From the IMG/VR virus record IMGVR_UViG_3300009180_002437: 64,000 bases of DNA; one strand, 5' to 3'. The position numbers were made by a program, and so were the translations under genes. The notes beneath the pieces were generated by a model. That model did not search any database and was not told the origin of the DNA. It worked only from the letters and a program-made list of their open reading frames with translations. The stretch is from a virus. Its lineage: Duplodnaviria > Heunggongvirae > Uroviricota > Caudoviricetes. Below are positions 1 through 64,000 of this stretch, piece after piece. Within the stretch, counting starts at the first letter, position 1; each line of letters begins with the position of its first letter.

Positions 1-1
1 A

Positions 2-235
2 GGTGCTACTGTTCCTGTAACAGGCGCACAGAAAGTATTTGCCAGCTATCAATATGCTACTCCGGTCGCATCAATGGCTGCTGCTGCTAATCTGAGCATT
101 TATTCAGTTGGTTATCAATATGACTTGTCAAAGCGTACCAATGCGTATGCCTATGCTAGTCAGGCTCAAAACTATGCGTTCTTAGACGGTGCCAAGAGCA
201 CAGTTTATGGACTTGGTTTACGGCATCAGTTCTAG
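2..235 (+). CDS. Gram-negative outer-membrane porin, C-terminal fragment (5' end lies outside the window)
   Basis: Frame 2 is open from the window edge and ends ...STVYGLGLRHQF then TAG. An aromatic-rich beta-strand pattern ending in a C-terminal Phe, with the GLRHxF signature, is typical of Neisseria/Burkholderia-type general porins. Confidence 0.5.
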   Translation, partial: GATVPVTGAQKVFASYQYATPVASMAAAANLSIYSVGYQYDLSKRTNAYAYASQAQNYAFLDGAKSTVYGLGLRHQF

Positions 236-250
236 AAGTAAAAGGATAAC

Positions 251-790
251 ATGAACAAGTTTTTATCAATCGTTATCCTAGCACTGGCTTCCGCTTCAGC
301 GGTTGCTGGTGGCTATGTAACAGCAACCGACGGCAGCATCGTTAAGACTGGTAGTGATTTGTGTTTACACACAGGTTATTACACAGCTACTGATGCAGTT
401 AAAGGTTGTGACGCAGTTCCAGTTACCCCAGCTAAGCCAGCATCAATCACGCTTGACTCAGATGTATTGTTTAAGTTTGATTCGGCAACGCTAACCGCAG
501 ACGGTGTGAAAGCACTGGACGTGGTTGCAGCCAAAGCCGGTGGCGTTGTAATCATCGTAGGACACACTGATCGTATTGGATCTAGTCGATACAATCAATC
601 TTTAAGTGTTGCTCGTGCTGACACCGTTGCAAAATATGTAGGTGCAAAGGCAAAAGCAGATTACTCAGTAACTGGAGTTGGATCCACACAACCAAGTGGC
701 AAAACAAAACAATGTATTGGCCCTATGAGCCCGCAACTTATTGCTTGTTTAGCACCTGATCGTCGTGTAGTTATTACTATCGTTAAGTAA
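251..790 (+). CDS. OmpA C-terminal-domain (peptidoglycan-associated) protein with signal peptide
   Basis: N-terminal signal peptide MNKFLSIVILALASASAVAG. OmpA_C motif block FKFDSATL...GHTDRIGSSRYNQSLSVARADTV. Shine-Dalgarno site aaagga sits 6 nt upstream. Confidence 0.75.
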   Translation: MNKFLSIVILALASASAVAGGYVTATDGSIVKTGSDLCLHTGYYTATDAVKGCDAVPVTPAKPASITLDSDVLFKFDSATLTADGVKALDVVAAKAGGVVIIVGHTDRIGSSRYNQSLSVARADTVAKYVGAKAKADYSVTGVGSTQPSGKTKQCIGPMSPQLIACLAPDRRVVITIVK

Positions 791-893
791 CATGGCTTGG
801 GCCTCTGCGGTTTAACCGTACGCCTGAGTTTTCTAAATATAGCAACAAAACCCTACCCTGCCTCTCGCAGAAGCACACTTTGGAGGGTTACTC

Positions 894-921
894 GGGACAC
901 AGTAATGTGTCCCATTTCTTT
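894..921 (+). terminator. rho-independent terminator (GGGACAC-agtaat-GTGTCCC followed by a T-rich tract)
   Basis: A 7-bp GC-rich perfect stem with a 6-nt loop is followed by atttctttctctt, directly after the OmpA-like gene. Confidence 0.65.
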
Positions 922-924
922 CTC

Positions 925-953
925 TTGACATTTAATTCATCAACAACTATACT
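925..953 (+). promoter_or_regulatory. sigma70-type promoter TTGACA-17-TATACT
   Basis: The -35 TTGACA is at 925-930 and the -10 TATACT at 948-953, with a 17-nt spacer. Confidence 0.5.
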
Positions 954-1013
954 GTTATTATAGCAGTAAGAAGAATTTTATGCAGGTAACTCTCAAGATT
1001 AGGAACTATTATA

Positions 1014-1190
1014 ATGATTAGACTTTGGTTAATATTTGTTGTACTTTCAATATTAATTCATTTGGGTATCTCCACCTGGAGAAATATGAAAGGTAAGGAT
1101 CGATGGGCATTGACTAAGTCCATTGGTTATAGTATAATTGTTGCATTACTAGTTGTTCTATTCTTAACTTCAATCGTTATTTTATTCTAA
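1014..1190 (+). CDS. small two-TM membrane protein (58 aa, below the ORF-track cutoff); NfeD-like partner of the downstream SPFH gene?
   Basis: ATG at 1014 with AGGAA 8 nt upstream. It encodes MIRLWLIFVVLSILIHLGIST...SIIVALLVVLFLTSIVILF with two hydrophobic helices, and ends 8 nt before the SPFH gene. Confidence 0.4.
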   Translation: MIRLWLIFVVLSILIHLGISTWRNMKGKDRWALTKSIGYSIIVALLVVLFLTSIVILF

Positions 1191-1198
1191 GGAATTAT

Positions 1199-1996
1199 AT
1201 GAAACAAATTTTTAAATTGGCAGTTGTAGCAGGTCTTATCGCAACCACAGTTGGTTGTCAGCGTATTGAAACCGGCGAAGTAGGTGTACGAGTTGGCTTT
1301 GATAAACAAGTAAAACCAGGCGAGTTGCAACCAGGTTCTTTTAATCAAACACTAATTGGTGATGTACTTACATTCCCTGTTCGTGATGTATCAGTTAAGA
1401 TTGATGACATGACTCCGCTTGCCAAAGACAACAGCACTATGAAAGACATGGATGTTACTGTTATCTATAACATCAATCCAACGCAAGTTAGCGAATTGTA
1501 TGTTAGCAAGAACCGTAGCTTTCACGTTAAGCACAATGGTGACACTTACTTGATGTACAACTACATTTTCAATGCCGCACGAAATGCTGCTTACAAAGCT
1601 GCTCGTAAGTATGACGCATTGACTATGAACGACAGTCGTGCGTTAATGGAACAGGATATGAAAGACATCATTGCCAAGACCTTGGCAGATGAAAATCTTG
1701 CTGGTTCAATTACAGTAAGCCAAGTTCTTATTCGTGCGCTAACTCCAGCAGACTCAGTGGTTGCGTCAGCCAATGAATTGGTACGTTCTAAGAACGAGCT
1801 GTTGCAAAAGGAGGTTGAAGTCAAAACAGCCGAAGCAGAATCTCGTCGTATGGCAGCACTTACCAATCAAAGCTCGGCCAGTATTGCTTACATGAATGCT
1901 CAGGCTGCGTTAAACATCTCCGAAGGTGTCAAGAACGGTAAGGTGCAGACCATTATTGTTCCCAGCAACATGACCGGCTTGATGATTGGCAAGTAA
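1199..1996 (+). CDS. SPFH/band-7 (stomatin/prohibitin/HflKC-like) lipoprotein
   Basis: Lipobox LIATTVGC. SPFH-like core (GEVGVRVGFDKQ... followed by a coiled-coil C-terminal region). Shine-Dalgarno site aagga. Confidence 0.6.
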   Translation: MKQIFKLAVVAGLIATTVGCQRIETGEVGVRVGFDKQVKPGELQPGSFNQTLIGDVLTFPVRDVSVKIDDMTPLAKDNSTMKDMDVTVIYNINPTQVSELYVSKNRSFHVKHNGDTYLMYNYIFNAARNAAYKAARKYDALTMNDSRALMEQDMKDIIAKTLADENLAGSITVSQVLIRALTPADSVVASANELVRSKNELLQKEVEVKTAEAESRRMAALTNQSSASIAYMNAQAALNISEGVKNGKVQTIIVPSNMTGLMIGK

Positions 1997-2246
1997 TATG
2001 AACGAACGATTTCAGCAACTATTGAAACAGAGTACCAATCCTCCCTGGGATGGTGAGCAGGGCCCAATGAACGAATTTAATTTGGAACGGTTCGCTGAGT
2101 CGATTGTAAGAGAATGTGCCAAGTATATCAATGAACGCACTCAAGACTGGGATGCCGATTTGCGGTGGATCTTCAATGACGGTTCTGGTGATATGGCAGT
2201 CAATGTTGACGAATTATTAAATAGACATTTCGGAGTTGAAGAATGA
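1986..2246 (+). CDS. hypothetical protein, member 1 of a tandem three-gene paralog family
   Basis: Shares the FAESIVRECAKYI core and the C-terminal HFGVEE with the next two ORFs. Its stop overlaps the next start. Confidence 0.5.
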   Translation: MASNMNERFQQLLKQSTNPPWDGEQGPMNEFNLERFAESIVRECAKYINERTQDWDADLRWIFNDGSGDMAVNVDELLNRHFGVEE

Positions 2247-2440
2247 ACGAACGAATTAGAGAGCTTGCTGATGATGCTGGATTTATGGATTCTTGGTTTT
2301 CCGAATCCGGTGATGATTGTGAACGAGAACTTAAAAAGTTCGCCGAGTTGATTGTCGAAGAATGTATTAATATTTGTATTTCCAATAGAAACGATGACTC
2401 TGCCCAGTACATCGAAAAACATTTCGGAGTTGAAGAATGA
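2243..2440 (+). CDS. hypothetical protein, member 2 of the tandem paralog family
   Basis: Carries FAELIVEECINI and a C-terminal HFGVEE. Overlaps both neighbours at ATGA junctions. Confidence 0.5.
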   Translation: MNERIRELADDAGFMDSWFSESGDDCERELKKFAELIVEECINICISNRNDDSAQYIEKHFGVEE

Positions 2441-2700
2441 ACTTAGAACTGGTAGCCAAGCTATACGAGCAATCATATAAGACAGTACCACATAACCCCA
2501 CCAGCGGCTTTGATGCTAAATTGGAGGATCGTGTGTTTGTACCAGAGTTGTTCGCCGAGTTACTGGTCATGGAATGCTATGAAAGTTGCAGAAGTCAGGT
2601 ACTTGATAAAGAAACTGCTGACACAAACGAACTAACATATAATGATGCTGTTGGTGATTGTGCAATTGGGTTATTACAACATTTTGGGATGATGGAATGA
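2437..2700 (+). CDS. hypothetical protein, member 3 of the tandem paralog family
   Basis: Carries FAELLVMECYES and a C-terminal HFGMME. Confidence 0.5.
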   Translation: MNLELVAKLYEQSYKTVPHNPTSGFDAKLEDRVFVPELFAELLVMECYESCRSQVLDKETADTNELTYNDAVGDCAIGLLQHFGMME

Positions 2701-2843
2701 AGAAAACATTGGCTGTGCTACTTACAATTACTTTCCCAATTTGGTGTATCCCTGCTGTGCTGGGGTCACTAGCTTACTTGGCAGTGGCTACACTATATAA
2801 AGAAATGTTGGCATTTTTAGAATGGCTTGGAGTTAAAGAATGA
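2697..2843 (+). CDS. small membrane protein (48 aa)
   Basis: ATG at 2697 overlaps the upstream TGA as ATGA. The product MKKTLAVLLTITFPIWCIPAVLGSLAYLAVATLY is hydrophobic. Confidence 0.35.
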   Translation: MKKTLAVLLTITFPIWCIPAVLGSLAYLAVATLYKEMLAFLEWLGVKE

Positions 2844-3295
2844 CAAATCGTAGAGGATTTTTACAATCAGTATCGGCAGCATTGGGGTCAACCCTGTTGT
2901 CTGGTAGTACAGTTGCATCAGTATTGACAGCCGCACCTGTAGCATCAGGAGTAGCCACAGTGGCCGCAGTTGCGGCAGTGGCCAGACAGTTTAAGTCGAG
3001 TGGTGTTGTTCTTGATGCTGCCACGCTTGAACCAATATCTCGGGTGGTGATATTTAATGGAGACGAGTCAGTAATTAAAGAAGACGTGAAGTATTCTGAG
3101 ATATTTGACGATCCGGCAAGACTAGCAGAAATTGAAGAATTGGATAAATTATATCCTAATTCCAATGTGCATAGTAAATGGACCTTGGCGGCGACACGTT
3201 TGGTACTGGAAAAGAAAGGCATGCCACCACTTACTGCCGAGGAAGAAATTATGATTATTGAAGGTCGAAAGCCCGTGGTTGGAGTCGAGGGATGA
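2840..3295 (+). CDS. hypothetical protein with a twin-arginine (Tat) signal peptide
   Basis: N-terminus MTNRRGFLQSVSAALGSTLLSGSTVASV matches the S/T-R-R-x-F-L-K Tat motif followed by an h-region. Confidence 0.5.
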   Translation: MTNRRGFLQSVSAALGSTLLSGSTVASVLTAAPVASGVATVAAVAAVARQFKSSGVVLDAATLEPISRVVIFNGDESVIKEDVKYSEIFDDPARLAEIEELDKLYPNSNVHSKWTLAATRLVLEKKGMPPLTAEEEIMIIEGRKPVVGVEG

Positions 3296-3864
3296 CGTGG
3301 CCATTGGCTTCTCCATTGAAAGAAAATACCAACTGGATCGTTAGGGATAACGTCTTTAGTAATATTGAGCTTGATCAAATAATTAAATTAGGCAACAGTA
3401 TTACCTCCAGTACCGGTACGATAGGTTCTGAAATAACTAACGAATATCGTAAATCCAGTATAGCCTGGCTGGATACTGAAGATCCAGAATTCGATTGGAT
3501 ATATGCCACGCTTGCACCAGTGATTACTGAAATCAATGATGCATATTATCGATTTGATCTGAAGTCCCTCCAGACTTTACAGTTTACCCGGTATACCACC
3601 GCTGGCGTATATAAACCGCATACCGATCTGGGTAGGCAAAAGCCCACTAGAAAGTTGAGTTTTACTGTACAATTATCTGATACGACAAATTACGAAGGTG
3701 GAGATTTGCGTTTTTTAAATTTAAAGACAACCCCCGAGTCAGCCCCCAGGGCTCGAGGAAAAATTATTTTCTTCCCCAGCTGGATGACTCACGAGATAAC
3801 TCCCGTGACCCAGGGTACACGATATAGTCTAGTTGGGTGGGTAGAAGGACCGTTATTCAGATGA
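3292..3864 (+). CDS. 2-oxoglutarate/Fe(II)-dependent oxygenase (prolyl-hydroxylase-like)
   Basis: HxD...H facial triad (KPHTDLG ... THEITPV) plus the 2OG-binding RYSL (RxS) motif. Confidence 0.65.
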   Translation: MTWPLASPLKENTNWIVRDNVFSNIELDQIIKLGNSITSSTGTIGSEITNEYRKSSIAWLDTEDPEFDWIYATLAPVITEINDAYYRFDLKSLQTLQFTRYTTAGVYKPHTDLGRQKPTRKLSFTVQLSDTTNYEGGDLRFLNLKTTPESAPRARGKIIFFPSWMTHEITPVTQGTRYSLVGWVEGPLFR

Positions 3865-3880
3865 CGTCGGTAACGGCATC

Positions 3881-3909
3881 TGTATCGTTTTTGGCTAACC
3901 AGGTCAAGA
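3881..3909. repeat. 29-bp direct repeat, copy A (tgtatcgtttttggctaaccaggtcaaga)
   Basis: 26 of 29 positions are identical to copy B at 5958-5986. The two copies flank the 3980-5920 gene. Confidence 0.7.
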
Positions 3910-3979
3910 TGAATACTAAATTCAGATGAAATCTGCATGATGTGGATCAGTACGCTGTATCGGTATAAATACTATTATC

Positions 3980-5920
3980 ATGAAAATACACGAAATTACC
4001 TTGTTATTCGAGGGTTATCCCCAAGCTCAAGATGCTTTTATTCAGCAATCGGGCGGTGATACTGCATCAGTACAAAAAACTATCGCCGACTTTCGTCAGT
4101 TGGTGAATAGAAATCAGATCAAAGACACAAACCAAAAGAATATCGATTGGTGGGCCAAACAGGGCTGGGATAAGTTCAATGCTTTTGTCAATCAGGCATC
4201 AGCAATACCCAGCAAGACGCAAATGACCAGAAAGAAAATACCTGGGCAAAGCATCAACTTGGTGGATGATGCTCAGTGGCTCATCGTTGTGCCACTGGAC
4301 AAGGAAGCCAGCTGTTTTCATGGAAGAAACAGCAGTTGGTGTACTACTAAAGTTCATCAGGAACATTTTGAAAATTACTTCTACAACAATGAAGTAACCT
4401 TGATATATTGCTTTAATAAAGCCACTGGTGGTATGTGGGCTATAGCGGCACATAAAAGAACAGATCGCATGGAAATGTTTACACAACAAGATGCATCAAT
4501 ATCGGCAGAACAATTTACACAACTGACTGGTCTAGATCCTCAACAGTTACGATCCATGGCTCTGGGTGACGTTCATCAACCTGCAGTACAGGCATCCAGA
4601 GATCAATGGAAGGAATCTGTAGCATTGACAAAACAATTGATGGCTACAATGCCACGCGGCACCAGATCGGCAGAAATAGAAAAGCAATTGGAGTATAATA
4701 AAGTAGGGGGATTATGCTTTGATTATATCTACCGATTTCAGTCAATTGAATCCAAAGACTTTCCGTTGTCGATACAGATATCGGCAATTAACAAAAATGG
4801 TGCCGTATTGGACCGAATCAATAATCCTGTTCAAGCTGTGCAACTGGCAGCAGTCAAGAAGGAAAATCTTGGGTTGAAAACCATCATTGCTCATGGAGCC
4901 AAGCCCAATGAAGCCGTACAACTGGCAGCAGTCACACAACACGGTCCTGCTATAGGTTTCCTGAAAGCCGCCGGCATCACTCCCAGCGAGGCTGTTCAAA
5001 TGGCAGCAGTAAATCAGAGCGGTACTGCTATACATTCCATCATATCGAATGGTATCGTGCCCAGTGATGAGGTGCAAATAGCAGCAGTAACTCAGAATCC
5101 AGAAGCAATAAAATTCATAATCACAGATTTGGGCACTGAGCCAAGTCATGCTGTGCAAATGGCAGCAGTCAAACGTTACGGCGGAACGTTTCGAATGTTG
5201 ATGAATCATGGAATTGTTCCCAGCAAAGACGTTCAAGAAGAAGCAATAGCCAGGGACGGCCTTAGTATACAATATTTGAAAAATCCCAATGAGAGATTAC
5301 AATTGGCCGCAGTTAGCAATGTTGGCAGGGCTATATTGTTTATTCTCCGGGCCGGCATCAGACCAAGTCACGCGGTGCAATTGGCAGCAGTGACGCAGGA
5401 TGGGCTGGCACTCGATTATATCTTACAGGATAAAATTAAACCAGAGTATGATGTGCTATTAGCAGCAGTGACCCAGGATGGCCGTGCCATTGAATATATC
5501 CAAAATCCCGACGAGCGATTACAGATAGCCGCAGCCAAGAGAAATAGTGGTGCATTAAAACTTTTAATGAAAGCTGGAATAACCCCCAGTTATGCCGTAC
5601 AGATGGCGTCAGTTACTCATGATCCCTGGTCTATAAAATATTTGAAAAATCCCGATGAGAGATTACAATTGGCCGCAGTCAACAATCATGGTGGTGCATT
5701 ACATGAAATAATCAAATCTGGAATTCTTCCCAGCGAGGCGGTACAATTGGCCGCGGTCAAATCAAGCCCCATAGTATTACGTATGATCCAAAATCCCAGC
5801 ATGGCGGTTCGCGACGCTGCACACATAGCAGCACAAGAGAAAAAAGCTCAAGAGGATGCTGCTATAAACGCTGCCAGAGCTGCCAGAGCTGCTCAAGGTG
5901 CCCAAGCAGCACCGGCCTAA
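3980..5920 (+). CDS. repeat protein with about 13 tandem 26-27-aa repeats (DUF4116-like, AVQLAAVTQDG.AL.YI)
   Basis: A 646-aa ORF. Its C-terminal two thirds are periodic: VQLAAV[TK]Q.G.AI.[FY]I...GI.PS. No Shine-Dalgarno site was recognised. Confidence 0.55.
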   Translation: MKIHEITLLFEGYPQAQDAFIQQSGGDTASVQKTIADFRQLVNRNQIKDTNQKNIDWWAKQGWDKFNAFVNQASAIPSKTQMTRKKIPGQSINLVDDAQWLIVVPLDKEASCFHGRNSSWCTTKVHQEHFENYFYNNEVTLIYCFNKATGGMWAIAAHKRTDRMEMFTQQDASISAEQFTQLTGLDPQQLRSMALGDVHQPAVQASRDQWKESVALTKQLMATMPRGTRSAEIEKQLEYNKVGGLCFDYIYRFQSIESKDFPLSIQISAINKNGAVLDRINNPVQAVQLAAVKKENLGLKTIIAHGAKPNEAVQLAAVTQHGPAIGFLKAAGITPSEAVQMAAVNQSGTAIHSIISNGIVPSDEVQIAAVTQNPEAIKFIITDLGTEPSHAVQMAAVKRYGGTFRMLMNHGIVPSKDVQEEAIARDGLSIQYLKNPNERLQLAAVSNVGRAILFILRAGIRPSHAVQLAAVTQDGLALDYILQDKIKPEYDVLLAAVTQDGRAIEYIQNPDERLQIAAAKRNSGALKLLMKAGITPSYAVQMASVTHDPWSIKYLKNPDERLQLAAVNNHGGALHEIIKSGILPSEAVQLAAVKSSPIVLRMIQNPSMAVRDAAHIAAQEKKAQEDAAINAARAARAAQGAQAAPA

Positions 5921-5957
5921 AAGGCAGCATAATTTAAATGAGGACCTTGGCGCTCTA

Positions 5958-5986
5958 TGTATCAGTTTTGGCTAACTAGGTCAAGA
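5958..5986. repeat. 29-bp direct repeat, copy B (tgtatcagttttggctaactaggtcaaga)
   Basis: See copy A. Confidence 0.7.
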
Positions 5987-6003
5987 AAAATAATAAATTA
6001 TGG

Positions 6004-6032
6004 TTGACATTTAATCAAAGGTCAGCTATAAT
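6004..6032 (+). promoter_or_regulatory. perfect consensus sigma70 promoter TTGACA-17-TATAAT
   Basis: TTGACA at 6004-6009 and TATAAT at 6027-6032, with an exact 17-nt spacer. Confidence 0.65.
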
Positions 6033-6104
6033 GTAGTTGTAGTATGTAGTTAAGTTTAACTTTTATTTTAATCAACTTTGAAAGGCATCTTAGAAAGGCA
6101 TCTT

Positions 6105-6428
6105 ATGAAACAAGAAAATTTATTTAAAGTAGCAGGTACCTCCAACCATAATGGAGAAATTAAAGTACGTTTTGCCAATGACTTGGTATCGCGTATTAAG
6201 GCCCTGCATCGCGCAGGTCACACTGATGTTAACCTCGTTGAGCTACCCAAGCCAATGACCAAACTGGAAGCAGTTCAGTATCTGCAGTCAGTTGGATACA
6301 ATCAAGGTGACGTTGGTTATATCGTATCAGCTAAATTGGCTGAGAAAACCAAAATCGCCAAGAAAGGCGAAGTTAAGGTTAAGTCTGCAAAGGTTAGTAA
6401 ACCAGCTAAAGTCGCTGAAACAGTTTAA
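6105..6428 (+). CDS. small lysine-rich (histone-like tail) protein, probably highly expressed
   Basis: ATG at 6105 preceded by aaagg. The C-terminus is KAK-rich (KTKIAKKGEVKVKSAKVSKPAKV). It is flanked by a perfect promoter and a terminator. Confidence 0.5.
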   Translation: MKQENLFKVAGTSNHNGEIKVRFANDLVSRIKALHRAGHTDVNLVELPKPMTKLEAVQYLQSVGYNQGDVGYIVSAKLAEKTKIAKKGEVKVKSAKVSKPAKVAETV

Positions 6429-6441
6429 TTTTTCAGCAAAA

Positions 6442-6464
6442 AGGCGGCTAACAAGCCGCTTTTC
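6442..6464 (+). terminator. rho-independent terminator
   Basis: Stem aGGCGGCT with loop aaca and stem AGCCGCtt, followed by TTTT. Confidence 0.6.
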
Positions 6465-6487
6465 CACGAACTCGAATAATTAAATAT

Positions 6488-6730
6488 ATGAGTGAACAGG
6501 AAGTAGTGGAACCATTTCGGTTAGCCATCATGGAGATCATGATGATTTTACATAAACATGGTATTAGGGAAGTACACATAGGTGCTATGATGCGCCTAGT
6601 CGGCGTGGAAGAAGAAGATGCAAAAATCTGTGATGATGAGCGTATTATGTTAACCGAAGACTTTACCGAATATGTAAATCAAGTGTTGGCGTTATCATCT
6701 GTCAGCAGTGAAAATCAAACTTTACATTAA
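6488..6730 (+). CDS. hypothetical protein
   Basis: An 80-aa ORF packed tightly on the same strand. Confidence 0.35.
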   Translation: MSEQEVVEPFRLAIMEIMMILHKHGIREVHIGAMMRLVGVEEEDAKICDDERIMLTEDFTEYVNQVLALSSVSSENQTLH

Positions 6731-6972
6731 TGTCCGTCCCAGTATTTAAGAATATCGAATCAGTATATATTGTTATCTTACGGACGCAGGACGCAAAAAG
6801 TCTACTTCAAAAATGGCTATCATCAAATCGTTACGCATCGGCTCGTGTTGATGACAATCGACTGTATATAAACGATCATAATACTTACAATTTGTTCCTG
6901 GTCACATGGTCACATGGTTGGGATAACATCTTAGTATGGGATTGTTATATGAAGCGACACATTTACATTTAA
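6730..6972 (+). CDS. hypothetical protein
   Basis: An 80-aa ORF whose start overlaps the upstream stop (TAATG). Confidence 0.35.
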   Translation: MSVPVFKNIESVYIVILRTQDAKSLLQKWLSSNRYASARVDDNRLYINDHNTYNLFLVTWSHGWDNILVWDCYMKRHIYI

Positions 6973-6980
6973 CCAAAAAA

Positions 6981-7009
6981 TTTGTAGTATATGTCGTATA
7001 GTGTATAAT
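6981..7009 (+). promoter_or_regulatory. sigma70-type promoter (TTTGTA/TTGTAG ... TATAAT)
   Basis: TATAAT at 7004-7009 with a partial -35 element 16-17 nt upstream. Confidence 0.4.
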
Positions 7010-7033
7010 TAACAATACTATAAAGGAAATACT

Positions 7034-7222
7034 ATGTCAACACATGAACAAATCGTAGCAGCTTACGAAAACTACTTGGCTGAAAATGCTAAGTTCAGCG
7101 ACAAAGGTGTTAAAGCCGCCGCCGCCCGTGCCAGAAAATCTCTACAGGAAATCGCCAAGGCTGTCAAAGTACGCCGTGCTGAGATCACCACAGAAAAAGA
7201 AGCACTGACTCCAGCGAAGTAA
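7034..7222 (+). CDS. small basic alpha-helical protein (possible DNA-binding)
   Basis: A 62-aa product, KAAAARARKSLQEIAKAVKVRRAE. Shine-Dalgarno site aaagga. Confidence 0.4.
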   Translation: MSTHEQIVAAYENYLAENAKFSDKGVKAAAARARKSLQEIAKAVKVRRAEITTEKEALTPAK

Positions 7223-7413
7223 TGACTACGCACACACGTATCGTTATGGAAAACCCAGAAAATCCAGAGGAATTAATTCTGGACCTGGGTGAAGAAATTT
7301 GTGGTCCCCTCGGTTGGAAAGAGGGTGACACAATAGTATGGACAGATATGGGAAATGGATCATGGCAGCTAACAAAGCAACAAACGACCCTAACAACACC
7401 ACAGCAACAGTAG
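7222..7413 (+). CDS. hypothetical protein
   Basis: A 63-aa ORF with an ATGA overlap to the upstream gene. Confidence 0.35.
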   Translation: MTTHTRIVMENPENPEELILDLGEEICGPLGWKEGDTIVWTDMGNGSWQLTKQQTTLTTPQQQ

Positions 7414-7826
7414 CCCCCTCACTGACCTCTGTAATTAACGGCGGGTATGTTACCACCAGTACCACTGGTCCGGTGTACTACACTGGTGGTGGCATTGTCG
7501 GCGGCGGCGGCTATGCCGGTGGTGCTGGATTTGGCGGTGGTAATACTGCTATAGGCATTGGGTCATGGTCCAGTCAGCCAGCACCAGCCACAATCACTGC
7601 CGGCACACTAGAGCTATCGGGCGATAAAGCTGATATTAAAATCAATGGTGTCAGTCTAAATGACACTTTAACAGCTATACAAAAAAAATTAGATGTATTA
7701 ACCGTCAATCCTAAATTAGAAAATGAATGGGACAAGCTCAAGGAATTGGGTGAACAATATCGCAAGCTGGAAGCCGAACTTGCAGAAAAATCTCGTATGT
7801 GGGCAGCTTTAAAAAAGACTGAGTGA
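7362..7826 (+). CDS. Gly-rich / coiled-coil protein (start uncertain)
   Basis: The frame is open from 7338; the in-frame ATG at 7362 is preceded by GGGAAA. It has a GGGYAGGAGFGGG tract and a C-terminal coiled coil. It overlaps the previous ORF by about 50 nt. Confidence 0.35.
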   Translation: MAANKATNDPNNTTATVAPSLTSVINGGYVTTSTTGPVYYTGGGIVGGGGYAGGAGFGGGNTAIGIGSWSSQPAPATITAGTLELSGDKADIKINGVSLNDTLTAIQKKLDVLTVNPKLENEWDKLKELGEQYRKLEAELAEKSRMWAALKKTE

Positions 7827-8392
7827 TGAAAATTAAATATTTTTCATTACTGGTCTTGTTGGGATTGGGCGGGTGTTTAACTACACCCGTTCTAGACTCT
7901 ACACTAACATCGGTTGACTATGAATTAATGGATGCATTGATCTATGAAAGAACACCAACTCCATTGGTTAAAACTCCACTATTTTCTCCCAAGGACATTG
8001 AATGTCTGGCCCGGAATATATATTACGAATCAGGAGCAGAGCCACTTGAAGGCAAAGTTGCTGTGGCTGTGGTAACCATCAATCGCTCGAAAGATGAGAG
8101 ATTTGGTTCAAAAACGCTATGCGGCATTATATACACAAGAACAAATATAGGCAAGGGTGTGATAGTTTGCCAGTTTAGCTGGACCTGTGGTACTAAAATT
8201 CCAATTAAAAAAGATAGTGAGCATTGGCGGTTATCCAAGGAAGTTGCTGAGAACATAGCTCGTGGCGATTACAGTGAGTACTCGTACAAATATCGAAAAG
8301 CCCTATTCTTTCACGCTGTATCAGTCAAGCCATCATGGGCTTATGTCAAGCGTGTAGTAGCCCGTATCGGCGGCCATGTATTTTATGAATAG
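7823..8392 (+). CDS. SleB-family cell-wall hydrolase, lipoprotein
   Basis: Lipobox LGLGGC. Hydrolase_2/SleB signature ARNIYYESGAEPLEGKVAVAVVTINRSKDERF...CQFSWTCG. Confidence 0.55.
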   Translation: MMKIKYFSLLVLLGLGGCLTTPVLDSTLTSVDYELMDALIYERTPTPLVKTPLFSPKDIECLARNIYYESGAEPLEGKVAVAVVTINRSKDERFGSKTLCGIIYTRTNIGKGVIVCQFSWTCGTKIPIKKDSEHWRLSKEVAENIARGDYSEYSYKYRKALFFHAVSVKPSWAYVKRVVARIGGHVFYE

Positions 8393-8393
8393 C

Positions 8394-8422
8394 TTGACAA
8401 TTAAATCCGCTGTTACTATAAT
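8394..8422 (+). promoter_or_regulatory. perfect consensus sigma70 promoter TTGACA-17-TATAAT; the downstream ATG sits at the predicted +1 (leaderless)
   Basis: TTGACA at 8394-8399 and TATAAT at 8417-8422. The ATG at 8429 lies only 6 nt after the -10 element. Confidence 0.6.
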
Positions 8423-8428
8423 AGCTTT

Positions 8429-8821
8429 ATGACAATGCATCTACTCCCCCCGCTGTATTCGACCACAGGCAAAAAGAAAGGTCGCTATAAATTCGCATCT
8501 GCTGAGCAAAAACAGCAAGCTGAAGCTAATAAGGAAGAGTGGCAGCGTAAACTAAATGAATTTAATCGACTATCACCCTCTGTAAGGACGTCAAAGAGCC
8601 CTATGCCCACACTAAGCAAATCGCTACCCCGTATTCCCACCAGCCGTCAAACAGCTCACATTGAGTCCCTAGTAACCACCTGGGGTCCTTGCCTTAAGGT
8701 AGAAGATATGCAGTACACTGGCAACAAAATTAAGGGCATTGGCACAATGCATAAATCAAATGCGGTGCCGGTATTCAGTGACGAAGAAGCTGTTGAAATT
8801 TCACAAATGCGGAGAGGCTAA
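8429..8821 (+). CDS. hypothetical basic protein (possibly translated from a leaderless mRNA)
   Basis: A 130-aa ORF with no Shine-Dalgarno site. Its start codon abuts the promoter -10 element. Confidence 0.4.
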   Translation: MTMHLLPPLYSTTGKKKGRYKFASAEQKQQAEANKEEWQRKLNEFNRLSPSVRTSKSPMPTLSKSLPRIPTSRQTAHIESLVTTWGPCLKVEDMQYTGNKIKGIGTMHKSNAVPVFSDEEAVEISQMRRG

Positions 8822-8822
8822 G

Positions 8823-9272
8823 ATGAGCGTAACAGATAATACAACCGATTTATTTACAACTTTATTTGATTTTGATTCGACCAGTGAGCTTTTGAAGACT
8901 AAACCAACTGCACCTCGCCCAACATGTGTAAATCATGGATGTAGTAAGCCAGTTGCATCGGATGGTAAGCGTTGGCGTATTCATTGCGGACATTGCCAAG
9001 GTGCAAGTTACGGAAGAAACCCTCACGCAGCCGGAGTTACCCCATTAAAAACAGGTATTTGTTCAAATATTGATGGACATTTAGGATTTCCCTGTGTGAT
9101 AGACTGGAAAAAAGTTCCAGAATTTGCTAAAGGCATGACTGAAATTGACCATATTGACGGCAATCATTTGAATAATTCTATTAGCAACCTTAAAGAACTA
9201 TGTCCCATTTGTCATAAACTTAAAGGACAACGAGCCGGCGATTTTAAACGCGGTAGATACACACATAAATAA
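8823..9272 (+). CDS. HNH endonuclease
   Basis: HNH motif HIDGNHLNNSISNLKELCPICH plus upstream Cys/His pairs. Shine-Dalgarno site GGAGAGG. Confidence 0.65.
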   Translation: MSVTDNTTDLFTTLFDFDSTSELLKTKPTAPRPTCVNHGCSKPVASDGKRWRIHCGHCQGASYGRNPHAAGVTPLKTGICSNIDGHLGFPCVIDWKKVPEFAKGMTEIDHIDGNHLNNSISNLKELCPICHKLKGQRAGDFKRGRYTHK

Positions 9273-9301
9273 CTGCTCATAACAGGAGATAATAAAACAA
9301 A

Positions 9302-9523
9302 TTGAGTAAATCAGATGATGTAATTAAAATGGAGGGTGTAATCACCGAAGTATTACGAAACACGAATTATCGTGTTAAAATTGAAAACATTGAAAATCCC
9401 ATTCTCGCTACACTAAGCGGGAGAATACGCCAAAATAATATCAAAGTACTTACAGGCGACAGAGTACAGTTAGATATATCACCCTACGACCTATCTCGTG
9501 GTAGAATTACACGTAGGCTATGA
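9302..9523 (+). CDS. infA: translation initiation factor IF-1 homolog (S1-like OB fold)
   Basis: The 73-aa product aligns along its length with bacterial IF-1 (GVITEVLRNTNYRVKIENIENPILATLSGRIRQNNIKVLTGDRVQLDISPYDLSRGRITRR). It uses a TTG start, with AGGAG upstream. Confidence 0.7.
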   Translation: MSKSDDVIKMEGVITEVLRNTNYRVKIENIENPILATLSGRIRQNNIKVLTGDRVQLDISPYDLSRGRITRRL

Positions 9524-10083
9524 TTTTAATAAATACCTACATGAGAGATTTATTAAACTTAGTGGAAGCAGCAACCGTTTCAGCTAAACTGGAAACTACC
9601 CCACTACCCTACGCACATAAAGATCTGGCTCCCATAATGAGCGCAGACACAATAGAATACCACTACGAGCACCTGGCTAAAGGCTACGCTAAAAAGTACA
9701 ATGCCGGCGAAGGTGATGCCGATTTCAACCGTGCTGGCAGCTTCTTACACAACAAATTCTTTCCCCAATTGCAAGCACCAAAAGGTGCCAACCGTCCCAA
9801 GGGTGCGGTGCTAGAACTCATTGAAGCTAACTTCAAAACTTACGAAGATTTCAAGGTAGCGTTCAAAGAAGCTGCCATGAAGATTCAGGGATCGGGTTGG
9901 GTTTATCTCAGCACAGGTGGAACTATTAAAACCATACGAAATCATCAGGTTCGTACCGATATTTGTGTACTGGTTGACTGGTGGGAACATTCATGGTCGA
10001 CGGATTACAAGTGGGATAAAGAAAAGTATCTAGATAATATCTGGAAAATTATCAACTGGAACGTATGTTCGGAGAGAATATGA
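9520..10083 (+). CDS. sodB: Fe/Mn superoxide dismutase-like protein
   Basis: [21 protein letters not shown] aligns with the SodB N-terminus, the GSGWVYL block is present, and D-WWEH matches the Asp/His metal-ligand motif D-xWEHAYY. His residues sit at the ligand positions. Confidence 0.65.
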
Positions 10084-10406
10084 TCACACTAACTGAAAAC
10101 GCCGCGATTAAAATTAAAGATTTATTAGCAGAAGAAAACAATCCCAAGCTAAAACTTCGTGTATTCGTTCAGGGCGGCGGATGCAGTGGAATGCAGACAG
10201 GCTTTACCATGGATGAAGAACAAGCTGACGATGACTGGGAGGTCGAAGTCAATGGCGTTCATTTGTTAGTAGATAGTATGAGTAGTAATTATTTAAAAGG
10301 TTCAACCGTGGATTATCGCGATGATATCAATGGATCTGCCTTTGTTATCACTGGCATGGAAGCCACAACGACATGTGGCTGTGGTAGTAGTTTTTCACCA
10401 TATTAA
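10080..10406 (+). CDS. erpA: A-type Fe-S cluster carrier (IscA/ErpA/HesB family)
   Basis: [24 protein letters not shown] ... C-terminal TCGCGSSF, matching ErpA end to end. ATGA overlap with the SOD-like gene. Confidence 0.75.
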
Positions 10407-10463
10407 GCCCCGAATGACATAGACATTACTTTAGCTAAATAATAAGAGCTAAAGAGGACGGAT

Positions 10464-11885
10464 ATGTCGCAACAAATTATTAATGTAGGTACGGCGCCCA
10501 ACGATGGTTTGGGAACTCCAATACGTACTGCTTTTCAGTACACAAATAATAACTTCACGCAACTGTTTTCGTTGCCGAATCCTACACCCCCAACTACCCT
10601 AGTGGGCAAAGCGGGCGATGTCCCGGGTATGTATGCATACAGCGCGGCATATTTTTACTACTGTTTTGGAACTTATGATGGTTCCACTGTTATTTGGGCA
10701 CAGATTGCCCAGGGTAATACCTCAATCTCAAATATCGTTAATGGCACTAGTAATGTAAGAATCGGTAGTGCCAATGCCAATGTAACCGTGGGAGTAAACG
10801 GTACAGCAAATATTGCAGTTTTCAGTAATACTGGAGTATCAGTAACTGGTAATATTAGAACCTCTGGACAAATAACAGCCACTGGTAATGTATATGGTAA
10901 TGCCATTGTCGGCACTTACTTGTACGGAGATGGCAGCAATATTAGTAACATATCAGGTGGCGGGAATTACAGTAATACCAATGCAGCAGCATATCTACAG
11001 GTACTAACTTCAAATGTATCAACAACTGGCAACATAACCGGAAGTTATATTTTAGGCAATGGTAGAAATTTAACTGGATTACCGTTAACCTATGGCAATG
11101 CTAACGTTGCTAACTTTTTACCAGTATTTACTGGTAACATATTATCAAGTAATATGACCGCTACTGGAAACGTGCATGCCGGAAATATTAAAACGGTGGG
11201 AATAGTTTCAGCAACAGGAAACATCACTACTGACGGATATTTTATTGGCAATTTCGTTGGGAACATATCAGGTAACTTAGTAGTGCCTGGATCGAATACT
11301 CAAGTACTTTATAATGATAATGGAAATGCTGGAGCAAGCGCCGGGTTAATATTTAACTCTGCATCAAACATTTTATCAGTAACGGGAAATGTGTATGGCA
11401 ATTATTTTCTTGGTAACGGTAGTCAATTAACAGGGTTACCAGTTACGTATGGCAATGCCAATGTGGCTGCTTATCTACCAACTTATACCGGCAACATAAC
11501 AGCAGGTAATATCAGTACCACTGGAAATATAACAGCTAGCTATATTTTAGGTAATGGTAGTCAATTAACTGGCATCGCCGCCACCGGCATAAATGCAAAC
11601 GCACTAACTGGATCTACCTTATCAAGCAATGTTACTACCAGCAGCTTGACTTCTGTTGGTACTTTGGCAAATTTAAGTGTAACCGGCAATGTAGTGGCAT
11701 CTGGGGTAGTGACTTCTACCGGCACATTTAGATTGCCTAGTTATACTACCGCACAAATTGCCAACATATCAGCGGTAGAAGGAGATATGGTTTATAATTC
11801 AACTGTACAACAAATACAAGCATATCAAGCAAATGCCACAGGTAACGTAACATGGGTAAGTTTAAGTGTGTCTACTTACCAGTAA
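10464..11885 (+). CDS. tail fibre protein built of Phage_fiber_2-like repeats
   Basis: Many copies of a repeat about 30 aa long: ...TGN[IV]...YILGNGSQLTGLP.TYGNANVA.YLP.YTGNI. Confidence 0.6.
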   Translation: MSQQIINVGTAPNDGLGTPIRTAFQYTNNNFTQLFSLPNPTPPTTLVGKAGDVPGMYAYSAAYFYYCFGTYDGSTVIWAQIAQGNTSISNIVNGTSNVRIGSANANVTVGVNGTANIAVFSNTGVSVTGNIRTSGQITATGNVYGNAIVGTYLYGDGSNISNISGGGNYSNTNAAAYLQVLTSNVSTTGNITGSYILGNGRNLTGLPLTYGNANVANFLPVFTGNILSSNMTATGNVHAGNIKTVGIVSATGNITTDGYFIGNFVGNISGNLVVPGSNTQVLYNDNGNAGASAGLIFNSASNILSVTGNVYGNYFLGNGSQLTGLPVTYGNANVAAYLPTYTGNITAGNISTTGNITASYILGNGSQLTGIAATGINANALTGSTLSSNVTTSSLTSVGTLANLSVTGNVVASGVVTSTGTFRLPSYTTAQIANISAVEGDMVYNSTVQQIQAYQANATGNVTWVSLSVSTYQ

Positions 11886-11896
11886 TGGAGTAACTT

Positions 11897-14638
11897 ATGA
11901 CAGCACAGCCTATTTGGATTACTCCCCCTGGTAGTTTAGGTACTGTACCAGAAGGTGCTTACTACGAAGTACCACTGCGTGTTACCGATACGTTTACCAC
12001 TGACCTCATAGGTATCGTGGGTAGTGGATCTTCAGTCACAGCTACATTTTATACTCAGACAGTATCCATGTTCCAACCTGGTGATACTGTTGTGGTCACT
12101 GGAGTTAACCCGTCATCTTATAACGGTAGCTTTATAGTAACCAAATGTACCACTACACAAATTACATATACGAGTTCGGCTACCGGTACTTGGATCGGTG
12201 GCGGTACTATCACTTCCGTGCCATCGACTGTATATTTTGAATCTATTGCTGGCGCATTACCCGATGGTATTGAATGCACGACATCTGGCGTACTACAGGG
12301 TACTCCTACCAATGTGGTTACAGTGGCAGATGAAGCATTGGTAGTGGGAGTCAATGTTACCAGTAAATTTGCTATTAGGGCCTATACAACCAAAACAGTT
12401 GGTGGCATTACTGTCATTAATAGATTAGCCGATAGAACATTTACTATAACGGTCGCTGGGCAAAATCTACCCAGTTGGATCACACCTGCGGGCGAACTTA
12501 GTCAGCTATGGGTAGGTGAATTGTTGTCCCCAGGTATACAATTAGATTATACTACTGATAATACAACTGGAATTCCGCCGGCTATCAGCTTGTATTCGGG
12601 GAGTTTGCCCCCGGGAATTACAGTTAGTGATACTGGCTTAATTTCTGGATTTGTTGGCTTAAATCCAACAACATCTGCTCAACCTGGATTCAGTGTTAAC
12701 GGTCAAGGATTTAGTACATACCCATTTGATTTTGATATAGAAGCACAAAATTCCACATATACATTTACACTACAGGTTACTGATGGTCGAATATCTGCAT
12801 TACGAGAATTTAGCCTATTCGTATGGAGTACTGAGGCATTTACTGCTGACACTACCTTGATCACAGCTGATAACACCTATCTAACAGCCAGCATATCCAG
12901 TGTTAATACCCCAGTGATAACAAACCCTCAGGGATCTATTGGCACCACATACAGCAATACATATTTTGCTTACCAATTTGTGGGGAAGAATATTACCGGA
13001 GACACTATAGGGTATACTGGTGCTTCGTTACCCACAGGGTTAACACTTAATTCAACAACTGGATGGTTAACCGGATACTTACCTACAATTGGGCTATTCG
13101 AATCTACTTTTGATTTTACAGTAACCGCATACCTAACCAACTCGCCATCAGTGACTAGTGATCCATATGATTTTAGCCTGACAGTTGAAGGACCTATATT
13201 CTCCAATGTGACCTGGCTCACACCCTCCAACTTGGGCACCATTGCCAATGGGTCCACCAGTATATTTTATGTTGAGGCGACCAATACTACTAACACAAAT
13301 TTACAGTATCAATTAGTATCAGGATCAGATTCAAAATTACCGCAGGGATTAACTCTATTGCCATCAGGTAATATTGCTGGGCGTGTAAGTTTTAATGCAT
13401 ACCCCACCCCCGCTCAGTATGGTAGCACAGTATACACCTTTACAGTAAACGCTTACAGTACTAATGGATTTATCAGTGTTAATAAAACGTTCTCCATCAC
13501 GGTGGAGCGTGTCTACGAGACACCTTATCAAAACTTGTATATCCAATGTATGCCGCCGGTTGATGATCGAGAATTGATTGCTAGTTTACTGCAAAATTCT
13601 ACTATCTTTACTCCGTCACTACTATATCGTCCCGATGATACTAACTTTGGATTGAGTCGCAATGTCGTGTATCATCATGCATATGGATTAAATGCTGCCA
13701 GCGTGGATACCTATGTATCCTCACTTCAACTTAACCACTACTGGAAGAATTTACTCTTGGGAGAAATTAAAACAGCACAAGCTGTCGACCCTTTAACAGG
13801 TAATGTAGTGTACGAAGTAGTATATTCGGAAATCATAGATAGCTTAGTCAACAATGACAATCTAAGTGTTGGCAAAGAAGTGGTGCTGGCCTATCCAATA
13901 GAAGAGCAAACAATTGATGTAGTGTACCCTAATTCGCTTGATAACATGAGAGATCAGGTAATTGACGTAGTGGGACAGGAGAGTGACCTGTTACCGTTAT
14001 GGATGCAGAGTTCCCAAGCAGATGGTAAAGTTTTAGGGTTTATCCCAGCATGGGTAATTGCATATACAATACCAGGGGCGTCGGGGCAGATACAATACAA
14101 TATACAGACACAGTTTGGAATCCAATTAAATCTAGTGGATTTTGTAGCCGATCGGTATGAGCTTGATAACGCTCTTACAGTTAACTGGGATGGCAACACA
14201 CAAAGTTGGGTACCAAGCCCACCGGAGACGACATCATTTGACATCAATTACCACTATAATGTCACTATAGGCACAGCAGGCAATGTATACCTAGCGGGTG
14301 ATCAAATTAAGATCTTAGGCTCGTCACTGGGCGGGGTAACTCCTGCTAATGATTTACTCATAACGGTCAATACTGTAAATACCAATGGTGCCATCCTTGA
14401 TGCATTCTATTATGGTACTGCCAATAGCGCAGCGGCTGGTAATTCCTATGATAACTTAGCCGGGGTAAATGTAGTTGGTCCAGGCACTGGGGCCACTTGG
14501 GATATTACTGTAGTACCAGGAGTCGAAACTGTATTTGACGGGGGAAGCGTTACCTTTATTGCTCCAGCAGATACAGATACCAGCTCCACTGCTAACGACA
14601 AATACTTGTTGTATCCCAAATACAATATATTAGTTTAA
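11897..14638 (+). CDS. large virion structural protein (tail fibre or baseplate; repeated Ig-like 'ITP[PA]G.LG' modules)
   Basis: A 913-aa protein, Thr/Ser/Gly-rich and beta-rich, with repeated WITPPGSLGTV / WITPAGELSQLW / WLTPSNLGTI module starts. Confidence 0.5.
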   Translation: MTAQPIWITPPGSLGTVPEGAYYEVPLRVTDTFTTDLIGIVGSGSSVTATFYTQTVSMFQPGDTVVVTGVNPSSYNGSFIVTKCTTTQITYTSSATGTWIGGGTITSVPSTVYFESIAGALPDGIECTTSGVLQGTPTNVVTVADEALVVGVNVTSKFAIRAYTTKTVGGITVINRLADRTFTITVAGQNLPSWITPAGELSQLWVGELLSPGIQLDYTTDNTTGIPPAISLYSGSLPPGITVSDTGLISGFVGLNPTTSAQPGFSVNGQGFSTYPFDFDIEAQNSTYTFTLQVTDGRISALREFSLFVWSTEAFTADTTLITADNTYLTASISSVNTPVITNPQGSIGTTYSNTYFAYQFVGKNITGDTIGYTGASLPTGLTLNSTTGWLTGYLPTIGLFESTFDFTVTAYLTNSPSVTSDPYDFSLTVEGPIFSNVTWLTPSNLGTIANGSTSIFYVEATNTTNTNLQYQLVSGSDSKLPQGLTLLPSGNIAGRVSFNAYPTPAQYGSTVYTFTVNAYSTNGFISVNKTFSITVERVYETPYQNLYIQCMPPVDDRELIASLLQNSTIFTPSLLYRPDDTNFGLSRNVVYHHAYGLNAASVDTYVSSLQLNHYWKNLLLGEIKTAQAVDPLTGNVVYEVVYSEIIDSLVNNDNLSVGKEVVLAYPIEEQTIDVVYPNSLDNMRDQVIDVVGQESDLLPLWMQSSQADGKVLGFIPAWVIAYTIPGASGQIQYNIQTQFGIQLNLVDFVADRYELDNALTVNWDGNTQSWVPSPPETTSFDINYHYNVTIGTAGNVYLAGDQIKILGSSLGGVTPANDLLITVNTVNTNGAILDAFYYGTANSAAAGNSYDNLAGVNVVGPGTGATWDITVVPGVETVFDGGSVTFIAPADTDTSSTANDKYLLYPKYNILV

Positions 14639-14683
14639 CAATCAAATACGCTAAATAATAGAAACAATTAAGGAATACAGAAC

Positions 14684-15586
14684 ATGACCAGTGCAATAAA
14701 TCCAAACAACATCAATGGCGCTTACCCAGTAGCGGGCCAAGATAATAATTCACAGGGGTTTCGTACTAATTTTACAAATACTTCGACCAACTTCCAGTAT
14801 GCAGCACAAGAAATCACAGACTTACAGGGCAAAGTCGTGGTAAATGCACAGTTATCTGGCGGCGCGAACTTGTCAGTTCAAAACAACATGTTAAACTCTC
14901 CACTAACCAATGCGTTGGTAGCTGATTTTGCCTACACCACCGTTGGCCTTGGTAGTGTAAGCGGATCGTTTACTGTAAATTATGCAGTGGGTCATTATCA
15001 AACAGCCACACTAGCTGGCAGTGCAAGTGTAGCATTTACCAACTGGCCTATCTCCGGACAGACAGGTGTGGTAACTTTGCAGGTTACCGTACCAAATACA
15101 GCATATACCCTGACACTACCCACGGCAGTCAGTCAAAATATTAACGGGATACAGGGTCTTGTGTATCCAGCAGGTGCTAGCCCAGTGATTCAATTTGCCG
15201 CGACCGGAGTTTATACTTTTGTATTCTCTACTAGCACAAATGGATCTACTATTATCATTAATCAAAACAATGAAATACTGACCCCACTAAACAGCTCTAA
15301 AGAATCTGTAACAAGTGCCGCTGCTGCTAGCCTAGCAACAACTACCTCATTCTTTACCACAGCAGGAACCGCCACGCTGGCCAACGGAGTCGAGGGTCAG
15401 ATCAAAGTGTTCACGCAAACTGCATCAGCCTCCATGGTTATTACGGTGGCCAGTGCCGGTTGGAACTCAGCAACATCGGGAACTTCTGGTACTATTACGC
15501 TGGCAGCTAGAGGTGCTGGATGCACCCTACAGTATACCAATTCGGTTTGGTACTGTATTGGTAATAACGGCGCTACGTTTGGTTAA
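14684..15586 (+). CDS. hypothetical virion-associated protein
   Basis: A 300-aa protein, Thr/Ser/Ala-rich with beta-type composition, adjacent to the tail genes. Confidence 0.35.
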   Translation: MTSAINPNNINGAYPVAGQDNNSQGFRTNFTNTSTNFQYAAQEITDLQGKVVVNAQLSGGANLSVQNNMLNSPLTNALVADFAYTTVGLGSVSGSFTVNYAVGHYQTATLAGSASVAFTNWPISGQTGVVTLQVTVPNTAYTLTLPTAVSQNINGIQGLVYPAGASPVIQFAATGVYTFVFSTSTNGSTIIINQNNEILTPLNSSKESVTSAAAASLATTTSFFTTAGTATLANGVEGQIKVFTQTASASMVITVASAGWNSATSGTSGTITLAARGAGCTLQYTNSVWYCIGNNGATFG

Positions 15587-15596
15587 TCAAAACTGT

Positions 15597-15624
15597 TGAT
15601 TTACTACCGTCATTCCTGTACAAT
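15597..15624 (+). promoter_or_regulatory. sigma70-type promoter TTGATT-16-TACAAT; the ATG is 7 nt downstream (leaderless)
   Basis: TTGATT at 15597-15602, TACAAT at 15619-15624, ATG at 15632. Confidence 0.5.
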
Positions 15625-15631
15625 TTAATGT

Positions 15632-15856
15632 ATGGAACATCCACTTATCCCCAGCATCGATAACCTTACCACTGAAGAACTATTGGATAAGGTTAACGAA
15701 CTAAACAAAAAACTTGGCATAGCGCATCGTTTGGGTAATTACCATTTATGCACCCAAATTCGCATGGCCATAGAAACTTACCAAAACAAATATACAGACA
15801 AACTACGTGCTAGTCAGTCTGGTAAAGACACCGATGGAATCATTGATATATCATGA
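15632..15856 (+). CDS. hypothetical protein
   Basis: A 74-aa ORF with no Shine-Dalgarno site, abutting the promoter. Confidence 0.35.
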   Translation: MEHPLIPSIDNLTTEELLDKVNELNKKLGIAHRLGNYHLCTQIRMAIETYQNKYTDKLRASQSGKDTDGIIDIS

Positions 15857-16458
15857 ACGTTAGAATAGTTTGCCCCTTGAGTTTTATCGCCGGTATACAC
15901 TATAACGGTGAATTACAAATGAATAGTTATACTGTTAAGTTATTCATTTTAACCAATAGTTTAGATGGAACTATCAATAACATTGCACTTGATAGAATAA
16001 AATACTTTGTCTATCGAGAAATGGATAGTACTATTTTTATCAACAGCAAAGAAGAAGATCAGTGTCGATTATATCTTGACGCTAACATCAAAATTACCAC
16101 CATACCCGAAGAACCTATTGATCAACTGGTGGGTATAATGCTGTTTAATAAACTGACTGCCATTGTTGAAGATAGACTTATTATTGATGAAATAGAAATA
16201 AGTTCTGGTCTTGGCGACGGTATAATTTACATGCATAGTCAAGAAGAAAATGTAGATGATTTACCCATACCCGATTGGTGGGCAACTTCTGACCTAGCAC
16301 ATTGTGATGCTAAATTCCTTGACGCTGATGAATATATTACTCTAGCCAATGTAACTATATGGCGAGATTTAGAGTTGCAATGGCCCGACGAAGCTGAACC
16401 CGAAGTTGGAAATACTGTTGTATTTGCGGATTTTAAATTACTAGATGAAAAAGAATAA
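15853..16458 (+). CDS. hypothetical acidic protein
   Basis: A 201-aa ORF. Confidence 0.35.
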   Translation: MNVRIVCPLSFIAGIHYNGELQMNSYTVKLFILTNSLDGTINNIALDRIKYFVYREMDSTIFINSKEEDQCRLYLDANIKITTIPEEPIDQLVGIMLFNKLTAIVEDRLIIDEIEISSGLGDGIIYMHSQEENVDDLPIPDWWATSDLAHCDAKFLDADEYITLANVTIWRDLELQWPDEAEPEVGNTVVFADFKLLDEKE

Positions 16459-16969
16459 TTACGGGGAAATGATTTTTAATGAGAATGATGTCCTTGATCA
16501 ATTGATGAAGGGGCGTGCCGTTGATTCATTGAAAGGTATGCTGGTGGATGAAACTGTTGATATCGAACAGATAGTATATTTTGTGGATCACTTTCCAACT
16601 ACGTTTATGCCATACAAATTTACTCCTGATCAAGTTGTCTCGGTGCCCGCATGGGATGCCGCTCAACAGAAGACCTGGCATATGCCCCAGCAGTATCAGG
16701 ATATGGACATAGCAGAATACGTGTTAAGTTTATGTGTTGATGATGCCGAACTACAAAGGTGTGGGGAAGAGCTATTGCTGTACCAACAGCACAACCTATT
16801 TAATCTACTGAAATATTTAAAATATTTGGTGGATGTAATGAAAGAGAACCACGTAATTTGGGGTGTCGGGCGAGGCAGTAGTGTGGCCAGCTTTGTACTG
16901 TATAAATTAGGCGTACACCGTATAAACAGTATGTACTATAATTTATCCATCACCGAATTTTTACGTTAA
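16445..16969 (+). CDS. hypothetical protein with a DnaE-like GRGS..AS.V.Y.LG...FL motif
   Basis: WGVGRGSSVASFVLYKLGVHRINSMYYNLSITEFLR resembles the DnaE/PolC segment GPGRGSAAGSLVAY.LGIT...FERFLN. Confidence 0.3.
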   Translation: MKKNNYGEMIFNENDVLDQLMKGRAVDSLKGMLVDETVDIEQIVYFVDHFPTTFMPYKFTPDQVVSVPAWDAAQQKTWHMPQQYQDMDIAEYVLSLCVDDAELQRCGEELLLYQQHNLFNLLKYLKYLVDVMKENHVIWGVGRGSSVASFVLYKLGVHRINSMYYNLSITEFLR

Positions 16970-16993
16970 ATATAATGAATTCAGGAGAATATC

Positions 16994-17461
16994 ATGACAA
17001 CAAAAGTCTATAAAACCGCAAAAGGTAAACCAGTAGACCTTGGAGCATTACGTTTACAAAACGAAAATGTTCGAGCAGTTGGTAATATGAATGTAAATGC
17101 CCGTGGGGATAGGATCGACGCTGATGGCAACGTAATTGACCCTCGTAATCAACAGATTCAACGACGAATACAACGACAAACTAATGTGGCCAGCGGACCG
17201 GTACACTCAAGCTCACGTGCTCAACAAGCGGAACAGGTAGCAGCAGAAAATCCAGTGATGCCCACACGACCAGTAGCACCGGCTGCGGATCCACTCCCTA
17301 TTCCAGCGGCTCCTCCGGTTGCAACTAGGGAAACAATCGTTACCCAAGATAATGCATTTGCCGCGGCAATGGGACGTACCAAGACAGTTACACAGACGTT
17401 AGAATTAACCGAACGTCAGAAATTAGAAAATCAAATAGCGCAAGCAAAAAAGGGAAAATGA
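16994..17461 (+). CDS. hypothetical protein
   Basis: A 155-aa ORF. Shine-Dalgarno site caggag. Confidence 0.35.
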   Translation: MTTKVYKTAKGKPVDLGALRLQNENVRAVGNMNVNARGDRIDADGNVIDPRNQQIQRRIQRQTNVASGPVHSSSRAQQAEQVAAENPVMPTRPVAPAADPLPIPAAPPVATRETIVTQDNAFAAAMGRTKTVTQTLELTERQKLENQIAQAKKGK

Positions 17462-17853
17462 AAGCACAGTACGCACCACATAAAGTAGAAAAGCAGAAAC
17501 TTAAAGTATTACAAAACAATGTTCTGGTATCGGATATGGTGTTTGATGAACGTATCAGTACAGGCGGTATCTTACTGTTAAATGACAATGGCAAAGGCAA
17601 TGGTATTCGCCCACGCTGGGGTCGTGTATACGCAGTAGGTCCAGAACAAAAAGATGTTAACGTAGGTGATTGGGTATTGGTAGCACATGGTCGTTGGACT
17701 AGGGGTTTAGATCTCGAAGACGAAAATGGCAAATTAACCGTTCGTAAGATTGATCCTAAAGATATCCTACTAGTATCAGATGACGAAGAGTGCCCCACAG
17801 TCGAAGGCATTAGTTCTGCCGTGCATGTAGATCGTAAGGAAATGCCTAATTAA
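17458..17853 (+). CDS. GroES/gp31-like co-chaperonin
   Basis: Cpn10 pattern LKVLQNNVLV...ISTGGILL...WGRVYAVGPE...VNVGDWVLV...DILLV. Confidence 0.5.
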   Translation: MKAQYAPHKVEKQKLKVLQNNVLVSDMVFDERISTGGILLLNDNGKGNGIRPRWGRVYAVGPEQKDVNVGDWVLVAHGRWTRGLDLEDENGKLTVRKIDPKDILLVSDDEECPTVEGISSAVHVDRKEMPN

Positions 17854-17864
17854 ACCAAAGTGTT

Positions 17865-17893
17865 TGCTTTTATCATCTGCTCCATGTATAATT
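17865..17893 (+). promoter_or_regulatory. sigma70-type promoter (TTGCTT-17-TATAAT)
   Basis: TATAAT at 17888-17893. Confidence 0.4.
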
Positions 17894-17926
17894 GTATTAT
17901 GAATTTTAAAAAGCATGGAGCATTAA

Positions 17927-18853
17927 ATGAATGATTTATGGACAGAAAAGTACAGACCCAATACAGTCGATGGATATGTTTTTACAGACGATGCACAACG
18001 ACAGCAAGTACAACATTGGATTAAGCAAGGCAGTATCCCACACTTATTACTAAGTGGTAGTCCCGGCACTGGTAAAACTACCCTGGCTAAATTACTGATC
18101 AATGAGCTTGGGGTAGATGAATTTGATGTGCTATACTCAAATGGATCTAAAGATGCCCGTAAACTAGATTGGGTGGACAAACTGATTGGCTTTTGTAGTA
18201 CTATGCCTTTTGGTAAATTTAAAGTGGTATTGGTTGATGAAGCGGATTTTATGAATCCAAATTCTGTACAACCAGCACTTAGAAACCTAATGGAAGACTA
18301 CAGTGAAAGCGTCAGATTTATCCTGACCTGTAACTATCCCAATAAGATACTGCCAGCATTGCACAGTCGGTGTCAAGGGTTTCACATGCAAAAGACAGAT
18401 CTTGTGGAATTTACAGCTCGTCTAGCAACTGTATTGATCAGCGAAGAAATAGATTTTGACTTGCCCACACTTGATTTATTTGTAACAGCCACATATCCAG
18501 ATCTACGTAAATCGTTAAATTTGCTACAGGCTAATTCAACAACAGGAAAACTTGTTGAGCCCAGTTCAACTGAACAGTCAGTTGATAATTGGAGACTGCA
18601 AGCAGTATCGTTATTCAAAGCTGGTAATATCAATGAAGCACGTAAGGTTATCTGCAATCAAGCAAACATTGAAGATATGGATAGCATGTATCGATGGATG
18701 TATGATAACCTTTCGCTATGGAGTGACACACAGGAAGGACAAGACCGAGCGATTATTATTATTAGAAACTCGCTGGCTAACGTTCATTTGATGTCAGATC
18801 AAGAAATCAACTTATCAGCAACGCTTTGCGAATTAACTCAAATAGGAAATTAA
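17927..18853 (+). CDS. clamp-loader ATPase (RFC small-subunit / T4 gp44-like)
   Basis: Walker A LLLSGSPGTGKTT, DEAD-box-like VVLVDEADFM, and the SRC motif LHSRCQGF. Confidence 0.75.
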   Translation: MNDLWTEKYRPNTVDGYVFTDDAQRQQVQHWIKQGSIPHLLLSGSPGTGKTTLAKLLINELGVDEFDVLYSNGSKDARKLDWVDKLIGFCSTMPFGKFKVVLVDEADFMNPNSVQPALRNLMEDYSESVRFILTCNYPNKILPALHSRCQGFHMQKTDLVEFTARLATVLISEEIDFDLPTLDLFVTATYPDLRKSLNLLQANSTTGKLVEPSSTEQSVDNWRLQAVSLFKAGNINEARKVICNQANIEDMDSMYRWMYDNLSLWSDTQEGQDRAIIIIRNSLANVHLMSDQEINLSATLCELTQIGN

Positions 18854-19156
18854 ATGCGATACTTAGTTATCATGTATATTAAAAAGCCCGATGGGCAAGT
18901 AGATGAAGCAACAACTGTTACAAAATCACTTAAATCAAAAGACTTGTCTATGGGTAGTGTAATCCTTGACTTTAAAGAAAAGAAAATTGTTAAAGCCAGC
19001 TTTAGTGGCACACTGGCTGAGAAACGCTGGGATAAGATTCGAGATTTTTATTACGAGTTTTACCCAAAGTACATTGACCTGCTGGAAGCAGCCTATCAAA
19101 CTATAGAAGAGATTCAAAATGAAGTATCTACCGAAACAGAAAATAATCCTAACTGA
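18854..19156 (+). CDS. possible clamp-loader small subunit (gp62-like)
   Basis: A 100-aa ORF directly after the clamp-loader ATPase. The call rests on position only. Confidence 0.3.
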   Translation: MRYLVIMYIKKPDGQVDEATTVTKSLKSKDLSMGSVILDFKEKKIVKASFSGTLAEKRWDKIRDFYYEFYPKYIDLLEAAYQTIEEIQNEVSTETENNPN

Positions 19157-19724
19157 TTGTGACGGAGTATGTTTAGATTGGGAATGGGCATTTAATATCT
19201 GGATGTATCAACACGGATTTGAAGAAATTCCTGGTGCCAAACTAAACTATGACATGTCTGTACGTTATGGCATTCCGCGTGAACAAGTAGTTAAACTGAT
19301 CCGCATTTTTAATGAAAGTGCGTCTATCGGATTCTTGCCGCCCATGCGTGATGCCATGTATTATATCAAAAGATTGCATGAAGAATTTGGTTATAAGTTT
19401 CATGCCATTACTTCATTGAGTTTAGATCCTAATGCTCAGAAGCTAAGGGAAATGAATCTTCATAAGTTATTTGGTCCTACCGCATTTGAGCGTATTGTAT
19501 GTTTAGATACTGGTGCTGATAAAGATGAGGCGTTGGCAGAATATAAAGACTCCGGATATTATTGGATTGAAGATAAGTGGGCCAATGCCGAAGCCGGCTA
19601 TAAAGCCGGCCTCAGGTGTATCGTGTTAGAACATGGTCATAATATGTACGAGTATCATCCAGAAATTACTATCTTAAAAAACTGGAAAACAATATTTGAC
19701 CATATTACCGATCAGTCGGAATAA
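19119..19724 (+). CDS. HAD-family 5'(3')-deoxyribonucleotidase-like phosphatase
   Basis: N-terminal motif ILTDCDGV (DxDGV), plus downstream HAD motifs. Confidence 0.5.
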   Translation: MKYLPKQKIILTDCDGVCLDWEWAFNIWMYQHGFEEIPGAKLNYDMSVRYGIPREQVVKLIRIFNESASIGFLPPMRDAMYYIKRLHEEFGYKFHAITSLSLDPNAQKLREMNLHKLFGPTAFERIVCLDTGADKDEALAEYKDSGYYWIEDKWANAEAGYKAGLRCIVLEHGHNMYEYHPEITILKNWKTIFDHITDQSE

Positions 19725-20446
19725 AGGCGAAGCACGGAATCAATGATTCTGTGCCGCTGTATGTCGCGACTATCTAGCTCGCACACAGCTATTCCATTTA
19801 CACCTCCTTTCAACAATCTTTGGCATAAATCTGCGAGGCCGTTGTTACCTTTAGTGCGGTCAGCTTGTTCAATATCTCCCGTAATGACGATTTTACTGCC
19901 TTCGCCGATACGTGTCATTAGCATCTTACATTGTGCCGGAGTAGCATTCTGCATCTCATCAGCTATAATGTATGCGTTTTTAAAGGTTCTACCCCTCATA
20001 AACGCAAGTGGTGCTATCTCTATTTTTTGATCCTCTAACATACCAGCAATATCCTGCTGACGATAATATTCACGAAGAATATCAGTTAAGGGCCTTACCC
20101 ATGGATCCATCTTTTGGTTTAAATCTCCTGGTAAAAATCCATGTTTTTCATCTTCTACGCCAACTGCTGGTCGTGTTAGGATTATACGATCAACTTCTCC
20201 TTCGCGGAATGCCTTAACAGCGGCTAGCATAGCAAGGTAAGTTTTACCTGTACCAGCTGGACCTGCTGTGATTACAATATGTTGACTTTCATCTTGCAAT
20301 GCCAATACCAATCGCTCTTGATTTCGTGTACGGGGCACGATATCAATGGGACGTTGTTTTAAGGGTTTTGCTTGATTGAAGTTTATTGTATTTTCTTGAA
20401 ATACCGTATCACGGCGTTGTGATTTTACTGCTTTGTGTCTACTCAT
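19712..20446 (-). CDS. phoH: PhoH-like ATPase
   Basis: Walker A TAGPAGTGKTYLAM and Walker B IIADEMQN. The ATG at 20446 has GAGG 7 nt upstream. The ORF-track start at 20497 is a TTG. Confidence 0.8.
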   Translation of the reverse strand: MSRHKAVKSQRRDTVFQENTINFNQAKPLKQRPIDIVPRTRNQERLVLALQDESQHIVITAGPAGTGKTYLAMLAAVKAFREGEVDRIILTRPAVGVEDEKHGFLPGDLNQKMDPWVRPLTDILREYYRQQDIAGMLEDQKIEIAPLAFMRGRTFKNAYIIADEMQNATPAQCKMLMTRIGEGSKIVITGDIEQADRTKGNNGLADLCQRLLKGGVNGIAVCELDSRDIQRHRIIDSVLRLYSD

Positions 20447-20631
20447 TAAAGCCTCATGTAGAAGTAAGTTACTGCTATCAGCACCTTGCTGACCCAAGTA
20501 TTTACATCAGTGTATTTTTATATTCTATGAGTAGTAAAAAGGTGTTATAAGTTGATAAGTATTAGGCTATACTGTAAATTCTTACATTCCCAATATTATG
20601 CCATATTCGCAACTACACTAAATACTTGACT

Positions 20632-21246
20632 ATGGCAAACAAAGCATTCGATTCAGAAATATTCAAAGATCACCAAGATTATTGGCAAGTGGCCCAAAAC
20701 ATCAAGGACATATACCTATCCGAGGGTACGCTATTGACCCTGTTAGACTTCGAGCGTGTATTAGATTCCATGGATCTATACGCATTTAAAAACTGGGATA
20801 TCGGTGAGCTGGTACAAGGCCCAACAGTGGGAAAATATCACGTTAGTTGTATATTTCTCTGGCCCGAAAACTTAATGCCCGATCCACGTGGTGGACGTAG
20901 ATTATTACCGTTTGATTGTACTGTAAAGTACAAGAAAACTGACATGAAGATTCCCATTAAAATTGATGATCCTAGCGATTATCGCCCGGGAACAAAAATA
21001 GCAAGAATCATTGAGAAAAAGGTATGGTTGGTGGAAATCACCATGCCCAAAACTTTGATGAGCGATATACGTACAGGCAGTATTGATCTTGAAGAACAGG
21101 AACTTGATCTACAAGAATTAGATAACGCTTATTCGGTTGATGAACGTGGTACTGCACCTAGCGCACCGCCTGGAGCAGCACCGGCCCCAGCGGCACCTGC
21201 TGCTGCCGCAGCAGCCGCACCGGCCGCACCCCCCACTGGCGCATAA
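20632..21246 (+). CDS. hypothetical protein with a C-terminal Ala/Pro low-complexity tail
   Basis: The frame opens at 20626; the first ATG is at 20632. The C-terminus is APSAPPGAAPAPAAPAAAAAAAPAAPP. Confidence 0.4.
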   Translation: MANKAFDSEIFKDHQDYWQVAQNIKDIYLSEGTLLTLLDFERVLDSMDLYAFKNWDIGELVQGPTVGKYHVSCIFLWPENLMPDPRGGRRLLPFDCTVKYKKTDMKIPIKIDDPSDYRPGTKIARIIEKKVWLVEITMPKTLMSDIRTGSIDLEEQELDLQELDNAYSVDERGTAPSAPPGAAPAPAAPAAAAAAAPAAPPTGA

Positions 21247-21248
21247 AA

Positions 21249-21806
21249 ATGACTAATAAACCATCAAATTTTAACTTTGTTTTCGAAGGATTAGGATATA
21301 AGGATATGGATGGCTTGATCAAGCCTATTGTCCATGTTGATGAATTTACCAGTAAAATGGGTGACGATGATGATGTCATTGTATTATCTTTTTTCCTACG
21401 TGATCCTACCGCAGCCAAGGACCTAATGAATTGGTTTGAACGTGGCTATGATTTTATTATTGATGCTGATCGTAGCCCAGGTGAAATCAAAACAAATAGA
21501 TACCTAGTATTTGTTGAAATACGTCGACGCAGTACAGCCGGCGCACATGTCAACCGATTATTAGAAGACCTGAGTACACTAACAGAACATGATGTAGAAG
21601 ATTGGAAAATGGTGTACGATGGTAAGGAATTTCCCTTTAGCCAGGAAGAGTTTGAAAAAATAGTTCCACTATCGCCAAAAGCATATCGCGAGGCACACGA
21701 TGGTGAATTAAATGAAATGCGTACCGCAGCTGGATTACCAGTAAAAACATATTATGAGCAGGATAACGATATTAAATCAATACAATCTGCTGCGGGGATA
21801 CTGTAA
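21249..21806 (+). CDS. hypothetical protein
   Basis: A 185-aa ORF. Confidence 0.35.
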   Translation: MTNKPSNFNFVFEGLGYKDMDGLIKPIVHVDEFTSKMGDDDDVIVLSFFLRDPTAAKDLMNWFERGYDFIIDADRSPGEIKTNRYLVFVEIRRRSTAGAHVNRLLEDLSTLTEHDVEDWKMVYDGKEFPFSQEEFEKIVPLSPKAYREAHDGELNEMRTAAGLPVKTYYEQDNDIKSIQSAAGIL

Positions 21807-22036
21807 TGAAAATGTCAGAAATATTAAGAATAATAGCGGACACCATTGAGCCACTAGAAGAGTACGATCCTGCAGAAGTTACTCCTGACAATCCTGTAGA
21901 AGACCCTGCTCCTGGGATCGCATTGATCGTTCACCATGAACCGGAAATGGAACCTGAAATGCAGCAGGCCCCCGAACAAGAACTTCCTGCTGGACTAAGT
22001 GATATACTTAGGCTCGCCGGTGGCCCTGGTTGCTAG
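21806..22036 (+). CDS. small acidic protein
   Basis: A 76-aa ORF. Confidence 0.3.
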   Translation: MKMSEILRIIADTIEPLEEYDPAEVTPDNPVEDPAPGIALIVHHEPEMEPEMQQAPEQELPAGLSDILRLAGGPGC

Positions 22037-22054
22037 AATCTGGTGTCTATAAAT

Positions 22055-22315
22055 TTATTTTACTGAATCAAATATCTTTTTTTGTTCTATATACCAGTTA
22101 TTCCACGCATCAACTTTGTAACTACATTCATGATATTTTCCATAGTTTGTAGTTACATTAGATATTAAAACACTTAGTTTATTAGTTATAGGAGCAGCAG
22201 TAAGCTGTTCACATGCTGTGGTCAATGATGGCGGAACAGATGGAAAATTTCTTTCAACCGGCGTTGCGACACAGCCTGTTAAAAATAATAAAGATAAAAT
22301 TATAACTGATTTCAT
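22055..22315 (-). CDS. o-spanin-like outer-membrane lipoprotein
   Basis: Lipobox LLFLTGC, a Pro-rich segment, several Cys residues, and a 4-nt overlap with the upstream TM/coiled-coil gene. Confidence 0.5.
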   Translation of the reverse strand: MKSVIILSLLFLTGCVATPVERNFPSVPPSLTTACEQLTAAPITNKLSVLISNVTTNYGKYHECSYKVDAWNNWYIEQKKIFDSVK

Positions 22316-22758
22316 TTCTTAACTCCTACTAATGCTGATTGATTTAGTATGTCAATAGCCAATGGATCAACTTTACAAGTTAAGTCAAGTTTAGCAGCAT
22401 TTTTGGCAATGCGATTTTTAACTACATACTGAACTTCTTTCACAATTTTAACACGATCAACATACACCGTTTCAATTTTGCCATTAGCTTCAGCGGCCTC
22501 CTTCTCTGCCTTAGCAACCTTTATTTCAAGTTCGGCAACTCTTGCTGCCCATTTGGCTTCATTTGCAATTCCGCCTTCTATCCACACACAAAATACAATA
22601 AGCACGGCACTAGCAATACGAATTACAAATGCATTGGTTGTGATAAAAGGAATCATTTTAAGAATGTAGCTGGCCCCAAATGCTAGTATAGCAAATATTA
22701 ACAATAGATGATATACAAAATCAGGTAATAAAGATAACAGCCACATTATTTGCCACAT
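22312..22758 (-). CDS. i-spanin-like protein (N-terminal TM segments plus coiled coil)
   Basis: Hydrophobic N-terminus followed by AKWAARVAELEIKVAKAEKEAAEANGKIE. Shine-Dalgarno site AGGGG, one nt after the endolysin stop. Confidence 0.45.
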   Translation of the reverse strand: MWQIMWLLSLLPDFVYHLLLIFAILAFGASYILKMIPFITTNAFVIRIASAVLIVFCVWIEGGIANEAKWAARVAELEIKVAKAEKEAAEANGKIETVYVDRVKIVKEVQYVVKNRIAKNAAKLDLTCKVDPLAIDILNQSALVGVKK

Positions 22759-22759
22759 A

Positions 22760-23389
22760 TCATGCCCCTAGTACGTGACAAGCATGTTGATAGTGTTTTT
22801 CTCTGTCAGCAAGGCCAATGGTGCCACCATTGATTCGTTTAGTTAATGTTAAAATATCACCTGCGTCAGCAAATTGATTTAGTCCATTAGTTTCCCAGAA
22901 CCAACATGCGCTCTGAACAGCGCCTTCAAATGTACCTAGGTACTCTGGCAATTGTTCAACAGGAGTTTCTATACTTTCCGCAAAGCGTGTATAATTATCT
23001 TTGCCTGTTAACTGGATAAGACCCTTGCCTGCGTAACGCCATCCATCACCACTTTCTTCTGGACCATTGCCCATGCGGTCACAATAAGCACGATTGGCTA
23101 TCATTTCTTGATTGTGTGCGTATTGCTCTGCAATAGCAGGCGGAAAACGACTAGGCCAGACACGGCTTAATGATGCTGCTGTGTAGTTTAAGTTTTCTTT
23201 TAATGCTGTAAAATTAGCACTCTCGTGGGCACATTGAGCTAAAAAAGCAGCTACCCTAGGTACTGTGTTAATTTCGTAATCAGGTAATATACGTGATATA
23301 GCATCATACCACTCTGCCACATACGGATTGTTAGGTATAATTTGTGCCAGTTGTTCTGGTGTAAAGTTGAATGCGAATCCTTGACTCAT
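22760..23389 (-). CDS. endolysin, glycoside hydrolase family 19
   Basis: GH19 signature blocks AAFLAQCAHESANF and RYAGKGLIQLTGKDNY. Confidence 0.8.
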   Translation of the reverse strand: MSQGFAFNFTPEQLAQIIPNNPYVAEWYDAISRILPDYEINTVPRVAAFLAQCAHESANFTALKENLNYTAASLSRVWPSRFPPAIAEQYAHNQEMIANRAYCDRMGNGPEESGDGWRYAGKGLIQLTGKDNYTRFAESIETPVEQLPEYLGTFEGAVQSACWFWETNGLNQFADAGDILTLTKRINGGTIGLADREKHYQHACHVLGA

Positions 23390-23400
23390 TTAATTTTCCT

Positions 23401-23757
23401 TTATTTTTTAGGTACTAGGTGACCAAACTGAGCTTCAGCACGGCGTGTGCCTGGACCAGTAATTCCATCTGCTGTGATCTTAGCTCCGGCAGCAATTAGT
23501 TCTTTTTGACGTTTCTGAACAGCAGCATCAAAACCAGGTGGTTTAGCAGCTGGCTTGGCAGGTGCCTTAGCTGGTACTGCTGTGCCTTCGTATTTCTTGT
23601 GTACCTTAATAGTACGGCAAGTTTGCTTAGTTGTCCCATCTTTATTTAATACAACATGACCAGCTTTGTCTTTAACTGGATTACATACTTGTTTAGTTTC
23701 GGCGGCATTAGCAGAAGATGCTATGCCTAATATGATTATTGCAAATAGAGTTTTCAT
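23401..23757 (-). CDS. secreted protein with a C-terminal PG_binding_1-like motif
   Basis: Signal peptide MKTLFAIIILGIASSANA. C-terminal LIAAGAKITADGITGPGTRRAEAQFG. Confidence 0.4.
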   Translation of the reverse strand: MKTLFAIIILGIASSANAAETKQVCNPVKDKAGHVVLNKDGTTKQTCRTIKVHKKYEGTAVPAKAPAKPAAKPPGFDAAVQKRQKELIAAGAKITADGITGPGTRRAEAQFGHLVPKK

Positions 23758-23766
23758 TATTATTCC

Positions 23767-24291
23767 TTATAAGGGTTGATCTACTTGTGCTGCTGGACCT
23801 GGTTTGCCAGCATACATAGTTTTTGTTGGTGCGCTGTTAAACCCGGGAGATGGACTGTTAAATCCATTTGAGGGACTATTGAATCCAGGTGATGGGCTAC
23901 CAAATCCAGATGATGGACTGTTAAGCCCGGTTGACGGACTGTTAAATCCTGACGATGGGCTACCATATCCATTTGATGGATTATTACCATACCCTGTATT
24001 CATGCCATTGTTGACCCCGGCTAATTTTTCTTGGGTACGCCCAAATGCCGCTACTCCTATTATGGCACCCATTGCCATATGAAATAGTCCTGCTCCTTGA
24101 AGAGTGATTGGTTGCCATTGTGTTTCAACACGGCCACCATGTGCTGCTTGTATTAAACTCCATAGTATAGGAAATACCACAAAATCACACATACAGACAA
24201 ACATATACATCCACCCCATCATAGGGCGCCATTTGCTGTTCATCCAATCTTCTTTTTTCTTTTCGCTTTCAGATTGTACTGTTTCTGACAT
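23767..24291 (-). CDS. putative holin (2 TM) with a repetitive C-terminal tail
   Basis: Charged N-terminus, two TM helices, then about 7 repeats of NSPSxGF. It heads the lysis cassette. Shine-Dalgarno site GAGGA. Confidence 0.45.
   Translation of the reverse strand: MSETVQSESEKKKEDWMNSKWRPMMGWMYMFVCMCDFVVFPILWSLIQAAHGGRVETQWQPITLQGAGLFHMAMGAIIGVAAFGRTQEKLAGVNNGMNTGYGNNPSNGYGSPSSGFNSPSTGLNSPSSGFGSPSPGFNSPSNGFNSPSPGFNSAPTKTMYAGKPGPAAQVDQPL
23812..24003. repeat. 24-bp tandem coding repeat (about 7 copies) inside the putative holin gene
   Basis: The NSPSxGF periodicity also produces the antisense GLLNPxDG ORF at 23804..24082. Confidence 0.6.
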
Positions 24292-24341
24292 ACTAAATCC
24301 TCGAATTGTACAGATATTTATCTAGATTCACCAAAGCTAGA

Positions 24342-24370
24342 TTGACATAAATATCGTTTTACTATACAAT
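24342..24370 (+). promoter_or_regulatory. sigma70-type promoter TTGACA-17-TACAAT
   Basis: TTGACA at 24342-24347 and TACAAT at 24365-24370. Confidence 0.5.
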
Positions 24371-24402
24371 ACACCCATGACTATCTTATACCCTGTTACC
24401 AT

Positions 24403-25200
24403 ATGAGTAATCCTTACGATACACTGGGCGTGCCTAAAAACGCCACTACTGACGAAATTAAAAAGGCTTACCGCAAGTTGGCTAGTCAACATCATCCTGA
24501 CAAAGGTGGCGATACCAAAAAATTCCAAGACATACAAACAGCTTACGAGACACTGGGTGACGAACAAAAACGTGCTCAGTATGATAGACCACAGCCGCAA
24601 GGTGTGCATTTTGAATTTGGTGGACCGGGAGGATTCGATCTCGGTAGTATATTCAATATGTTCGGGGCGAAGGGATTTCAAAATCATCCTCCTGGTCAGC
24701 CACCAAGACAACAGCACACACGCATGAGCTTGTGGATTACCTTATCAGACATTGCATCGGGCGGAAAACGTACAGTAGCCATTGGCGGTAGCCACGGTAG
24801 TATGAACATTGAAATCGAAATCCCCATGGGTATCAATGATGGAGACAATGTTCAGTATGGAGGAATTGGTCCGGGAAATACGGATCTAATTATTAACTTC
24901 CGTATTCATCCTCACCCCAAATGGCAACGTAATGGATTGACACTAATTGCCGAACAAACGGTATCCATCTGGGACTGTTTAGTAGGCGGTGAAACAATTG
25001 TAAAAGATTTACTGAATAATCAATATACTATTAGTGTTCCCCCATTAACTCAACCAGGGAGTTTATTAAGATTAAAAGACAAAGGGTTGCGTAACAGGCA
25101 AGGTCAGTCCGGAGATCTACTGATTAGGATTCAGGCTAAAATGCCAGAATCTATCAGCCAAGAGCTATCGGAACTGATTAAAGAGCAGCAGGAAAAATAG
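24403..25200 (+). CDS. DnaJ-like co-chaperone (J domain plus DnaJ C-terminal-like domain, no zinc finger)
   Basis: J-domain DTLGVPKNATTDEIKKAYRKLASQHHPDKGG with the HPD motif, and a C-terminal beta-rich domain. Confidence 0.65.
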   Translation: MSNPYDTLGVPKNATTDEIKKAYRKLASQHHPDKGGDTKKFQDIQTAYETLGDEQKRAQYDRPQPQGVHFEFGGPGGFDLGSIFNMFGAKGFQNHPPGQPPRQQHTRMSLWITLSDIASGGKRTVAIGGSHGSMNIEIEIPMGINDGDNVQYGGIGPGNTDLIINFRIHPHPKWQRNGLTLIAEQTVSIWDCLVGGETIVKDLLNNQYTISVPPLTQPGSLLRLKDKGLRNRQGQSGDLLIRIQAKMPESISQELSELIKEQQEK

Positions 25201-25209
25201 TCTTATCAC

Positions 25210-25238
25210 TTGTATTTAAAATATTTTTACTATATACT
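25210..25238 (+). promoter_or_regulatory. sigma70-type promoter TTGTAT-17-TATACT
   Basis: TTGTAT at 25210-25215 and TATACT at 25233-25238. Confidence 0.45.
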
Positions 25239-25263
25239 ATAACGGTACTGGATAAAGGATACC

Positions 25264-27543
25264 ATGCAAAACAACAAAGAAATTGAAGCAATTGTAGGGC
25301 AGGCGGTTTCGATTGCTCGGATTAAACATCACGAGTATGTGCTAACCGAACATATATTATTGGCCTTAATACGCCACATTCCTTTCCGCAAAGTACTGGA
25401 AGGATTCGGTACAAGTATTGCACTCATGGACGAGGAATTAGATGTCTATTTGGACAGTTTAACCAGTATAGTTACATCTAAGTCAGAATTTCAACCACGT
25501 AAAACTAACGCCCTTGAACGTTGTTTTAATCGGGCTATGACACAGGTGTTATTTACTGGCCGCCGTTCAGTAACCACATTTGATTTGTATCTTGCTATGA
25601 TGAGTGAGACAAACAGTCACGCACATTACTTCCTGATGAAGTATGGAGTTAAGAAAGCCGAGTTTATGGAATACTGGCAGCAAAATTATAAAGCTGAAGA
25701 TGCCGAGGTTAGTGCTTCTGAAGCTGATGCCATCTTAACTGAATTTTGTACAAACCTAACCAAAATGGCTACTGAAGATAAGTTAGAGCCAATGATTGGC
25801 CGCTCAGCTGAACTAGACGAAATCATTACTGTACTGGCTCGAAAGTTTAAAGCTAACGTACTAATGGTGGGCGATCCGGGTGTAGGCAAAACTGCCATCG
25901 CAGAAGGGCTTGCCCAGGAAATTGTAAACAACCGTGTACCCGCATTCCTTAACGGACATGAAGTATGGAGTTTGGAAATCGGCTCATTGTTAGCCGGCAG
26001 TAAGTATCGTGGCGAATTTGAGGAAAAGTTTAAACAGGTCATTGGTGCATTAGAAGCCAAGAAAAATTGTATCTTATTTGTTGATGAAGCACATACAATG
26101 AAAGGCGCTGGCGCAAGTTCACAATCATCACTAGACTTTGCTAATATGCTAAAGCCAGCTATTACCAAGGGTTATCTTAAGGTAATTGCGTCAACTACCT
26201 GGGAAGAATTCTATGAGTCATTTGAAAAGGATCGTGCGCTAATGCGTCGATTCCATCGTGTGTCCATTGACGAACCCACGCCAGAAGTAACGGAGCAAAT
26301 CTTAATCGGCTTATCACCTCGCTTGGAAAAATTCCACGATGTGTTGATTGATACTGATGCTATTAAAGCAGCAGTAGACTTGTCGGGTCGTTACATACAT
26401 GATCGCAAGAATCCAGATAAGTCAATTGACTTGCTAGACGGTGCATGTGCCAAGGAACGTGTTAAAGATATAGGCACTACTACTGTGACTAAAGACATGA
26501 TCATGGCACAGTTGAGTCGTATTACTGAGGTTCCCATGGATCGTTTACAAAACGAACGTTCGGCTAATATTGTGGAACTGGAAGGTAATATTAAACAGAA
26601 GTTGTATGGCCAAGACGAAGCTGTTAATTCGGTACTTGAGCGGGTATACATTAACTTCTCGGGTATTGGTAACGAAAACAAACCAATTGCCAGCTTCTTA
26701 TTCTTGGGACCAACTGGCACAGGTAAGACAGAATTGGCCAAGTTATTGGCTGAGCATTTAGATATGCAGTTGTTGAAATATGACATGAGTGAGTTCCAGG
26801 AGAAGCATACTGTTAGCTCATTGATTGGTGCTCCCCCAGGATACGTTGGGTTTGAAGATGGTAATGTGGGTGGTGGAAAACTTATTAGTGATGTCAGTAA
26901 GAACCCTTATTCAATCTTGTTGTTTGATGAAATTGAAAAGGCACATCCGGATGTAGTTAACCTTATGTTGCAAATGTTGGATGAAGCTCGCATCACCAGT
27001 GCCAATGGTAAAACTGTTAACCTGAAGAACTGCATCATTATTATGACCAGTAACTTAGGTGCTCGCGACAATGAGAATAACAACATTGGCTTTGGGCAGA
27101 CACTGGAAAAGACAGGATCAGAACACAAGGCAATGAAGGATTTCTTTAAACCTGAATTACGTAATCGTATTGATCAAATCTGTCGCTTTAAGAAACTAGA
27201 TACACTGGCTGTTAAGAAAATTGTTGTTAAATTTGTTGATCAACTACAAACCAGTTTAAGCACAAAGAATATTCGTCTTAACTTATCCGAGCCAGTAATC
27301 GACATGCTGGTTGAAAAAGGCTATGATAACAAGATGGGTGCTCGACCATTAAATCGTAAGATTGATGAACTTATTCGCGTACCATTGAGTAAGAAAATTC
27401 TCTTTGAACGATTAAGTGACTGTGTAATTACAGCGGACATGGTTAATGATCAAATTGACTTTATCATCATACCTAATCCCGCATTAGCTATTGTCGACAA
27501 CTCAGGAATTATTTTACTTGATGGCGAATCTTCCACCGTTTAA
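25264..27543 (+). CDS. clpA: ClpA-like AAA+ unfoldase (two AAA modules, N-domain, IGF ClpP-docking loop)
   Basis: Walker A GDPGVGKTAIAEGLAQ and FLGPTGTGKTELAKLLA. The N-domain is ClpA-like. NIGFGQ sits at the position of the ClpA IGL loop. Confidence 0.8.
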   Translation: MQNNKEIEAIVGQAVSIARIKHHEYVLTEHILLALIRHIPFRKVLEGFGTSIALMDEELDVYLDSLTSIVTSKSEFQPRKTNALERCFNRAMTQVLFTGRRSVTTFDLYLAMMSETNSHAHYFLMKYGVKKAEFMEYWQQNYKAEDAEVSASEADAILTEFCTNLTKMATEDKLEPMIGRSAELDEIITVLARKFKANVLMVGDPGVGKTAIAEGLAQEIVNNRVPAFLNGHEVWSLEIGSLLAGSKYRGEFEEKFKQVIGALEAKKNCILFVDEAHTMKGAGASSQSSLDFANMLKPAITKGYLKVIASTTWEEFYESFEKDRALMRRFHRVSIDEPTPEVTEQILIGLSPRLEKFHDVLIDTDAIKAAVDLSGRYIHDRKNPDKSIDLLDGACAKERVKDIGTTTVTKDMIMAQLSRITEVPMDRLQNERSANIVELEGNIKQKLYGQDEAVNSVLERVYINFSGIGNENKPIASFLFLGPTGTGKTELAKLLAEHLDMQLLKYDMSEFQEKHTVSSLIGAPPGYVGFEDGNVGGGKLISDVSKNPYSILLFDEIEKAHPDVVNLMLQMLDEARITSANGKTVNLKNCIIIMTSNLGARDNENNNIGFGQTLEKTGSEHKAMKDFFKPELRNRIDQICRFKKLDTLAVKKIVVKFVDQLQTSLSTKNIRLNLSEPVIDMLVEKGYDNKMGARPLNRKIDELIRVPLSKKILFERLSDCVITADMVNDQIDFIIIPNPALAIVDNSGIILLDGESSTV

Positions 27544-28216
27544 TCACTTTGAACACAGGAGTACTGTGCTCAAAGATCGATTATTTTATGATAAATTCAA
27601 ATACTGTATCTCCTTCGTAATGGATGAGATTACAATATTAATTAAACCCGTTACTCATTATGATATTGATCGCTTGATTGATATTCGTAATGAGTATCGA
27701 AGACAGTATTCAAGGAATAGCCGACCATACAAAGTTCCGGATATTGCCTTGGATATACGACAACAGATTCACGAAATAGCCGATATATTGATCAAGACAA
27801 CGGAAGATTACAAATTCAATACATCATATAGAACAATGTGGTTGTATACCAACAGCGAAGATCTTATTAACAAGTTGGATAAATTAGAATTTATTAGTAA
27901 CATAAAAGTAAGCGAAGCTATTGTAAACCGACCCAGAGGTACTGTTAAACTAAAGAATCCCGAACACACGCATCGCAGCTATTTTCGTTTTCTTAGGCCC
28001 ACTGTTGATGATCGCAGGAGAATTGTTAATTTCCTAGACACTCACTCCTCCCATATTAAGCCCAGTCCGGCATTGTCACGATATCTGCTCAACGACGGCT
28101 TTCCTTTTATTCTGGAATATTTTTTTATAGATTATACAGGTGAGAGTTGGGTAACTGTTTTGACCTTGTTGTATCCGGGATTAATTAGGAAGACCCTACC
28201 AATTATCCCAGCATAA
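27521..28216 (+). CDS. hypothetical protein
   Basis: The frame opens at 27491 (TTG); the ATG at 27521 is preceded by AGGA. It overlaps the clpA 3' end. Confidence 0.35.
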   Translation: MANLPPFNHFEHRSTVLKDRLFYDKFKYCISFVMDEITILIKPVTHYDIDRLIDIRNEYRRQYSRNSRPYKVPDIALDIRQQIHEIADILIKTTEDYKFNTSYRTMWLYTNSEDLINKLDKLEFISNIKVSEAIVNRPRGTVKLKNPEHTHRSYFRFLRPTVDDRRRIVNFLDTHSSHIKPSPALSRYLLNDGFPFILEYFFIDYTGESWVTVLTLLYPGLIRKTLPIIPA

Positions 28217-28226
28217 ATAATAGACT

Positions 28227-28595
28227 ATGACAACCTTCACAAATCAACAATTACTGCCGCCCACTACATTTGGTACACCATCGGGAAATTACGATGGTTC
28301 AAGTTCCAGTTTCACGGGTAACGCTATTCCGGCAGCAAACTATTACGGTGGGCAAGGGTCTGCGCAAACAAACATTATACAAACAACCGGATTTCAGGGT
28401 GTCATTACTATTGAAGCATCACTAAATGACCTAACTCAACAGGCACTTTGGTTTGAAGTTGCCGCTTATGGCAATGCCAGCACACCCACTACCGACACGC
28501 AGGCACTCAATGTCATCGGTAACTTTGTTTGGATACGAGCCCATGTTACAGATTTTACTGCTGGCACGGTAAATTCAGCTAACGTGGTTTATTAA
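28227..28595 (+). CDS. hypothetical protein
   Basis: A 122-aa ORF. Confidence 0.35.
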   Translation: MTTFTNQQLLPPTTFGTPSGNYDGSSSSFTGNAIPAANYYGGQGSAQTNIIQTTGFQGVITIEASLNDLTQQALWFEVAAYGNASTPTTDTQALNVIGNFVWIRAHVTDFTAGTVNSANVVY

Positions 28596-28596
28596 T

Positions 28597-29433
28597 ATGA
28601 ACGTCATCGTAGTATATCCAGGGCGTTTTGAACCACCACATCGTGGACATAAATCCAGCTATAATGAGCTGCAAAAAGCATTTCCCGGGGCTAAGATACT
28701 AATTGCATCCAGTGGCATCACTGCGCCTATAACTCATCCTTTTAAGTTTGAAGACAAGGTAGCACTATTTACCAAACTGGGTGTTCCTGCTACCAACATA
28801 ATTTTGTCCAAGAGCCCGTACCAAATGCCTGAATTACGTGCAGATGTAAGTGAAGAAGAACAGGCTAATATTGTATTGATATTTGCTGTTAGCAAGAAAG
28901 ACCAACAAAACAATCCCGAAGCAGGCAAGAAGCCGCGTTTTGCATACGGTCTTAAAAAGAATGGGGAAAAGAGTTATATGCAACCCTACCCAGGCAGTAT
29001 CAAACAATGTCTGCCTATGACAAAACATGCGTATGTTTACGAAACAGAAACCAAGACATTTAAAGTACTGGGCAAAGACGCTGAAGGCGCTACCGCTATA
29101 CGCGATGCATATACCAACGGCAATGAAAATGAACGCGAGCATATCATACATGATTTGTATGGTAAAGACGACCACGCAATTAAAGACCTATTCGATCAGA
29201 GATTGGGCGTTGCCAAAAAGCTCAAGGATATCGTAATACAAGAACCTAACATAGACGGAGATGTTATTGAACAACCCATGCCCGTAGTACGCACAGAAAG
29301 CAAAGCTAAACTGGCTAAACTATTGGAATCAGCATTATCAGCCGAACGTGCAGCAAACCGCAGTTATACCACCATCAAAGAAGACTTAGCCCCCAACTAT
29401 GTAGACGAAAAAACAGGCAGAAAATTTTACTAG
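28597..29433 (+). CDS. NMN adenylyltransferase-like nucleotidyltransferase (archaeal NadM type)
   Basis: VVYPGRFEPPHRGH matches the NMNAT G-R-F-Q-P-x-H-x-G-H motif, and the downstream IASSGITAPITHPFKF block also aligns. Confidence 0.6.
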   Translation: MNVIVVYPGRFEPPHRGHKSSYNELQKAFPGAKILIASSGITAPITHPFKFEDKVALFTKLGVPATNIILSKSPYQMPELRADVSEEEQANIVLIFAVSKKDQQNNPEAGKKPRFAYGLKKNGEKSYMQPYPGSIKQCLPMTKHAYVYETETKTFKVLGKDAEGATAIRDAYTNGNENEREHIIHDLYGKDDHAIKDLFDQRLGVAKKLKDIVIQEPNIDGDVIEQPMPVVRTESKAKLAKLLESALSAERAANRSYTTIKEDLAPNYVDEKTGRKFY

Positions 29434-29478
29434 CCCTGACAAGTAGTGTAAATAGTTTACACTTTATAAGAGGAAACC

Positions 29479-30405
29479 ATGGCATCAACCCAAGCAGCAT
29501 CACCCGAAGTTCAAGCTACACCAACCGCACCAGCAGCACCCGTAGACCAAGCACCACAACAAGGACAAGTACAGGTCAACGTTGATTTTCTTAAGACCAC
29601 CCGTGTTCACATCTGCATGCCCTGCTACGGTGGTATGCTTACTGAATCTACTTTCATGAGTTATATTAAATGGGCCAATACAGCTCGTCAATTAGGCATT
29701 GACTGGACTATGGAAACAATGACAAACGAATCATTGATTTCTCGTGCTCGTAACACACTTACAGCTAAGTTCCTTTCAAATCCAGACTCAACGCACTTAA
29801 TGTTTATCGATGCTGATATTGGCTGGGAGCCATGGCATTTGTTAGTCCTGTTGAATCGTGACGTGGACGTTATCGGAGGATTATATCCTATGAAATCACT
29901 GCCGGTCAAATGGTGTGTCAACGGATTTGACGGTGCAGAAGAAGGCCCAGATGGCTTACAAGAAGTTACCAAAACTGGCACTGGCTTCTTGCTAATGAAG
30001 CGTGGTGTATTTGAGAAATTAAATGCTCACCCTGCGGTTAAGCCATTCAATAGTGATATCGGCCTTCCCCCAGAGTTAAACGTTTACATGAAAACCTACT
30101 TTGATACAGCAGTTCGTGAGAACCGTTACTACTCAGAAGATTGGACATTCTGCGAAAATTGGCGTGATTTAGGTGGTAAAGTATGGGTTGACAAACGTAT
30201 ATTATTACGTCACACTGGTACATACGTGTTTGACTTTGCTACACAAGATCAGTTATACAAAGATCTACATGCGTTAGCCATGCAGAATCAATCTCAATCG
30301 GTGGTACAAGCCGCTCCTGTTGTAGCAGATACATCAGCCCCCCAGGCTCCTGTTGACCCAATAGCAAAAGTAGTGGCAACCAGTAAAGGTAAAAAGAAAA
30401 AGTAA
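29479..30405 (+). CDS. putative GT-A-fold glycosyltransferase with an N-terminal Pro/Ala/Gln-rich region
   Basis: FIDADIG (DxD) and TGTGFLLMKRGVFEKL resemble GT2-like blocks. The call is weak. Confidence 0.35.
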   Translation: MASTQAASPEVQATPTAPAAPVDQAPQQGQVQVNVDFLKTTRVHICMPCYGGMLTESTFMSYIKWANTARQLGIDWTMETMTNESLISRARNTLTAKFLSNPDSTHLMFIDADIGWEPWHLLVLLNRDVDVIGGLYPMKSLPVKWCVNGFDGAEEGPDGLQEVTKTGTGFLLMKRGVFEKLNAHPAVKPFNSDIGLPPELNVYMKTYFDTAVRENRYYSEDWTFCENWRDLGGKVWVDKRILLRHTGTYVFDFATQDQLYKDLHALAMQNQSQSVVQAAPVVADTSAPQAPVDPIAKVVATSKGKKKK

Positions 30406-30481
30406 AACTACTCGCATAGTTTTATAAAGAAACCGCTATAGTTGATTCTGTAGCGGTTTCTGCTTTTTGGTAAATATTACT

Positions 30482-32941
30482 ATGAATATTGAACAACTTG
30501 AATCTTATAACTTAGCAGATGCTGTTAAGTTTCATGACCGTCTGAACCCATTACTATGGGATAGTCGTGAGAATCTGCACCCTGAAATACACAGTAAGTT
30601 GTTGAAAATTGCTGATGATTTTCGTGATTCGCTGGGCGTAAATGATTTAGAGCTTAAAGATATCACTATATCAGGTAGTAATGCTGCTTATTCCTATACT
30701 CCACATTCAGACATAGATTTACATTTAATTGTTGATTTATCCGGGGTAGATCACCCAGAAATCTACAGAGAATTATTTGATGCTAAAAAAGCCATTTACA
30801 ACAATGAGCATACAATTACAATCAAGGGAATTCCAGTGGAATTGTATGTGCAGGATGCTGCTCAAGATCATCATAGTCAGGGCATTTATAGTATAATAAA
30901 CAATGACTGGATACAGATCCCACGTAGAGTACAAGCTGATATCGACGATATGAGTGTGCGTAGCAAATACGAAGATTTAAGTAACCGTATTGACAAAGTT
31001 GTCAAAACTGAAAATCTTACTAAGATGGATGAACTTGCAGCAAAAATTAAAAAAATGCGACAAGAGGGATTAGCGGAACACGGTGAGTTTGGTCCCGAGA
31101 ATTTAGTATTTAAAATGTTACGCAATCAGGGTCACATTGAAGAATTACGAACAGCACGCCATGAAGCAAAAAGTAAAGAACTAAGTCTAAAAGAACGTGT
31201 CGGCAAACCTAAAACAATATATGGATACGGTCGAGACTTTGTGGATGAGGTTGCACTAACACCCGGTGGTGTGTCAGATCATACTAAAATGTTTGTGGAA
31301 AAAGAAGAAGCTCCGGTTAACTCACAACAGGAAATTATTGAAGATTTCATTGATTTTTGTTCGGCACAGTTATCATTAGCAAAAGAAATCAACTTACGAA
31401 TTCGACGTGACCCCGAGTGGTCTGTACGCAACAAGACATTTGGTAGATATGACCAACAGACCAATGAGTTAAATGTTGGGGTCAGTGGTCGTCATACCAT
31501 GGACATACTGCGTACCGTAGCACATGAGCTGGTGCATCAACGACAAAATGAAACTCAGGAAATGCCGCCGGATGCTGGAGCGGATGGTAGCGAATATGAA
31601 AATGAAGCCAATGCGCGGGCCGCTGTATTGATGCGTAAGTATGGTAAGCTACATCCTGAATTATTCGTACCATCTGAATTGAATGAAGAATTAGAAAAGC
31701 CAGTTACTGCTCATGGTTATATGTACAATCGACAAGATCAGCGTATAGCATGGACCAAAGAATTTGCTAGTGAGGCGGCGGCCAAGGAATGGGCACGCCG
31801 TCGTAATGCTACTTTATTAAGTATTGTTTCCAAACAATTGGAAGCAGTGGGTAATTTCACTGCCGACCCCCAACAGCAGGCTAGGATGTATCTGCAATAC
31901 CATACTGGTACGTTTGATCCAGCAACAATGCCCAAATTTTTGGCAATTAAACCTGGCGTTTCTTTATCCGTACAGCCTCCACCTCCTGGATCTTCTGGCT
32001 CGCATGAAGAAACATTGGCATATTTGTCAGCAGCTAATAAAAAGTTGCCCAAAGAGCTACAAGTTGGGTGGGATGAATTAAAGAATATCGGCGGCGTTAG
32101 TAACACAATTAAATTGACCGGTGAACCACATCCTGACAAATACAATCCAGCCACTGATCCTACCGTTGCCAATCCAGTTGCTACACCGTTCAAGGTACAG
32201 GAAAATGGGTTAGGTGGCTTGGCGGAAGGCTTAAATGAAGCATCCGGCTACATTCCAACCGAAGCAGAAAGCGCAAAACAAATAAACTGGATTAAGCCCA
32301 ACTTTGATTTTGAATGGCACGAAGTTGAAGAACAATCTAAGATGAAGCAAGTACCGCCCGAAGTAAGAAAATATTATCAAAAACATTTTCCCAACAAAGC
32401 CGCATGGCTTGCCGCAGTTCAAAATGGTAGAGCAGTTGTTGTGCCGCCTGATCATTCGTATGAGATTAGAAATGCCCCCCATGATAAGAAATCACTACTG
32501 CAAGTCTTGGCTCCTACTTCTCATGAAGGCGCTATTGGACCTGCCAAACAGAAAAGGGTCAACGCACTATTTTCTAAAGGTGGTCCGATAGAAATGCCTA
32601 TCATACTAAAAACAAGTAAAGGTTTGTGGTTAATTGGCGGTAAGACCAGACTAGGAACCGCAAATTACATCAAAGGAATTCCTGCTAAAGTATGGATGAT
32701 TGACGGTGACCAAGATGTGACGAAAGGTTTAAAAGAATCATCCGGTTATATTCCAACCGCAGCAGAAGCCAATGATCCACGTTTTGAGATGGCATTGACA
32801 GTTGATGTCAGACCAGGCGCATTAGGCAAGGCTGCTAACAGTTTCCTATTGAATACAGATAGGCAGGGTCATCCTCAAGAACTACGTCCTGATGGATTGG
32901 TCAATCGTATGATGGTGGAATATTTAGAGTTTAAACAATGA
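30482..32941 (+). CDS. large multidomain protein: Pol-beta-type nucleotidyltransferase motif plus HExxH metallopeptidase motif plus duplicated SSGYIPT module
   Basis: ISGSNAAYSYTPHSDIDLHLIV (GS...SDIDL). VAHELVHQRQ (HExxH). GLNEASGYIPTEAESA and LKESSGYIPTAAEAND are repeated. Confidence 0.45.
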   Translation: MNIEQLESYNLADAVKFHDRLNPLLWDSRENLHPEIHSKLLKIADDFRDSLGVNDLELKDITISGSNAAYSYTPHSDIDLHLIVDLSGVDHPEIYRELFDAKKAIYNNEHTITIKGIPVELYVQDAAQDHHSQGIYSIINNDWIQIPRRVQADIDDMSVRSKYEDLSNRIDKVVKTENLTKMDELAAKIKKMRQEGLAEHGEFGPENLVFKMLRNQGHIEELRTARHEAKSKELSLKERVGKPKTIYGYGRDFVDEVALTPGGVSDHTKMFVEKEEAPVNSQQEIIEDFIDFCSAQLSLAKEINLRIRRDPEWSVRNKTFGRYDQQTNELNVGVSGRHTMDILRTVAHELVHQRQNETQEMPPDAGADGSEYENEANARAAVLMRKYGKLHPELFVPSELNEELEKPVTAHGYMYNRQDQRIAWTKEFASEAAAKEWARRRNATLLSIVSKQLEAVGNFTADPQQQARMYLQYHTGTFDPATMPKFLAIKPGVSLSVQPPPPGSSGSHEETLAYLSAANKKLPKELQVGWDELKNIGGVSNTIKLTGEPHPDKYNPATDPTVANPVATPFKVQENGLGGLAEGLNEASGYIPTEAESAKQINWIKPNFDFEWHEVEEQSKMKQVPPEVRKYYQKHFPNKAAWLAAVQNGRAVVVPPDHSYEIRNAPHDKKSLLQVLAPTSHEGAIGPAKQKRVNALFSKGGPIEMPIILKTSKGLWLIGGKTRLGTANYIKGIPAKVWMIDGDQDVTKGLKESSGYIPTAAEANDPRFEMALTVDVRPGALGKAANSFLLNTDRQGHPQELRPDGLVNRMMVEYLEFKQ

Positions 32942-33627
32942 TACTCAGTGACTTTACCCCCGCCCGAAGAGCACGATTTAGCCGTGAACAACTAGACGGA
33001 TTACTAGCCGACCTTTGCGGAATGATTATTGATGGTCAAAAAGATAATTCGGATTTCTATGGCATGGTAGCAGCAGCAGTAATAGATCCCATGGGTCGAG
33101 TAGCAACAGGCGTAAACTATCTATATGGCAATGAACGCATACATGCCGAACGAGCTGCCGTAGACAACTATGAAAGAGAATACGGTGAGCTACCAGCGGG
33201 GTCTGTAGTGGTCACTACACTAAGCCCCTGTAATCAAGATACAGGTGACGTTAAAGAAACAACCTGTACCAGCGAATTAAATGAAAAACATGTTAAGATG
33301 GCCTATTGCGGATATCGTGATCCCACGCAGCATGATGAACACAACGACTTCGCTATTGTCATCACAGAAAATAACAAGCTACGGCATTTATGCAAAAAGT
33401 TTGCTGATACATTTTTGAAAAAAGATGTAGATGAAGCAGGTATCGGTATCAACGTATACGAAAACTTTGCTGATGGTAAAGGTCCAGGCCGCCCCGGTGA
33501 CAGCGTTAGACACGGTATACCCAAACATGCTACAAAAGCAGAATTAACTAAAGCAAGCCACGCAAAAGGTCGTAAAGGGCAGTTAGCTCGTTGGCAGCTG
33601 AATATGCGAAATGGACATAAGAAATAA
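32938..33627 (+). CDS. deaminase-like protein (HAE ... SPC motifs)
   Basis: RIHAERAAV and LSPCNQ resemble a CDA-fold zinc site, but the second Cys spacing is atypical. Confidence 0.35.
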   Translation: MILSDFTPARRARFSREQLDGLLADLCGMIIDGQKDNSDFYGMVAAAVIDPMGRVATGVNYLYGNERIHAERAAVDNYEREYGELPAGSVVVTTLSPCNQDTGDVKETTCTSELNEKHVKMAYCGYRDPTQHDEHNDFAIVITENNKLRHLCKKFADTFLKKDVDEAGIGINVYENFADGKGPGRPGDSVRHGIPKHATKAELTKASHAKGRKGQLARWQLNMRNGHKK

Positions 33628-33642
33628 TCCGCTAAATACAGT

Positions 33643-33930
33643 ATGGCCAAACAATTTGTACGCATACTGAGTAATATTGATTGCGAATGGGAGGGAATAA
33701 GCCCCATTTACCGTTTGTACATTAATAACGAGTTGTTTACCGAACGTACTTGGGTCTGGACTGATAGTGCCCTGGAAGAAAACCTACAGGTTGAAGCTGA
33801 ACCAGGTGTATATGAGGTAAGATATGAGTTGCTATCACCTAATTTAGCCCAGCTAAAGATAGGCAGTTTATCAGTAGATTTTGGACCAGCAGAAATACTG
33901 GACGATGCGCATTTTAGGATATTAGAATGA
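33643..33930 (+). CDS. hypothetical protein
   Basis: A 95-aa ORF. Confidence 0.3.
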   Translation: MAKQFVRILSNIDCEWEGISPIYRLYINNELFTERTWVWTDSALEENLQVEAEPGVYEVRYELLSPNLAQLKIGSLSVDFGPAEILDDAHFRILE

Positions 33931-34133
33931 GATTGTATGAATTTGTGGGACTCAAGGAAGATGCATCGGCAGGCGCCACTAGCTCAGGTAGCATTGCCAC
34001 TGTGTCTATGCCCATGGGTACAGTTCAGCGTAGAATTAGTCCAGATAATTTATTTTTAGGTAAATATACTACTGAGTTGAATTCAACGCCTAATACGCCG
34101 GATTCATATAAACAATACAAACGGAAAAAGTAA
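33927..34133 (+). CDS. hypothetical protein
   Basis: A 68-aa ORF with an ATGA overlap. Confidence 0.3.
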   Translation: MRLYEFVGLKEDASAGATSSGSIATVSMPMGTVQRRISPDNLFLGKYTTELNSTPNTPDSYKQYKRKK

Positions 34134-34573
34134 TGCTAACAGACTTGATGAAAATATTATTGGCTAGTGACTTCAGTTACTACTTGAAGGCGCACTTTTT
34201 TCACTGGAACGTGGAAGGTAAGGACTTTTACCAATATCACCAATTCCTACAGGCAGTATACGAAGACGCTTATGAAGCTGTGGATACTATCGCAGAATTT
34301 ATTCGTACGCTGGATGAATACGCCCCGGGTAGCTTATCACGCTACCAAGAATTAACACATATTCAAGATCAAACTAAAGTGCCACGTGCCCAATTGATGT
34401 TGGAAGAATTACTTCATGATTCACACATTATGGTTGAACTTCTTAATGAATGTTTTGCTGCTGCTACTCAAGAAAACAAGCAAGACATAGCAAATTTTAT
34501 CGCTGAAAGATTAACTGCTACCAACAAGTTTATCTGGATGCTGTCAAGTTTTTTGAGAGAAGCTAGAGCATAA
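34133..34573 (+). CDS. hypothetical protein
   Basis: A 146-aa ORF. Confidence 0.35.
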   Translation: MLTDLMKILLASDFSYYLKAHFFHWNVEGKDFYQYHQFLQAVYEDAYEAVDTIAEFIRTLDEYAPGSLSRYQELTHIQDQTKVPRAQLMLEELLHDSHIMVELLNECFAAATQENKQDIANFIAERLTATNKFIWMLSSFLREARA

Positions 34574-35265
34574 TGAGAGACGAAATTTACAGTATTGTTG
34601 AAAGATTAGCTGCCCTGGAAGGACGTATCGATACCCAGGCAAGCGGGACTATTACAGAATCTCGACAGAAAAAACCAGCCCTTTTCAACTACCTGAAAAG
34701 AACTGACGAAATGTTTAGTCCCGGCGTGTCGGGTGTAGAGTTTGCTGAAGATACTGTTGAAGAAGATGTACTGGCCCGAGTTAAACAAGGACTAGCCGAC
34801 TATCTCAAATCCGCGGAAGATGGTAAACAGGACAAAACTTTAATTAAAAAACAAAAACAAGATTTAGATTTAAAGAAAAAAGAATTACGTGATCGAACAC
34901 TACAAACTAAAGACCCGACCCATGTAAGTGATATGGAAGAAGATCCAACACAAGGTCCACATTCATCAGCATCGGGCGGCGGATCAAACCCCACATATGC
35001 ACGTGAAAGCCGTGAAACTGCACCTGTTAAGACTATACATATTCCGGTAGGTGAAGAAGTTGGACTGAGTGGCGGTGGTGGTAGTACGCTAGTGGAAATA
35101 CATGGCGATGAGCGCGATGGGTTCTGTATTAAATGTGCTGGTAAAGAAATGCGGTCTCGATTTAAGACCCTGGATGAATGCCAAATAGCATTGGAAATGT
35201 ATATGGCACACCGTAGAGCCAAACACGAAAGCGGTGGCACTGATGATTATATTGAGGAAGCATAA
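34573..35265 (+). CDS. hypothetical protein
   Basis: A 230-aa ORF, with ATGA overlaps at both ends. Confidence 0.35.
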   Translation: MRDEIYSIVERLAALEGRIDTQASGTITESRQKKPALFNYLKRTDEMFSPGVSGVEFAEDTVEEDVLARVKQGLADYLKSAEDGKQDKTLIKKQKQDLDLKKKELRDRTLQTKDPTHVSDMEEDPTQGPHSSASGGGSNPTYARESRETAPVKTIHIPVGEEVGLSGGGGSTLVEIHGDERDGFCIKCAGKEMRSRFKTLDECQIALEMYMAHRRAKHESGGTDDYIEEA

Positions 35266-38200
35266 TGAATTTGTTTAACCTGTTTGAAAATGACCGTTCG
35301 AGAAGAAATAAGGCACGTACTATCAGAGATCTATTCGACAGATGGACTAACAGTGAATACGCACCTTTCAATAGTGATTCCGGTGACCATAATGAAGTTA
35401 TACGTAAAGCAGCAAGTTTCTTACAGGATATTGTAGACCCCAGTCAAGTTGAAAGATTGTCACATAAATTAAGCGACTATTGGCATGGCGAAGATGGCAT
35501 GGAGTTAGATGAAAAGCTGGGCTCACAGTTGGTTAATCGTCGTCAAGCACACGCTCTTATCACCAAATTTAAAAGACATAGTTTTGGAGAAGGCGATGCA
35601 TCTGAATCAGAAGGTGCTGGTGTATTTGATGTTGGTGATCATGTACTGTTTAAAGGGCATTCGGCCGAGGTTATTGAGGTAGATGGAACAGCAGCCACTA
35701 TACGTGTTCCTAATTGGAAAAATGTTTCTGGTATGGTTGACGATACTACGGAAGTTGATCCTGCAAGTCATTTCTTAACACCCATAATGTCGGAAAGCGA
35801 CAGTGGGACAGTTGATATGACGGGTAAGAAATGTACTGCTTGTAAAAAAGGCACTTATCAAGAAACTAGTCAGCACGACGACATGGATGGGGTGCTACAT
35901 TGCACCAAGTGTCGCAAGGAAGTCAAGCGTCATCAGTCTGCTAAACCAAAAGAGAAAGGTGTGTCGGAAGGCAAAAAGGTAGATCGTTTTGTTGGGTATG
36001 TTGAAAAGAGCGAGGAAAAGGCCGGCAAGTCAAAGAAAGATGCCGAAAGCATTGCTTGGGCCACAGCCAACAAACGTGGTATGCTGGATAACAAGAATAA
36101 AAAAAAAGTTAAAGAAGATAGCATAGCTGATCAAGCAGCTAGAGATACACAGACTATGATGCAGGCATTCCAATCTGGACAAATGAAGCCCCAGGAGTTT
36201 GCACCTGGAGAAATCAAACCTTCTCAAATATATGGTCATCCCAAATGGCGAGAAACTATACAGGCTATGCTTAAAAAATATCCTAACAATCAAGAGCAAG
36301 GACGACAAGCTGCCGTAGATGCAATCAAACAAATGATCCAACAGGGAAATATTCAGGAAGGATTATCCAAAGAATTAGGTAAATGGATGAAATCCACATC
36401 TGGAAAAAGAATTTCGGAAGCAGGAGAATCAAACAATTATACTGCTAATGGATTTGTTGGATCCGACACTGGCGGCGGAGCATTTAGTGGATATAGAAGT
36501 CAACAGCGCCGGCCGACATGGTCGATCCAAGGCACCCCGCCACCTGCAATGCAATATCAAAAAGGTCCTGCGCCAGCTAATCCCCCTGAAATGCAATATC
36601 AAAAAGGTCCGGCTCCTGCCAGCAAAACTCCATTTAATTTCAGCGATTACGAATATGGCCCTGATAACACTACAATAGTCCCGAAGAAAAAGGCTGCACC
36701 GCCCGAGCCGAAAATAGATCAAACCTTTAGAGATAATCCTCCGGCCTATTTGCCTGACGTAGAAACTAAAGATCAGTTCAACCAGAGGACGCAGCAATGG
36801 CAGCAGAAGTTCGGCCCTCAACTGGGTGGTACTACTTCTGCGCCGGGGTACGAACAACCTGCACCTGGGAAAAAGGCACCAACTGACACTTCTGATCCAT
36901 TAGCAAAAAATAATTCACAATATGCTGTTCCTAATATGCCCAGTAGCCCAGTAGATACTACTAATCCATTAGCACCAAATAATTCACAATATGCTGCTCC
37001 TCCTAGCGTACCAACTCCTGCGCCACAGAGTGCTGCTCCGGCACCACAGAGTGCTGCTCCGGCACCACAGAGTGCTGCTCCGGCACCACAGAGTGCTGCT
37101 CCTGCACCACAAAAATCACGCCCAGGGTTGGCACCAGGTGCTGATCCGCAGGTTTATGATTGGCAACAAGAATTAAGAAAGAAGAATCCAGCACTCGTTG
37201 CAGACGGACTATGGGGTCCTGGTACAGATGCCGAAGCAAAACGACAACCTGACATTAAGCCGCCGGAGACAGCTAAACCAATGCCAGCTCAACCCGTGCC
37301 GCGTCAACAACCAGCACAACCAAAAACAACTGCACCTGAAGAACCTGCGCAACAAACTGGACCAGTTACTACAACAATCAGTTCAGACGAAGCTGAAAGA
37401 CGTAGACGCGAAGGCGGTGTCATGGCACCAAAAAGTGGCGCTGAGGACTATTTTAATCAACACTATAATCCGGACGGTACTGAAAAAGTACAACCTGCAC
37501 CAGTACGTCCTAAGCCTGCGCCGGCACGGCCGGCACCTGCTCCACAGCCGGCACAACCCGCACCAGTACGCCCTAGCCCTGCCCCACAGCAAGCACAACC
37601 TGCGCCACCAGTAAAGGCACAGCCTAGCCCTGAAATGGGGCAAGCGATGCCTGCGCCGGGGTACGAAGAGCCTGCACCTAGGAAAAAAGCACCACCTGAG
37701 TCGAAACTCGAATACTACCGCCGAACAGATCCCAAAGGATACGAACGCTATATGTACCTCCAAAACCTCAGCCAAACAGATCCCAAAGAATACGAACGCC
37801 AAATGCGACAATTAAATCCCCAAAATTACCCACCACAAACTGAGTCAAAGAATAACTCCAAGCCCAAGAGTATGAAACGTGCAGCCAATGACGCAACAGG
37901 TGCCAAGTTTGGTGGATACTATAAAGGTACACAAAAAGGTGCGCCACGACCAGGACAAGGTTTTGGCTCCATGGAAGAAGGTATCGCCGGCAACATGACA
38001 GTTCGTTCTGATACACTGACCAATTTAAAGAAACCTGAAGATTTGACCATGAAGACGGCGGATCCACTTAAAGGAAATCCTAACCGTAATGCATTGGTAA
38101 GCGCACAAGCAAGAAACCTTGTGGCCAAGGGTGCTCAGACAGCTGGTCCAGGAACAGGGGCTCATACAAATAAAGCTCTGGATGTTAAGAAAGGTGACTT

Positions 38201-38630
38201 CCGTAAAATGAAGCACAAAGGTTCTTTTGATTTTTCAGAATCAACTAACTTTTTAGCCTGGGCCATGGCATCTGGGTATAACGTTATTGGCAATCCAGCA
38301 GTATATGAATCTGCCAAGTACGAATACAATATGCTATTAGCAGAAGTAAAAAAAAAAGTTAAAGAAGCTGTAGATCCCAACGCAGCAGCACCAGCCGCTG
38401 CGCCTGCTGCACCTCCTGCTCCGCCGCCGCCTACACCCGACGACAATATTCCCGACCTAAAGCCGGGACAATATTTTGTTTGGCGTGTATATTTTGATGA
38501 TGGTACCAAAACACGTATGAAGATTACAGATCCCAAGTTTGATGTAAATAAATATTATGCTGATAAAAATATATCAGTGATTAATGTAGATTACAATTGG
38601 AAACCTAGAGGTAAAGCTAATGCAGTTTGA
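35265..38630 (+). CDS. 1121-aa low-complexity Pro/Ala/Gln-rich protein with a zinc ribbon and a PG_binding_1-like motif (possible ejected or internal virion protein)
   Basis: CTACKKGT...HCTKCRKE. LVADGLWGPGTDAEA. Many internal repeats (APQSAAP x5, DPLAKNNSQYA x2, APGYE.PAP.KKAP x2). Confidence 0.5.
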   Translation: MNLFNLFENDRSRRNKARTIRDLFDRWTNSEYAPFNSDSGDHNEVIRKAASFLQDIVDPSQVERLSHKLSDYWHGEDGMELDEKLGSQLVNRRQAHALITKFKRHSFGEGDASESEGAGVFDVGDHVLFKGHSAEVIEVDGTAATIRVPNWKNVSGMVDDTTEVDPASHFLTPIMSESDSGTVDMTGKKCTACKKGTYQETSQHDDMDGVLHCTKCRKEVKRHQSAKPKEKGVSEGKKVDRFVGYVEKSEEKAGKSKKDAESIAWATANKRGMLDNKNKKKVKEDSIADQAARDTQTMMQAFQSGQMKPQEFAPGEIKPSQIYGHPKWRETIQAMLKKYPNNQEQGRQAAVDAIKQMIQQGNIQEGLSKELGKWMKSTSGKRISEAGESNNYTANGFVGSDTGGGAFSGYRSQQRRPTWSIQGTPPPAMQYQKGPAPANPPEMQYQKGPAPASKTPFNFSDYEYGPDNTTIVPKKKAAPPEPKIDQTFRDNPPAYLPDVETKDQFNQRTQQWQQKFGPQLGGTTSAPGYEQPAPGKKAPTDTSDPLAKNNSQYAVPNMPSSPVDTTNPLAPNNSQYAAPPSVPTPAPQSAAPAPQSAAPAPQSAAPAPQSAAPAPQKSRPGLAPGADPQVYDWQQELRKKNPALVADGLWGPGTDAEAKRQPDIKPPETAKPMPAQPVPRQQPAQPKTTAPEEPAQQTGPVTTTISSDEAERRRREGGVMAPKSGAEDYFNQHYNPDGTEKVQPAPVRPKPAPARPAPAPQPAQPAPVRPSPAPQQAQPAPPVKAQPSPEMGQAMPAPGYEEPAPRKKAPPESKLEYYRRTDPKGYERYMYLQNLSQTDPKEYERQMRQLNPQNYPPQTESKNNSKPKSMKRAANDATGAKFGGYYKGTQKGAPRPGQGFGSMEEGIAGNMTVRSDTLTNLKKPEDLTMKTADPLKGNPNRNALVSAQARNLVAKGAQTAGPGTGAHTNKALDVKKGDFRKMKHKGSFDFSESTNFLAWAMASGYNVIGNPAVYESAKYEYNMLLAEVKKKVKEAVDPNAAAPAAAPAAPPAPPPPTPDDNIPDLKPGQYFVWRVYFDDGTKTRMKITDPKFDVNKYYADKNISVINVDYNWKPRGKANAV
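37018..37122. repeat. 21-bp perfect tandem repeat, 5 copies (gcaccacagagtgctgctccg; APQSAAP)
   Basis: Seen directly in the sequence. It generates spurious ORFs on both strands. Confidence 0.85.
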
Positions 38631-38739
38631 TAACGAGTATCCAGTATATCCCGAACAACAGGAAGGTGACGACAGTGATTACAAGCGTAATCCATACGCA
38701 CCTACCTGAATAGACAGACGTTACGGCGACAAATAACCT

Positions 38740-39294
38740 ATGCATATACACGAAATTATTACAGAAACAGAAGATATCAGTCGACAATTAACCCAAGCAC
38801 AGTTTATGCAAGGGCAATGTGCTGTATTAGCCCTCACGATACATAACATTGATTTCTGGAGGTATCAATTGGGATTTATTTACGAATTCTTTGATGAGAT
38901 GCCAGACATATACTTAGATCCTGACGAATTTGCAGCATTAGATCCACATATGCAACAAAGTATAAAAACCGATGATCGACATTGGGCGTTGACTCACGCT
39001 TATGTAATGGATTCTCGAACAGGGGAGTACATAGATGCAACAGGGCGACACAAAAATCCCCCTGATATTGGATATGGATTTAATGCCACACGGCACAATA
39101 AATTTCCTGCAGAGAGTGTAGACTTGGTAAGAGTCAGTACCCATATGGAGTGGGACGAGCAAAAAGAAGAGTGGATTATACTACGTGGGTGGGACGCTCT
39201 TGATAAAGTATACACCCCCGAAAATAAACAAAAAGCCCGAGAATACGCTATTAAGTATTTGGGGGTTAAAGACCCTGCCTTAGGGACCGTTTGA
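38740..39294 (+). CDS. hypothetical protein
   Basis: A 184-aa ORF. Confidence 0.35.
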   Translation: MHIHEIITETEDISRQLTQAQFMQGQCAVLALTIHNIDFWRYQLGFIYEFFDEMPDIYLDPDEFAALDPHMQQSIKTDDRHWALTHAYVMDSRTGEYIDATGRHKNPPDIGYGFNATRHNKFPAESVDLVRVSTHMEWDEQKEEWIILRGWDALDKVYTPENKQKAREYAIKYLGVKDPALGTV

Positions 39295-39327
39295 TGCTGC
39301 GGTAAAGGCGTCCGTGCAATTGAACTG

Positions 39328-39366
39328 CCCCGCGTAGTGGGCGGGGGATAAAGTAACCCCCATTTT
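39328..39366 (+). terminator. GC-rich hairpins (CCCCGC/GCGGGG and GGGGG/CCCCC) followed by ATTTT; possible terminator
   Basis: Seen in the intergenic region after 39294. Confidence 0.4.
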
Positions 39367-39376
39367 ACCATTACTC

Positions 39377-39404
39377 TTGTTTAATATAGCGATTAATGTA
39401 TAAT
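39377..39404 (+). promoter_or_regulatory. sigma70-type promoter TTGTTT-16-TATAAT
   Basis: TATAAT at 39399-39404. Confidence 0.45.
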
Positions 39405-39426
39405 ATATTTTTAACAAGGAACTATT

Positions 39427-39687
39427 ATGTCAGACAGAATCTTTTCAGGCGAAGCTACTAAAAAACTCGAATCAATGATTAACGAGGGTATGGCAGTTAT
39501 GCAGGAAATCGAAACACTTACCGGTGGATTGAATGACACCATTAAAGCCGTAGCAGAAGAATTGGAAATTAAACCCGGTATCCTTAAAAAGGCAATTCGG
39601 TTAGCACACAAATCTGAATTTGGCCGCGAACAGCAGGATCATGAATTGTTGGAAACTATCCTAACACAGGTCGGGAAAACTCTTTAA
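39427..39687 (+). CDS. hypothetical protein
   Basis: An 86-aa ORF with Shine-Dalgarno site aagga. Its stop abuts the polymerase GTG start. Confidence 0.4.
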   Translation: MSDRIFSGEATKKLESMINEGMAVMQEIETLTGGLNDTIKAVAEELEIKPGILKKAIRLAHKSEFGREQQDHELLETILTQVGKTL

Positions 39688-42348
39688 GTGAGTTATGTAG
39701 ACGCATTATATTCCCGCGACGCGGATCGTATACATATTGTAGAACGTGTTGATGGTAAAAGAGTATACAAAGAATATCCAGCCAATCACATATTTTATTA
39801 TGATGATCCCCGTGGTAAGTTCCAGTCAATATATGGAACTTCTGTGGCTCGTTTCTCCAGCCGGAACTTAAAAGAGTTTCGTAGGGAAGTGGCGGTGCAA
39901 AAAGGTCGGCAACTTTACGAATCCGATATTAACCCCGTGTTCCGTTGTCTGGAAGAAAACTATAAAGACAAAGATGCGCCAACACTACACGCAGCGTTTT
40001 TCGATATTGAGGTAGACTTCCACAAAGAACGAGGATACAGTCCTACGTCAGATCCATTTAATGCTATTACCGCAATATCAGTCTATCTGCAATGGATAGA
40101 TCAATTGGTCACCTTGGTTATTCCACCAAAACACATGAGCATGGAGACAGCACAGGAGATAGCATCGGAATTTGAAAACACTATTGTATTTGATAGTGAG
40201 GAGGAGATGCTAAAAACTTTCCTGGATCTAATTGAAGATGCAGATGTACTGTCAGGTTGGAATAGCGAGGGCTATGATATTCCCTACACAGTGAATCGTA
40301 TTACTCGTGTGTTGAGTAAGGACGACACTCGTAGGTTCTGTCTTTGGGGACAATATCCCAAGCCACGCGACTACGAACGCTATGGCACTACCAGCACAAC
40401 ATATGATTTAATTGGGCGGGTACATTTGGATTATATGCAGTTGTATATACAATATACATATGAGGAACGACATAGTTATAGTCTGGATGCTATTGCTGAG
40501 TATGAGTTAAACGAACACAAGACACAATACGAAGGAACACTGGATCAACTGTATAATCAAAACTTTAAAAAGTTTATTGAATATAACAGACAGGATACAA
40601 TGATCCTGAATAAACTTGACACCAAGTTACGCTTCTTGGACCTAGCCAATGAACTAGCACACGCTAACACAGTAACTCTGCAGAAGACCATGAGTGCAGT
40701 GGCGGTGACGGAACAGGCTATTATCAATGAAGCACATGAGCGTGGATTGGTCGTTCCCAATAAGAAACAACGATTACACGATGAGGATACTGCCGCGGCG
40801 GCAGGTGCTTATGTTGCGTATCCTAAAAAAGGTATACACGAATGGATTGGTGCTGTGGATATTAACAGTCTGTATCCATCAGCTATTCGTGCGTTGAATA
40901 TGGGAATGGAAACGGTAATTGGTCAATTACGTCCGGTAATGACCGATCGATATCTTGATGATCTTATCAGTCAGGGAAAATCTGCAACAGCAGCATGGGA
41001 AGGTATATTTGCATCGTTAGAATATACTGCGGTGATGGAACAGCAACGCGGTACTGAGATCACTGTAGACTGGCAGAATGGTGAGAAGTCCGTACACTCG
41101 GCTGCTGAGATCTGGAACATGGTGTTTAACAGTAACCAACCCTGGATACTGACTGCTAATGGTACCATTGTCACTTATGAGCGCAAGGGTGTTGTCCCGG
41201 GACTGCTGGAGCGGTGGTATGCTGAACGTAAAGAACTACAGGCCAAGAAGAAAGCAGCTACCGATCCAAAAGAAATAGCATTTTGGGATAAGCGTCAGTT
41301 GGTTAAGAAAATTAACCTAAACAGCTTATATGGTGCTATTCTTAATCAACATTGTCGGTTCTTTGACAAGCGTATTGGACAGTCAACTACGCTGACTGGT
41401 CGTAGTATTGCTCGTCATATGGCCGGTCATATCAATGAATGTATCATGGGTGTTAAGGATCATGTAGGCGAAGCCATCGTATATGGTGATACAGACTCAT
41501 GTTACTTTACTGCTTGGCCCGCGATTAAAGACGACGTAGCTAAGGGCGCAATGACCTGGAACAAGGACATGTGTATACAGTTATATGATAATATTGCTGA
41601 TCAAGTTAACGAATCATTTCCAGCATTTATGGAACAGGCATTCCACTGCCCGCGAGAGATGGGCGAACTGATCAAAGCAGGGCGCGAGCTGGTGGCATCT
41701 AACAGTTTGTTTATTACCAAGAAACGCTATGCTGTGTTGATCTATGACCTTGAAGGTAAACGATTGGATACCGATGGTAATCCTGGAAAGATTAAGGCCA
41801 TGGGATTGGATCTAAAAAGATCAGATACTCCTAAAGTGGTGCAGGAGTTCTTGTATGAGATTCTGGAAAAGGTCTTGACGGGTACATCACGTGATGATAT
41901 TATTGAAAGAATACGAGAATTTAAATATGCGTTTAAAGATAGACCAGCTTGGGAAAAAGGCACTCCTAAACGTGTTAACAATCTAACTACATACACCAAG
42001 AAAGAAGAAGCTGCGGGTAAGGCTAATCTTCCCGGTCATGTTCGTGCAGCATTAAATTGGAATAATCTGCGCAGAATGAACAGCGACAAATATAGTATGC
42101 AGATCGTTGATGGTATGAAAACTGTGGTGTGCAAACTAAAGGCTAATCCACTAGGTTGGACTAGTATTGGTTATCCTACAGATGAACAACGCTTGCCCGA
42201 ATGGTTTAAGGAATTGCCATTTGACCACAGTTTAATGGAAGCCACAATTGTAGATCAAAAGATCGATAACCTGCTAAGTGTACTAAACTGGGATCTAGCA
42301 AGTGCCACTAACACAGAAAATACTTTCCAATCACTATTTGAGTTTTAA
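39688..42348 (+). CDS. family-B DNA polymerase with 3'-5' exonuclease domain
   Basis: Exo I FFDIEVDF and Exo II YNRQDTMIL. Pol motif A DINSLYPSAI, motif B KINLNSLYGAI, motif C YGDTDS. GTG start immediately after the upstream TAA. Confidence 0.85.
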   Translation: MSYVDALYSRDADRIHIVERVDGKRVYKEYPANHIFYYDDPRGKFQSIYGTSVARFSSRNLKEFRREVAVQKGRQLYESDINPVFRCLEENYKDKDAPTLHAAFFDIEVDFHKERGYSPTSDPFNAITAISVYLQWIDQLVTLVIPPKHMSMETAQEIASEFENTIVFDSEEEMLKTFLDLIEDADVLSGWNSEGYDIPYTVNRITRVLSKDDTRRFCLWGQYPKPRDYERYGTTSTTYDLIGRVHLDYMQLYIQYTYEERHSYSLDAIAEYELNEHKTQYEGTLDQLYNQNFKKFIEYNRQDTMILNKLDTKLRFLDLANELAHANTVTLQKTMSAVAVTEQAIINEAHERGLVVPNKKQRLHDEDTAAAAGAYVAYPKKGIHEWIGAVDINSLYPSAIRALNMGMETVIGQLRPVMTDRYLDDLISQGKSATAAWEGIFASLEYTAVMEQQRGTEITVDWQNGEKSVHSAAEIWNMVFNSNQPWILTANGTIVTYERKGVVPGLLERWYAERKELQAKKKAATDPKEIAFWDKRQLVKKINLNSLYGAILNQHCRFFDKRIGQSTTLTGRSIARHMAGHINECIMGVKDHVGEAIVYGDTDSCYFTAWPAIKDDVAKGAMTWNKDMCIQLYDNIADQVNESFPAFMEQAFHCPREMGELIKAGRELVASNSLFITKKRYAVLIYDLEGKRLDTDGNPGKIKAMGLDLKRSDTPKVVQEFLYEILEKVLTGTSRDDIIERIREFKYAFKDRPAWEKGTPKRVNNLTTYTKKEEAAGKANLPGHVRAALNWNNLRRMNSDKYSMQIVDGMKTVVCKLKANPLGWTSIGYPTDEQRLPEWFKELPFDHSLMEATIVDQKIDNLLSVLNWDLASATNTENTFQSLFEF

Positions 42349-43275
42349 ATGACAGTAACGGAATTAGTACATTTTAAAAATCAACTGGATAAGCTGTCGG
42401 TTCCGCCTATACTAGAGAAGGCGGATATCGCTTTACAAGAATTTTCTCATGTAATGTCCGTGCATTCGTCTACTGATGTCGATAAGATTATCAACAGCCA
42501 TGCAGCTATCAAAGAAGCATTTAATTCTTTTGACAATGAATTAGCTGAGATTAAACGCAACTTAAAAAGCAACATTGAAGAAGCGGAACGAGTATTATTT
42601 CAACAAAGCTATAGAGCATACCATGATGAAAGTATCTACGATGCGCACCATATTCTAGGTAGGCGTTGGCAACCCGATATTAATCTTGAATTGTTTTATT
42701 CTAGAGTTAAGAAAACAGTGGATTGGCATTATCCCGCTATGATTTTCCGCCCGGGATTTGCCAACTTCATTGATGATATGGTGGGATACGATCCCTTATA
42801 TCTCGTTGAAGTTAGCCATCAATTTTTAGAACCAGTATTAACGAAATTTAACCCGCAATATCAGAGAAGACTGCGTCCATATATTATTAAAGAACACACT
42901 GACGATCCGCTGCTAGACCGATTGCCCAACGAACAGTTTGGTGTAATTGTAGGGTGTCACTTTTTTAACTTTAGGCCCCTGGAAGTGATTAAGAAATACC
43001 TGTCGGAAATTTATACCAAATTAAGACCAGGTGGTGTGTTTATGCTGACGTTCAATGACTGCGATCGTTGGCCAGCAGTAAAATTAGTGGAAGAAAAGAA
43101 AGACGGCAGTTATACACCCGGTAGTTTAGTTTTTGAATTGGCAAAATCCATGGGGTATACTATAGATTATTGCTGGCATGATGAAGGTCCACAGACCTGG
43201 CTTGAATTACGCAAACCCGGTATGTTATCATCGCTGAGAGGCGGACAGACTTTGGCAAAAATAATTTCAAAATAG
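42349..43275 (+). CDS. hypothetical protein (weak class-I SAM methyltransferase-like LRPGGVF motif)
   Basis: A 308-aa ORF. Confidence 0.3.
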   Translation: MTVTELVHFKNQLDKLSVPPILEKADIALQEFSHVMSVHSSTDVDKIINSHAAIKEAFNSFDNELAEIKRNLKSNIEEAERVLFQQSYRAYHDESIYDAHHILGRRWQPDINLELFYSRVKKTVDWHYPAMIFRPGFANFIDDMVGYDPLYLVEVSHQFLEPVLTKFNPQYQRRLRPYIIKEHTDDPLLDRLPNEQFGVIVGCHFFNFRPLEVIKKYLSEIYTKLRPGGVFMLTFNDCDRWPAVKLVEEKKDGSYTPGSLVFELAKSMGYTIDYCWHDEGPQTWLELRKPGMLSSLRGGQTLAKIISK

Positions 43276-43305
43276 TTGCAAGGTCTAAATACAATCTGTT
43301 ATACT
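43276..43305 (+). promoter_or_regulatory. sigma70-type promoter TTGCAA-18-TATACT
   Basis: Seen upstream of the 43330 gene. Confidence 0.35.
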
Positions 43306-43329
43306 ACATTTATTATAAAAGGAAATAAA

Positions 43330-44052
43330 ATGCGAGATCATCTATTAGATTTAATCAGTCACATTCATGCATTGGGCGGCATCGACCAGCTAAGAATTTC
43401 AGGTACAGACACAGAAACAAATTTCAACGCTATTGCTGACGATCGTTCGGTGGTAATTGACGGTATGTTTATTAATCCCGTAGCAGACTTCATGGGCACA
43501 TTTGGTATGCCCAATTTGAAGAAACTTAGTATTCTATTGAACTTAAAAGAATACCAAGAAGGTGCTAAGTTAACTATGAGCCGCAAAGATACCGGAGCCC
43601 CGGATCAACTGACTTTTGTAAACACCAACGGTGACTTTAAAAACAGCTATCGTTTTATGGCAGAAGCCCTGGCTAATGAAAAGATCAAACCTCCCAAGTT
43701 TAAAGACGTTACCTGGAACGTTGAATTTGAACCTAGTGCTGCTGCTATTCTGCGTTTAAAGATGCAAGCGTCAGCTAACGAAGAAGAAAATACATTCCAA
43801 GCTAAAGTTGAAGATGGGGATCTGAAGTTTTACTTTGGTGACCATAGCTCACACGCTGGTAACTTTGTATTCCAACCTGATGTAGGTGGTGATATCAAAC
43901 GTGCATGGCAATGGCCCGTTAAGACAGTTATTGGCATTTTGGATTTAGCTGGTGACAAAATTATGCGTATTAGCGATGGCGGTGCTACACAAATCATTGT
44001 TAACTCTGGTTTGGCAATCTATACTTTCATTATTCCAGCGCAGACAAAGTAA
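43330..44052 (+). CDS. possible sliding clamp (gp45-like); otherwise hypothetical
   Basis: ATG at 43330 with AAAGGAAAT Shine-Dalgarno site. The 240-aa length and segmental resemblance to T4 gp45 (..NLKKLSILLNL.., ..EENTF..) support only a weak call. Confidence 0.35.
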   Translation: MRDHLLDLISHIHALGGIDQLRISGTDTETNFNAIADDRSVVIDGMFINPVADFMGTFGMPNLKKLSILLNLKEYQEGAKLTMSRKDTGAPDQLTFVNTNGDFKNSYRFMAEALANEKIKPPKFKDVTWNVEFEPSAAAILRLKMQASANEEENTFQAKVEDGDLKFYFGDHSSHAGNFVFQPDVGGDIKRAWQWPVKTVIGILDLAGDKIMRISDGGATQIIVNSGLAIYTFIIPAQTK

Positions 44053-44055
44053 TCA

Positions 44056-45654
44056 ATGACTCAAGATAACCTTACCGCCAAACAACTGGACTATGCGATT
44101 TTTCTTCCTGCATTGTCGGGTTTTTACTCCAGCTATATAGGCAAACAACGTGGCGGCGTTCACGTTGAACCTGCTCGTATGCCCGCCAATATCCAGGATA
44201 TGGAGATGCTTAATTGGCTCAACGACCAAAAGGCATTGTTCCCATATAAATGGAGTCTGTACTCCGCGGGGCATGCCAATTTAGATATCAATAAACAGGA
44301 CTGGGCCGAAGACATGGTGCGTAATCGTGATCCCAATACATTCCTGTTGGGTGATTCAGGCGGGTTCCAGATCGGCAAAGGTCGATGGGAAGGTGACTGG
44401 AAAAATCCTGCATGTCCCAAAGCAAAACAAAAACGTGAGCAAGTTCTTGCCTGGATGGATGCGTATATGGACTATGGCATGGTACTGGATGTGCCTACAT
44501 GGATTACCAACTTTCCCAATAGTCGCAAGGTCACTGGTATCAATACATATCAAGACGCTGTTGATGCTACGTATATTAATAATGAATATTTTATTGCCAA
44601 TCGTTCGGGCAAATGTAAATTTTTAAATGTACTACAGGGTGGCAATCAAACAGACGCACACAAGTGGTATAACACCATGAAGAAGTATTGTGATCCAAAA
44701 CAATATCCCGGCAAACATTTTAATGGCTGGGCACTGGGCGGACAACATACGTCTGATATTGAACTGGTATTAAAAAGAATAGTTACACTTAGGTTTGAAG
44801 GATTGCTTGAAGAAGGTCTACATGACTGGATGCACTTCCTGGGTATTGGTAGACTTGAGTGGGCGTTGATGTTGACCGACATTCAACGTGCTGTTCGTAA
44901 ATATCACAATCCAAACTTTACTGTTAGCTTTGACTGTGCAAGTCCATTCTTGGCTACTGCCAATGGACAAGTATATCATCAAATTGATATTCAGGATAGG
45001 AAGAAGTGGTGCTATCGCATGAGTCCTATTGTTGACAATAAAAAGTACGCGACTGACACACGCACATATCGTGATGCGGTGCTACAAGATGGCCTAATAA
45101 AACACTTTGACGAGAGCCCAATGAGTGCAAACTTCCTGGTTAAAGATATCTGTTACTATAAAGATGGAGTTCCTAAAACTCCGGCTGAATTGGGAACGGA
45201 AACTTTTGATCCAGCTAATCCAGCACATTACACAGTGATGCCTGATCTAAATAAAATAGGCAAGATAGGTAGAACAAGTTGGGACTCGTTTAGCTATGCA
45301 TTGCTAATGGGACACAATGTCTGGACTCATATTGAATCTGTGCAGCGTTCCAATCGTGAGTATGATGCTGGAATTTGTCCCACTATGCTGGTAGAAGAAA
45401 AGTTTGAACAGCTATATTTCAGAGATTTAGTAGATGCCATATTTTCTATTGACAATTTAGAAGATGCTCTTGCTTTCATTGACTATCATGATAAATTTTG
45501 GCAACGGTTCGTTGGCACTAAAGGCGCTACTGGAAAGAAAACTGTTAATTCACGTACTATGTTTGATGCGTTATTTGAAATCCCCGATTATACGCAAGTA
45601 GATGAATCTGAACTGGATGAGTCTAAACTTGAAGATCTGGAAAAATCCGCATGA
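44056..45654 (+). CDS. dpdA: TGT-family protein, DpdA-like 7-deazaguanine DNA transglycosylase
   Basis: LLGDSGGFQIG (the TGT DSGGFQ motif), GMVLDVPTW, FLNVLQGG, WALGGQ, and VSFDCASPF (the catalytic Asp region D-x-FDC). Confidence 0.75.
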   Translation: MTQDNLTAKQLDYAIFLPALSGFYSSYIGKQRGGVHVEPARMPANIQDMEMLNWLNDQKALFPYKWSLYSAGHANLDINKQDWAEDMVRNRDPNTFLLGDSGGFQIGKGRWEGDWKNPACPKAKQKREQVLAWMDAYMDYGMVLDVPTWITNFPNSRKVTGINTYQDAVDATYINNEYFIANRSGKCKFLNVLQGGNQTDAHKWYNTMKKYCDPKQYPGKHFNGWALGGQHTSDIELVLKRIVTLRFEGLLEEGLHDWMHFLGIGRLEWALMLTDIQRAVRKYHNPNFTVSFDCASPFLATANGQVYHQIDIQDRKKWCYRMSPIVDNKKYATDTRTYRDAVLQDGLIKHFDESPMSANFLVKDICYYKDGVPKTPAELGTETFDPANPAHYTVMPDLNKIGKIGRTSWDSFSYALLMGHNVWTHIESVQRSNREYDAGICPTMLVEEKFEQLYFRDLVDAIFSIDNLEDALAFIDYHDKFWQRFVGTKGATGKKTVNSRTMFDALFEIPDYTQVDESELDESKLEDLEKSA

Positions 45655-46562
45655 AGAGTCTTGTTATAGGTATGGGCATCGGCCAGTTATATCTTCATGT
45701 ATTAGTTGAGTTAGGTCACGAAGTTGTTACTGTTGATAGTGATGCTGCTAAATCAGCCGATTATACTAACGTAAAATCAGCATTACAGGAACACGCATAT
45801 TTTGATACAGTAAACATTTGTACTCCTAACTTTACTCATTTGGAGATAGCAAGGGCTGTAGCTAAACATGCCAGGATCGTGTTCATTGAAAAACCAGGGT
45901 TAGAAACTTCAGCACAATGGAAACATCTATGTAATGAGTTTCCCGACACACGTTTTATGATGGTTAAGAATAATCAATATCGTGATAATATTAATGTATT
46001 AGCACAACTAGCACATAAGGCAACGATTATTAATCTAACATGGAACAACAACGATCGTGTTCCTAACCCTGGCACTTGGTTTACCACGTATGATTTATCG
46101 TTTGGTGGAGTAAGTAGAGATTTAATTCCACACTTATTAAGTTTATTCCAATCGCTGTCAGGCTTTACTCATGATCAAGCTAAACTAGATTACGAAACAG
46201 TGGATCAACGTTGGCAATTAAAAGACTTAATCAAAACTGACTATGGCATTGTAAATCCTAATGGAGTATATGATGTCGAAGATCATATAGAATTGCATTT
46301 TAATGACGCACAAGGCCGTAAGTGGTTTATTGAAAGTGACTGGCGTACACTAAATGGTGACGATCGCAGTATTCTAATGATATTTGCGGATGGGTCTCGT
46401 TATTATTATGAATTAGGCTTGTGTCCTGAAGATGCGTATAAGCGTATGATTGATACTGCTGTTAAAATGACGGACGTCGACGCATACTGGCAACATCAAT
46501 ATGAGTTGGATATGTGGATACATAAAACAATTGAATCGCTTGATTTAGTGGGGGCAACATGA
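45651..46562 (+). CDS. Gfo/Idh/MocA-family NAD(P)-dependent oxidoreductase
   Basis: Rossmann N-terminus MKSLVIGMGIGQ plus ICTPNFTHLEIARAVAKHARIVFIEKP (the family EKP motif). Confidence 0.55.
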   Translation: MKSLVIGMGIGQLYLHVLVELGHEVVTVDSDAAKSADYTNVKSALQEHAYFDTVNICTPNFTHLEIARAVAKHARIVFIEKPGLETSAQWKHLCNEFPDTRFMMVKNNQYRDNINVLAQLAHKATIINLTWNNNDRVPNPGTWFTTYDLSFGGVSRDLIPHLLSLFQSLSGFTHDQAKLDYETVDQRWQLKDLIKTDYGIVNPNGVYDVEDHIELHFNDAQGRKWFIESDWRTLNGDDRSILMIFADGSRYYYELGLCPEDAYKRMIDTAVKMTDVDAYWQHQYELDMWIHKTIESLDLVGAT

Positions 46563-47464
46563 GAACAAGAATTTTATATACAGATGGGAAGGGTAAGTTT
46601 ACGGAAACAGGTTGGAATAAACCCGATCCCACCGCAGATGAGATTGAAGTCAAAGCCGTTATGACCGGAGTATGCCGCAGCGACATTGACATGATGACTG
46701 GGGGCTTTGGTCCATTACCCTTGGAAATGAGTGGGCACGAAGGTCTGGGCAAGGTTACTCGTGTTGGGGCAAATGTACTGGACGTACGGGTAGGCGACCT
46801 AGTCTCCACTCGCGGCGAGCCAGCATATTCCGACTACTACAATGTTCGGCAGGGAGAGTATGTATCGGTACCCGAGGCACATCCTCGATACATTATTGAG
46901 CCAGTGGCCTGTGGGTATAACCTCATCATGCAGACATATGACGAACTGCTGGCACGACATGGCGATGGCAGTCGATTGTTAATCCTGGGCAGTGGATTTT
47001 TGGCTTGGGTAGCATATAACTCATTAATCATAGAAGGATTGCGATTTGAGGTAGATGTTGTGGGCAGTAGCAACACCGCAATATGGAAAGATCGATTACA
47101 GGATAAACCCGTAGGGCAGTACGATGTTGTTATTGACCTAAGTGATAAGACTACTGTATTTGATAGCGATATATTGAATCTTGGTGCATTAGTAGTCATG
47201 GGCACACAGAAACAAGTCACAACTGATTTTAGTCAACTGCTATGGAAAGCATGTACCATGGTATTTCCCAGTCCCCGCAATCCGAGATTCCATTTAGTCA
47301 TGGCTCGTGCGGAGTTTTGGGTAAGTAAAGGTAACTTAGATGTTGACTACTTCTGGACGCAAGCGTATACTAGAGATAGTGAGTGGCAACAGGCTTTTGA
47401 CGATGGCTTAAATCGTCCCAAAAATTATAGCCGTGGTTATATTGTATGGCAGGATAACAAATGA
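46559..47464 (+). CDS. zinc-binding MDR (alcohol/threonine dehydrogenase-like) oxidoreductase
   Basis: GVCRSDIDMM ... SGHEGLGKV (GHE motif) plus a downstream Rossmann GSGFLAW. Confidence 0.55.
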   Translation: MRTRILYTDGKGKFTETGWNKPDPTADEIEVKAVMTGVCRSDIDMMTGGFGPLPLEMSGHEGLGKVTRVGANVLDVRVGDLVSTRGEPAYSDYYNVRQGEYVSVPEAHPRYIIEPVACGYNLIMQTYDELLARHGDGSRLLILGSGFLAWVAYNSLIIEGLRFEVDVVGSSNTAIWKDRLQDKPVGQYDVVIDLSDKTTVFDSDILNLGALVVMGTQKQVTTDFSQLLWKACTMVFPSPRNPRFHLVMARAEFWVSKGNLDVDYFWTQAYTRDSEWQQAFDDGLNRPKNYSRGYIVWQDNK

Positions 47465-47919
47465 TTAATCAACAACGACAACAAGCATTAGCAGAAGAAG
47501 CTATCCGTATTATGTATAAAGCAGAACGTAAAGTATGGGTAACCTTTCGCAAAGAAGGTATTCACAAGTATCCCGCAGCAGCAACAGATCCCTTACTAGC
47601 AACAGGTGATGAATATGATGTGTCATTTCTAGCTAATGAGCATAGACATATTTTCCACTTCCGTGTTTGGATTGATGTATTTCATAACGATCGTGATATT
47701 GAGTTTATTCAGTTTAAACGATGGTTAGAAAATCTTTACAAAGATGGTATTCTATCATTAGATTATAAATCATGCGAAATGATCGCAGATGATTTATATA
47801 TTAACATTTCTGCACGTTATCCTAAACGTGCGGTGTGGATTGAGGTCTCCGAAGATGGTGAGAACGGATGCCTCATTAAATACGAACTTTCTCGCCCTTC
47901 ACAAACAGTATTAATTTAA
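47461..47919 (+). CDS. hypothetical protein; possibly a second T-fold (PTPS/QueD-like) protein
   Basis: ANEHRHIFHFRVWIDV...EFIQFKRWLENL loosely parallels the QueD blocks CxxxHGHSF.V.LEI ... DFAELK. Confidence 0.25.
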   Translation: MINQQRQQALAEEAIRIMYKAERKVWVTFRKEGIHKYPAAATDPLLATGDEYDVSFLANEHRHIFHFRVWIDVFHNDRDIEFIQFKRWLENLYKDGILSLDYKSCEMIADDLYINISARYPKRAVWIEVSEDGENGCLIKYELSRPSQTVLI

Positions 47920-47929
47920 AGGAATTAAA

Positions 47930-48151
47930 ATGGCAAAGTTGTCTTTCAAGCCTAACGAACGTGCAAATCAAACTCTAGACGATCTCGAGAAGTTTTTAGA
48001 ATTCTGTAGAGATTATGGGTATCGCTACAACGAGAACGATTTATATAATTTTAAAGCGTATGCTTGGCAACAATACAACAAATTTGTTCAGGGTAAAAAT
48101 GCCAAGAACATGTGGGCCGAAGATGCACGCAGATTTGGGAAAATAAATTGA
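47930..48151 (+). CDS. hypothetical protein
   Basis: A 73-aa ORF with Shine-Dalgarno site aaagga. Confidence 0.35.
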   Translation: MAKLSFKPNERANQTLDDLEKFLEFCRDYGYRYNENDLYNFKAYAWQQYNKFVQGKNAKNMWAEDARRFGKIN

Positions 48152-49203
48152 CAGTTTTTTTAGTTGATCTAGAAGCAGTCTCAACCCGGTATACCGGGCA
48201 GTGGAAGACTCATCTTCCACTGTTACTTGAAAAGGAAGGACATAATGTCCATATTATTGACGGACCTACTGATATCCCTAATGCTACAACTCCTGGTGCT
48301 TTTCTTAATTTTGGGGGCACCAACATTTACAAAGCTGCACAAGTTGAAGCTATGGGTAGACTCTTCACCCAGGGTGAAGTTAAGCCTGGCGATCATTTTA
48401 TCTTTACAGACGCTTGGCATCCTGGTATTATTAACCTTAGATACATGAGTGAGTTACTGAAAATTCCAGTAACTACACACGGTCTATGGCATGCAGGTAG
48501 CTATGATCCTGAAGATTTTCTAGGTCGGTTAATCGGCGATAAACCCTGGGTTAGGCATGCGGAAAAAAGTTTCTTTTTTGCGTTTGATCATAACTATTTT
48601 GCCACTGATTTTCATATCAAGATGTTTGCCAAGAACTTATTTGATGCAGTGGACAATGGTGCAAACCCTTACGTAACACGAACTGGGTGGCCCATGGAAT
48701 ATATGGATGAACTACTTACCCCATACAAGAATCTAAAGAAGCGTAATCTTGTATTATTTCCACATCGCATTGCCCAGGAAAAACAAGTGGAAATATTTCG
48801 GGATCTAGCATCTAAATTACCACAGTATGAATTCATTGTGTGTCAGGATCAAGAACTAACTAAACATGAATACCATACGTTATTAGGTGAAGCAAAAGTA
48901 GTATTCAGTGCTAACCTACAGGAAACACTGGGTATCAGTTGTTACGAGGGTGCAGTTGTTAATGCTATCCCCATGGTACCTGATAGACTTAGTTATAGAG
49001 AAATGTATTATGATGAATTTAGATATGATTCTACATTTACTCAAAATTATAAATTTTATGAAAAAAGCAGACCGTATCTAGCTAAAAAACTCATGTCATA
49101 CATGAGCAACTATGAATCATTGCTGCCTTTACTGGAACAACAAGCAGCCAAATTGTCCAAGGATTTCTTTTCGGCCGGTAATTTACTATTAAATATAAGA
49201 TGA
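48148..49203 (+). CDS. GT4-like glycosyltransferase
   Basis: C-terminal ETLGISCYEGAVVNAIPMV (E-x7-E-like GT-B motif). TTG at 48148 overlaps the upstream TGA, with GGGAAAA upstream. Confidence 0.45.
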   Translation: MTVFLVDLEAVSTRYTGQWKTHLPLLLEKEGHNVHIIDGPTDIPNATTPGAFLNFGGTNIYKAAQVEAMGRLFTQGEVKPGDHFIFTDAWHPGIINLRYMSELLKIPVTTHGLWHAGSYDPEDFLGRLIGDKPWVRHAEKSFFFAFDHNYFATDFHIKMFAKNLFDAVDNGANPYVTRTGWPMEYMDELLTPYKNLKKRNLVLFPHRIAQEKQVEIFRDLASKLPQYEFIVCQDQELTKHEYHTLLGEAKVVFSANLQETLGISCYEGAVVNAIPMVPDRLSYREMYYDEFRYDSTFTQNYKFYEKSRPYLAKKLMSYMSNYESLLPLLEQQAAKLSKDFFSAGNLLLNIR

Positions 49204-49910
49204 AAATTTTAGTATGTGGTGCCTCAGTAGTAATGCCTGACCTGTCAGCCTCATGGACTCAACGCACTTGGGTACATTATTTACAACAAAAATTAAACTG
49301 TGAGATCGTAAATATAGCACGAGCAGGATGTGGAAACCAGTATATTCACGATGCAGTAATCGCAGAGGTTACTGAAAGGCCATATGATTTAGTTTTAGTA
49401 TCTTGGAATATTGCAAATCGAGTAGAATTTAGAACTCATCAAAAACTACCAATAACAGACTGGATTAGAAAAGGAAAAAATACTAATCCACACACCGAAT
49501 ATATGCAGTCAGAATGGATATGGCCACATACTGCTGACAATATAATGCCTTCTGAAGAAGCGGCGGAAAATAAAAATGAATTATTCCGACGTCGATTTCT
49601 CACTATTCCAACCTATGAAATCAATCATCAGATAATGTTAACCCAAGCATTGTCACTTCAGTCTACACTTAAATCCTACGGTATACCATATACCTTTGTC
49701 TGGTACCGAACGCTGTTACGGCTCAAACAGTTTAAAAATTATTACAATAAAATTGACTGGAATTTCGTGCATCCTGATAGTCTTTTTAGACAGGCCAAAA
49801 ACAAGAAGATGTGGGATGACAAATCTCTACATCCTACTGATGAAGCGTATAGATGGTATGCCGATGAGATGTACAAGTTCCTTAATGACAGGAATCTAAT
49901 AAAGCCCTAG
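49200..49910 (+). CDS. SGNH/GDSL-like hydrolase (block V DxxH present; block I is a GAS variant)
   Basis: ILVCGASVV and DKSLHPTDEAYRWYA. Confidence 0.4.
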   Translation: MKILVCGASVVMPDLSASWTQRTWVHYLQQKLNCEIVNIARAGCGNQYIHDAVIAEVTERPYDLVLVSWNIANRVEFRTHQKLPITDWIRKGKNTNPHTEYMQSEWIWPHTADNIMPSEEAAENKNELFRRRFLTIPTYEINHQIMLTQALSLQSTLKSYGIPYTFVWYRTLLRLKQFKNYYNKIDWNFVHPDSLFRQAKNKKMWDDKSLHPTDEAYRWYADEMYKFLNDRNLIKP

Positions 49911-50961
49911 ATATTTTTCCTGCTGGGCTAAGTGGAATACTATCAACACACTTGAGTACTGCTGGTTTGCAATGTTTACCAAGGCTGATCAAAAAGTTCT
50001 TGATAGTATCTTCATCGCATGTACCTACATATAGACACTTAACATGATCTGTACCAAATACCACACATTCCTGCATACCCGGAATGTTCTGTAGTAACTG
50101 TCGTTCGATACTCACAGGATTAATTTTAGAACCCTTGACGTTAATTTGATCACGACTACGACCCAGTATACGATAGTAACCCATTTCATCTTGGTCAGCT
50201 AGGTCTCCTGTATCGTACCAATCACCATGACAAATATTAAAACCCTTGATCATCAAATGACCATTTTCAATTTTAGCTTCTATGCCATCAGGCAATCCTA
50301 CTGTGCCAACTCGTTGTGGGCCGGCAAGTGGATTAGTGAAACAGTGACTCATTGCTTCTGTCATACCAAACGCTTCTACTATAGGAACATTAAACTTTGC
50401 GCTTAATTTGTGATATAAATCGTGTGACATAGGAGCACTGGCAGAACGTATAAATCTTAAATTGTCAAAATTTAATTCAGCAATAACTCTTAGTACATCA
50501 GGAATGGCAGTTATAAAAGTTGGCTTAGTAGAGGGAAAGGTTTTAATGTCTTTCATAGTAACGTAGGTAGTTTCGCATCCTGCTAATTGCGCCGCCCAGT
50601 AAAAACCCTGCCCATGCGCATGCCATAAGCTCATGATGCTGGTATATCTATCGTTAGCTGTCAAGTTGTATGATCTAACAATAGTAGCAGCCATGTTGTT
50701 TAGATGTGCTTGTGTAAAGCTACAAAACTTACTATCTCCTGTGGTGCCTGATGTATACCAAAGTACTCTTTCGTTAGGATAGTCATTACCATTTCTAACT
50801 TTTTCTTGATCTCGAGTGATGTATAAACTCCAGTCGGAATTTTCCAATAGGTATCGGTTCCTAGCCTCAGGGGCATTAGGATTTATGATCATTATCGAAT
50901 GATCTTTTAACTGGGGAATAAAATCTTGTGGATTGTCCACACATAAGACGGCACGTTTCAT
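49882..50961 (-). CDS. adenylate-forming enzyme (acyl/aryl-AMP ligase, DltA-sized)
   Basis: AMP-binding motif WYTSGTTGDSKF, plus YDTGDLA and RSRDQINVKGSKI. The likely start is MKRAVLCVD at 50961; the ORF-track start 50997 lies upstream. Confidence 0.65.
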   Translation of the reverse strand: MKRAVLCVDNPQDFIPQLKDHSIMIINPNAPEARNRYLLENSDWSLYITRDQEKVRNGNDYPNERVLWYTSGTTGDSKFCSFTQAHLNNMAATIVRSYNLTANDRYTSIMSLWHAHGQGFYWAAQLAGCETTYVTMKDIKTFPSTKPTFITAIPDVLRVIAELNFDNLRFIRSASAPMSHDLYHKLSAKFNVPIVEAFGMTEAMSHCFTNPLAGPQRVGTVGLPDGIEAKIENGHLMIKGFNICHGDWYDTGDLADQDEMGYYRILGRSRDQINVKGSKINPVSIERQLLQNIPGMQECVVFGTDHVKCLYVGTCDEDTIKNFLISLGKHCKPAVLKCVDSIPLSPAGKISRALLDSCH

Positions 50962-50968
50962 GCAGATA

Positions 50969-50997
50969 TTTATATAGCCATAATGGTAGCGTATCAA
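50969..50997 (-). promoter_or_regulatory. sigma70-type promoter on the minus strand (TTGATA-17-TATAAA)
   Basis: Read as the reverse complement of 50969-50997. It diverges from the plus-strand promoter. Confidence 0.45.
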
Positions 50998-51046
50998 TTT
51001 ATGGTTAAGTTATAATAGTGAATGACAAATGAAATTACCATAAACT

Positions 51047-51075
51047 TTGACTCAGGCCTAAATAGTCTATATAAT
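51047..51075 (+). promoter_or_regulatory. sigma70 promoter TTGACT-17-TATAAT
   Basis: TTGACT at 51047-51052 and TATAAT at 51070-51075. Shine-Dalgarno site aaggaag before the ATG at 51095. Confidence 0.6.
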
Positions 51076-51094
51076 ATAACAACAAGGAAGCAAT

Positions 51095-51493
51095 ATGCCA
51101 TTTTTAAATGAAATGTTTACGCAAAGATCATCTACTCCCGAAGAGTATGATCGACTCTATGAATCTGACAACCTATATGTTGCTTGGGCCAACTCAAGAG
51201 AAGATAAAAAAATAGCGGTATTTGCCGACGCCATAGATCCCGAGAGTTACACTTGGCGACAGTCATTAGTGGGTGAGGCAAAAAGTAAATCTAAACTTCA
51301 AAATGATACTACTGACGGTCCGGTACAGGGACATATCTTCAGTGTCAGCAAAGAGCAAATGGATCTATTTGAAAAGGTAGCACTTATGCCTTCCATGAAG
51401 TATGGCTATAGATTTGAGAAATACGATATCAATGATCTCAAAGAAAAAGAGAAGCAAGAGATGGTAGATATACTTAAACAGGAAGATGAATAA
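51095..51493 (+). CDS. hypothetical protein
   Basis: A 132-aa ORF. Confidence 0.4.
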   Translation: MPFLNEMFTQRSSTPEEYDRLYESDNLYVAWANSREDKKIAVFADAIDPESYTWRQSLVGEAKSKSKLQNDTTDGPVQGHIFSVSKEQMDLFEKVALMPSMKYGYRFEKYDINDLKEKEKQEMVDILKQEDE

Positions 51494-52186
51494 ATGGCGG
51501 GATACTTAGGTGACAGCATTCGTCGCAGAATGCAAGCAGATGGTAAGAGATTTTGGGCCGGCGACAACATCAGTGACTACGTTACTGAAGAAGATAAAAG
51601 GATTCTAATTAACGAAGCCACAGAGGCGTTCGAAACTGTACTAGAAAGTCTATTGATCGACATTGACGCTGATCCCAATAGTCAAGGCACAGCGCATAGA
51701 TTGGCCAAAATGTATTTTAACGAAATTATGGCAGGCAGATATGAGCCTGCCCCAGATTGTACAGCGTTTCCAAATGATTCGGAGAATAGATATGAAGGTA
51801 TGTTGGTCGTGCGCAGTGAGTTGCGTAGTATGTGCAGTCACCACCATCAGCCTGTTACTGGTGTTGCCTACATTGGAATCCTTGCCGCAAATAAACTTAT
51901 CGGGCTATCTAAGTATACTAGGATTGCTCAGTGGTGTGCTCGCCGTGGTACTCTGCAGGAAGAGCTCTGTAACGACATCGCCCGAGAAATAATGCGAGCA
52001 ACCGACAGTGAGGATGTGGGTGTTTATATTCAAGCCATACACGGCTGCTGCGAAAATCGCGGAATTATGGCACACAGTAGTTTAACACAGACTACAGTAT
52101 TGAAAGGTGCGTTCAAGGAACACATGGATACAAAGAAGGAATTCTTTGATAATATTAAACTACAACAAGACTTTGCCCCACGATAG
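51494..52186 (+). CDS. folE: GTP cyclohydrolase I
   Basis: MCSHHHQPVTGVAYIGI...GLSKYTRIAQWCARRGTLQEEL aligns with the FolE CEHH/GLSK/R-QE active-site block. Confidence 0.75.
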   Translation: MAGYLGDSIRRRMQADGKRFWAGDNISDYVTEEDKRILINEATEAFETVLESLLIDIDADPNSQGTAHRLAKMYFNEIMAGRYEPAPDCTAFPNDSENRYEGMLVVRSELRSMCSHHHQPVTGVAYIGILAANKLIGLSKYTRIAQWCARRGTLQEELCNDIAREIMRATDSEDVGVYIQAIHGCCENRGIMAHSSLTQTTVLKGAFKEHMDTKKEFFDNIKLQQDFAPR

Positions 52187-52195
52187 GAGATCATA

Positions 52196-52423
52196 ATGGC
52201 AACTAAAACGTTTTTACCAACAACTGAAATCAGCGAAATCAAACACAAACTAGAAAAAGTAAACGAAAACTTTACTGTCTACATGTATGACAACGGATTT
52301 ATGTTTGAAATTGCAGGACGAAACCGTGCTGGCGATTATAAAACTGTTAAAATTCTTTGTCAAAATATGGATCAATTGGTATCCTTGGTACAGCAAGCTG
52401 CTGATATGGAAAAAGATGATTGA
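52196..52423 (+). CDS. hypothetical protein
   Basis: A 75-aa ORF with Shine-Dalgarno site aggag. Confidence 0.4.
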   Translation: MATKTFLPTTEISEIKHKLEKVNENFTVYMYDNGFMFEIAGRNRAGDYKTVKILCQNMDQLVSLVQQAADMEKDD

Positions 52424-52772
52424 TCATGTTAAAGTAGGCGGCCCGTGGATAGAAATTACAACTTCTGGCGGTACTATACCATATGTTCCATCCGGCCCTA
52501 ACCCCATGCAGGGTGCAGTTAGAGTTATAAATGGACAACAAGAAGTTTGGAATGGCACCACTTGGATGGCCATGTACGGTAATAGTGCAACAATTAATTT
52601 AACTAAACATGCAGAAGCAATAATGGCATGGGCCGACAAGAAAATGACACAAGAACATAGGGCAGAAGAATTGGCCAAAACTAAACCTGCAGTAGCAGAT
52701 GCCCTTGCTGCGGCTAAACACGCACAAGAGCAACTTAATATTATATTACTATTAACAGAGGAAAATAAATGA
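52416..52772 (+). CDS. hypothetical protein
   Basis: The frame opens at 52287; the ATG at 52416 overlaps the upstream stop. Confidence 0.35.
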   Translation: MIDHVKVGGPWIEITTSGGTIPYVPSGPNPMQGAVRVINGQQEVWNGTTWMAMYGNSATINLTKHAEAIMAWADKKMTQEHRAEELAKTKPAVADALAAAKHAQEQLNIILLLTEENK

Positions 52773-52918
52773 CACCAATGGTTAAAAACTTTGCCAAGTG
52801 CGGATGTGGTCGTACCAGAGACCTAGAAGGCTATTGCGATAGTAGCCACGCACTATCAGAAGAGGAATATGCAGAACTGCAGAAAAATGAAGATATTGAT
52901 TGGGGAGATGAAGAATGA
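52769..52918 (+). CDS. 49-aa Cys-rich mini-protein with a CDGSH-like motif (absent from the ORF track)
   Basis: ATGACACCAATGG... encodes MTPMVKNFAKCGCGRTRDLEGYCDSSHALSEEEYAELQKNEDIDWGDEE. The CxC...CDSSH motif resembles a CDGSH iron-sulfur domain. ATGA coupling at both ends. Confidence 0.35.
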   Translation: MTPMVKNFAKCGCGRTRDLEGYCDSSHALSEEEYAELQKNEDIDWGDEE

Positions 52919-53223
52919 AATGGTTTAAACGAAAGATACTACAATGGTTGCAGGAAGCGCAAATGGAACAGTTAAATGATGAACCGTTAAATTCTCGCTT
53001 GGTCGACATGGATTCTGTTGAGGATGACAGCGGGCATAAAATTGACATGGGTAAATCAGTTAGATTTTCCGTGCTACCCGCAAGAGGTGGATGTGTAATC
53101 GAAATTAAATCCTGGAACCAAAAAGACCACGAATGGGATATTGTAGCACATATTATTCCTGAAGGTGAAGATATCGCTCATCGTGTTGGCCAATTGGTAT
53201 CTATGGAATTTTTACGTCGATGA
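52915..53223 (+). CDS. hypothetical protein
   Basis: A 102-aa ORF. Confidence 0.35.
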   Translation: MKWFKRKILQWLQEAQMEQLNDEPLNSRLVDMDSVEDDSGHKIDMGKSVRFSVLPARGGCVIEIKSWNQKDHEWDIVAHIIPEGEDIAHRVGQLVSMEFLRR

Positions 53224-53558
53224 CTTTGTACGCCGTTAATCCTGTACTGACAAATAGTGGTAGTGGGTATACAAATAATACTACTATCAATGTTGGTCCC
53301 GTCAGTCCAGCGTTGGGTCAAATACGATACAATACTACCATTAGCTCATTTGAACTGTATGATGGTACTTATTGGCAACCTGCGTTAGCTACCGCAACCG
53401 CAATTGAGGATTTCCTTGAACAAGCTAAGACAAGCGTTACAGAACATATCAATAACGAACACGCAGGTAATGTGACTATTAATGACGCATTGGCGACATG
53501 GTTGGAAGCATGTGATAAGTTTAAAGTTATCATTGCAATTGCAGGTAAAAGTAAATAA
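53220..53558 (+). CDS. hypothetical protein
   Basis: A 112-aa ORF. Confidence 0.35.
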   Translation: MTLYAVNPVLTNSGSGYTNNTTINVGPVSPALGQIRYNTTISSFELYDGTYWQPALATATAIEDFLEQAKTSVTEHINNEHAGNVTINDALATWLEACDKFKVIIAIAGKSK

Positions 53559-53591
53559 TGCAGCAAAGCGGCCTTTTGGCATCACCCCCGC

Positions 53592-53620
53592 TATACAAAC
53601 TCTGCTGCCTATGCTATAAT
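53592..53620 (+). promoter_or_regulatory. sigma70-type promoter (TATACA-17-TATAAT)
   Basis: TATAAT at 53615-53620. Shine-Dalgarno site aggag before 53640. Confidence 0.4.
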
Positions 53621-53639
53621 ATATCATAGGAGATCAATA

Positions 53640-54284
53640 ATGGCAAATAACCCCCACCAGCAAGCACTAAGTGATTACTTCGATGCTCGCATCAATCATT
53701 ATCATCACACAAAATCTGGTAACACAGTAGGGCCAGTCTTGCAAAAAAGTCTAGCAGATAACGTAGAGCAGGCATTGAGTAGCGTGCCATCAACTGTGCA
53801 ATACAAGTACACCAGTACAAAAGAATATCACGACGCTTTTCCCTGCGCCTACAGACAGTGGCGAGCAGATAGCCACTGTAATTTAATACATGGCTACAGC
53901 TTTAGTATGAAGTTTTACTTTGGCACCAACGACCTGGATGTACGCAACTGGGCAGCAGACTACGGTGGACTCAAAGAGCTAAAAGACACACTAGAAGATC
54001 AGTTTGATCATACATTGCTAGTAGCAGAAGATGATCCAGAACTGGAGACATTTAAACTGCTGCAATCTAAGAACATGGCCAAGCTGACTATTTTGCCACG
54101 TTTAGGTTGTGAAGGATTAGCTGACATGCTGTACCGGTATGTTAATGGCGTTTATATTCCTGACATGTGGGGAACGGCAGAAGCAGATAGACTTTGGTGC
54201 TATCGTGTAGAAGTACGCGAAACACAAAGCAATATGGCTTACAGAGAAGGACATAGAGAATGGCATGAGGATTTATTAATATGA
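53640..54284 (+). CDS. queD: QueD-like 6-carboxytetrahydropterin synthase (PTPS/T-fold) with an N-terminal extension
   Basis: SHCNLIHGYSFSMKFYFG and DYGGLKELKDTLEDQFDHTLL parallel the QueD blocks KCGRLHGHSF.V.LEI and DFAELK...LDHHYL. The second zinc His of HGH is replaced by Tyr. Confidence 0.5.
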   Translation: MANNPHQQALSDYFDARINHYHHTKSGNTVGPVLQKSLADNVEQALSSVPSTVQYKYTSTKEYHDAFPCAYRQWRADSHCNLIHGYSFSMKFYFGTNDLDVRNWAADYGGLKELKDTLEDQFDHTLLVAEDDPELETFKLLQSKNMAKLTILPRLGCEGLADMLYRYVNGVYIPDMWGTAEADRLWCYRVEVRETQSNMAYREGHREWHEDLLI

Positions 54285-54589
54285 GTTCCAAAGAATATGA
54301 CGAAACCCTACAACTCGATCGTAGGGTAATGGAAGCTCTGGGCATACTGCAAGAGGAGTGTGCTGAGGTTATAGTTGAAGTTAGTAAATGTCGGAGATTT
54401 GGAATCGACAGTGAACATTATACTACCAAAGAACTGCACAAAGATATGCTAGCACAGGAGATCGGCGATGTAATGTGCATGGTGGATATATTGGTTGAGC
54501 AGGGTGTAATTGATAGAGCTGAACTGATTCTGGCCAGGGAACGTAAAAGAGAAAAACTTAAACGATGGTCCAAGATCTTTGAAGATTAG
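54281..54589 (+). CDS. MazG-like nucleoside triphosphate pyrophosphohydrolase
   Basis: All-alpha EE..E...GD pattern: LQEECAEVIVEV ... AQEIGDVMCMVDIL. Confidence 0.5.
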   Translation: MSSKEYDETLQLDRRVMEALGILQEECAEVIVEVSKCRRFGIDSEHYTTKELHKDMLAQEIGDVMCMVDILVEQGVIDRAELILARERKREKLKRWSKIFED

Positions 54590-54646
54590 AAAATTGTTAA
54601 GTGCATATATTAAACAGTAAATAGTTCAATTACAGAAAGGATATCA

Positions 54647-55474
54647 ATGGCCAAGTCCACAAATGAATATAAAATAGCAGTATTATTACCCACCAGAGGT
54701 AGAACTACAGCACTAAAGCTCAGTATTATTAGTATTTTTAACCGTGTACTTGACCTAGATGGAGTCCAACTATTACTGGGATTCGATAATGATGACGAAG
54801 TTGGGTTAGGTTATTTCTCCACAGATATTCAACCCTGGATGGAAGAAAAAGGAATCAACTATACGGTAATGGTTTTTGAACCCATGGGATATAACGGTCT
54901 AAATCGTTACTACAATGGGCTGGCGGCGCAGGCAACCGCCGATTGGCTATTTGTATGGAATGATGATGCACTCATGGAGACAACAGGCTGGGACAAAGTT
55001 GTAACCAGCCATACTGGCGAGTTCAAACTACTTAAAATTCACGTACATCGTGAACATCCGTATTCCATCTTCCCCATCTATCCCAAGGAATGGTATGACT
55101 TATTTGGATTCGTGTCACGTCACCAAATGACCGATGCCGAACTTAGTCAAATTGCATATATGCTGGACATTATGGAAATTGTGGAAATTTATGCCACACA
55201 TGATAGACATGATTTAACTGGCAATAATAACGACACTACATATCAAAAACGTGATATGCTGGAAGGTAATCCTAATAATCCACTGGACTTTCATCATAAA
55301 TCATATGGAAATGGCAGACTAATGGACGCTGAACATATCTCTACGCATTTAGCCGCAAAAGGTGTAGATCTTACTTTTTGGCACAATGTTAAACTGGGAA
55401 AACAAGATCCCTGGGAAAAACTTAGGGCCAATGATATCAACAAACAAATGACACAAACACCGGTAAAGAGATAA
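54647..55474 (+). CDS. putative glycosyltransferase (GT-A-like, DD motif)
   Basis: KIAVLLPTRGR ... FVWNDDA. The call is weak. Confidence 0.3.
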   Translation: MAKSTNEYKIAVLLPTRGRTTALKLSIISIFNRVLDLDGVQLLLGFDNDDEVGLGYFSTDIQPWMEEKGINYTVMVFEPMGYNGLNRYYNGLAAQATADWLFVWNDDALMETTGWDKVVTSHTGEFKLLKIHVHREHPYSIFPIYPKEWYDLFGFVSRHQMTDAELSQIAYMLDIMEIVEIYATHDRHDLTGNNNDTTYQKRDMLEGNPNNPLDFHHKSYGNGRLMDAEHISTHLAAKGVDLTFWHNVKLGKQDPWEKLRANDINKQMTQTPVKR

Positions 55475-56703
55475 TGAGTAAAATTACAGAAAGTAACCAT
55501 ATGTGGCAATGCCTAATTACTGGGGCGCCGGTGACAAGGGTATTGGATTTTGGGCAGCATGCCTACGCCGATACCTTTATCGCCGAGGATCAGTTAAAAT
55601 TAGCTGAACCTGTATTCCCATTAGAAGTACATCTAAATACCGAATCAGGCGGATTGCAACTGGGCTACGTGAGCGATGCTAAGGATAGATATAACTTATA
55701 CAGCTATAGCTACACCAGTTCAAACTCCACCACCGCCAGGAATCATTGGGACGAGTATGCTGCAACAATCAAAGGTCGATTCAAGCCCCAGGGCTTGGTG
55801 GTGGAGATCGGCAGTAATGATGGATACCTAATTAAACAATTTCAAGATGACGGGGTAACCGCATTAGGTGTTGACTCATCCAAAGCCATGTGTGACATTG
55901 CCAAAGCTGCAGGTGTTAAAACAGTCAAAGGTCTGTTTGACATATCGCTAGCTGATAAATTGAAAGAAAAACATGGCCTTGCCAAGGTGATCATGGCCAA
56001 CAACGTGTTTAATCACGCTAACGATCCCATTAACTTTGCTATTGGCATAACACACCTATTGGACAAAGATGGTATATTTGTTTTTGAAGTCCCTTACTGG
56101 GCCAGTATGGTAGAAAGCGGCCGCTTTGTGGATATGGTATACCACGAACACATTTCTTACTTTACCATTAAAAGTGTTTGGAATTTATTGCAACAAGTTG
56201 GCTTAACTATCGCGGACTACGATGTAGTCGATTATCATGGTGGTAGCCTACGTGTGATAGCCAAAATGGATACTGGTGATGGAACACCTATTCTTGTGCA
56301 GTCGGCTATTGAACGAGAAACGGCCATGGGGTTATTCAATCATAAGTTCTACAAGAAGTTGCAGGCTAAATTTGTACAACAACGTAATACCTGGCTCCGT
56401 AACTTTTATCAAATATTGGCTGATGAACCTGATGCTGTCATTATCGGAGTCGGTGCCGCAGCCAAGGCCAATACCTGGCTTACCTGGCATAAATTAGATA
56501 AAACATTACTGCATTGTATTACTGATGCTAGTGAATTCAAACAGGGTAAGTACACCCCACTATCACGTATCCCAATTAAAAGTGATGATGAGTTTGCGCT
56601 ACACGAAAAACCATATGCATTGGTGTTAAGCTGGAACATTGGAGAACCACTTAAACAAGCATTATTAAAAATTAATCCCAACACAAGGTTCATATCACAA
56701 TGA
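55474..56703 (+). CDS. NDP-hexose C-methyltransferase (TylC3/CloU-like: zinc-binding N-domain plus class-I MTase)
   Basis: N-terminal CLITGAPVTRVLDFGQHAYADTF (putative Zn-binding domain). VVEIGSNDGYL (motif I). C-methyltransferase-type C-terminal domain. Confidence 0.6.
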   Translation: MSKITESNHMWQCLITGAPVTRVLDFGQHAYADTFIAEDQLKLAEPVFPLEVHLNTESGGLQLGYVSDAKDRYNLYSYSYTSSNSTTARNHWDEYAATIKGRFKPQGLVVEIGSNDGYLIKQFQDDGVTALGVDSSKAMCDIAKAAGVKTVKGLFDISLADKLKEKHGLAKVIMANNVFNHANDPINFAIGITHLLDKDGIFVFEVPYWASMVESGRFVDMVYHEHISYFTIKSVWNLLQQVGLTIADYDVVDYHGGSLRVIAKMDTGDGTPILVQSAIERETAMGLFNHKFYKKLQAKFVQQRNTWLRNFYQILADEPDAVIIGVGAAAKANTWLTWHKLDKTLLHCITDASEFKQGKYTPLSRIPIKSDDEFALHEKPYALVLSWNIGEPLKQALLKINPNTRFISQ

Positions 56704-57107
56704 AATATTATAATGTCGCAATTAACACCGAGCCCGGACTAGGCTCATTCCAAGACGATCGTGGATCTATCGTAGATATCTTTTATAAAAAGGCCATCAA
56801 TCACGGATGTATCATTAGTAATAATCCCGGTGCCGTTCGTGGTAATCACTATCATAATCATACTGTACAGTATACCTATGTTATTGCAGGTGACCTAACT
56901 TATTACTCACAACCAGCAGACAAATCCGAACCAGTATCCACTTACGTGGCAGTTACTGGAGACGTCATTATCAGTGATCCCAAAGAAATTCATGCTATGA
57001 AAGCTGGTGAGTTTGGATGTGTTTTTATAGCCTTTGCCGAAGGCCCACGTGGTGGCGAAGATTACGAAACAGATACAGTAAGAGTTGATTCTATTATTCC
57101 TGAATGA
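56700..57107 (+). CDS. cupin-fold sugar 3,4-ketoisomerase (FdtA/WxcM-like)
   Basis: DDRGSIVDIFYKK ... AVRGNHYHNH matches FdtA E-RGS...RG-H-H. Confidence 0.55.
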   Translation: MKYYNVAINTEPGLGSFQDDRGSIVDIFYKKAINHGCIISNNPGAVRGNHYHNHTVQYTYVIAGDLTYYSQPADKSEPVSTYVAVTGDVIISDPKEIHAMKAGEFGCVFIAFAEGPRGGEDYETDTVRVDSIIPE

Positions 57108-57700
57108 AAACAGTAGTTATATTTGGAGGAAGTGGTGGGATAGGTAAAGCCACATGTGAAGTCTTTGCCGCGGCTGGGTATACAGTACACCCTGTTAGTA
57201 GTAAACAAATTGACTTTTTATGGGAACAAAGTCAATTTCAAGTAGATAACTTGTTGAAACAAATTTTGCCCGACGTGGTGGTCAACTGCGTTGGGCATTT
57301 TGATGACGCCAACAAAGAGCCTCATTTTAAAACAATGAACATTAACGTAGGCTCTAACTGGAGTATCATTAAACATTACATAGAAAACGTTAGTACCAAG
57401 CCAGTTAAAATTATCATGGTGGGTTCCAGTGCTTACAAGGCCGGTCGAAAGGCCTATATTTTGTACGCTGCTAGTAAGGCAGCACTATATAATATGTGGC
57501 AAGGCGCTTGCGAGCATTTTACGGGGTCAAATGTGTCATTAGGTTTGATTAACCCAGTAAGAACTCGTACACCGATGATAGATATGTCAACTAAAGATAT
57601 TTGTCTAGAGCCAATGGATGTAGCACAAGCAATTTTAAATATGACATCAGTCAGTGGTAACGAACTGGTTGATATGAAGTATCCAGAGGAAACAAAATGA
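57104..57700 (+). CDS. short-chain dehydrogenase/reductase (SDR)
   Basis: VVIFGGSGGIGKA (TGxxxGIG) and YAASKAAL (YxxxK). Confidence 0.6.
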   Translation: MKTVVIFGGSGGIGKATCEVFAAAGYTVHPVSSKQIDFLWEQSQFQVDNLLKQILPDVVVNCVGHFDDANKEPHFKTMNINVGSNWSIIKHYIENVSTKPVKIIMVGSSAYKAGRKAYILYAASKAALYNMWQGACEHFTGSNVSLGLINPVRTRTPMIDMSTKDICLEPMDVAQAILNMTSVSGNELVDMKYPEETK

Positions 57701-58473
57701 AAATTGGAATTATAGGCAAGGGAACGGTAGGCAAGGCAGTATACGAAGGGCTTAATCACTTGGGACATGAAATGAGTTTCTTTGATCCTGCGTATGATGG
57801 GTCAACACTCGGTGATGTGTTGGGTACAGATTGTGTGTTTATCAGTGTACCAACTAACCAAGCAGCAAATGGAGATTGTGATACCAGTATCGTGGAAAGT
57901 GTTATTTCAGCATTACACGCAGCCGAATATACAGGACTAGTCAGTATCAAAAGTACAGTAGTTCCCGGCACTTGTGATCGTTTATCAGCAGCATATCCTA
58001 AACTACGTATTTGTTCAGTACCAGAATTTCTCCGTGCCAAGACAGCATTAGCTGACTTTATGTATAACCATGATTTACTAATTATCGGCAGCACTCGTGA
58101 TGAAGATTATGTCATGATGAGAAAAATACATGGCAACTTGCCTAAGAATGTGGCTTGTGTTAGGCCAGCAGAAGCAGAAGTTGTAAAATACTTTAACAAC
58201 GTTAATCACGCTACACAAATTATATTTGCCAATATTGCCTATGCTGTATGTAAGAAGCTGGGTGTTGACTATGACAATGTATATAACGCTATCATTCAGC
58301 GTGATAGTATTAATCCAGCTTACCTAATGTGTAATGAGAATCTGCGTGGATTTGGCGGTCATTGTTTGCCCAAGGATACCAGTGCTTGGAACAATTTAGT
58401 TAAAAGTTTAGGGCTAGAGTTTTCAATGATCCAAGCCCTAATTGATGACAACGCAAAGGTGAACAATGAGTAA
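57697..58473 (+). CDS. UDP-glucose/GDP-mannose dehydrogenase-family protein (short, lacks the C-terminal UDP-binding domain)
   Basis: MKIGIIGKGTVGKAV Rossmann fold, and the catalytic GFGGHCLPKDT (GGxCxxKD). Only 258 aa. Confidence 0.55.
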   Translation: MKIGIIGKGTVGKAVYEGLNHLGHEMSFFDPAYDGSTLGDVLGTDCVFISVPTNQAANGDCDTSIVESVISALHAAEYTGLVSIKSTVVPGTCDRLSAAYPKLRICSVPEFLRAKTALADFMYNHDLLIIGSTRDEDYVMMRKIHGNLPKNVACVRPAEAEVVKYFNNVNHATQIIFANIAYAVCKKLGVDYDNVYNAIIQRDSINPAYLMCNENLRGFGGHCLPKDTSAWNNLVKSLGLEFSMIQALIDDNAKVNNE

Positions 58474-59365
58474 AATCTTAATCACAGGTGCTAGTGGACT
58501 GTTAGGGACGGAATTTTGTCACCAACTTAAGGCAGCTGGACATGAAGTATGGGCAGTAGATAATCATAGCCGTAGTTCGACTATCCCTCCATGTGACGAA
58601 TGGCATAAGATGGATCTATTGGCAAATGATAGATTTATTGGACTAGCATCATTGCCCCGTGACTTTGACTACATTTATCACTATGGTGCAATCAACGGCA
58701 CTACTAACTTTTATAAGATGCCCAACAAGGTATTGGAAAACAACTTTGTCAGTGATATCAATATTTTCAACTTTGCCAAGAAGTGTACTAATCTTAAACG
58801 ATTGGTATACGCCTCAAGTTCGGAAGTGGTAGCAGATGATCCAGTTAGTCCCGTACCAGAAAACTCAGATGTATTCATCAAGGATATACATAACGCACGT
58901 TGGAGTTATCGTCTGGCCAAAATTACCAGTGAAAACTTTTTGGCTAATTCTGATCTACCATATGTTATGATACGTTATTTTAATGTGTATGGTGCAAATT
59001 CAAAGCAGGGGCATTTTCTCGGTGACCAAATTGACAAGATTAAAAATGGTGTCTTTTCGGTTATAGGTTCACATGAAACACGTTCGTTCTGTCATGTGAG
59101 CGATGCTATTCGTGCCAGTATCTATGTTGCTGAAAATGCCAATCGTGTACTGGTAAACATTGGTAATGATCGTGAAATATCAATTGGTGATGCGGTTCGT
59201 GTTATAGCAACCGAACTTGGGCATCCTGATGCTGTATTCGAAGAATTGCCCAGCATGTCGGGATCGGTTGCTAATCGGCGTCCTGACATTACCAAACTAC
59301 GTGAAATTATGCCCGATTATTCGCCCATGAGTTTTGAAGAAGGTATTCGGCAAATTTTAAGTTGA
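58466..59365 (+). CDS. NAD-dependent sugar epimerase/4,6-dehydratase (extended SDR)
   Basis: ILITGASGLLG and YRLAK (YxxxK). Confidence 0.6.
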   Translation: MSKILITGASGLLGTEFCHQLKAAGHEVWAVDNHSRSSTIPPCDEWHKMDLLANDRFIGLASLPRDFDYIYHYGAINGTTNFYKMPNKVLENNFVSDINIFNFAKKCTNLKRLVYASSSEVVADDPVSPVPENSDVFIKDIHNARWSYRLAKITSENFLANSDLPYVMIRYFNVYGANSKQGHFLGDQIDKIKNGVFSVIGSHETRSFCHVSDAIRASIYVAENANRVLVNIGNDREISIGDAVRVIATELGHPDAVFEELPSMSGSVANRRPDITKLREIMPDYSPMSFEEGIRQILS

Positions 59366-59390
59366 CAAAAATCTATGGGTAATGTATAAT
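59362..59390 (+). promoter_or_regulatory. perfect consensus sigma70 promoter TTGACA-17-TATAAT (overlaps the upstream stop codon)
   Basis: TTGACA at 59362-59367 and TATAAT at 59385-59390. AGGAG before the ATG at 59421. Confidence 0.6.
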
Positions 59391-59420
59391 TTCTAAATAC
59401 ATTATCCCATAGGAGCTCTA

Positions 59421-59975
59421 ATGAAAAAAGTTCATTACACAGATCAAGATATTCGCAGTTTTGTTCATAAAATTATCCGTGATATGCGTCGTGATAATTG
59501 GCAACCTGATTACATCGTAGGACTCACTCGCGGCGGTCTTACACCAGCTAACATGCTGAGTCAATATTTAGAAATCCCCATGGAATGTTTAAAGGTCAGT
59601 TTACGTGACAGCAGCACACAATCCGAAACTAATTGCTGGATGTCGGAAGATGCTTTTGGGTACGTGGATACTGCTGTTATCCCCAGGCCAGAAGAGTCCA
59701 TTACTACAGATCCCAGCCGTCGCAAAAAAATTCTTATTGTAGATGACATCAATGATACTGGTGCTACACTTAATTGGATCAAGAAAGATTGGCCCGGTAG
59801 TTGTTTGCCCGATGATCCTGCGTGGAATGAGATTTGGGGACAGAATGTTCGCTTTGCTGTGCTGGTGGACAATTTGGACAGTAAATTTCATGATGTTGAC
59901 TACACGGGCACTGAGATCAATAAAGCCGAAGAAGATGTTTGGTGTGTATTCCCCTGGGAAAATTGGTGGGTATGA
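59421..59975 (+). CDS. type-I phosphoribosyltransferase, xanthine-guanine PRTase (Gpt)-like
   Basis: PRPP loop KILIVDDINDTGATL. The TRGGLTPANMLSQYL and C-terminal FPWENWWV segments parallel E. coli Gpt. Confidence 0.6.
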   Translation: MKKVHYTDQDIRSFVHKIIRDMRRDNWQPDYIVGLTRGGLTPANMLSQYLEIPMECLKVSLRDSSTQSETNCWMSEDAFGYVDTAVIPRPEESITTDPSRRKKILIVDDINDTGATLNWIKKDWPGSCLPDDPAWNEIWGQNVRFAVLVDNLDSKFHDVDYTGTEINKAEEDVWCVFPWENWWV

Positions 59976-60200
59976 AAACAGATTGGATCACCATTACCTG
60001 CTCACACAACCTGTGTCTGTGGAGCGACTGTTATAAATGGTGTCTGAGTACGTGGGGGCGTAATAACGAATGGGTCTATATGGGCCCGGGTAAATTTCAT
60101 TTTAAGAACTCGTGTGATGCGATGTTTTTTAGATTGAAATGGTTATAAAGCACTTTCCAGGAAACTGGTGAGTAATTGATTTTTAAAATAGGAGATTATT

Positions 60201-60905
60201 ATGTTTAATACAAATCAGATAGATACTAATACAGTAGAATTAAGTTTTCGGTCAGCAGAAGAAGTCAATAACGCAATGAGTCGCGTCTATGGATATATGG
60301 GGTTAGCAGTAATTGTATCAATGTTGGTAAGTTACTTTGTGGGAACTAGCCCGGAGTTACTAAAATTCTTTTTCACGGGTATTACAAAGTGGATCGTAAT
60401 CTTTGCTCCACTAGCAGCAGTATTTGGTATTGCTATGATATTGGCACGTAGCCCGGGCAAAAGTACTGCTCTACTATGCCTGTATGGTTTTGCGGCACTA
60501 ATGGGCCTGAGCTTTGCTACAATCTTTGCTGTGTTCACCATGGGAAGTATTGTCAGTGCATTTATGGGTGCTGCTGTATTATTTGGCACTATGAGTTTTT
60601 ATGGTTATTTTACTAAACAGAGTCTAGATAGTCTTGGTAAGTTTATGTTTATTGGATTAATCGCCATTGTTATTGCCAGTATAGTTAATATCTTTATTGG
60701 TAGTACTGTAATGCAAATGGTTATTAGTGCGTTAGCTATCATTATCTTTCTTGGATTAACTGCGTATGATACACAACAAATCCGTGAAATGGTCAGTGTT
60801 GACTCTAGTTCAGTAGTTGAAGTAACCGGTGCGTTGACATTATACCTGGACTTTATTAACATTTTCCTCAATTTGTTAAACTTGTTTGGCAATAAAAACG
60901 ACTAA
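60201..60905 (+). CDS. Bax-inhibitor-1/YccA (TMBIM) family 7-TM membrane protein
   Basis: A 234-aa polytopic protein with the family N-terminal pattern (MSRVYGYMGLAV...) and 7 hydrophobic helices. Confidence 0.55.
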   Translation: MFNTNQIDTNTVELSFRSAEEVNNAMSRVYGYMGLAVIVSMLVSYFVGTSPELLKFFFTGITKWIVIFAPLAAVFGIAMILARSPGKSTALLCLYGFAALMGLSFATIFAVFTMGSIVSAFMGAAVLFGTMSFYGYFTKQSLDSLGKFMFIGLIAIVIASIVNIFIGSTVMQMVISALAIIIFLGLTAYDTQQIREMVSVDSSSVVEVTGALTLYLDFINIFLNLLNLFGNKND

Positions 60906-60906
60906 C

Positions 60907-61269
60907 ATGAATTTTACAATTGACGAATCAAAACCCTTTGATGTAACTATACGTGAAGTCATCAGTAGTTTGGAAAATCCAGAGAATCCTACTGCTGATG
61001 ACTTAGTTAGAATTTTAAAAGGTTACCAACCTATGACCAGTGTCAGAAATGATGACAGTCCTGAGTTTAAAGCACTACGAACCCAACTGGAATCGGAAGG
61101 TTATATCAATTGTGAGCGTGGCTGGTGGAACGGCGACCGTGTACTAAAATCATTTACTTTAAATGGGATTAAATTTGAAGTAGGTAATAAGTTCTTCTCC
61201 GGTGCAGCGATGCATAACCACTTAGAATGGGAAAGAAAATATGAAAACCAGAGAACAAATCATAACTAG
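60907..61269 (+). CDS. hypothetical protein
   Basis: The ATG at 60907 follows the upstream TAA. Confidence 0.35.
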   Translation: MNFTIDESKPFDVTIREVISSLENPENPTADDLVRILKGYQPMTSVRNDDSPEFKALRTQLESEGYINCERGWWNGDRVLKSFTLNGIKFEVGNKFFSGAAMHNHLEWERKYENQRTNHN

Positions 61270-61441
61270 TATGTGTTATACTTATAGACATGACTATGGG
61301 CTCGAAAAACCTACTGGAGATAACTTTGCTAGTAAGTTATCATCAGGCACCACACAGGCAGAGCGCGAATCACTATGGCGTCAAATGGCGCAGATATTTG
61401 ATAACGATATATTACCACATATGGAATTTAAAAATGAGTAA
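61241..61441 (+). CDS. hypothetical protein
   Basis: A 66-aa ORF. Confidence 0.3.
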   Translation: MKTREQIITSMCYTYRHDYGLEKPTGDNFASKLSSGTTQAERESLWRQMAQIFDNDILPHMEFKNE

Positions 61442-62276
61442 ATTAAAAGTAGCAGAGTTGTTTTATAGTATTCAAGGTGAAGGCAGATATATGGGAGTAC
61501 CCTCAATCTTCCTACGTACATTCGGCTGTAATTTTACCTGCGATGGCTTTGGTATGCCACGCGGAGAGAAAAGTCAAGAAAGACATAATATTGTAGTAGC
61601 TAATTACCAAACATATAATGAGCTGCCATTAGTGAGTTCTGGCTGTGACTCATATGCCTCCTGGATGCCGGAATTTAAGAATCTAAGTCCATTAATGGAA
61701 ACTGATGGCATCGTAGATCGCATTATGGAGATCTTACCGTATAAACAATGGGCAATGGAACATCTAGTCATTACAGGTGGCGAGCCATTGTTAGGTTGGC
61801 AACGTGCTTATCCAAACTTGCTTAACCATGATAAGATGAAAGACTTGCGTGAAATTACTTTTGAAACTAATGGCACTCAGCCGTTAACGCCAGAGTTCAA
61901 ACATTTTCTAGGTGAATGGACTGCTGAACATTGGCATAGAGAAGTTACATTCTCGATCAGTGCTAAACTTAGTAATTCAGGCGAGTTACGTGAAGATGCT
62001 ATTAAACCTGAAGTTGTACTGGAATATCAAGACACAGGCTATGCTTACCTAAAGTTTGTAGTGGCTACTGAAGAAGATGTCGAGGAAGCCCTGGCAGTTA
62101 CACAGATTTATCAAACAGCAGGATTTAAAGGTCCAGTTTATTTGATGCCAGTCGGCGGGGTTGAAAGTGTATATGCACTTAACAATCGTCGTGTAGCAGA
62201 ACTAGCCATGGCGAACGGATTACGTTACAGTGATCGTTTACAAGTTCCACTCTTTAAAAATGAGTGGGGAACTTAA
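61434..62276 (+). CDS. queE: 7-carboxy-7-deazaguanine synthase (radical SAM)
   Basis: MSKLKVAELFYSIQGEGRYMGVPSIFLRTFGCNFTCDGFG matches the QueE N-terminus and its CxxxCxxC-type cluster motif. Confidence 0.7.
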   Translation: MSKLKVAELFYSIQGEGRYMGVPSIFLRTFGCNFTCDGFGMPRGEKSQERHNIVVANYQTYNELPLVSSGCDSYASWMPEFKNLSPLMETDGIVDRIMEILPYKQWAMEHLVITGGEPLLGWQRAYPNLLNHDKMKDLREITFETNGTQPLTPEFKHFLGEWTAEHWHREVTFSISAKLSNSGELREDAIKPEVVLEYQDTGYAYLKFVVATEEDVEEALAVTQIYQTAGFKGPVYLMPVGGVESVYALNNRRVAELAMANGLRYSDRLQVPLFKNEWGT

Positions 62277-62319
62277 GGTGTTTTTATTAACGCCAGACGC
62301 AGCATTAGGAATAATAGAT

Positions 62320-62703
62320 ATGTACAACATGATTAAAAATTGGTTTAAAAAGAAGCCAGTAGAACAAGCAGCACCAGAAGCACCGTCAACACCAGTTAAG
62401 ACGGCTAAGGATATTGCCACTGAACGAGGTGAGTCATATGTCAATATCGTCAGCATGGATATTGATCCAAATGGCATGGGCATGGGGTCGTTCGAACTAG
62501 ATTGGAACGAAAAGTTTATTGCTGATCTAGTTAGACATGGTTACATGATGGATCAAAATGATACTGATGCTGACATTGTAGATCGTTGGTTTACTAATGT
62601 ATGCCGCAATGTAGTATTGGAAACATATGAACAGTACGAAGCCATGAATAATCGTGTGGTTAAGTCTAAAGATGTTGGTGGTGGTATGAGTGAGGTTGGA
62701 TAG
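62320..62703 (+). CDS. hypothetical protein
   Basis: The ATG at 62320 is preceded by AGGA. Confidence 0.35.
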   Translation: MYNMIKNWFKKKPVEQAAPEAPSTPVKTAKDIATERGESYVNIVSMDIDPNGMGMGSFELDWNEKFIADLVRHGYMMDQNDTDADIVDRWFTNVCRNVVLETYEQYEAMNNRVVKSKDVGGGMSEVG

Positions 62704-62726
62704 TATCAACTAATTCTAAATGTAGT

Positions 62727-62755
62727 TTGACTTTTAATACTTGGACTGCTATACT
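62727..62755 (+). promoter_or_regulatory. sigma70 promoter TTGACT-17-TATACT; the ATG is 5 nt downstream (leaderless)
   Basis: TTGACT at 62727-62732, TATACT at 62750-62755, ATG at 62761. Confidence 0.5.
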
Positions 62756-62760
62756 AACAT

Positions 62761-63762
62761 ATGAAATATATTCTTATCGACACAGCTAACCTTTTCTTTC
62801 GTGCTAGGCATGGTGCTTTCCGTGCGGGCGACACTTGGGAAAAGGTAGGATTCGCCCTACACGTCACACTAATGGCTGCTAATAAAATGGCACGCCGCTT
62901 TGAAGCTGACCATGTAGTTTTTGCCCTAGAGGGGCGTAGCTGGCGCAAGGACTTTTATAAGCCCTATAAAGCTAACCGTGCAGTGGCTAAACAAGCACTC
63001 ACAGAGCAGGAATCCGACGAGGATAAAATGTTCTGGGAAACGTATGATGCATTAACTAAATACTTGGGCGAGAAGACCAATTGTAGTGTTATACGATGTC
63101 CCACCGCAGAAGGCGATGATATTATAGCTCGCTGGATAGCATTACACCCTGAAGATGAACATGTCATTATCAGTAGTGATACCGACTTCGTTCAGTTAGT
63201 AGCACCCAATGTCAAACAATATAACGGTATAACCGACGAACTAATCACCCTTGAAGGAACCTTTAATGATAAAGGAAAAATTGTTATCGATAAGAAAACT
63301 AAAGAACCTAAGCCGCCAGCTAAACCGCAGTGGCTACTCTTCGAAAAGTGTATGCGCGGCGATTCAACGGATAACATCTTCTCAGCATACCCGGGAGTAC
63401 GAGTTAATGGTACTAAGAAGAAGATTGGACTTACGGAAGCATTCGAGGACCGTGGCAAAAAAGGATACGCTTGGAACAACATGATGTTACAACGTTGGAC
63501 TGATCCAGATGGTGCAGAACATCGTGTGCTGGATGACTACAATCGTAATGTAACATTAGTTGACTTGACTGCACAACCCGAAGATGTTAAGCTGACTATT
63601 GATACCAGTATCAAGGAACAGGTTAGTCACAAGGATGTGGGTCAAGTAGGAGTACGTTTCTTACAGTTTTGTGGGAAATACGAATTAGTTAAATGTAGTG
63701 AAAATGCCGAAGCATTTGGCAGTTGGATGAATAAAACTTATAGTGGAATATTAAATGCTTAA
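62761..63762 (+). CDS. 5'-3' exonuclease / flap endonuclease (T4 RNase H-like, PIN/53EXO)
   Basis: N-terminal ILIDTANLFFR and the metal site SSDTDFVQLV. Confidence 0.7.
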   Translation: MKYILIDTANLFFRARHGAFRAGDTWEKVGFALHVTLMAANKMARRFEADHVVFALEGRSWRKDFYKPYKANRAVAKQALTEQESDEDKMFWETYDALTKYLGEKTNCSVIRCPTAEGDDIIARWIALHPEDEHVIISSDTDFVQLVAPNVKQYNGITDELITLEGTFNDKGKIVIDKKTKEPKPPAKPQWLLFEKCMRGDSTDNIFSAYPGVRVNGTKKKIGLTEAFEDRGKKGYAWNNMMLQRWTDPDGAEHRVLDDYNRNVTLVDLTAQPEDVKLTIDTSIKEQVSHKDVGQVGVRFLQFCGKYELVKCSENAEAFGSWMNKTYSGILNA

Positions 63763-63943
63763 TTTTTTGTTTGGTATAGGGACACTTATTATAGCGTTAT
63801 TTGTAATATCGTTAACTTTTATACTAGCAAAACAAGATAAAGATCGTGTTACGATAACATATGATTGCCGTATGTTGCAGGGAAACTGGCATCCAGATTT
63901 TCCAATAGCAGTAATGGAAGAATGTAAAAAGAGGATAAAGTAA
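63755..63943 (+). CDS. small membrane protein
   Basis: A 62-aa product with one TM helix. Confidence 0.35.
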   Translation: MLNFLFGIGTLIIALFVISLTFILAKQDKDRVTITYDCRMLQGNWHPDFPIAVMEECKKRIK

Positions 63944-64000
63944 TGAAAGATAATATTAGAGAATCAAAATATAAAGTAGGAGATGTAGTAAGAGTACCAT
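63943..64000 (+). CDS. hypothetical protein (3' end outside the window)
   Basis: ATG overlaps the upstream TAA. Shine-Dalgarno site gagga. Confidence 0.3.
   Translation, partial: MKDNIRESKYKVGDVVRVP

Follow-up and report, generated by a model that had tools for sequence, protein, structure and literature searches.

We herein show that start codons placed directly behind a promoter are a real signal of a known type in the genome of a giant (jumbo), uncultivated phage known from metagenome contigs alone, and that this signal is used unusually often within the analysed window (the whole stretch of DNA that was analysed, 64 kb in length). In relatives, both the promoter elements and the distance separating them from the ATG are retained, but not the bases in between. 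We therefore consider it likely that three genes, encoding a basic 130-aa protein, a 74-aa protein and a nuclease, together with a fourth promoter unit at 24342, are expressed as leaderless mRNAs. The initial annotation had proposed this reading for the three genes; the conserved spacing and the absence of Shine-Dalgarno (SD) sequences support it, with the transcription start itself placed by inference. To our knowledge, leaderless mRNAs are rare in phages that otherwise use SD sites.

Promoters and start codons in the window

The ATGs of the three genes had been placed 5-7 nt past -10 hexamers, and these coordinates proved exact to the base (Table 1); none of the three ORFs has an earlier start codon. 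The promoters of the 130-aa, 74-aa and nuclease genes match the sigma-70 consensus at 12/12, 9/12 and 10/12 positions, respectively, and the last of them carries an extended -10 TG flagged by the promoter scan. Transcription usually starts about 7 nt after the -10 element. The A of the ATG of the 130-aa gene stands at this canonical +1, that of the nuclease gene is the sixth base after the hexamer, one short of the usual seventh, and that of the 74-aa gene is the eighth; at the latter two, the true transcription start could be 1-2 nt off the A.

The lack of SD sequences at the three starts, also claimed earlier, was borne out by the calculated anti-SD pairing, which was absent (0 kcal/mol) 5' of the 130-aa and 74-aa genes. 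The best pairing at the nuclease gene (-3.0 kcal/mol) is located in the promoter spacer and hence would not be transcribed. There is no physical room for an SD between the -10 element and the ATG at any of the three sites, and the pairing check found no alternative SD-led in-frame start for these genes. The accompanying statement that most other genes carry clear AGGAG-type sites stands only in part: clear SDs do exist, but in only about half of the + strand genes (40/78; 32 strong and 8 moderate). About 17 of the remaining + strand genes, which have no clear SD, either overlap the preceding gene or adjoin it.

The composite pattern TTGAY-N18-TAYAMT-N5-7-ATG was found four times in the window, where 0.08 matches would be expected, and none of 100 shuffles reached four. 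The fourth match (24342-24379) had been missed; thus, the earlier count of three promoters of this kind was confirmed for those three but was an undercount, both for this unit and for the TAAATA class described below. All four sigma-70-type cases in the window start with ATG. Loose promoter scans at 9/12 gave numbers close to those in shuffled sequence (63 vs 56.7 and 67 vs 65.9), the information being carried only by the top-scoring promoter sites and the composite pattern.

Three further candidates were inspected. The one at 63755 (TTGGCA, N17, TATAGT, N10, ATG) was rejected, as its 'promoter' lies inside the conserved C-terminal coding sequence of the nuclease and the relatives show a GGAG SD; a match at 27299 (ATG 27334) is a false positive at an internal Met of a Clp-like ATPase. 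The candidate at 61290 (TGtTATACT, N7, ATG; QueE-like) is uncertain: its -10 is not conserved in two relatives (L002, L003), assignment of the start is complicated by a small overlapping ORF at 61241, and the match to PHROG covers the protein only from residue 48 onward.

Table 1. Promoters, start codons and genes considered in the window (distances are counted between the end of the element and the ATG)
Feature	Position	Strand	Elements and remarks
646-aa protein gene	3964..3982	+	TATAAATA, 8 nt, ATG 3980; leader would be very short
Promoter of the 130-aa gene	8394..8422	+	sigma-70-type; TTGACA 8394-8399, 17-bp spacer, TATAAT 8417-8422
130-aa basic protein gene (phrog_27048)	8429..8821	+	ATG 8429, 6 nt after -10; first gene of operon; no SD
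Translation initiation factor IF-1, 73 aa	9302..9523	+	PF01176, E=1.5e-18; TTG start, AACAGGAGA SD
Fe/Mn superoxide dismutase, possible true start	9530..9543	+	TAAATA, 5 nt, ATG 9541
Promoter of the 74-aa gene	15596..15624	+	sigma-70-type; TTGATT 15596-15601, 17-bp spacer, TACAAT 15619-15624
74-aa protein gene	15632..15856	+	ATG 15632, 7 nt after -10; no SD
Virion structural protein (phrog_12928)	20619..20634	+	TAAATA, 7 nt, ATG 20632; no SD
Fourth promoter and putative leaderless mini-ORF	24342..24406	+	TTGACA, 17 bp, TACAAT, 6 nt, ATG 24377
DnaJ-like chaperone gene, 265 aa	24403..25200	+	J domain from residue 3; no SD
122-aa gene	28214..28229	+	TAAATA, 7 nt, ATG 28227; no SD
819-aa protein gene	30430..30484	+	terminator-like hairpin and T-run, TAAATA 30471-30476, 5 nt, ATG 30482
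95-aa gene	33633..33645	+	TAAATA, 4 nt, ATG 33643; no SD
236-aa gene	49190..49202	+	TAAATA, 4 nt, ATG 49200
AMP-binding enzyme	50959..50974	-	TATAAATA 50974-50967, 5 nt, ATG 50961
Promoter of the nuclease gene	62727..62755	+	sigma-70-type; TTGACT 62727-62732, 17-bp spacer, TGcTATACT, hexamer 62750-62755
5'-3' exonuclease / flap endonuclease (T4 RNase H family), 333 aa	62761..63762	+	ATG 62761, 5 nt after -10; PF02739 from residue 2

Conservation in related contigs

The nuclease, named RNase H-like in the initial annotation, is identified here by its Pfam domain as a 5'-3' exonuclease/FEN. In 26 of 79 nuclease loci, TTGAC and TGnTATAMT are found at a fixed 5-6 nt before the ATG (consensus TTGAC...TGcTATAcT, N6, ATG); across these 26 relatives TTGAC, TG, TATAMT and ATG do not change, in contrast to the spacer and to the stretch separating the -10 from the ATG, both of which vary. 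The subclade of the window has 5 nt at this position versus 6 nt in the other relatives. The other loci among the 79 possess TGTTACAAT followed by a leader of about 30 nt, most of them with a TAAGG-type SD. The layout of the 74-aa gene, whose product has no Pfam or PHROG match, is kept in 6/6 relatives with conserved -35 and -10 elements and a diverged spacer, the distance to the ATG being 6 nt in all six versus 7 nt in the window. The position of the starts is also consistent with the proteins themselves, as the Pfam domains begin at residues 2-3 (nuclease 2, DnaJ-like 3) and the N-termini are conserved from residue 1.

In about 1.07 Mb of related contigs, the distance from 472 strong promoters to an ORF-opening ATG is bimodal, with a sharp peak at 6 nt (51 cases) and 5 nt (9) and a second, broad peak at 28-39 nt. 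A relative either lacks a leader or has one of about 30 nt, mostly with an SD, and few lie in between. Starts at 5-6 nt comprise 60 ATG and 4 GTG or TTG; among leadered starts, by contrast, TTG is frequent. In bacterial leaderless mRNAs generally, GUG and UUG serve poorly as start codons. Of 57 promoter-abutting ATGs, 54 are preceded by a pyrimidine. The 5' ends are also weakly structured: the first 35 nt fold with a mean energy of -1.4 kcal/mol, whereas leadered genes average -3.7 and random ATGs -4.1. Family redundancy inflates these pooled statistics, the folding-energy sample included, as the loci had been retrieved around the genes in question. A promoter-abutting ATG was seen in at least nine unrelated gene families of the flanks and, counting the TAAATA class, in 53 protein families.

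The DnaJ-like gene and its mini-ORF

The fourth promoter does not abut the DnaJ-like gene itself but a mini-ORF of 9 codons (MTILYPVTI), whose TGA (24404-24406) overlaps the DnaJ-like ATG (24403-24405). Since the upstream stop overlaps a downstream start that has no SD, the DnaJ-like gene is probably translated by re-initiation after termination on the mini-ORF, and the putatively leaderless mini-ORF seems to act as a ribosome-loading device. In relatives L169-L172 a predicted leaderless mini-ORF of 8-10 codons is retained and ends at most 5 nt from the DnaJ start, while in L168 and L178-L182 the DnaJ-like gene itself appears directly leaderless (TATAAT, 5-6 nt, ATG); some DnaJ relatives have 8-9 nt between the -10 and the ATG.

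Genes starting behind TAAATA

About eight further genes of the window start 4-8 nt after TAAATA, which resembles the core of T4 late promoters. The T4 late consensus TATAAATA spans -13 to -6 (PMC1524935), and hence TAAATA followed by 5 nt would place the A of the ATG at +1. The full 8-mer occurs at only two sites in the window; the TAAATA core is present, and its spacing would fit a late promoter of the T4 type. At the 819-aa gene, the arrangement of hairpin, TAAATA and ATG is conserved in 9/9 relatives of 59-93% identity (4 nt in L286); given a conserved terminator hairpin directly before the element, a new transcript must start there. The layout of the AMP-binding enzyme is likewise conserved in 93-99%-identical relatives despite unrelated upstream sequence.

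TAAATA-N4-7-ATG is found 8 times in the window, no more often than chance would predict (7.7), and the class is supported by conservation and by the finding that 7 of these 8 matches are gene starts. In the pooled related contigs, the TAAATA-to-ATG distance has its mode at 5 nt (58 unique contexts); control hexamers of the same composition, which were not shifted copies of the promoter motifs, gave no comparable peak at that distance. An SD is present in 75% of genes located 15-22 nt after TAAATA versus 6% of those at 4-7 nt. As a side observation, the ATG at 49200 also overlaps the upstream stop, with coupling as the alternative explanation.

The 130-aa gene and the phage IF-1

The 130-aa gene heads an operon that continues with genes for an HNH endonuclease, IF-1, SOD and an Fe-S protein. 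Its product is basic, as had been noted (pI 9.9), has more than 7,800 homologues at E<=1e-5 and an N-terminus (M-x-M-H-L) conserved in relatives; its predicted structure is of low confidence and mostly disordered (pLDDT 66.5, pTM 0.27). Most relatives of this gene have a leader of about 28-31 nt carrying TTTGGAG, and the leaderless state (L136, L140, L152, L296) is the exception, which counts against the leaderless reading of this gene. In L296, a relative of 89% identity, the promoter is retained despite spacer substitutions. Judging from these alignments, the predicted leaderless layout of the 130-aa gene is a recent one.

The phage-encoded IF-1, to which the initial annotation had appealed as a factor possibly favouring leaderless translation, is encoded by a genuine gene. 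The gene is found downstream of the 130-aa gene in 26/80 related loci, and also in L296-L299; its best bacterial matches (at most 59%) are scattered over many phyla, and no host could be inferred from them. The presence of IF-1 within an operon headed by a putatively leaderless gene, and the recurrence of this pairing, would fit the idea that IF-1, possibly with the 130-aa basic protein, specifically boosts leaderless and re-initiation-dependent translation of phage over host messages. Moreover, according to a review, leaderless translation in vitro is stimulated by IF1 and by IF2, and 70S-scanning initiation strongly by IF1 (PMC9031893); infection by phage phiYS40 shifts the IF2/IF3 balance (PMC3594737). 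However, IF1 is required for canonical initiation as well and therefore need not be specific for leaderless messages; as IF-1 and leaderless layouts each occur widely among the relatives sampled, finding them together is uninformative; and the 130-aa protein is predicted, with low confidence, to be mostly disordered. Related Rak2-like phages were reported to encode IF-3 instead (PMC5259590), a factor that inhibits leaderless translation in E. coli systems (PMC9031893). Hence, we regard a specific boost as rather doubtful, and a role of IF-1 in leaderless translation as a possibility.

Alternative explanations

It may be asked whether transcription from these promoters, taken as genuine, begins 1-3 nt off the A, leaving a very short leader or, at the nuclease gene, beginning inside the ATG or serving mainly the downstream genes. 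The unequal spacing of the three sites would be in line with this, as would the differences among relatives described above (5 vs 6 nt for the nuclease, 7 vs 6 nt for the 74-aa gene, 8-9 nt in some DnaJ relatives). Against it, the pooled peak is sharp at 6 nt, where the +1 A is expected, a -1 pyrimidine and a +1 purine are typical, and the 5-nt spacing is kept in three independent contigs of the window's nuclease subclade. Leaders of up to 3 nt would, moreover, still count as leaderless in working definitions, e.g., under 10 nt (PMC8244752). We thus find such an offset unlikely.

Another explanation is that the genes are translated mainly from longer read-through transcripts, on which ribosomes would initiate internally and independently of SDs (e.g., by S1 capture of an AU-rich region), with the promoter-like and TAAATA motifs being translation signals or incidental. 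No terminator was found before any of the three promoters, so read-through transcripts with internal ATGs are probably also present; the genes upstream end only 37-58 nt away, several TAAATA cases lie in very short gene junctions (10-17 nt), and the raw TAAATA count, as stated, equals chance. A translation signal, however, would need neither a conserved TTGAC 17 bp upstream nor an extended -10 TG; further points against it are the terminator hairpin of the 819-aa gene and the lack of a comparable peak among the control hexamers. Both motifs are also found 15-40 nt upstream of SD-bearing genes, i.e., they behave as promoters, and internal initiation as the main route appears quite improbable to us. 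Least credible of all is that promoter and ATG stand together by chance or that the start codons were mis-called: loose promoter matches are indeed no commoner than in shuffles, the apparent case at 63755 dissolved and that at 61290 is doubtful, but the excess of the composite pattern and the conservation of layout, N-termini and domain boundaries across relatives make this highly improbable.

Proposed mechanism and implications

Under the leaderless reading, host RNA polymerase with a sigma-70-type factor would bind the near-consensus -35 and -10 elements and start transcription about 7 nt after the latter, either at the A of the ATG or at a neighbouring base, yielding a transcript that begins with 5'-AUG and has no SD; a ribosome, probably a 70S with initiator tRNA, would then bind the 5'-terminal AUG directly, as for lambda cI. 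The TAAATA elements appear to serve the same design, and if so, leaderless expression would be a general habit of this phage lineage, used with early-type and late-type promoters. T4-type late promoters work with a gp55-like sigma factor, gp33 and the clamp. A bolder extension is that this abundant, uncultivated jumbo-phage lineage runs a two-track translation, in which at least a tenth of the genes are leaderless via host-type and T4-like late promoters, and a conserved early module (the disordered basic 130-aa protein and IF-1) retunes host ribosomes to 5'-AUG or re-initiation starts. We put this forward as speculation that is unlikely to hold; if true, phage messages would still be translated when SD-dependent initiation is impaired or out-competed.

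If leaderless expression is correct, a very large environmental family of giant phages would use this route routinely, and gene callers that require an SD would misplace starts in such genomes, for which the promoter-to-ATG distance would be a cheap annotation aid, for starts and promoters alike. As a conserved pair, IF-1 and the small basic protein would provide a concrete candidate for phage control of translation initiation, and the mini-ORF ahead of DnaJ a compact natural example of ribosome loading at a 5'-terminal AUG followed by re-initiation.

Comparison with known systems

No match of near-identical DNA was found among cultured phages, and only distant protein-level relatives exist there (PA5oct at 51%, and Rak2/CBB-like phages); neither tRNA genes nor any Rfam family were detected in the window. 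Like the window phage, phiKZ, AR9 and PA5oct are giant virulent phages. In the two of them with checked starts no leaderless transcript has been found: none occurs among the early-infection phiKZ transcription starts mapped by dRNA-seq (PMC8244752), and the UTRs of AR9 measure 26-491 nt (PMC5312081). PA5oct, the nearest cultured relative, also uses host-type promoters (TTGAC/TATAATA) and encodes a 51%-identical nuclease, whose gene is coupled to the one preceding it. The scan of PA5oct covered its first 50 kb and detected no promoter with an ATG at 5-7 nt, which counts against the leaderless reading.

The TAAATA core before many genes of the window, including that of a virion protein, recalls the gp55-dependent late promoters of T4 (TATAAATA) and ATAAATA, a motif of Rak2-like jumbo phages including CBB (PMC5259590), and half of the TAAATA cases lie 15-30 nt before an SD-led start, a promoter-like placement. 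TAAATA here very often lies exactly 5 nt before an SD-less ATG, a placement of which the consulted papers on CBB, PA5oct and T4-like phages make no mention. The overlap of the mini-ORF with the DnaJ-like gene resembles classic ATGA coupling and 70S-scanning re-initiation, in that the stop and start overlap and the downstream start is SD-less; it differs in that the upstream ORF has only 9 codons and would itself be leaderless, and in that the DnaJ-like gene of other lineages appears directly leaderless.

The closest precedents for the predicted mode of expression are lambda cI and the Thermus phage phiYS40. According to reports on phiYS40 and Lalka27a, most transcripts of these phages are leaderless, which makes promoter-adjacent starts a general strategy of a large virulent phage (PMC3594737; bioRxiv 10.64898/2026.04.20.719267). 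A link to the balance of initiation factors has been proposed, phiYS40 being reported to alter the levels of IF2 and IF3 (PMC3594737), whereas the window phage encodes an IF-1 itself. Promoter-adjacent ORFs are already common in the Thermus host phylum (PMC12340547). In contrast to the Thermus phages, AGGAG-type SDs serve about half of the genes here, and the leaderless candidates amount to about 12 of about 85 window genes (about 14%), not to most of them, so that a genome-wide programme of the phiYS40 kind, with most middle and late transcripts leaderless, is not what we see. In lambda, the sigma-70 -10 element of PRM lies about 6 nt before the cI ATG, the transcript starts at the A, and translation is SD-less and dependent on the 5'-terminal AUG (PMC9031893). 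Lambda, however, uses this arrangement for a single regulatory gene, while the 64 kb studied here hold at least four predicted sigma-70-type units and about eight genes behind TAAATA, enzymes and a chaperone among them.

Promoter-abutting start codons in the window

Promoters and ATG codons of the genes for the basic 130-aa protein (site 1), the 74-aa protein (site 2) and the RNase H-like 5'-3' exonuclease (site 3) lie exactly where, and with the spacing that, the initial annotation gave when it proposed three leaderless mRNAs. As had also been stated, none of these starts has a Shine-Dalgarno (SD) sequence. Usable upstream pairing to the 16S 3' end is absent as well, and no start codon precedes the ATG in any of the three ORFs. 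Site 1 is a 12/12 promoter in a consensus scan. Since loose promoter-like matches in the window are not commoner than in shuffled sequence, only the best-scoring sites are informative; the composite TTGAY-N18-TAYAMT-N5-7-ATG occurs four times against 0.08 expected, and 0/100 shuffles reach four. The fourth match, at 24342, was absent from the initial annotation, whose claim of clear AGGAG sites at most other genes was only half true: 32 of the 78 plus-strand genes have strong and 8 moderate SDs, and about 17 of those with neither overlap or abut the preceding gene. Another perfect 12/12 sigma-70 consensus promoter (52363-52335, minus strand) lies antisense within a small SD-led gene (52196-52423). 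Two near-identical promoter-like strings in the 646-aa gene (5276-5303 and 5642-5669) are not promoters but stem from internal protein repeats (DUF4116 region).

The ATG starts of these genes are correct. The exonuclease domain match begins at residue 2 of the nuclease and the J domain at residue 3 of a DnaJ-like protein, alignments of all three proteins to relatives start from residue 1, with conserved N-terminal peptides (MKY(I/V)LIDTAN, MEHPLIPS, M-x-M-H-L), and the three genes have no SD-led in-frame start further downstream.

The promoter at 24342 precedes a 9-codon ORF whose TGA overlaps ATG 24403 of the DnaJ-like gene (24403-25200), which has no SD at its start. In four relatives a leaderless mini-ORF of 8-10 codons ends no more than 5 nt from the DnaJ start, and in six others the DnaJ ATG itself lies 5-6 nt past TATAAT, a directly leaderless layout. 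Most simply read, this layout would let a ribosome load at the 5'-terminal AUG of the mini-ORF and re-initiate at DnaJ.

Promoter-abutting start codons, with the bases between motif and ATG
Feature	Upstream element	Gap (nt)	ATG or gene start	Strand
Site 1, 130-aa basic protein	TTGACA 8394-8399, 17-bp spacer, TATAAT 8417-8422	6	8429	+
Site 2, 74-aa protein	TTGATT from 15596, 17-bp spacer, TACAAT 15619-15624	7	15632	+
Site 3, nuclease	TTGACT from 62727, 17-bp spacer, TGcTATACT (extended -10 TG; hexamer 62750-62755)	5	62761	+	
Fourth case, leaderless ORF MTILYPVTI (24342-24406)	TTGACA from 24342, 17 bp, TACAAT	6	24377	+	
TAAATA class	motif 3964, full TATAAATA	8	3980	+	
TAAATA class	TAAATA 9530	5	9541	+	
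TAAATA class	TAAATA 20619	7	20632	+	
TAAATA class	TAAATA 28214	7	28227	+	
TAAATA class, 819-aa gene	TAAATA 30471	5	30482	+	
TAAATA class	TAAATA 33633	4	33643	+	
TAAATA class	TAAATA 49190	4	49200	+	
TAAATA class, AMP-binding gene	motif 50974, full TATAAATA	5	50961	-	

Conservation of the layout among relatives

The leaderless layout of the nuclease gene recurs in 26 of 79 related loci, with the consensus TTGAC, variable spacer, TGcTATAcT, six variable bases and ATG; the window, like the three relatives closest to it, has a gap of five bases. In the remaining 53 loci the extended -10 is a different one (TGTTACAAT) and the leader after it is about 30 nt long, in most with a TAAGG-type SD. In L008, L011, L016, L019 and about 50 other loci on related metagenomic contigs, TGTTACAATA, an extended -10 without a clear -35, lies 25-35 nt upstream of the nuclease gene; this alternative conserved, promoter-like motif would drive its leadered forms, the majority with an SD. 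The -35, the -10 and N6 before the ATG of the 74-aa gene are kept in 6/6 relatives (58-63% identity). In most relatives the 130-aa gene follows TTGACA-N17-TATAAT and a leader of roughly 28-31 nt that contains TTTGGAG, and it often starts with TTG; it is leaderless in the window, the 89%-identical L296 (with spacer substitutions), L136 (independently), L140 and L152, and leadered in relatives at 72-73% identity. Judged from these comparisons, the leaderless layout is old and conserved at sites 2 and 3, and recent and recurrent at site 1. Across families we mostly found either no leader or a full leader, the latter usually with an SD, a pattern that matches the prediction from function rather than accident.

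We pooled the window with 183 related loci (1.07 Mb; 472 distinct strong promoters) and measured how far past the -10 an ATG opens an ORF of 60 codons or more. The distribution is bimodal: 51 ATGs at 6 nt and 9 at 5 nt form a sharp peak, and a second, broad peak spans 28-39 nt. Only four GTG/TTG starts lie at 5-6 nt in the pool, whereas leadered genes frequently use TTG. A pyrimidine precedes the ATG in 54/57 promoter-abutting cases, which fits the usual preference of transcription starts for pyrimidine(-1)/purine(+1), and the first 35 nt are weakly structured (-1.4 kcal/mol, versus -3.7 in leadered genes and -4.1 at random ATGs). Redundancy inflates all of these pooled figures, since the loci had been retrieved around the genes under study; even so, the same layout occurs in nine or more unrelated families from the locus flanks. 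Altogether, 53 protein families have a promoter-abutting ATG (17 of sigma-70 type, 38 of TAAATA type). A small ORF (61241-61441) overlaps the 5' end of a QueE-like gene (61290-62276) and makes the start of the latter ambiguous. The small ORF of L002 and L003 at this locus lies 6 nt past TGcTACAAT, another leaderless layout.

Alongside these observed features, we infer that transcription begins on the A of the ATG and that ribosomes would bind the AUG-first message directly to translate it, as has been described for lambda cI (reviewed in PMC9031893).

A second class of starts behind TAAATA

In the window, TAAATA, a T4-late-like core, stands 4-8 nt ahead of many gene starts that lack an SD. The T4 late consensus TATAAATA occupies -13 to -6 (PMC1524935), so with a gap of five bases the A of the ATG falls at +1, and a similar ATAAATA motif was proposed as a late promoter in the related phage CBB (PMC5259590). 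The raw count of the TAAATA pattern in the window equals chance (8 vs 7.7), and 7/8 matches are gene starts. Upstream of the 819-aa gene, a hairpin, T-run, TAAATA, five bases (four in one locus) and ATG recur in 9/9 loci, and TATAAATA-N5-ATG at the AMP-binding gene is kept in close relatives despite unrelated upstream sequence. Pooled TAAATA-to-ATG distances peak at 5 nt (58 unique contexts); same-composition control hexamers, excluding shifted copies of the promoter motif, do not show this peak. SDs accompany 75% of genes at 15-22 nt from TAAATA versus 6% at 4-7 nt. The TAAATA class appears to be a well-supported extension of the leaderless set, less secure than the sigma-70 cases.

TAAATA is also found 15-30 nt upstream of genes with an SD, at 10464, 14684, 29479 and 54647. 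In the window and close relatives the Clp-like ATPase gene (25264) follows a sigma-70-type promoter and has an SD, whereas in distant ones (L176, L179-L182) it starts 5 nt past TAAATA; thus, one gene can switch modes. The true start of the superoxide dismutase may be ATG 9541, five bases past TAAATA, instead of ATG 9520, which overlaps the IF-1 stop.

IF-1 operon, lineage and comparison with known systems

The phage-encoded IF-1 suggested to favour these mRNAs is a real gene, in an operon ordered leaderless 130-aa gene, HNH endonuclease, IF-1, superoxide dismutase and Fe-S protein, and its pairing with the 130-aa gene recurs widely in relatives. The conserved string (8429-10406 in the window; L296-L299) comprises a cell-wall hydrolase, the 130-aa protein, a variable insert, IF-1, Fe/Mn superoxide dismutase and an Fe-S assembly protein. 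The insert, the HNH endonuclease (8823-9272) in the window and a different ORF of 142-229 aa in relatives, looks like a mobile-gene insertion spot. Leaderless translation in vitro is stimulated by IF1 and IF2 and inhibited by IF3, and 70S scanning is strongly stimulated by IF1 (PMC9031893). Given these effects, it is a reasonable idea that the phage IF-1 could favour leaderless translation, yet IF1 also serves ordinary initiation.

Close DNA matches among cultured phages are lacking. The nuclease shares 51% identity with its counterpart in the Pseudomonas jumbo phage PA5oct, the nearest cultured relative, and 45-48% with those of Rak2/CBB/GAP32-like phages, and related contigs in IMG/VR number in the hundreds, several of them 340-365 kb long. 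These results place the window in an abundant, uncultivated jumbo-phage lineage. The 130-aa protein (8429-8818) likewise belongs to a very large metagenomic family (>7,800 homologues); it has 35 invariant residues in a 46-sequence alignment, no Pfam domain, and a mostly disordered predicted structure with one long helix and a C-terminal hairpin and helix.

The first 50 kb of PA5oct contain no promoter of this type, and in a limited literature search we met no paper that describes genes as leaderless, either for the PA5oct/Rak2-related group or downstream of T4-type late promoters. Unlike our prediction for the window, leaderless transcripts were not detected among the early-infection start sites of phiKZ mapped by dRNA-seq (PMC8244752), and AR9 has UTRs of at least 26 nt (PMC5312081), in contrast to the promoter-abutting starts described here. 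The window sites share the promoter-ATG layout of lambda cI, and the leaderless habit predicted for this phage resembles the genome-wide one of the Thermus phages phiYS40 and Lalka27a (PMC3594737; bioRxiv 10.64898/2026.04.20.719267), their host phylum commonly having -10 elements that adjoin ORFs (PMC12340547).

Follow-up and report, generated by a model that had tools for sequence, protein, structure and literature searches.

Gene content and organization of the cluster

The window, by which we mean the whole 64,000-nucleotide stretch of DNA that was analysed, derives from an uncultured jumbo phage of the T4 superfamily, and the DNA polymerases most similar to its own are those of Sinorhizobium phage Phosso and Agrobacterium phage Atu_ph07. 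A near-identity DNA search of isolate phages with the window returned no match, and the closest relatives are all metagenomic.

Three host-like genes lie head to tail on the plus strand between positions 9302 and 10406. The first (9302..9523) starts with TTG and encodes a 73-aa homolog of the initiation factor IF-1 (infA), in which the residues following the start codon line up with the N-terminal MAKED of bacterial proteins. The second (9520..10083) encodes a 187-aa Fe/Mn superoxide dismutase (SOD) with a short hairpin and an extra N-terminal helix at residues 3-19. The third (10080..10406) encodes a 108-aa A-type Fe-S carrier of the ErpA type; its start was assigned to the family-conserved ATG at 10080 and not to an upstream ATG at 10065. 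Both junctions are ATGA stop/start overlaps, at 9520-9523 (IF-1/SOD) and 10080-10083 (SOD/ErpA), and the open reading frames fall exactly where the original prediction had placed them. No terminator-like sites were found on the plus strand from 8822 to 10666. With overlapping stop and start codons and terminator-free DNA between the genes, the predicted trio has the properties of a translationally coupled operon. HMM searches upheld all three family calls (IF-1, Fe/Mn SOD and ErpA), with scores far beyond chance.

A consensus sigma-70 promoter upstream of the cluster

A sigma-70-type promoter matching the consensus at 12/12 positions (TTGACA-17-TATAAT) is located at 8394..8422 on the plus strand and probably drives the operon. 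The window contains eight sigma-70 matches with no more than one mismatch, compared with 1.05 expected, and 30 of 52 distinct relatives have a near-consensus promoter at the corresponding position. To judge from the type of promoter, the operon is probably expressed early.

The first gene of the operon (8429..8821, plus strand) encodes a 130-aa protein, p130, that matches phrog_27048 (PHROG, 2.5e-27). Its ATG lies 6 nt past the -10 hexamer, a Shine-Dalgarno sequence is absent, and the string TATAAT-AGTAGT-ATG at the start of the gene is conserved in relatives. The arrangement indicates that p130 is probably translated from a leaderless mRNA. The original prediction had suggested that the phage IF-1 supports leaderless transcripts of this kind; nothing in our analysis ties IF-1 to leaderless translation. 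IF2 and 70S ribosomes promote initiation on leaderless mRNAs, whereas IF3, with the assistance of IF1, counteracts it.

Between the p130 gene and IF-1 lies an HNH endonuclease gene (8823..9272, plus strand; Pfam HNH and HNH_3 matches), which by its distribution is a lineage-specific insertion. A comparable HNH gene is found only in contigs identical to the window and, at 30-42% identity, in contigs L007-L010, while a WYL_2 gene occupies the same slot in 27 relatives.

The phage IF-1 keeps most 30S contacts and alters the A1493 pocket

The IF-1 homolog matches Pfam eIF-1a (PF01176) at 1.5e-18 across profile positions 1-64 of 64, and scores 93.4 bits over residues 5-72 against the infA model TIGR00008, for which the equivalog cutoff is 61.15. 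The claim that it aligns essentially full length with bacterial IF-1 is therefore correct. Like its bacterial counterparts, the phage protein is a full-length single OB domain, of 72-73 aa, and it is about 50% identical to solved bacterial IF-1 proteins. Of 82 relatives, 48 begin the gene with TTG. The best 120 matches of word-indexed protein searches with IF-1 and with ErpA comprised only members of the phage clade, and no cellular relatives were found among them. IF-1 was present in 35 of 50,697 phage records, several of the 35 being host contamination. Phage-encoded IF-1 is thus rare, as predicted, but IF1 genes have already been reported in huge phages (Al-Shayeb et al., 2020; PMC7162821).

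The residues of IF-1 that contact the 30S subunit include K2, R23, G38, R41, Y60, D61, R64 and R66 (PMC10913371; bioRxiv 10.1101/2023.10.27.564398); the list of contacts to h44, the 530 loop and uS12 used here also contains P18 and R46. Among 174 sequences of the phage family, R23, G38, R41, Y60, D61 and R66 are invariant, as is K2 in every sequence that includes the N-terminus; R64 is retained in 171. R46, in contrast, is replaced by Lys in 174/174. The aromatic residue 44, which neighbours the contacts, is Asn (Y44N) in 169/174, and P18 is Arg in 132/174, the protein of the window included. The bacterial motif N-[YF]-I-R has thereby become N-N-I-K across the phage family. These changes come part of the way towards the refutation that the original prediction had offered for itself, a loss of the conserved Arg and Tyr ribosome contacts: the aromatic residue at 44 is indeed lost and Arg46 has become Lys, whereas the remaining examined contacts are invariant or nearly so. 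A fully canonical IF-1 is ruled out by R46K, Y44N and, in this window, P18R. Residues 44 and 46 are also replaced in other phage IF-1 proteins, namely those of Phosso (NNIN), LR756508 (HNIN) and contig L140 (AKIR).

The phage protein would most probably still bind the 30S A site, raising or replacing IF-1 activity during infection, with R46K and Y44N changing the pocket that receives A1493, the flipped-out decoding base. Any effect on translation we infer from its sequence. A different reading is that the protein competes for the A site, shutting off or re-biasing host translation, or that it serves as an S1/CspA-like RNA chaperone. The three substitutions lie in or beside the h44/A1493 contacts, the replacement of residues 44 and 46 recurs in Phosso, LR756508 and L140, and a higher IF-to-ribosome ratio biases translation in cold shock (PMC6511846). 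We nevertheless regard this reading as unlikely, given that the other examined 30S contacts are conserved, that the TIGR00008 score exceeds the equivalog cutoff and that Lys for Arg is a conservative change. The purifying selection seen on the gene (dN/dS 0.13) is compatible with an initiation helper as well as with a competitor or chaperone. Unlike bacterial infA, the phage gene shares its operon with Fe-S related genes instead of translation genes.

A phage superoxide dismutase with a shortened hairpin

The C-terminal SOD profile Sod_Fe_C (PF02777) matches the second protein of the cluster over positions 1-102 of 102 (3.8e-20; 72.3 bits, cutoff 20.9). The N-terminal profile Sod_Fe_N (PF00081) gives only 29 bits, over positions 5-48 of 82, and a full-length N-terminal two-helix hairpin is not present. 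The putative metal ligands are H48, H77, D153 and H157. All four, together with the gateway Tyr56 (the Tyr34 equivalent) and Glu156, are invariant in an alignment of 38 short and canonical SODs, and all four ligand motifs occur in 50/50 further short SODs; Trp127 is also invariant over deep divergence. The His/Asp/His metal ligands ascribed to the protein are thus all retained. In MAFFT and in one HMMER Fe-SOD alignment His77 falls one column off. Loss of the second His ligand was rejected as an explanation, because the H-x-x-F-[FW] motif, the ungapped fit to the Mn/archaeal-type FNxxGHxLHxxFW and the invariance in the alignment mark His77 as a retained ligand.

The two His ligands are separated by 29 residues in the window SOD and by 25-29 in short SODs, as compared with 45-55 in canonical enzymes, and the helical hairpin is therefore about 18 residues shorter. 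In the structure predicted by AlphaFold2 (pLDDT 95.8, pTM 0.86) the short hairpin consists of helices 42-61 and 67-83. A Foldseek search with this model gave 259 PDB matches at E <=0.001; the 50 listed are all SODs, with TM 0.73-0.81, and the closest fold is the cambialistic SOD of Aeropyrum pernix (3AK2). The phage protein has the two-domain fold of Fe/Mn SODs (TM 0.77-0.81 to solved structures) and retains their GSGW motif, all four metal ligands and the gateway Tyr and bridging Glu. As far as the alignment can be read, an N-H motif in its C-terminal domain lies approximately where archaeal-type SODs carry a second-sphere His. It departs from the known enzymes in the shorter hairpin, in the conserved extra N-terminal helix and in the replacement of the second-sphere His30: the position +4 from the first ligand is Leu (H-x-x-x-L-x-x-x-Y), as it is in most short SODs, a few of which keep His. 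The best NCBIfam equivalog score is 81 bits against a cutoff of 348, and the protein does not qualify as a SodA or SodB ortholog. The gene is under purifying selection (dN/dS 0.07). Ligand conservation and the modelled fold point to a putative dismutase; with His30 lost and the hairpin truncated, its activity could be reduced or altered.

Short SODs were seen only on phage or phage-like contigs. A scan of cellular genomes found just two contigs with a short SOD, both in one Haliscomenobacter MAG and both with full phage synteny; these we read not as a cellular SOD but as misbinned phage or as a weak hint of the host. Several longer representatives (P0121-P0127) were suspected of being SOD-ErpA fusions, and their C-terminal extensions proved unrelated to ErpA. 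The closest named homologs, at 37-40% identity, are EST35_0261 of phage PA5oct and NVP2275O_049 of Vibrio phage 2.275.O. The PA5oct protein is expressed, having been identified by mass spectrometry (PMC7318152). No A-type carrier was found near the short SOD gene in either phage.

The protein might have kept the SOD fold for a non-catalytic purpose, structural or regulatory, as in PAP4/FSD3, the Fe-SOD-like protein of the plastid RNA polymerase, and might perhaps have a connection with translation factors. Sequence matches in the PDB include PAP4/FSD3 chains, and in four lineages the short SOD lies near translation-initiation genes: IF-1 in this clade and in contigs L140-143, IF-3 and bS21 in Vibrio phage 2.275.O, and bS21 in PA5oct. 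The lost His30, the truncated hairpin and the unexplained conservation of the N-terminal helix also fit such a role. Dispensable catalysis would nonetheless be unexpected because the four ligands, Tyr56, Glu156 and Trp127 stay invariant over deep divergence, and we consider a non-catalytic protein highly improbable.

The A-type carrier belongs to the ErpA family

The third protein scores 152.9 bits against the ErpA equivalog NF010147 (cutoff 117), and the IscA and SufA models remain far below their cutoffs. The three cluster-ligand cysteines (GGGCSG ... CGCGSSF) are present, including the terminal CGCGSSF originally noticed, and are invariant in 57 distinct family sequences; dN/dS is 0.16, indicating purifying selection. 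The phage protein is 52% identical to E. coli ErpA, a class I A-type carrier, which suggests that the phage gene is of proteobacterial origin, and it scores 119 bits against Haemophilus influenzae HI1723 (2APN). The three Cys ligands are common to all of these proteins. In the favoured reading, the phage carrier would bind clusters and transfer them. E. coli ErpA is an aerobic last-step carrier that is repressed by IscR and RyhB (PMC8593673). Unlike it, the phage gene is probably under a sigma-70 promoter and is predicted to be translationally coupled to a SOD gene; no obvious sign of host-like regulation was noticed.

The three genes are fixed points in a variable island

In related jumbo phages, all three genes are syntenic in 37 of the 39 contigs that are covered on both sides. 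IF-1 lies upstream in 53/53 and ErpA downstream in 50/54 of the loci with enough flanking sequence. All three genes are under purifying selection, with dN/dS values of 0.07-0.16. The ATGA overlap of SOD and ErpA is kept in 38 of 49 relatives. The gap between IF-1 and SOD, in comparison, varies from -4 to 2407 nt. The original claim that the three genes are translationally coupled thus applies to the window, where both overlaps are found; in relatives IF-1 is only loosely tied to SOD, at distances of 7 nt to 2.4 kb. In the 2.4-kb gaps of contigs L010 and L051 that are free of plus-strand ORFs, no Rfam RNA families were found, and the gap in L051 contains genes on the opposite strand.

The genes stand in an island that stretches from a cell-wall hydrolase gene to tail-fibre-like genes and that holds dozens of different inserted genes in relatives. 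The trio could accordingly be unrelated cargo of a hypervariable accessory island, brought together by history and not by joint function. The inserts include HNH endonucleases, WYL_2 proteins and genes for proteins of no recognized kind; the spacing between IF-1 and SOD is highly variable, and Phosso has an IF-1 gene without the SOD or ErpA genes. The trio, however, forms the fixed anchors of the island, and the 4-nt SOD-ErpA overlap is widely retained. In addition, the pairing of a SOD with a carrier recurs at 40% SOD identity, with carriers of different types and with IscU or SufE in between. Taken together, these observations make a purely historical adjacency improbable, somewhat more so than the competitor or chaperone reading of IF-1.

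Fe-S and radical SAM genes around the short SOD

The neighbourhood statistics that follow ignore kinship and are drawn from loci that are not phylogenetically independent: in relatives, ORFs with a CxxxCxxC motif account for 14 of 53 inside the IF-1..ErpA span and for 10 of 248 outside it. Nine of the ten outside ORFs sit just upstream of IF-1. At least eight radical SAM types occur near the cluster, six of them NF033640 twitch-domain proteins above the curated cutoff, and by our own tally about 21 loci in relatives have a radical SAM gene within the cluster or next to it. The co-occurrence of a carrier or scaffold with radical SAM genes that characterizes viral Fe-S auxiliary modules is thus found in relatives.

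More distant short-SOD lineages (40-99% identity to P0131) show the same association. An A-type carrier is on the locus in 45 of 56 distinct alleles, at 350-1200 nt downstream of the SOD gene where mapped. Twenty-four alleles have IscU and seven have SufE, with IscU or SufE found between the SOD and carrier genes. Distant loci in which a carrier went undetected often have radical SAM/SPASM genes immediately behind the SOD gene. These neighbourhoods lend strong comparative support to the proposal that the SOD-ErpA pair protects or builds Fe-S enzymes.

In the window itself there is no radical SAM gene inside the cluster, and the only candidate phage-encoded Fe-S client is 51 kb away. It is a QueE-like radical SAM gene (61290..62276, plus strand), which may be linked to the SOD-ErpA pair. 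The downstream QueE gene of the original prediction is thus present, but the match is weak (58 bits against an NCBIfam QueE cutoff of 260; 19 bits for Pfam Radical_SAM) and the Cys pattern, CX3C...C, is atypical. The window also carries a FolE gene (51494-52186) and a QueD-like gene (53640-54284). IscU, SufE and bS21 were not found in the window by tblastn, nor were tRNA genes found in it. The small ORFs scanned upstream of the cluster gave no Pfam ribosomal-protein or IF-3 matches.

The SOD might, alternatively, be a general antioxidant in the infected cell, or be carried in the virion and act at entry, with ErpA an independent metabolic gene. ESI-MS/MS of purified PA5oct particles revealed the homolog of that phage (PMC7318152), whose gene lacks a neighbouring A-type carrier. 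The 1337-aa protein P0267, which we read as a polyvalent phage protein on account of its several unrelated-looking segments, contains a canonical SOD domain, and in this window the trio abuts tail-fibre-like genes. In most lineages sampled, however, a gene for Fe-S biogenesis or for a client adjoins the short SOD. The predicted translational coupling of SOD to ErpA is conserved, and a consensus sigma-70 promoter would fit early expression. An antioxidant role independent of ErpA therefore seems to us doubtful, about as much so as the competitor or chaperone reading of IF-1.

Discussion

The observation of three host-like phage genes head to tail at this locus is confirmed, and the interpretation first placed on it is partly supported. 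We favour, with a probability of roughly 60%, an operon with three host-derived auxiliary genes that make up a SOD-ErpA unit for Fe-S maintenance and an IF-1 unit. Comparison with hundreds of related phages suggests that SOD and ErpA jointly keep Fe-S enzymes supplied. Translated as a coupled pair, they would form a minimal Fe-S maintenance module, in which SOD would remove superoxide, the destroyer of exposed [4Fe-4S] clusters, and ErpA, as last-step carrier, would hand clusters to apo-proteins. Expression from the phage would allow ErpA to escape repression by host IscR and RyhB. Candidate clients are the QueE-like protein here, the twitch-domain radical SAM enzymes encoded by relatives, and those Fe-S enzymes of the host that aerobic infection requires. 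Counted against the favoured explanation are, in the phage IF-1, the replacement of R46, which all three domains of life conserve, of the aromatic residue 44 and, in this window, of P18; the IF-1-SOD gaps of up to 2.4 kb; the loss of His30 and the truncated hairpin in SOD; the carrier-less loci of PA5oct and 2.275.O; the distance of 51 kb to the only candidate client in the window, a weak QueE-like match; and the phylogenetic non-independence of the neighbourhood statistics.

A more speculative version, to which we give little credence at present, is that the short-hairpin SOD is not a bulk scavenger but a phage-specific, dedicated subunit of a machine for Fe-S assembly and delivery. It would dock on the A-type carrier or on IscU, perhaps via its unique N-terminal helix, and would shield nascent clusters from superoxide at the point of transfer. 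If this were true, jumbo phages could run oxygen-sensitive radical SAM chemistry in aerobic hosts, and the neighbouring IF-1, IF-3 and bS21 genes would hint that some of the radical SAM enzymes target the translation apparatus.

Phage IF-1, viral A-type carrier and IscU genes, and the pairing of the latter with radical SAM genes have already been published. Marine T4-like viral genomes carry A-type carrier and IscU genes along with numerous radical SAM genes (Nishimura et al., 2017; PMC5332604), and phages of the HMO-2011 type have erpA/iscU (PMC9038755). The phage-encoded carrier and its co-occurrence with radical SAM genes are common to those systems and to ours, IscU is found in related lineages, and the role proposed, supplying clusters to viral and host Fe-S proteins, is the same. 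The module of this clade differs from those described there in being a SOD-ErpA pair with an ATGA overlap beside an IF-1 gene; a dedicated short-hairpin SOD as conserved upstream partner is unmentioned in the portions of these papers that were consulted. In E. coli, ErpA and NfuA (Py et al., 2018, as summarized in PMC8593673) likewise combine a last-step carrier with a partner that limits oxidative loss of clusters. The phage partner, unlike NfuA, is a putative superoxide-removing enzyme and not a second carrier, and the likeness is one of analogy, not homology. A literature search yielded nothing specific on either the trio or a truncated phage SOD. What appears to be new is modest: from sequence comparison, a phage-restricted short-hairpin SOD is a regular partner of Fe-S biogenesis genes.

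As a naturally minimized Fe/Mn SOD, the short-hairpin protein may be useful in enzymology and protein design, and radical SAM enzymes might be expressed better in heterologous aerobic hosts alongside a two-gene SOD-ErpA cassette. The IF-1 with its remodelled A1493 pocket offers a natural mutant for studies of the part that IF-1 plays at the decoding centre and of phage initiation bias. Current views are not overturned; rather, two established subjects are extended, Fe-S auxiliary genes in viruses and translation genes in huge phages. Hundreds of large environmental phage contigs appear to carry a means of keeping Fe-S enzymes working in oxygen, and this would account for the ability of such phages to sustain a large number of oxygen-sensitive radical SAM enzymes, used for instance in DNA or RNA modification.

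Identification of the IF-1, SOD and ErpA genes

Three genes lie head to tail on the + strand at 9302-10406: an IF-1 (infA) homolog of 73 aa (9302-9523), a SOD-like protein of 187 aa (9520-10083) and ErpA of 108 aa (10080-10406), with an ATGA overlap at each junction. An ATG is also present at 10065, but ErpA relatives begin at the position of 10080, and the ATG there was taken as the start. The IF-1 homolog matched PF01176 over the whole profile (1.5e-18) and scored 93 bits against TIGR00008 infA (cutoff 61). ErpA scored 153 bits against NF010147 (cutoff 117) and far under the cutoffs of the IscA and SufA models. The SOD-like protein scored 72 bits against Sod_Fe_C and only 29 bits against Sod_Fe_N (profile positions 5-48 of 82), and missed the SodA and SodB equivalog cutoffs widely. 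On these profile scores the three family assignments are secure. Together with the ORF positions and overlaps, they bear out the original prediction of consecutive IF-1, SOD-like and ErpA genes; its SOD call stands as to family, and the truncation of the protein is a feature it had not included. Each part of the trio is a member or variant of a known family. IF-1 starts with TTG in the window; of 82 relatives, 48 share this start, 31 use ATG and 3 use GTG. An AGGAG box lies 13 nt 5' of the start at 9302, a long spacing; ErpA starts with ATG in 76/76.

Relatives and gene content of the phage

A DNA search found no near-identical relative of the window among isolate phages. The same genes were found on metagenomic contigs of several JGI samples, presumably from freshwater lakes, and IMG/VR contains 225 relatives of the SOD-like protein, on contigs reaching 344 kb. 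The family-B DNA polymerase (39688-42348) is nearest to that of Sinorhizobium phage Phosso (50%), followed by Agrobacterium phage Atu_ph07 (46%), Vibrio phage 2.275.O (42%) and Rak2-like phages (42%), and by this relationship the source is a jumbo phage, uncultured, from the T4 superfamily. As to the host, the type of ErpA suggests Proteobacteria, and a MAG bin points weakly to Haliscomenobacter: one Haliscomenobacter MAG holds two different phages of the short-SOD family (L089, NZ_JBBAKG010000049.1; L090, NZ_JBBAKG010000036.1), a placement that reflects either bin contamination or a hint of the host.

The gene set resembles those of PA5oct and Vibrio phage 2.275.O, where Clp, bS21, IF-3 and Que genes are found around a short SOD of 37-40% identity. 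DnaJ, a ClpA/ClpB-like ATPase (759 aa) and a Bax1-I/YccA-like membrane protein (24403-27543 and 60201-60905) recall the block of ClpX, ClpS, FtsH and an FtsH-interacting protein around the PA5oct short SOD gene. FolE (51494-52186), QueD-like (53640-54284) and QueE-like (61290-62276, + strand) genes together suggest 7-deazaguanine modification. The QueE-like radical SAM protein, a weak match that probably starts at the internal Met48, has an atypical CX3C...C cysteine pattern (CNFTC, with the third Cys ∼34 residues further on). A run of sugar-nucleotide genes at 54647-59365 (methyltransferase, cupin, epimerase/dehydratase, UDP-glucose dehydrogenase-like) may serve DNA or surface glycan modification. 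Just 5' of the operon lies a gene for a 62 aa Hc1 histone H1-like protein (7034-7222; Pfam 1.2e-11). After the trio, 10464-14638 encodes a pair of large proteins, of 473 and 913 aa, rich in repeats (TGNI/GNxxxxNG type; weak He_PIG match), of which only the N-terminal ∼80 aa are conserved across many relatives; these are probably tail fibres.

Conservation and spacing of the three genes

In 80 related loci the order was hydrolase, p130 (a 130-aa protein of phrog_27048), IF-1, SOD, ErpA and a tail-fibre-like gene. IF-1 was upstream of SOD in 53/53 loci with at least 3 kb of flank and ErpA downstream in 50/54, and the trio was complete in 37 of the 39 loci covered on both sides; the loci are phylogenetically related, so these counts overstate the number of independent events. 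Median identity to the window proteins was 79% for SOD, 68% for IF-1 and 65% for ErpA, and pairwise dN/dS was 0.07, 0.13 and 0.16, respectively, rough values because dS is near saturation. The 4-nt SOD-ErpA overlap was retained in 38/49 loci, whereas the IF-1 to SOD gap varied (-4 nt in 7 loci, 7-10 nt in 25 and 121-2407 nt in 21). This indicates that SOD and ErpA form a tight pair, with IF-1 a constant yet looser neighbour.

The slot between p130 and IF-1 is filled by an HNH endonuclease gene (8823-9272) in the window's lineage only, and by a WYL_2 (Sm-like SH3) gene in 27 relatives. HNH genes also interrupt SOD-ErpA in one relative (L080) and separate SOD from the carrier gene in another locus (L148).

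Transcription and a probable leaderless first gene

A perfect sigma-70 promoter, TTGACA-17-TATAAT, lies at 8394-8422 (+ strand) upstream of p130 (8429-8821), the ATG of which is 6 nt past the -10 hexamer and has no Shine-Dalgarno sequence. A near-consensus promoter was present at the same site in 30/52 distinct relatives (L010-L080), among which the string TATAAT-AGTAGT-ATG recurs. The perfect match, the spacing, the missing Shine-Dalgarno sequence and the conservation together make it probable that the operon is transcribed by host RNA polymerase and that p130, its first gene, is leaderless. With at most one mismatch, the promoter occurred eight times in the window (925-59390) as compared with 1.05 expected; seven matches were on the + strand, and those inspected lie directly ahead of ORFs, which suggests heavy use of the host sigma-70 polymerase. 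Past one near-consensus promoter (24342-24370), 6 nt on, begins a 9-codon mini-ORF (24377-24406), the stop of which forms an ATGA overlap with the dnaJ start (24403); it may be an upstream ORF that is leaderless and coupled to dnaJ.

The original remark on apparent leaderless transcripts thus gains partial support from p130. The proposed link of such transcripts to the phage IF-1 is not supported: IF2 and 70S ribosomes promote initiation on leaderless mRNAs, and IF3, with the help of IF1, works against it.

The phage IF-1 is a distinct variant

Of the residues in contact with the 530 loop, h44 and uS12, K2 (where the N-terminus was present), R23, G38, R41, Y60, D61 and R66 were invariant among 174 distinct sequences of this IF-1 family, and R64 was retained in 171. 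R46, a contact of A1493 conserved across all domains of life, was Lys in 174/174, the aromatic residue 44 was Asn in 169/174, and P18 was Arg in 132/174, the window included. The motif SG[RK]xRxNNIK replaced N-[YF]-I-R in 112/120 cluster representatives. Most probably, the protein has retained A-site binding, its base pocket being remodelled. The same positions are altered in other phage IF-1 proteins (Phosso NNIN, LR756508 HNIN, DAC19 and Lak phages NYIK, L140-143 AKIR), and part of the shared pattern may be inherited rather than convergent, because Phosso and the window phage share a polymerase lineage.

Phage IF-1 has been reported previously (PMC7162821). Its rarity was confirmed: 35 of 50,697 deposited phage records carried it, several of them host contamination. 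A second, divergent lineage (48% identity, motif KAKIR, G65A) precedes a short SOD gene by 22 nt in four loci, L140-L143 (at ∼4780-5000), where no A-type carrier was detected. The adjacency of IF-1 and SOD thus extends beyond the window's clade.

A short-hairpin SOD

In an alignment of 38 short and canonical SODs, H48, Y56, H77, G124, G126, W127, D153, E156, H157 and W180 were invariant; among them are the metal ligands (all four), the gateway Tyr and the bridging Glu. The spacing between the first two ligands is 25-29 residues in the short SODs as compared with 45-55 in canonical enzymes, and Leu replaces His30. MAFFT and one HMMER alignment to an Fe-SOD placed His77 one column off the ligand site. 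This shift was rejected as an artefact of the adjoining deletion, since the short-family motif FNxAGxxLHxxFF aligns gap-free with the Mn/archaeal-type FNxxGHxLHxxFW. An extra conserved amphipathic N-terminal helix (residues 3-19, window 9520-9576; D/N-I-R-x-x-I-x-L-x-E), specific to this family, may make up for the truncated hairpin or serve in docking. The AlphaFold2 model (pLDDT 95.8) matched solved SODs in Foldseek with TM 0.77-0.81, the top match being the cambialistic Aeropyrum pernix enzyme.

All short SOD members traced were on phage or phage-like contigs; the two Haliscomenobacter MAG matches each showed complete hydrolase-p130-SOD-ErpA phage synteny. At least one member is made, as mass spectrometry on purified PA5oct particles detected the homolog of that phage (PMC7318152). 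In one protein set (P0121-P0127, P0189, P0267), some short SODs are extended at the C-terminus by 80-200 aa of unrelated sequence and one is the last part of a 631-aa protein. A 1337-aa protein with several segments that look unrelated contains a canonical SOD domain; we read it as a polyvalent phage protein.

Association of the SOD with Fe-S genes

In the window's clade, ORFs of at least 200 aa with a CxxxCxxC motif accounted for 14/53 within the 52 kb of DNA inserted in the IF-1..ErpA span, as compared with 10/248 outside it (679 kb), nine of these ten being 1.5-4 kb upstream of IF-1 (Fisher's test, p = 3e-6, indicative only as the loci are related). By this measure the island is a radical SAM gene hot spot. 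It holds at least eight types; six exceed the cutoff of NF033640 (twitch-domain radical SAM proteins with an additional cluster), and two resemble B12-binding radical SAM enzymes.

A second comparison, seeded by the distant short SOD P0131, gave 80 loci (40-99% identity to P0131), in which 50/50 unique SOD sequences had the short spacing and four ligand motifs. An A-type carrier was present in 45/56 distinct alleles and, in the cases that were mapped, followed the SOD gene at 350-1200 nt. IscU (NifU_N, 178 bits) was found in 24 alleles between the SOD and carrier genes, and SufE in 7, likewise between them (96 bits) in three loci examined closely. Several loci with no detected carrier had radical SAM/SPASM genes directly downstream of SOD. 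The carrier of one locus of the P0131 cluster (L100, SOD of 189 aa) was only 40% identical to the window ErpA and not of ErpA type. The SOD/A-type carrier pairing has thus either persisted through deep divergence or had more than one origin.

Viral A-type carrier and IscU genes are auxiliary genes known from the literature. T4-like marine viral genomes combining them with up to 12 radical SAM genes have been described, with a proposed role for the viral assembly proteins in serving Fe-S proteins of the viruses (Nishimura et al., PMC5332604); erpA is noted in HMO-2011-type phages too (PMC9038755). We found no literature description of the short-hairpin SOD subfamily, of a short SOD regularly upstream of IscU, SufE or A-type carrier genes in phages, of the fixed R46K + Y44N IF-1 variant, or of initiation-factor genes near the short SOD gene, which recur in four lineages.

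Functional statements on the trio are drawn from sequence, predicted structure and gene neighbourhoods. ErpA is a carrier that contacts apo-targets, is essential to aerobic growth of E. coli and is repressed in the host via IscR and RyhB (PMC8593673). The idea that SOD and ErpA protect or build Fe-S enzymes is matched by the comparative evidence from relatives, and not by the weak QueE-like gene 51 kb away; the window itself holds only a reduced form of such a module. Most economically, the pair can be read as a minimal module for Fe-S maintenance, in which SOD would limit superoxide damage and ErpA would provide the last delivery step, free of host control, with phage radical SAM enzymes as the main clients.

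Follow-up and report, generated by a model that had tools for sequence, protein, structure and literature searches.

The 64,000-nucleotide stretch of viral DNA considered here (the window) probably belongs to an uncultured freshwater jumbo myophage that is distantly related to Pseudomonas phage PA5oct and carries accessory protein-quality-control genes, the unit among them being DnaJ-ClpA; this judgement covers the whole explanation set out below, mechanism included. An initial annotation had described a phage proteostasis toolkit of GroES-like, DnaJ-like, ClpA-like and Bax-inhibitor-1 (BI-1) proteins. All four ORFs lie exactly where it placed them, and they are intact and look functional. As a description of a single unit, the word "toolkit" overstates the case, because only DnaJ-ClpA forms a conserved linked unit; the GroES-like gene lies 7 kb away, within the replication block, and the BI-1 gene 33 kb away. 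Moreover, the gene set is real and already annotated in cultured relatives such as PA5oct, rather than an unrecognised toolkit. The linked unit comprises the following features:

24342-24370, plus strand: sigma-70-type promoter-like site (TTGACA-17-TACAAT) in the gap between the dnaJ-like gene and a holin gene that diverges from it on the minus strand
24403-25200, plus strand: class B J-domain protein of 265 aa, with a J domain, a G/F-rich linker and a two-lobed C-terminal client-binding domain
24493-24501, plus strand: codons for residues 31-33 of the J-domain protein, the HPD tripeptide by which Hsp70 is stimulated
25264-27543, plus strand: ClpA-type class I Hsp100 unfoldase of 759 aa, with an N-domain and D1 and D2 AAA+ modules, lacking a middle domain
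27085-27093, plus strand: codons of the IGF tripeptide (residues 608-610) in a D2 loop that aligns on the ClpP-docking IGL loop of E. coli ClpA

The phage origin of the window is borne out by its clamp loader, DNA polymerase B, virion proteins and lysis cassette, and by collinearity with PA5oct from 187.7 to 232 kb, where about 25 common genes are 30-56% identical. The order common to both runs from the chaperonin (gp0290 of PA5oct) through the clamp loader, PhoH (opposite strand) and virion proteins to DnaJ (gp0297), ClpA (gp0298) and structural genes, and PA5oct shares it with MIJ3 (Arenbergviridae). The window differs in having the lysis cassette between the virion genes and dnaJ, and identity to PA5oct is just 40% for ClpA, 43-45% for the GroES-like protein and 46% for the J domain alone. 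The sequence read for this genome came to about 83.5 kb (the window with flanks of 9.75 kb on its upstream side and 9.76 kb on its downstream side), with a further 5 kb or so from a contig 92% identical to it. Related near-complete contigs span 300-360 kb, and therefore most of the genome may be unseen.

The ClpA homolog had been credited with both AAA modules, a ClpA-type N-domain and an IGF tripeptide at the position of the ClpA IGL loop, and alignment to E. coli ClpA (PDB 1ksf) confirmed each of these, running end to end over about residues 3-727 (E 2.6e-174); the protein also matches PHROG 4871 (2.9e-232). As in E. coli ClpA of the ClpAP complex (PDB 1ksf / 6w1z), the N-domain is followed by D1 and D2 with no middle domain (716 residues aligned), and the ClpP-docking loop is equal in length and position. 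Loss of sensor or arginine-finger residues had been raised as a sign of inactivity, and none was seen: both Walker A/B pairs, the pore-loop Y/F residues, sensor-1/2 and the arginine fingers are all present and are invariant in 75 distinct relatives. Across these relatives, among which identity falls as low as 61%, the ClpA-like and DnaJ-like motifs are under purifying selection. Likewise, I608, G609 and F610 are kept in 75/75 relatives, while the flanking loop residues vary, and IGF also occurs in the ClpA proteins of PA5oct, Sinorhizobium phage Phosso and Agrobacterium phage Atu_ph07; two phage ClpAs without an adjacent DnaJ have IGV or MGM instead. In contrast to E. coli ClpA, the phage protein scores below NCBIfam equivalog cutoffs (792 bits in one stretch against 993 for TIGR02639 ClpA, and 651 against 1350), has IGF rather than IGL, sits in an operon with a J-protein with no partner ClpP or ClpS found nearby, and carries four additional residues after the D2 GYVG loop. 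This insertion is newly noted here and, among the proteins compared, is limited to the DnaJ-linked phage ClpAs (window, PA5oct, Phosso and Atu_ph07); neither E. coli ClpA nor the two DnaJ-less phage ClpAs has it.

The gene upstream encodes a zinc-finger-less DnaJ homolog, as had been proposed. Pfam matches to DnaJ (4.5e-24) and DnaJ_C (2.7e-26) were found, with no Pfam match to the zinc-finger domain and a single Cys in the sequence, and the best solved relative, aligned over its full length, is the zinc-finger-less Thermus DnaJ2 (PDB 6psi). This architecture (a J domain with HPD, a G/F-rich linker and a C-terminal client-binding domain) is that of Thermus DnaJ2, E. coli CbpA and yeast Sis1, although the phage protein falls far under both the DnaJ and CbpA equivalog cutoffs. 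All 75 distinct homologs have H31, P32 and D33. Another J-protein of a phage, Rki of RB43, likewise depends on host DnaK. Rki is reported to have a J domain but to lack the DnaJ C-terminal domain, whereas the protein in the window is a complete Hsp40 that is always coupled to ClpA.

That coupling is newly noted here: dnaJ lies directly 5′ of clpA on one strand in all 164 related loci examined (85/85 and 79/79), and there is no terminator-like site between the two genes. Ahead of the pair is a promoter-like site with 11/12 consensus matches, also newly noted, which appears to be a conserved sigma-70-type promoter; sites of at least 10/12 (TTGACA-17-TATAAT-like) occur in 93/115 distinct regions upstream of dnaJ homologs versus 5/159 intragenic controls. 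A scan of the whole region was not enriched over shuffles (9 found against 10.4 expected); the promoter argument rests on the conservation of this one site. What has been observed directly is the identity of the genes, the integrity of their motifs, their conservation and synteny, and the promoter motif. Adjacency is a sign of co-expression, not of physical cooperation, and because the ClpA-like protein lacks a middle domain, there is no known structural route coupling it to DnaK.

A J-protein under such a promoter could conceivably serve as a counter-defence decoy, rivalling host DnaJ so as to blunt DnaJ-dependent sensors such as bNACHT25, or, in the manner of RB43 Rki, titrating DnaK so that less is left for host regulators. 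Phage sensing by bNACHT25 is reported to require host DnaJ (PMC12169576), Rki is reported to bind DnaK and to stabilise sigma-32 (Perrody et al. 2012), and the early-type promoter would be compatible. A simple decoy, however, would have no need of the complete client-binding C-terminal domain or the constant pairing with ClpA, and nothing indicates such sensors in the phage's host; this role is quite improbable.

Another means by which the pair could act is as a protease-independent assembly chaperone, with ClpA and the J-protein serving as an unfoldase/holdase in building very large virions or in moving proteins into the head, and no peptidase involved. In the window and in PA5oct alike, genes for virion structural proteins stand on either side of the operon, an arrangement that is also compatible with an assembly role without proteolysis. 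The ClpA homologs of Vibrio phage 2.275.O and XbC2, whose loops are the non-canonical IGV and MGM, are encoded amid tail-sheath genes, and therefore a ClpP-free role exists in some phages. E. coli ClpA by itself reportedly remodels P1 RepA, as DnaK and DnaJ do (Wickner et al. 1994). An assembly role was also proposed by Iyer et al. Against this, none of the 75 clade members or the three other DnaJ-linked phage ClpAs has lost IGF, whereas the residues around it drift, and such constancy would be difficult to account for if there were no docking on ClpP. The sigma-70-type promoter, too, suggests that the pair is transcribed apart from the late virion genes. Assembly without a peptidase is regarded here as unlikely.

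If the unfoldase does dock on ClpP, the partner could come from the phage or from the host. The earlier statement that no ClpP is visible in the window was confirmed by search, and neither the roughly 83.5 kb of genome nor the 5 kb or so of the 92%-identical contig yielded ClpP, ClpS or FtsH. A search beyond the window for clpP and clpS, as had been suggested, thus found neither in the flanks read, yet both are present in relatives. PA5oct has its own ClpX-Hsp20-ClpS-BI-1-like-FtsH-ligase-ClpP set within 25 kb upstream; in the collinear part of the window all of this is absent except a relocated canonical BI-1 gene and a superoxide dismutase homolog. The positions that ClpP takes in relatives (after a 143-aa gene or after SPFH) are held by other genes in the window's genome. 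Two clade contigs, of 364 kb and 70 kb, each carry DnaJ-ClpA as well as a ClpP whose catalytic residues are intact, ClpA and ClpP being about 60 kb apart, and the 364-kb contig has ClpS 1.2 kb upstream of ClpP. A spacing of 60 kb would lie beyond what was readable for the window's genome.

These observations bear on the suggestion that the phage, with no ClpP of its own, uses its ClpA to redirect host ClpP onto host or defence proteins early in infection. The invariant IGF, the absence of ClpP and ClpS from the sequence read, and the filling of the relatives' ClpP slots by other genes would all suit such a hijack, as would the host-type promoter, which suggests transcription by unmodified host RNA polymerase. 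In addition, the clade ClpPs share 60-68% identity with E. coli ClpP, and one docking surface could therefore probably stand in for the other. On the other hand, PA5oct and Atu_ph07 have their own ClpP and ClpS, the two clade contigs place ClpP outside the range read here, much of a 300-360 kb genome may lie beyond it, and no target protein or adaptor has been identified. Because relatives carry DnaJ-ClpA together with a true ClpP, a phage-encoded partner is at least as likely as capture of the host enzyme. Recruitment of host ClpP, as first proposed, is possible given that none occurs in the sequence read, and it does not hold as the default, since PA5oct, Atu_ph07 and both clade contigs encode ClpP; as a full account it is doubtful.

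The remaining members of the set lie apart from the operon:

1199-1996, plus strand: SPFH/Band-7 protein with a lipoprotein-type N-terminus ending ...TTVGC (Pfam Band_7, 3.8e-21)
17458-17853, plus strand: GroES/Cpn10-fold co-chaperonin homolog of 131 aa, with a 4-base overlap with the stop of the preceding ORF
60201-60905, plus strand: TMBIM/Bax-inhibitor-1 family multi-pass membrane protein of 234 aa, not linked to the other proteostasis genes here

The GroES-like call stood up: Pfam Cpn10 scored 21.8 bits against a cutoff of 21.1, and hhalign of a 12-homolog profile against E. coli GroES gave a probability of 95.6% (E 1.2e-8, GroES residues 1-88). The protein also matches PHROG 931 "head morphogenesis" (3e-13) and PHROG 3188 "co-chaperonin GroES" (1e-5), is 43-45% identical to the collinear gp0290 "chaperonin" of PA5oct, and has homologs in 33 related loci; a clamp-loader gene (17927-18853) lies just downstream. 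Like T4 gp31 and the Hsp10 of group 2/3 jumbo phages (Iyer et al. 2021), it is a small phage Cpn10-fold protein with no phage GroEL, and like them it is predicted to enlist host GroEL in folding capsid protein. Its profile is nearer to bacterial GroES (95.6%) than to gp31 (4% with the gp31 sequence used), although the phage family has invariant GIRPRW and HGRW(T/S)R motifs that GroES lacks.

Assignment to the BI-1 family was upheld by Pfam Bax1-I (5e-53) and by alignment to B. subtilis YetJ (BsYetJ; PDB 4pgr, 4e-10), with which it shares the fold, about seven hydrophobic segments and the pH-sensor pair, D190 and D217, both invariant in 124 homologs. E. coli YccA is an inhibitor of an FtsH-type protease. 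The initial annotation had invoked FtsH modulation of this kind; family membership held, but equivalence to YccA was rejected (34 bits against an NCBIfam cutoff of 353), and the window has no FtsH. Any link to FtsH would therefore be a family-level one only. With 520 relatives in IMG/VR, the gene is, as newly noted here, very common in freshwater viral contigs, and yet neither PHROGs v4 nor annotated cultured phages contain it. A TMBIM homolog, GAAP, is also known from poxviruses. The SPFH gene had not been included in the original set and is a possible further member of a membrane-proteostasis group; in relatives, SPFH homologs lie directly 5′ of ClpP in the order SPFH-ClpP-ligase-MazG-BI-1.

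It is conceivable that there is no functional toolkit at all, the GroES-like, DnaJ-ClpA, BI-1 and SPFH genes being independent accessory genes that share a theme by chance, and BI-1 being host-derived and unrelated to proteolysis, for example an ion-leak channel tuning membrane potential or lysis timing. Taken together, these two propositions form a possible account, though one that commands the lesser share of belief. The 7 to 33 kb between the genes, the three or more contexts of BI-1 among relatives, its closeness to the BsYetJ channel with its invariant di-Asp sensor rather than to YccA, and the lack of FtsH in the window all suit it. Against it, 25/80 BI-1 loci have a true ClpP 0.6-4 kb upstream on the same strand, several ClpP-bearing loci have an SPFH gene directly 5′ of ClpP in the cluster, in 9 loci BI-1 has the GroES-like gene on one side and the clamp loader on the other, and a weak BI-1-like gene abuts the phage FtsH of PA5oct. 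Furthermore, TMBIM5 inhibits the FtsH-type m-AAA protease in mitochondria (PMC9379554). Such arrangements suggest an association of BI-1 with proteostasis genes that is repeated, if loose.

Much of this gene content has been recorded before. The PA5oct record annotates ClpX, Hsp20, ClpS, ClpP, FtsH and an FtsH-interacting membrane protein, and PA5oct ClpP has been detected by mass spectrometry. The Atu_ph07 paper lists ClpA, ClpB, ClpX, ClpP, ClpS and DnaJ, with ClpA conserved in Rak2-like phages, and published surveys of jumbo phages list Hsp10, DnaJ, ClpA, ClpP and ClpS among their genes. The ClpA and class B J-protein are not discussed in the PA5oct and MIJ3 papers, nor mentioned in a 2026 jumbo-phage review. 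In Atu_ph07, DnaJ (gp293) is immediately upstream of ClpA (gp292), and in Phosso it nearly adjoins it, with a peptide deformylase gene between the two; in both phages ClpA identity to the window is 37-38%, the genomes are roughly 470-490 kb and the hosts are soil alphaproteobacteria.

In the favoured explanation, for which partner interactions, substrates and timing are what we infer, the core would be a two-gene operon expressed from a host-type sigma-70 promoter and encoding a class B J-protein and a ClpA-type double-ring unfoldase. The C-terminal domain of the J-protein would bind non-native clients, with its HPD motif driving the ATPase of host DnaK (Hsp70). The ClpA homolog would be an active hexameric unfoldase whose invariant IGF loops dock on ClpP and feed it unfolded proteins; that ClpP is most probably phage-encoded, as in relatives, or the host's if the genome has none. 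The GroES-like protein, a separate conserved gene product, most likely caps host GroEL to fold phage structural proteins, as T4 gp31 does. No DnaK, GrpE or GroEL was found in the window or flanks, and therefore both co-chaperones must use host ATPases. BI-1, acting independently, is probably a cation-leak channel that responds to pH, a modulator of membrane proteolysis by FtsH-type enzymes, or both. The DnaJ-ClpA pair itself would give the infected cell more capacity to fold and clear proteins, and might also degrade some of them selectively.

Among the chaperone and protease genes of this phage, the dnaJ and clpA genes make up the only true unit. The initial annotation had grouped them with a GroES-like and a BI-1-like gene as a proteostasis toolkit. 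All four ORFs were found at the coordinates it gave, and the genes are real and functional-looking, but the grouping as such is only thematic. All four are intact and under purifying selection. These genes and the features discussed with them are as follows:

1199-1996: SPFH/Band-7 lipoprotein, with a lipoprotein-type signal (…TTVGC)
17458-17853: GroES-like protein, by Pfam Cpn10 and profile comparison
22055-24291, minus strand: complete lysis cassette between the virion genes and dnaJ, with a holin (GTA_holin_3TM) bearing a long Gly/Ser/Asn/Pro-rich tail; a 118-aa secreted protein; a GH19 endolysin; and a spanin-like pair whose 86-aa member has a lipobox (…FLTGC)
24342-24370: σ70-type site TTGACA-17-TACAAT, in the gap that separates dnaJ from the divergently oriented holin gene
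24403-25200: DnaJ-like protein, with a J domain and a DnaJ C-terminal domain
25264-27543: ClpA-like protein of 759 aa, by alignment to E. coli ClpA and PHROG 4871
60201-60905: BI-1-like protein of 234 aa, by Pfam Bax1-I

The J-protein consists of a J domain at residues 3-61 (Pfam DnaJ, 4.5e-24), a Gly/Phe-rich stretch at residues 62-100 and a C-terminal domain at residues 107-248 (DnaJ_C, 2.7e-26). It had been described as lacking a zinc finger, and indeed no zinc-finger domain was matched and a single Cys occurs in the whole protein. Thermus DnaJ2, itself zinc-finger-less, can be aligned to it from end to end. This domain composition makes it a class B (type II Hsp40) J-domain protein. The HPD motif was kept in 75/75 homologs.

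The pairing of the two genes is remarkably strict. In all 85 loci of a first set and all 79 of a further one, dnaJ lies directly 5′ of clpA on the same strand, even as J-protein identity across these loci falls as low as 34%. As the two genes stay linked without exception in hundreds of genomes from the environment and in three lineages known from culture, selection acts on the pair. Of 115 distinct relatives, 93 have a comparable σ70-type site, scoring at least 10/12, 5′ of dnaJ, versus 5 of 159 intragenic controls, and no terminator-like site was found between dnaJ and clpA. Together, the conserved promoter-like site and the uninterrupted gene junction make dnaJ-clpA look like an operon read by the host RNA polymerase.

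The product of the second gene matches residues 3-727 of E. coli ClpA in a single stretch (E 2.6e-174). Its residues 4 to 719 form one continuous alignment to ClpA, whereas ClpB and ClpC match only in two separated stretches because the phage protein has no middle domain. A Clp N-domain and the absence of a coiled-coil middle domain separate ClpA from ClpB/ClpC, and the phage protein shows both traits, with its Pfam Clp_N match at residues 14-59. Walker A and B motifs and pore loops occur in both AAA+ modules, and the motifs of D1 (GDPGVGKT, DEAH, KYRG, ASTT, MRRF) and D2 (GPTGTGKT, DEIEKAH, GYVG, TSN, RNR, GARP) align with those of E. coli ClpA. The initial annotation had reckoned with an inactive protein should sensor or arginine-finger residues be missing on alignment; sensor-1, the arginine fingers and sensor-2 are all there. 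Across 75 distinct relatives, the catalytic motifs were invariant or conservatively substituted.

The protein is assigned to PHROG 4871, "ATP-dependent protease" (2.9e-232), and its best-scoring equivalog model is ClpA. Since its scores fall under the curated equivalog cutoffs (792 bits against 993 for TIGR02639, and 651 bits against 1350 for PRK11034), it is a divergent ClpA-type protein rather than an orthologous ClpA by the NCBI criterion. Close relatives of it occur in IMG/VR on at least 184-290 contigs of up to 364 kb, at 61-95% identity, and identical sequences were found on freshwater-lake metagenome contigs. One 524-kb record, IMGVR_UViG_3300027749_002876, holds two different ClpA copies of this clade, 87% and 83% identical to the query, and is for that reason probably a chimeric or concatenated assembly.

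The IGF tripeptide was correctly placed at the ClpA-type docking position: residues 608-610 align on the IGL of E. coli ClpA. It is unchanged in 75/75 relatives while the neighbouring loop residues drift. Besides the IGF, the DnaJ-linked ClpAs of the window, PA5oct, Phosso and Atu_ph07 share an insertion of 4 residues behind the GYVG loop of D2, which E. coli ClpA does not have. In contrast, the ClpAs of Vibrio 2.275.O and XbC2, which have no adjacent DnaJ, also have no insertion and carry IGV or MGM in place of IGF. The strict retention of IGF bears on a serious rival explanation, namely that the dnaJ-clpA products serve virion assembly and take no part in proteolysis. Such a role would suit an operon flanked by virion genes, but it is weakened by an IGF tripeptide that does not vary.

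Docking on ClpP, the reading that the tripeptide favours, raises the matter of where the peptidase is encoded. The earlier remark that no ClpP is visible in the window was borne out by tblastn with E. coli and PA5oct proteins. The same search found neither clpP nor clpS in 9.75 kb of upstream and 9.76 kb of downstream flank, which were recovered by exact look-up of the end-of-window proteins. No ClpP or ClpS occurred either in ~5.4 kb more, taken by a metagenome DNA scan from a contig that is 92% identical and not the same genome. ClpS, ClpX, FtsH, Hsp20, DnaK, GrpE and GroEL were likewise not found by tblastn in the window or flanks. A 229-aa ORF near the slot held by ClpP in relatives was considered as a divergent ClpP and rejected, having no recorded Pfam family, no tblastn match to ClpP and no Ser-His-Asp motifs.

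Relatives of this phage are rich in ClpP. At least 572 viral contigs carry the lineage's true ClpP, which shares 60-68% identity with that of E. coli and retains the Ser and His motifs, and about half of the best 80 of these loci are flanked by homologs of genes inside or just outside the window. The usual neighbourhood runs metallophosphatase, a 143-aa gene, sometimes SPFH, ClpP, ligase, a MazG-like gene, a 148-aa gene and BI-1. In the window's genome, the positions that hold ClpP in relatives are taken by other genes, and when ClpP-bearing loci were compared with the extended window by megablast, no overlap tied them to this genome. The clade's DnaJ-ClpA and ClpP occur ~60 kb apart on at least two contigs, IMGVR_UViG_3300043418_000114 (364 kb), which also has a ClpS homolog 1.2 kb 5′ of ClpP, and IMGVR_UViG_3300047476_000779 (70 kb). 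Another related locus has a PA5oct-like ClpX-S21-Hsp20-ClpS...ClpP arrangement. Given these ClpP-rich relatives, the lineage commonly has its own ClpAPS system. Of this phage, ~83.5 kb was read, whereas related near-complete contigs measure 300-360 kb; its ClpP may have been lost or may lie in the rest of the genome. JGI contig Ga0209088_10000092 (65.6 kb) reaches ~40 kb past the part that was read, and the closest long relative is IMGVR_UViG_3300003375_000013 (177 kb).

Other genes accompany ClpP in the related contigs. A PP-loop gene, TilS-like by family as in PA5oct and MIJ3, occurs near ClpP, and a ClpX-S21-Hsp20-ClpS block is also present (L129 6085-6717, L251, L127 and L255). One related locus encodes a DnaK 75% identical, and another a GroEL 70% identical, to the E. 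coli protein; both could be real phage genes, or else the viral contig set may contain contaminating host DNA.

The GroES-like protein scored marginally against Pfam Cpn10 (21.8 versus a cutoff of 21.1 bits), and a sequence-only search of solved structures returned chance matches only. Its assignment was upheld by hhalign, in which a 12-homolog profile matched E. coli GroES at 95.6% (E 1.2e-8, 79 aligned columns). T4 gp31, tried as the nearest kin, reached a probability of 4% and was rejected. GroES is a heptamer that binds GroEL through a hydrophobic tripeptide in its mobile loop. The GGILL of the phage protein aligns with the GGIVL of GroES, in a longer loop that includes a family-specific GIRPRW. 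Two motifs, GIRPRW just past the mobile-loop region and HGRW(T/S)R in the second half of the fold, are invariant in the phage family and missing from bacterial GroES.

Concern that the BI-1 assignment might collapse to a generic membrane protein proved unfounded, as the protein is a clear member of the Bax1-I/TMBIM family (Pfam 5e-53, residues 24-229 of 234). Its hydropathy segments fit ~7 helices, and its YDTQ and LYLDFIN align with motifs of the BsYetJ channel, whose conserved di-aspartyl pH sensor is D171/D195. The corresponding aspartates, D190 and D217, show no variation across 124 homologs. The protein is not a YccA equivalog (34.1 bits against a cutoff of 353 for NF007765), and the automatic JGI name of its homologs, "FtsH-binding integral membrane protein", is a family label and no evidence; NCBI names for them are not on record.

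BI-1-like relatives are abundant in IMG/VR, numbering 520; the best 120 protein matches come from metagenomes throughout, share at least 77% identity and sit on contigs of at most 369 kb. No PHROG entry was matched, and no BI-1 was found in annotated cultured phages, the matches being unannotated fragment records only. A literature search for phage BI-1 found no paper. The position of BI-1 varies among relatives. It is flanked by a phosphoribosyltransferase gene and QueE in the window and its closest relatives and by the GroES-like gene and the clamp loader in 9 loci, while in 25 of the 80 BI-1 loci listed it is found 0.6-4 kb downstream of ClpP. SPFH homologs occur directly upstream of ClpP in related contigs. 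The association of BI-1 and SPFH with proteostasis genes is repeated but loose, and so suggestive. A family-level precedent exists in E. coli, where YccA modulates FtsH, and another in TMBIM5, which acts on the m-AAA protease (PMC9379554). A pure ion-channel role for the phage protein would be equally plausible.

The window comes from an uncultured phage distantly related to the PA5oct lineage, since it is collinear with PA5oct from 187.7 kb to 232 kb, with ~25 genes in common at 30-56% identity. The shared order is chaperonin, clamp loader, PhoH (opposite strand), virion proteins, DnaJ, ClpA, DNA polymerase B, QueE and RNase H; PA5oct has no lysis cassette at the matching position. At the DNA level, a megablast of GenBank phages with the DnaJ-ClpA region gave no match, and the nearest phages by protein, at 37-40% identity, are jumbo phages: the PA5oct group, Phosso and Atu_ph07. 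DnaJ is immediately 5′ of ClpA in Atu_ph07, while Phosso has a peptide deformylase between the two. The PA5oct record already names gp0290 a chaperonin, gp0297 DnaJ and gp0298 ClpA, and within 25 kb upstream PA5oct encodes ClpX, Hsp20, ClpS, an "FtsH-interacting integral membrane protein", FtsH and ClpP, of which FtsH and ClpP were seen by mass spectrometry (PA5oct record). The "FtsH-interacting" protein was rejected as a BI-1 counterpart, giving a sub-threshold Bax1-I match and no direct similarity to the window's BI-1.

Earlier work has listed many of these genes. The Atu_ph07 paper described seven Clp-family genes and DnaJ, with ClpA conserved in Rak2-like phages; Iyer et al. 2021 noted Hsp10, DnaJ, ClpA/ClpX, ClpP and ClpS in jumbo phages and proposed the recruitment of host partners; and a 2025 paper placed ClpA in the core gene set of an aquatic jumbo-phage lineage. 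All three list the genes without an experiment on them. Clp and DnaJ are not a topic of the PA5oct and MIJ3 papers, and a 2026 jumbo-phage review leaves these chaperone and Clp genes unmentioned. As a whole, the set is a trait of the lineage, already recorded in the annotations of cultured jumbo phages and in surveys, and its presence in the window is expected and no surprise.

Several other genes in and near the window were recorded. An OmpA-family protein (251-790) is immediately preceded by a 402-aa Gram-negative porin (Pfam Porin_4/Porin_1; flanking locus L097, 8777-9985). Outer-membrane proteins are unusual phage cargo, and these two suggest a Gram-negative host, possibly a betaproteobacterium. 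A 62-aa ORF (7034-7222) has a recorded match to Pfam Hc1 (chlamydial histone H1-like). A run of host-like genes (9302-10406) encodes an IF1/eIF-1A-like protein, an Fe/Mn superoxide dismutase and an Fe-S cluster biosynthesis (HesB/IscA-like) protein; the dismutase is 37% identical to PA5oct gp0261, which comes after ClpS in that phage. GTP cyclohydrolase-like (51494-52186), QueD/PTPS-like (53640-54284) and QueE-like (7-carboxy-7-deazaguanine synthase; 61290-62276) genes, also present in PA5oct, suggest that the phage DNA carries a 7-deazaguanine modification. A sugar-nucleotide modification cluster (54647-59975) encodes a methyltransferase, a cupin, epimerases/dehydratases and a UDP-glucose dehydrogenase-like protein, and is followed by the phosphoribosyltransferase directly upstream of BI-1. 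Downstream of the window, ~5.4 kb past locus L182, the reverse strand of L536, from the 92%-identical relative, encodes, as judged by eye from the translations only, an ORF that resembles an acyl carrier protein and a membrane protein with histidine boxes that resembles a fatty-acid desaturase.

In the most likely mechanism, the J-protein would drive host DnaK, a partner suggested by the lack of a DnaK gene in the window and flanks. The ClpA-like protein would be an active unfoldase, docking through IGF on a ClpP that is phage-encoded where present and otherwise the host's. The GroES-like protein would cap host GroEL for the folding of phage structural proteins, and BI-1 would have a membrane role, in ion balance and/or FtsH-type proteolysis. 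Direct cooperation between the J-protein and the ClpA-like protein is the least supported step, since we know of no structural route that couples a middle-domain-less ClpA to DnaK.

An unlikely but conceivable extension is that the strictly conserved dnaJ-clpA operon, read from its host-type promoter, defines a phage-specific triage pathway. Viral Hsp40 and host DnaK would capture selected host or misfolded proteins and pass them to viral ClpA for destruction by ClpP, and the 4-residue D2 insertion shared by phage ClpAs with a linked DnaJ would belong to this adaptation. Infection would at the same time bring a reprogramming of FtsH-type proteolysis in the membrane, or of membrane ion balance, by the abundant phage TMBIM protein together with the SPFH lipoprotein. 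To our knowledge, bacteria have no DnaK-to-ClpAP route, and only the M-domain-bearing ClpB/ClpC couple to Hsp70 or adaptors; if true, such a route would be new relative to bacteria.

Jumbo phages are under development for therapy, and Paride, a relative of PA5oct, reportedly kills dormant Pseudomonas. The chaperone and protease genes of jumbo phages have been listed in the literature, with predicted functions. To this the present analysis adds modest points: the conserved operon and its promoter, the signature of DnaJ-linked ClpAs, and the abundance in lakes of a phage-borne Bax-inhibitor-type protein, undocumented so far. With the same arrangement plus its own ClpP, ClpS and FtsH, PA5oct would offer a tractable system for viral remodelling of bacterial proteostasis.
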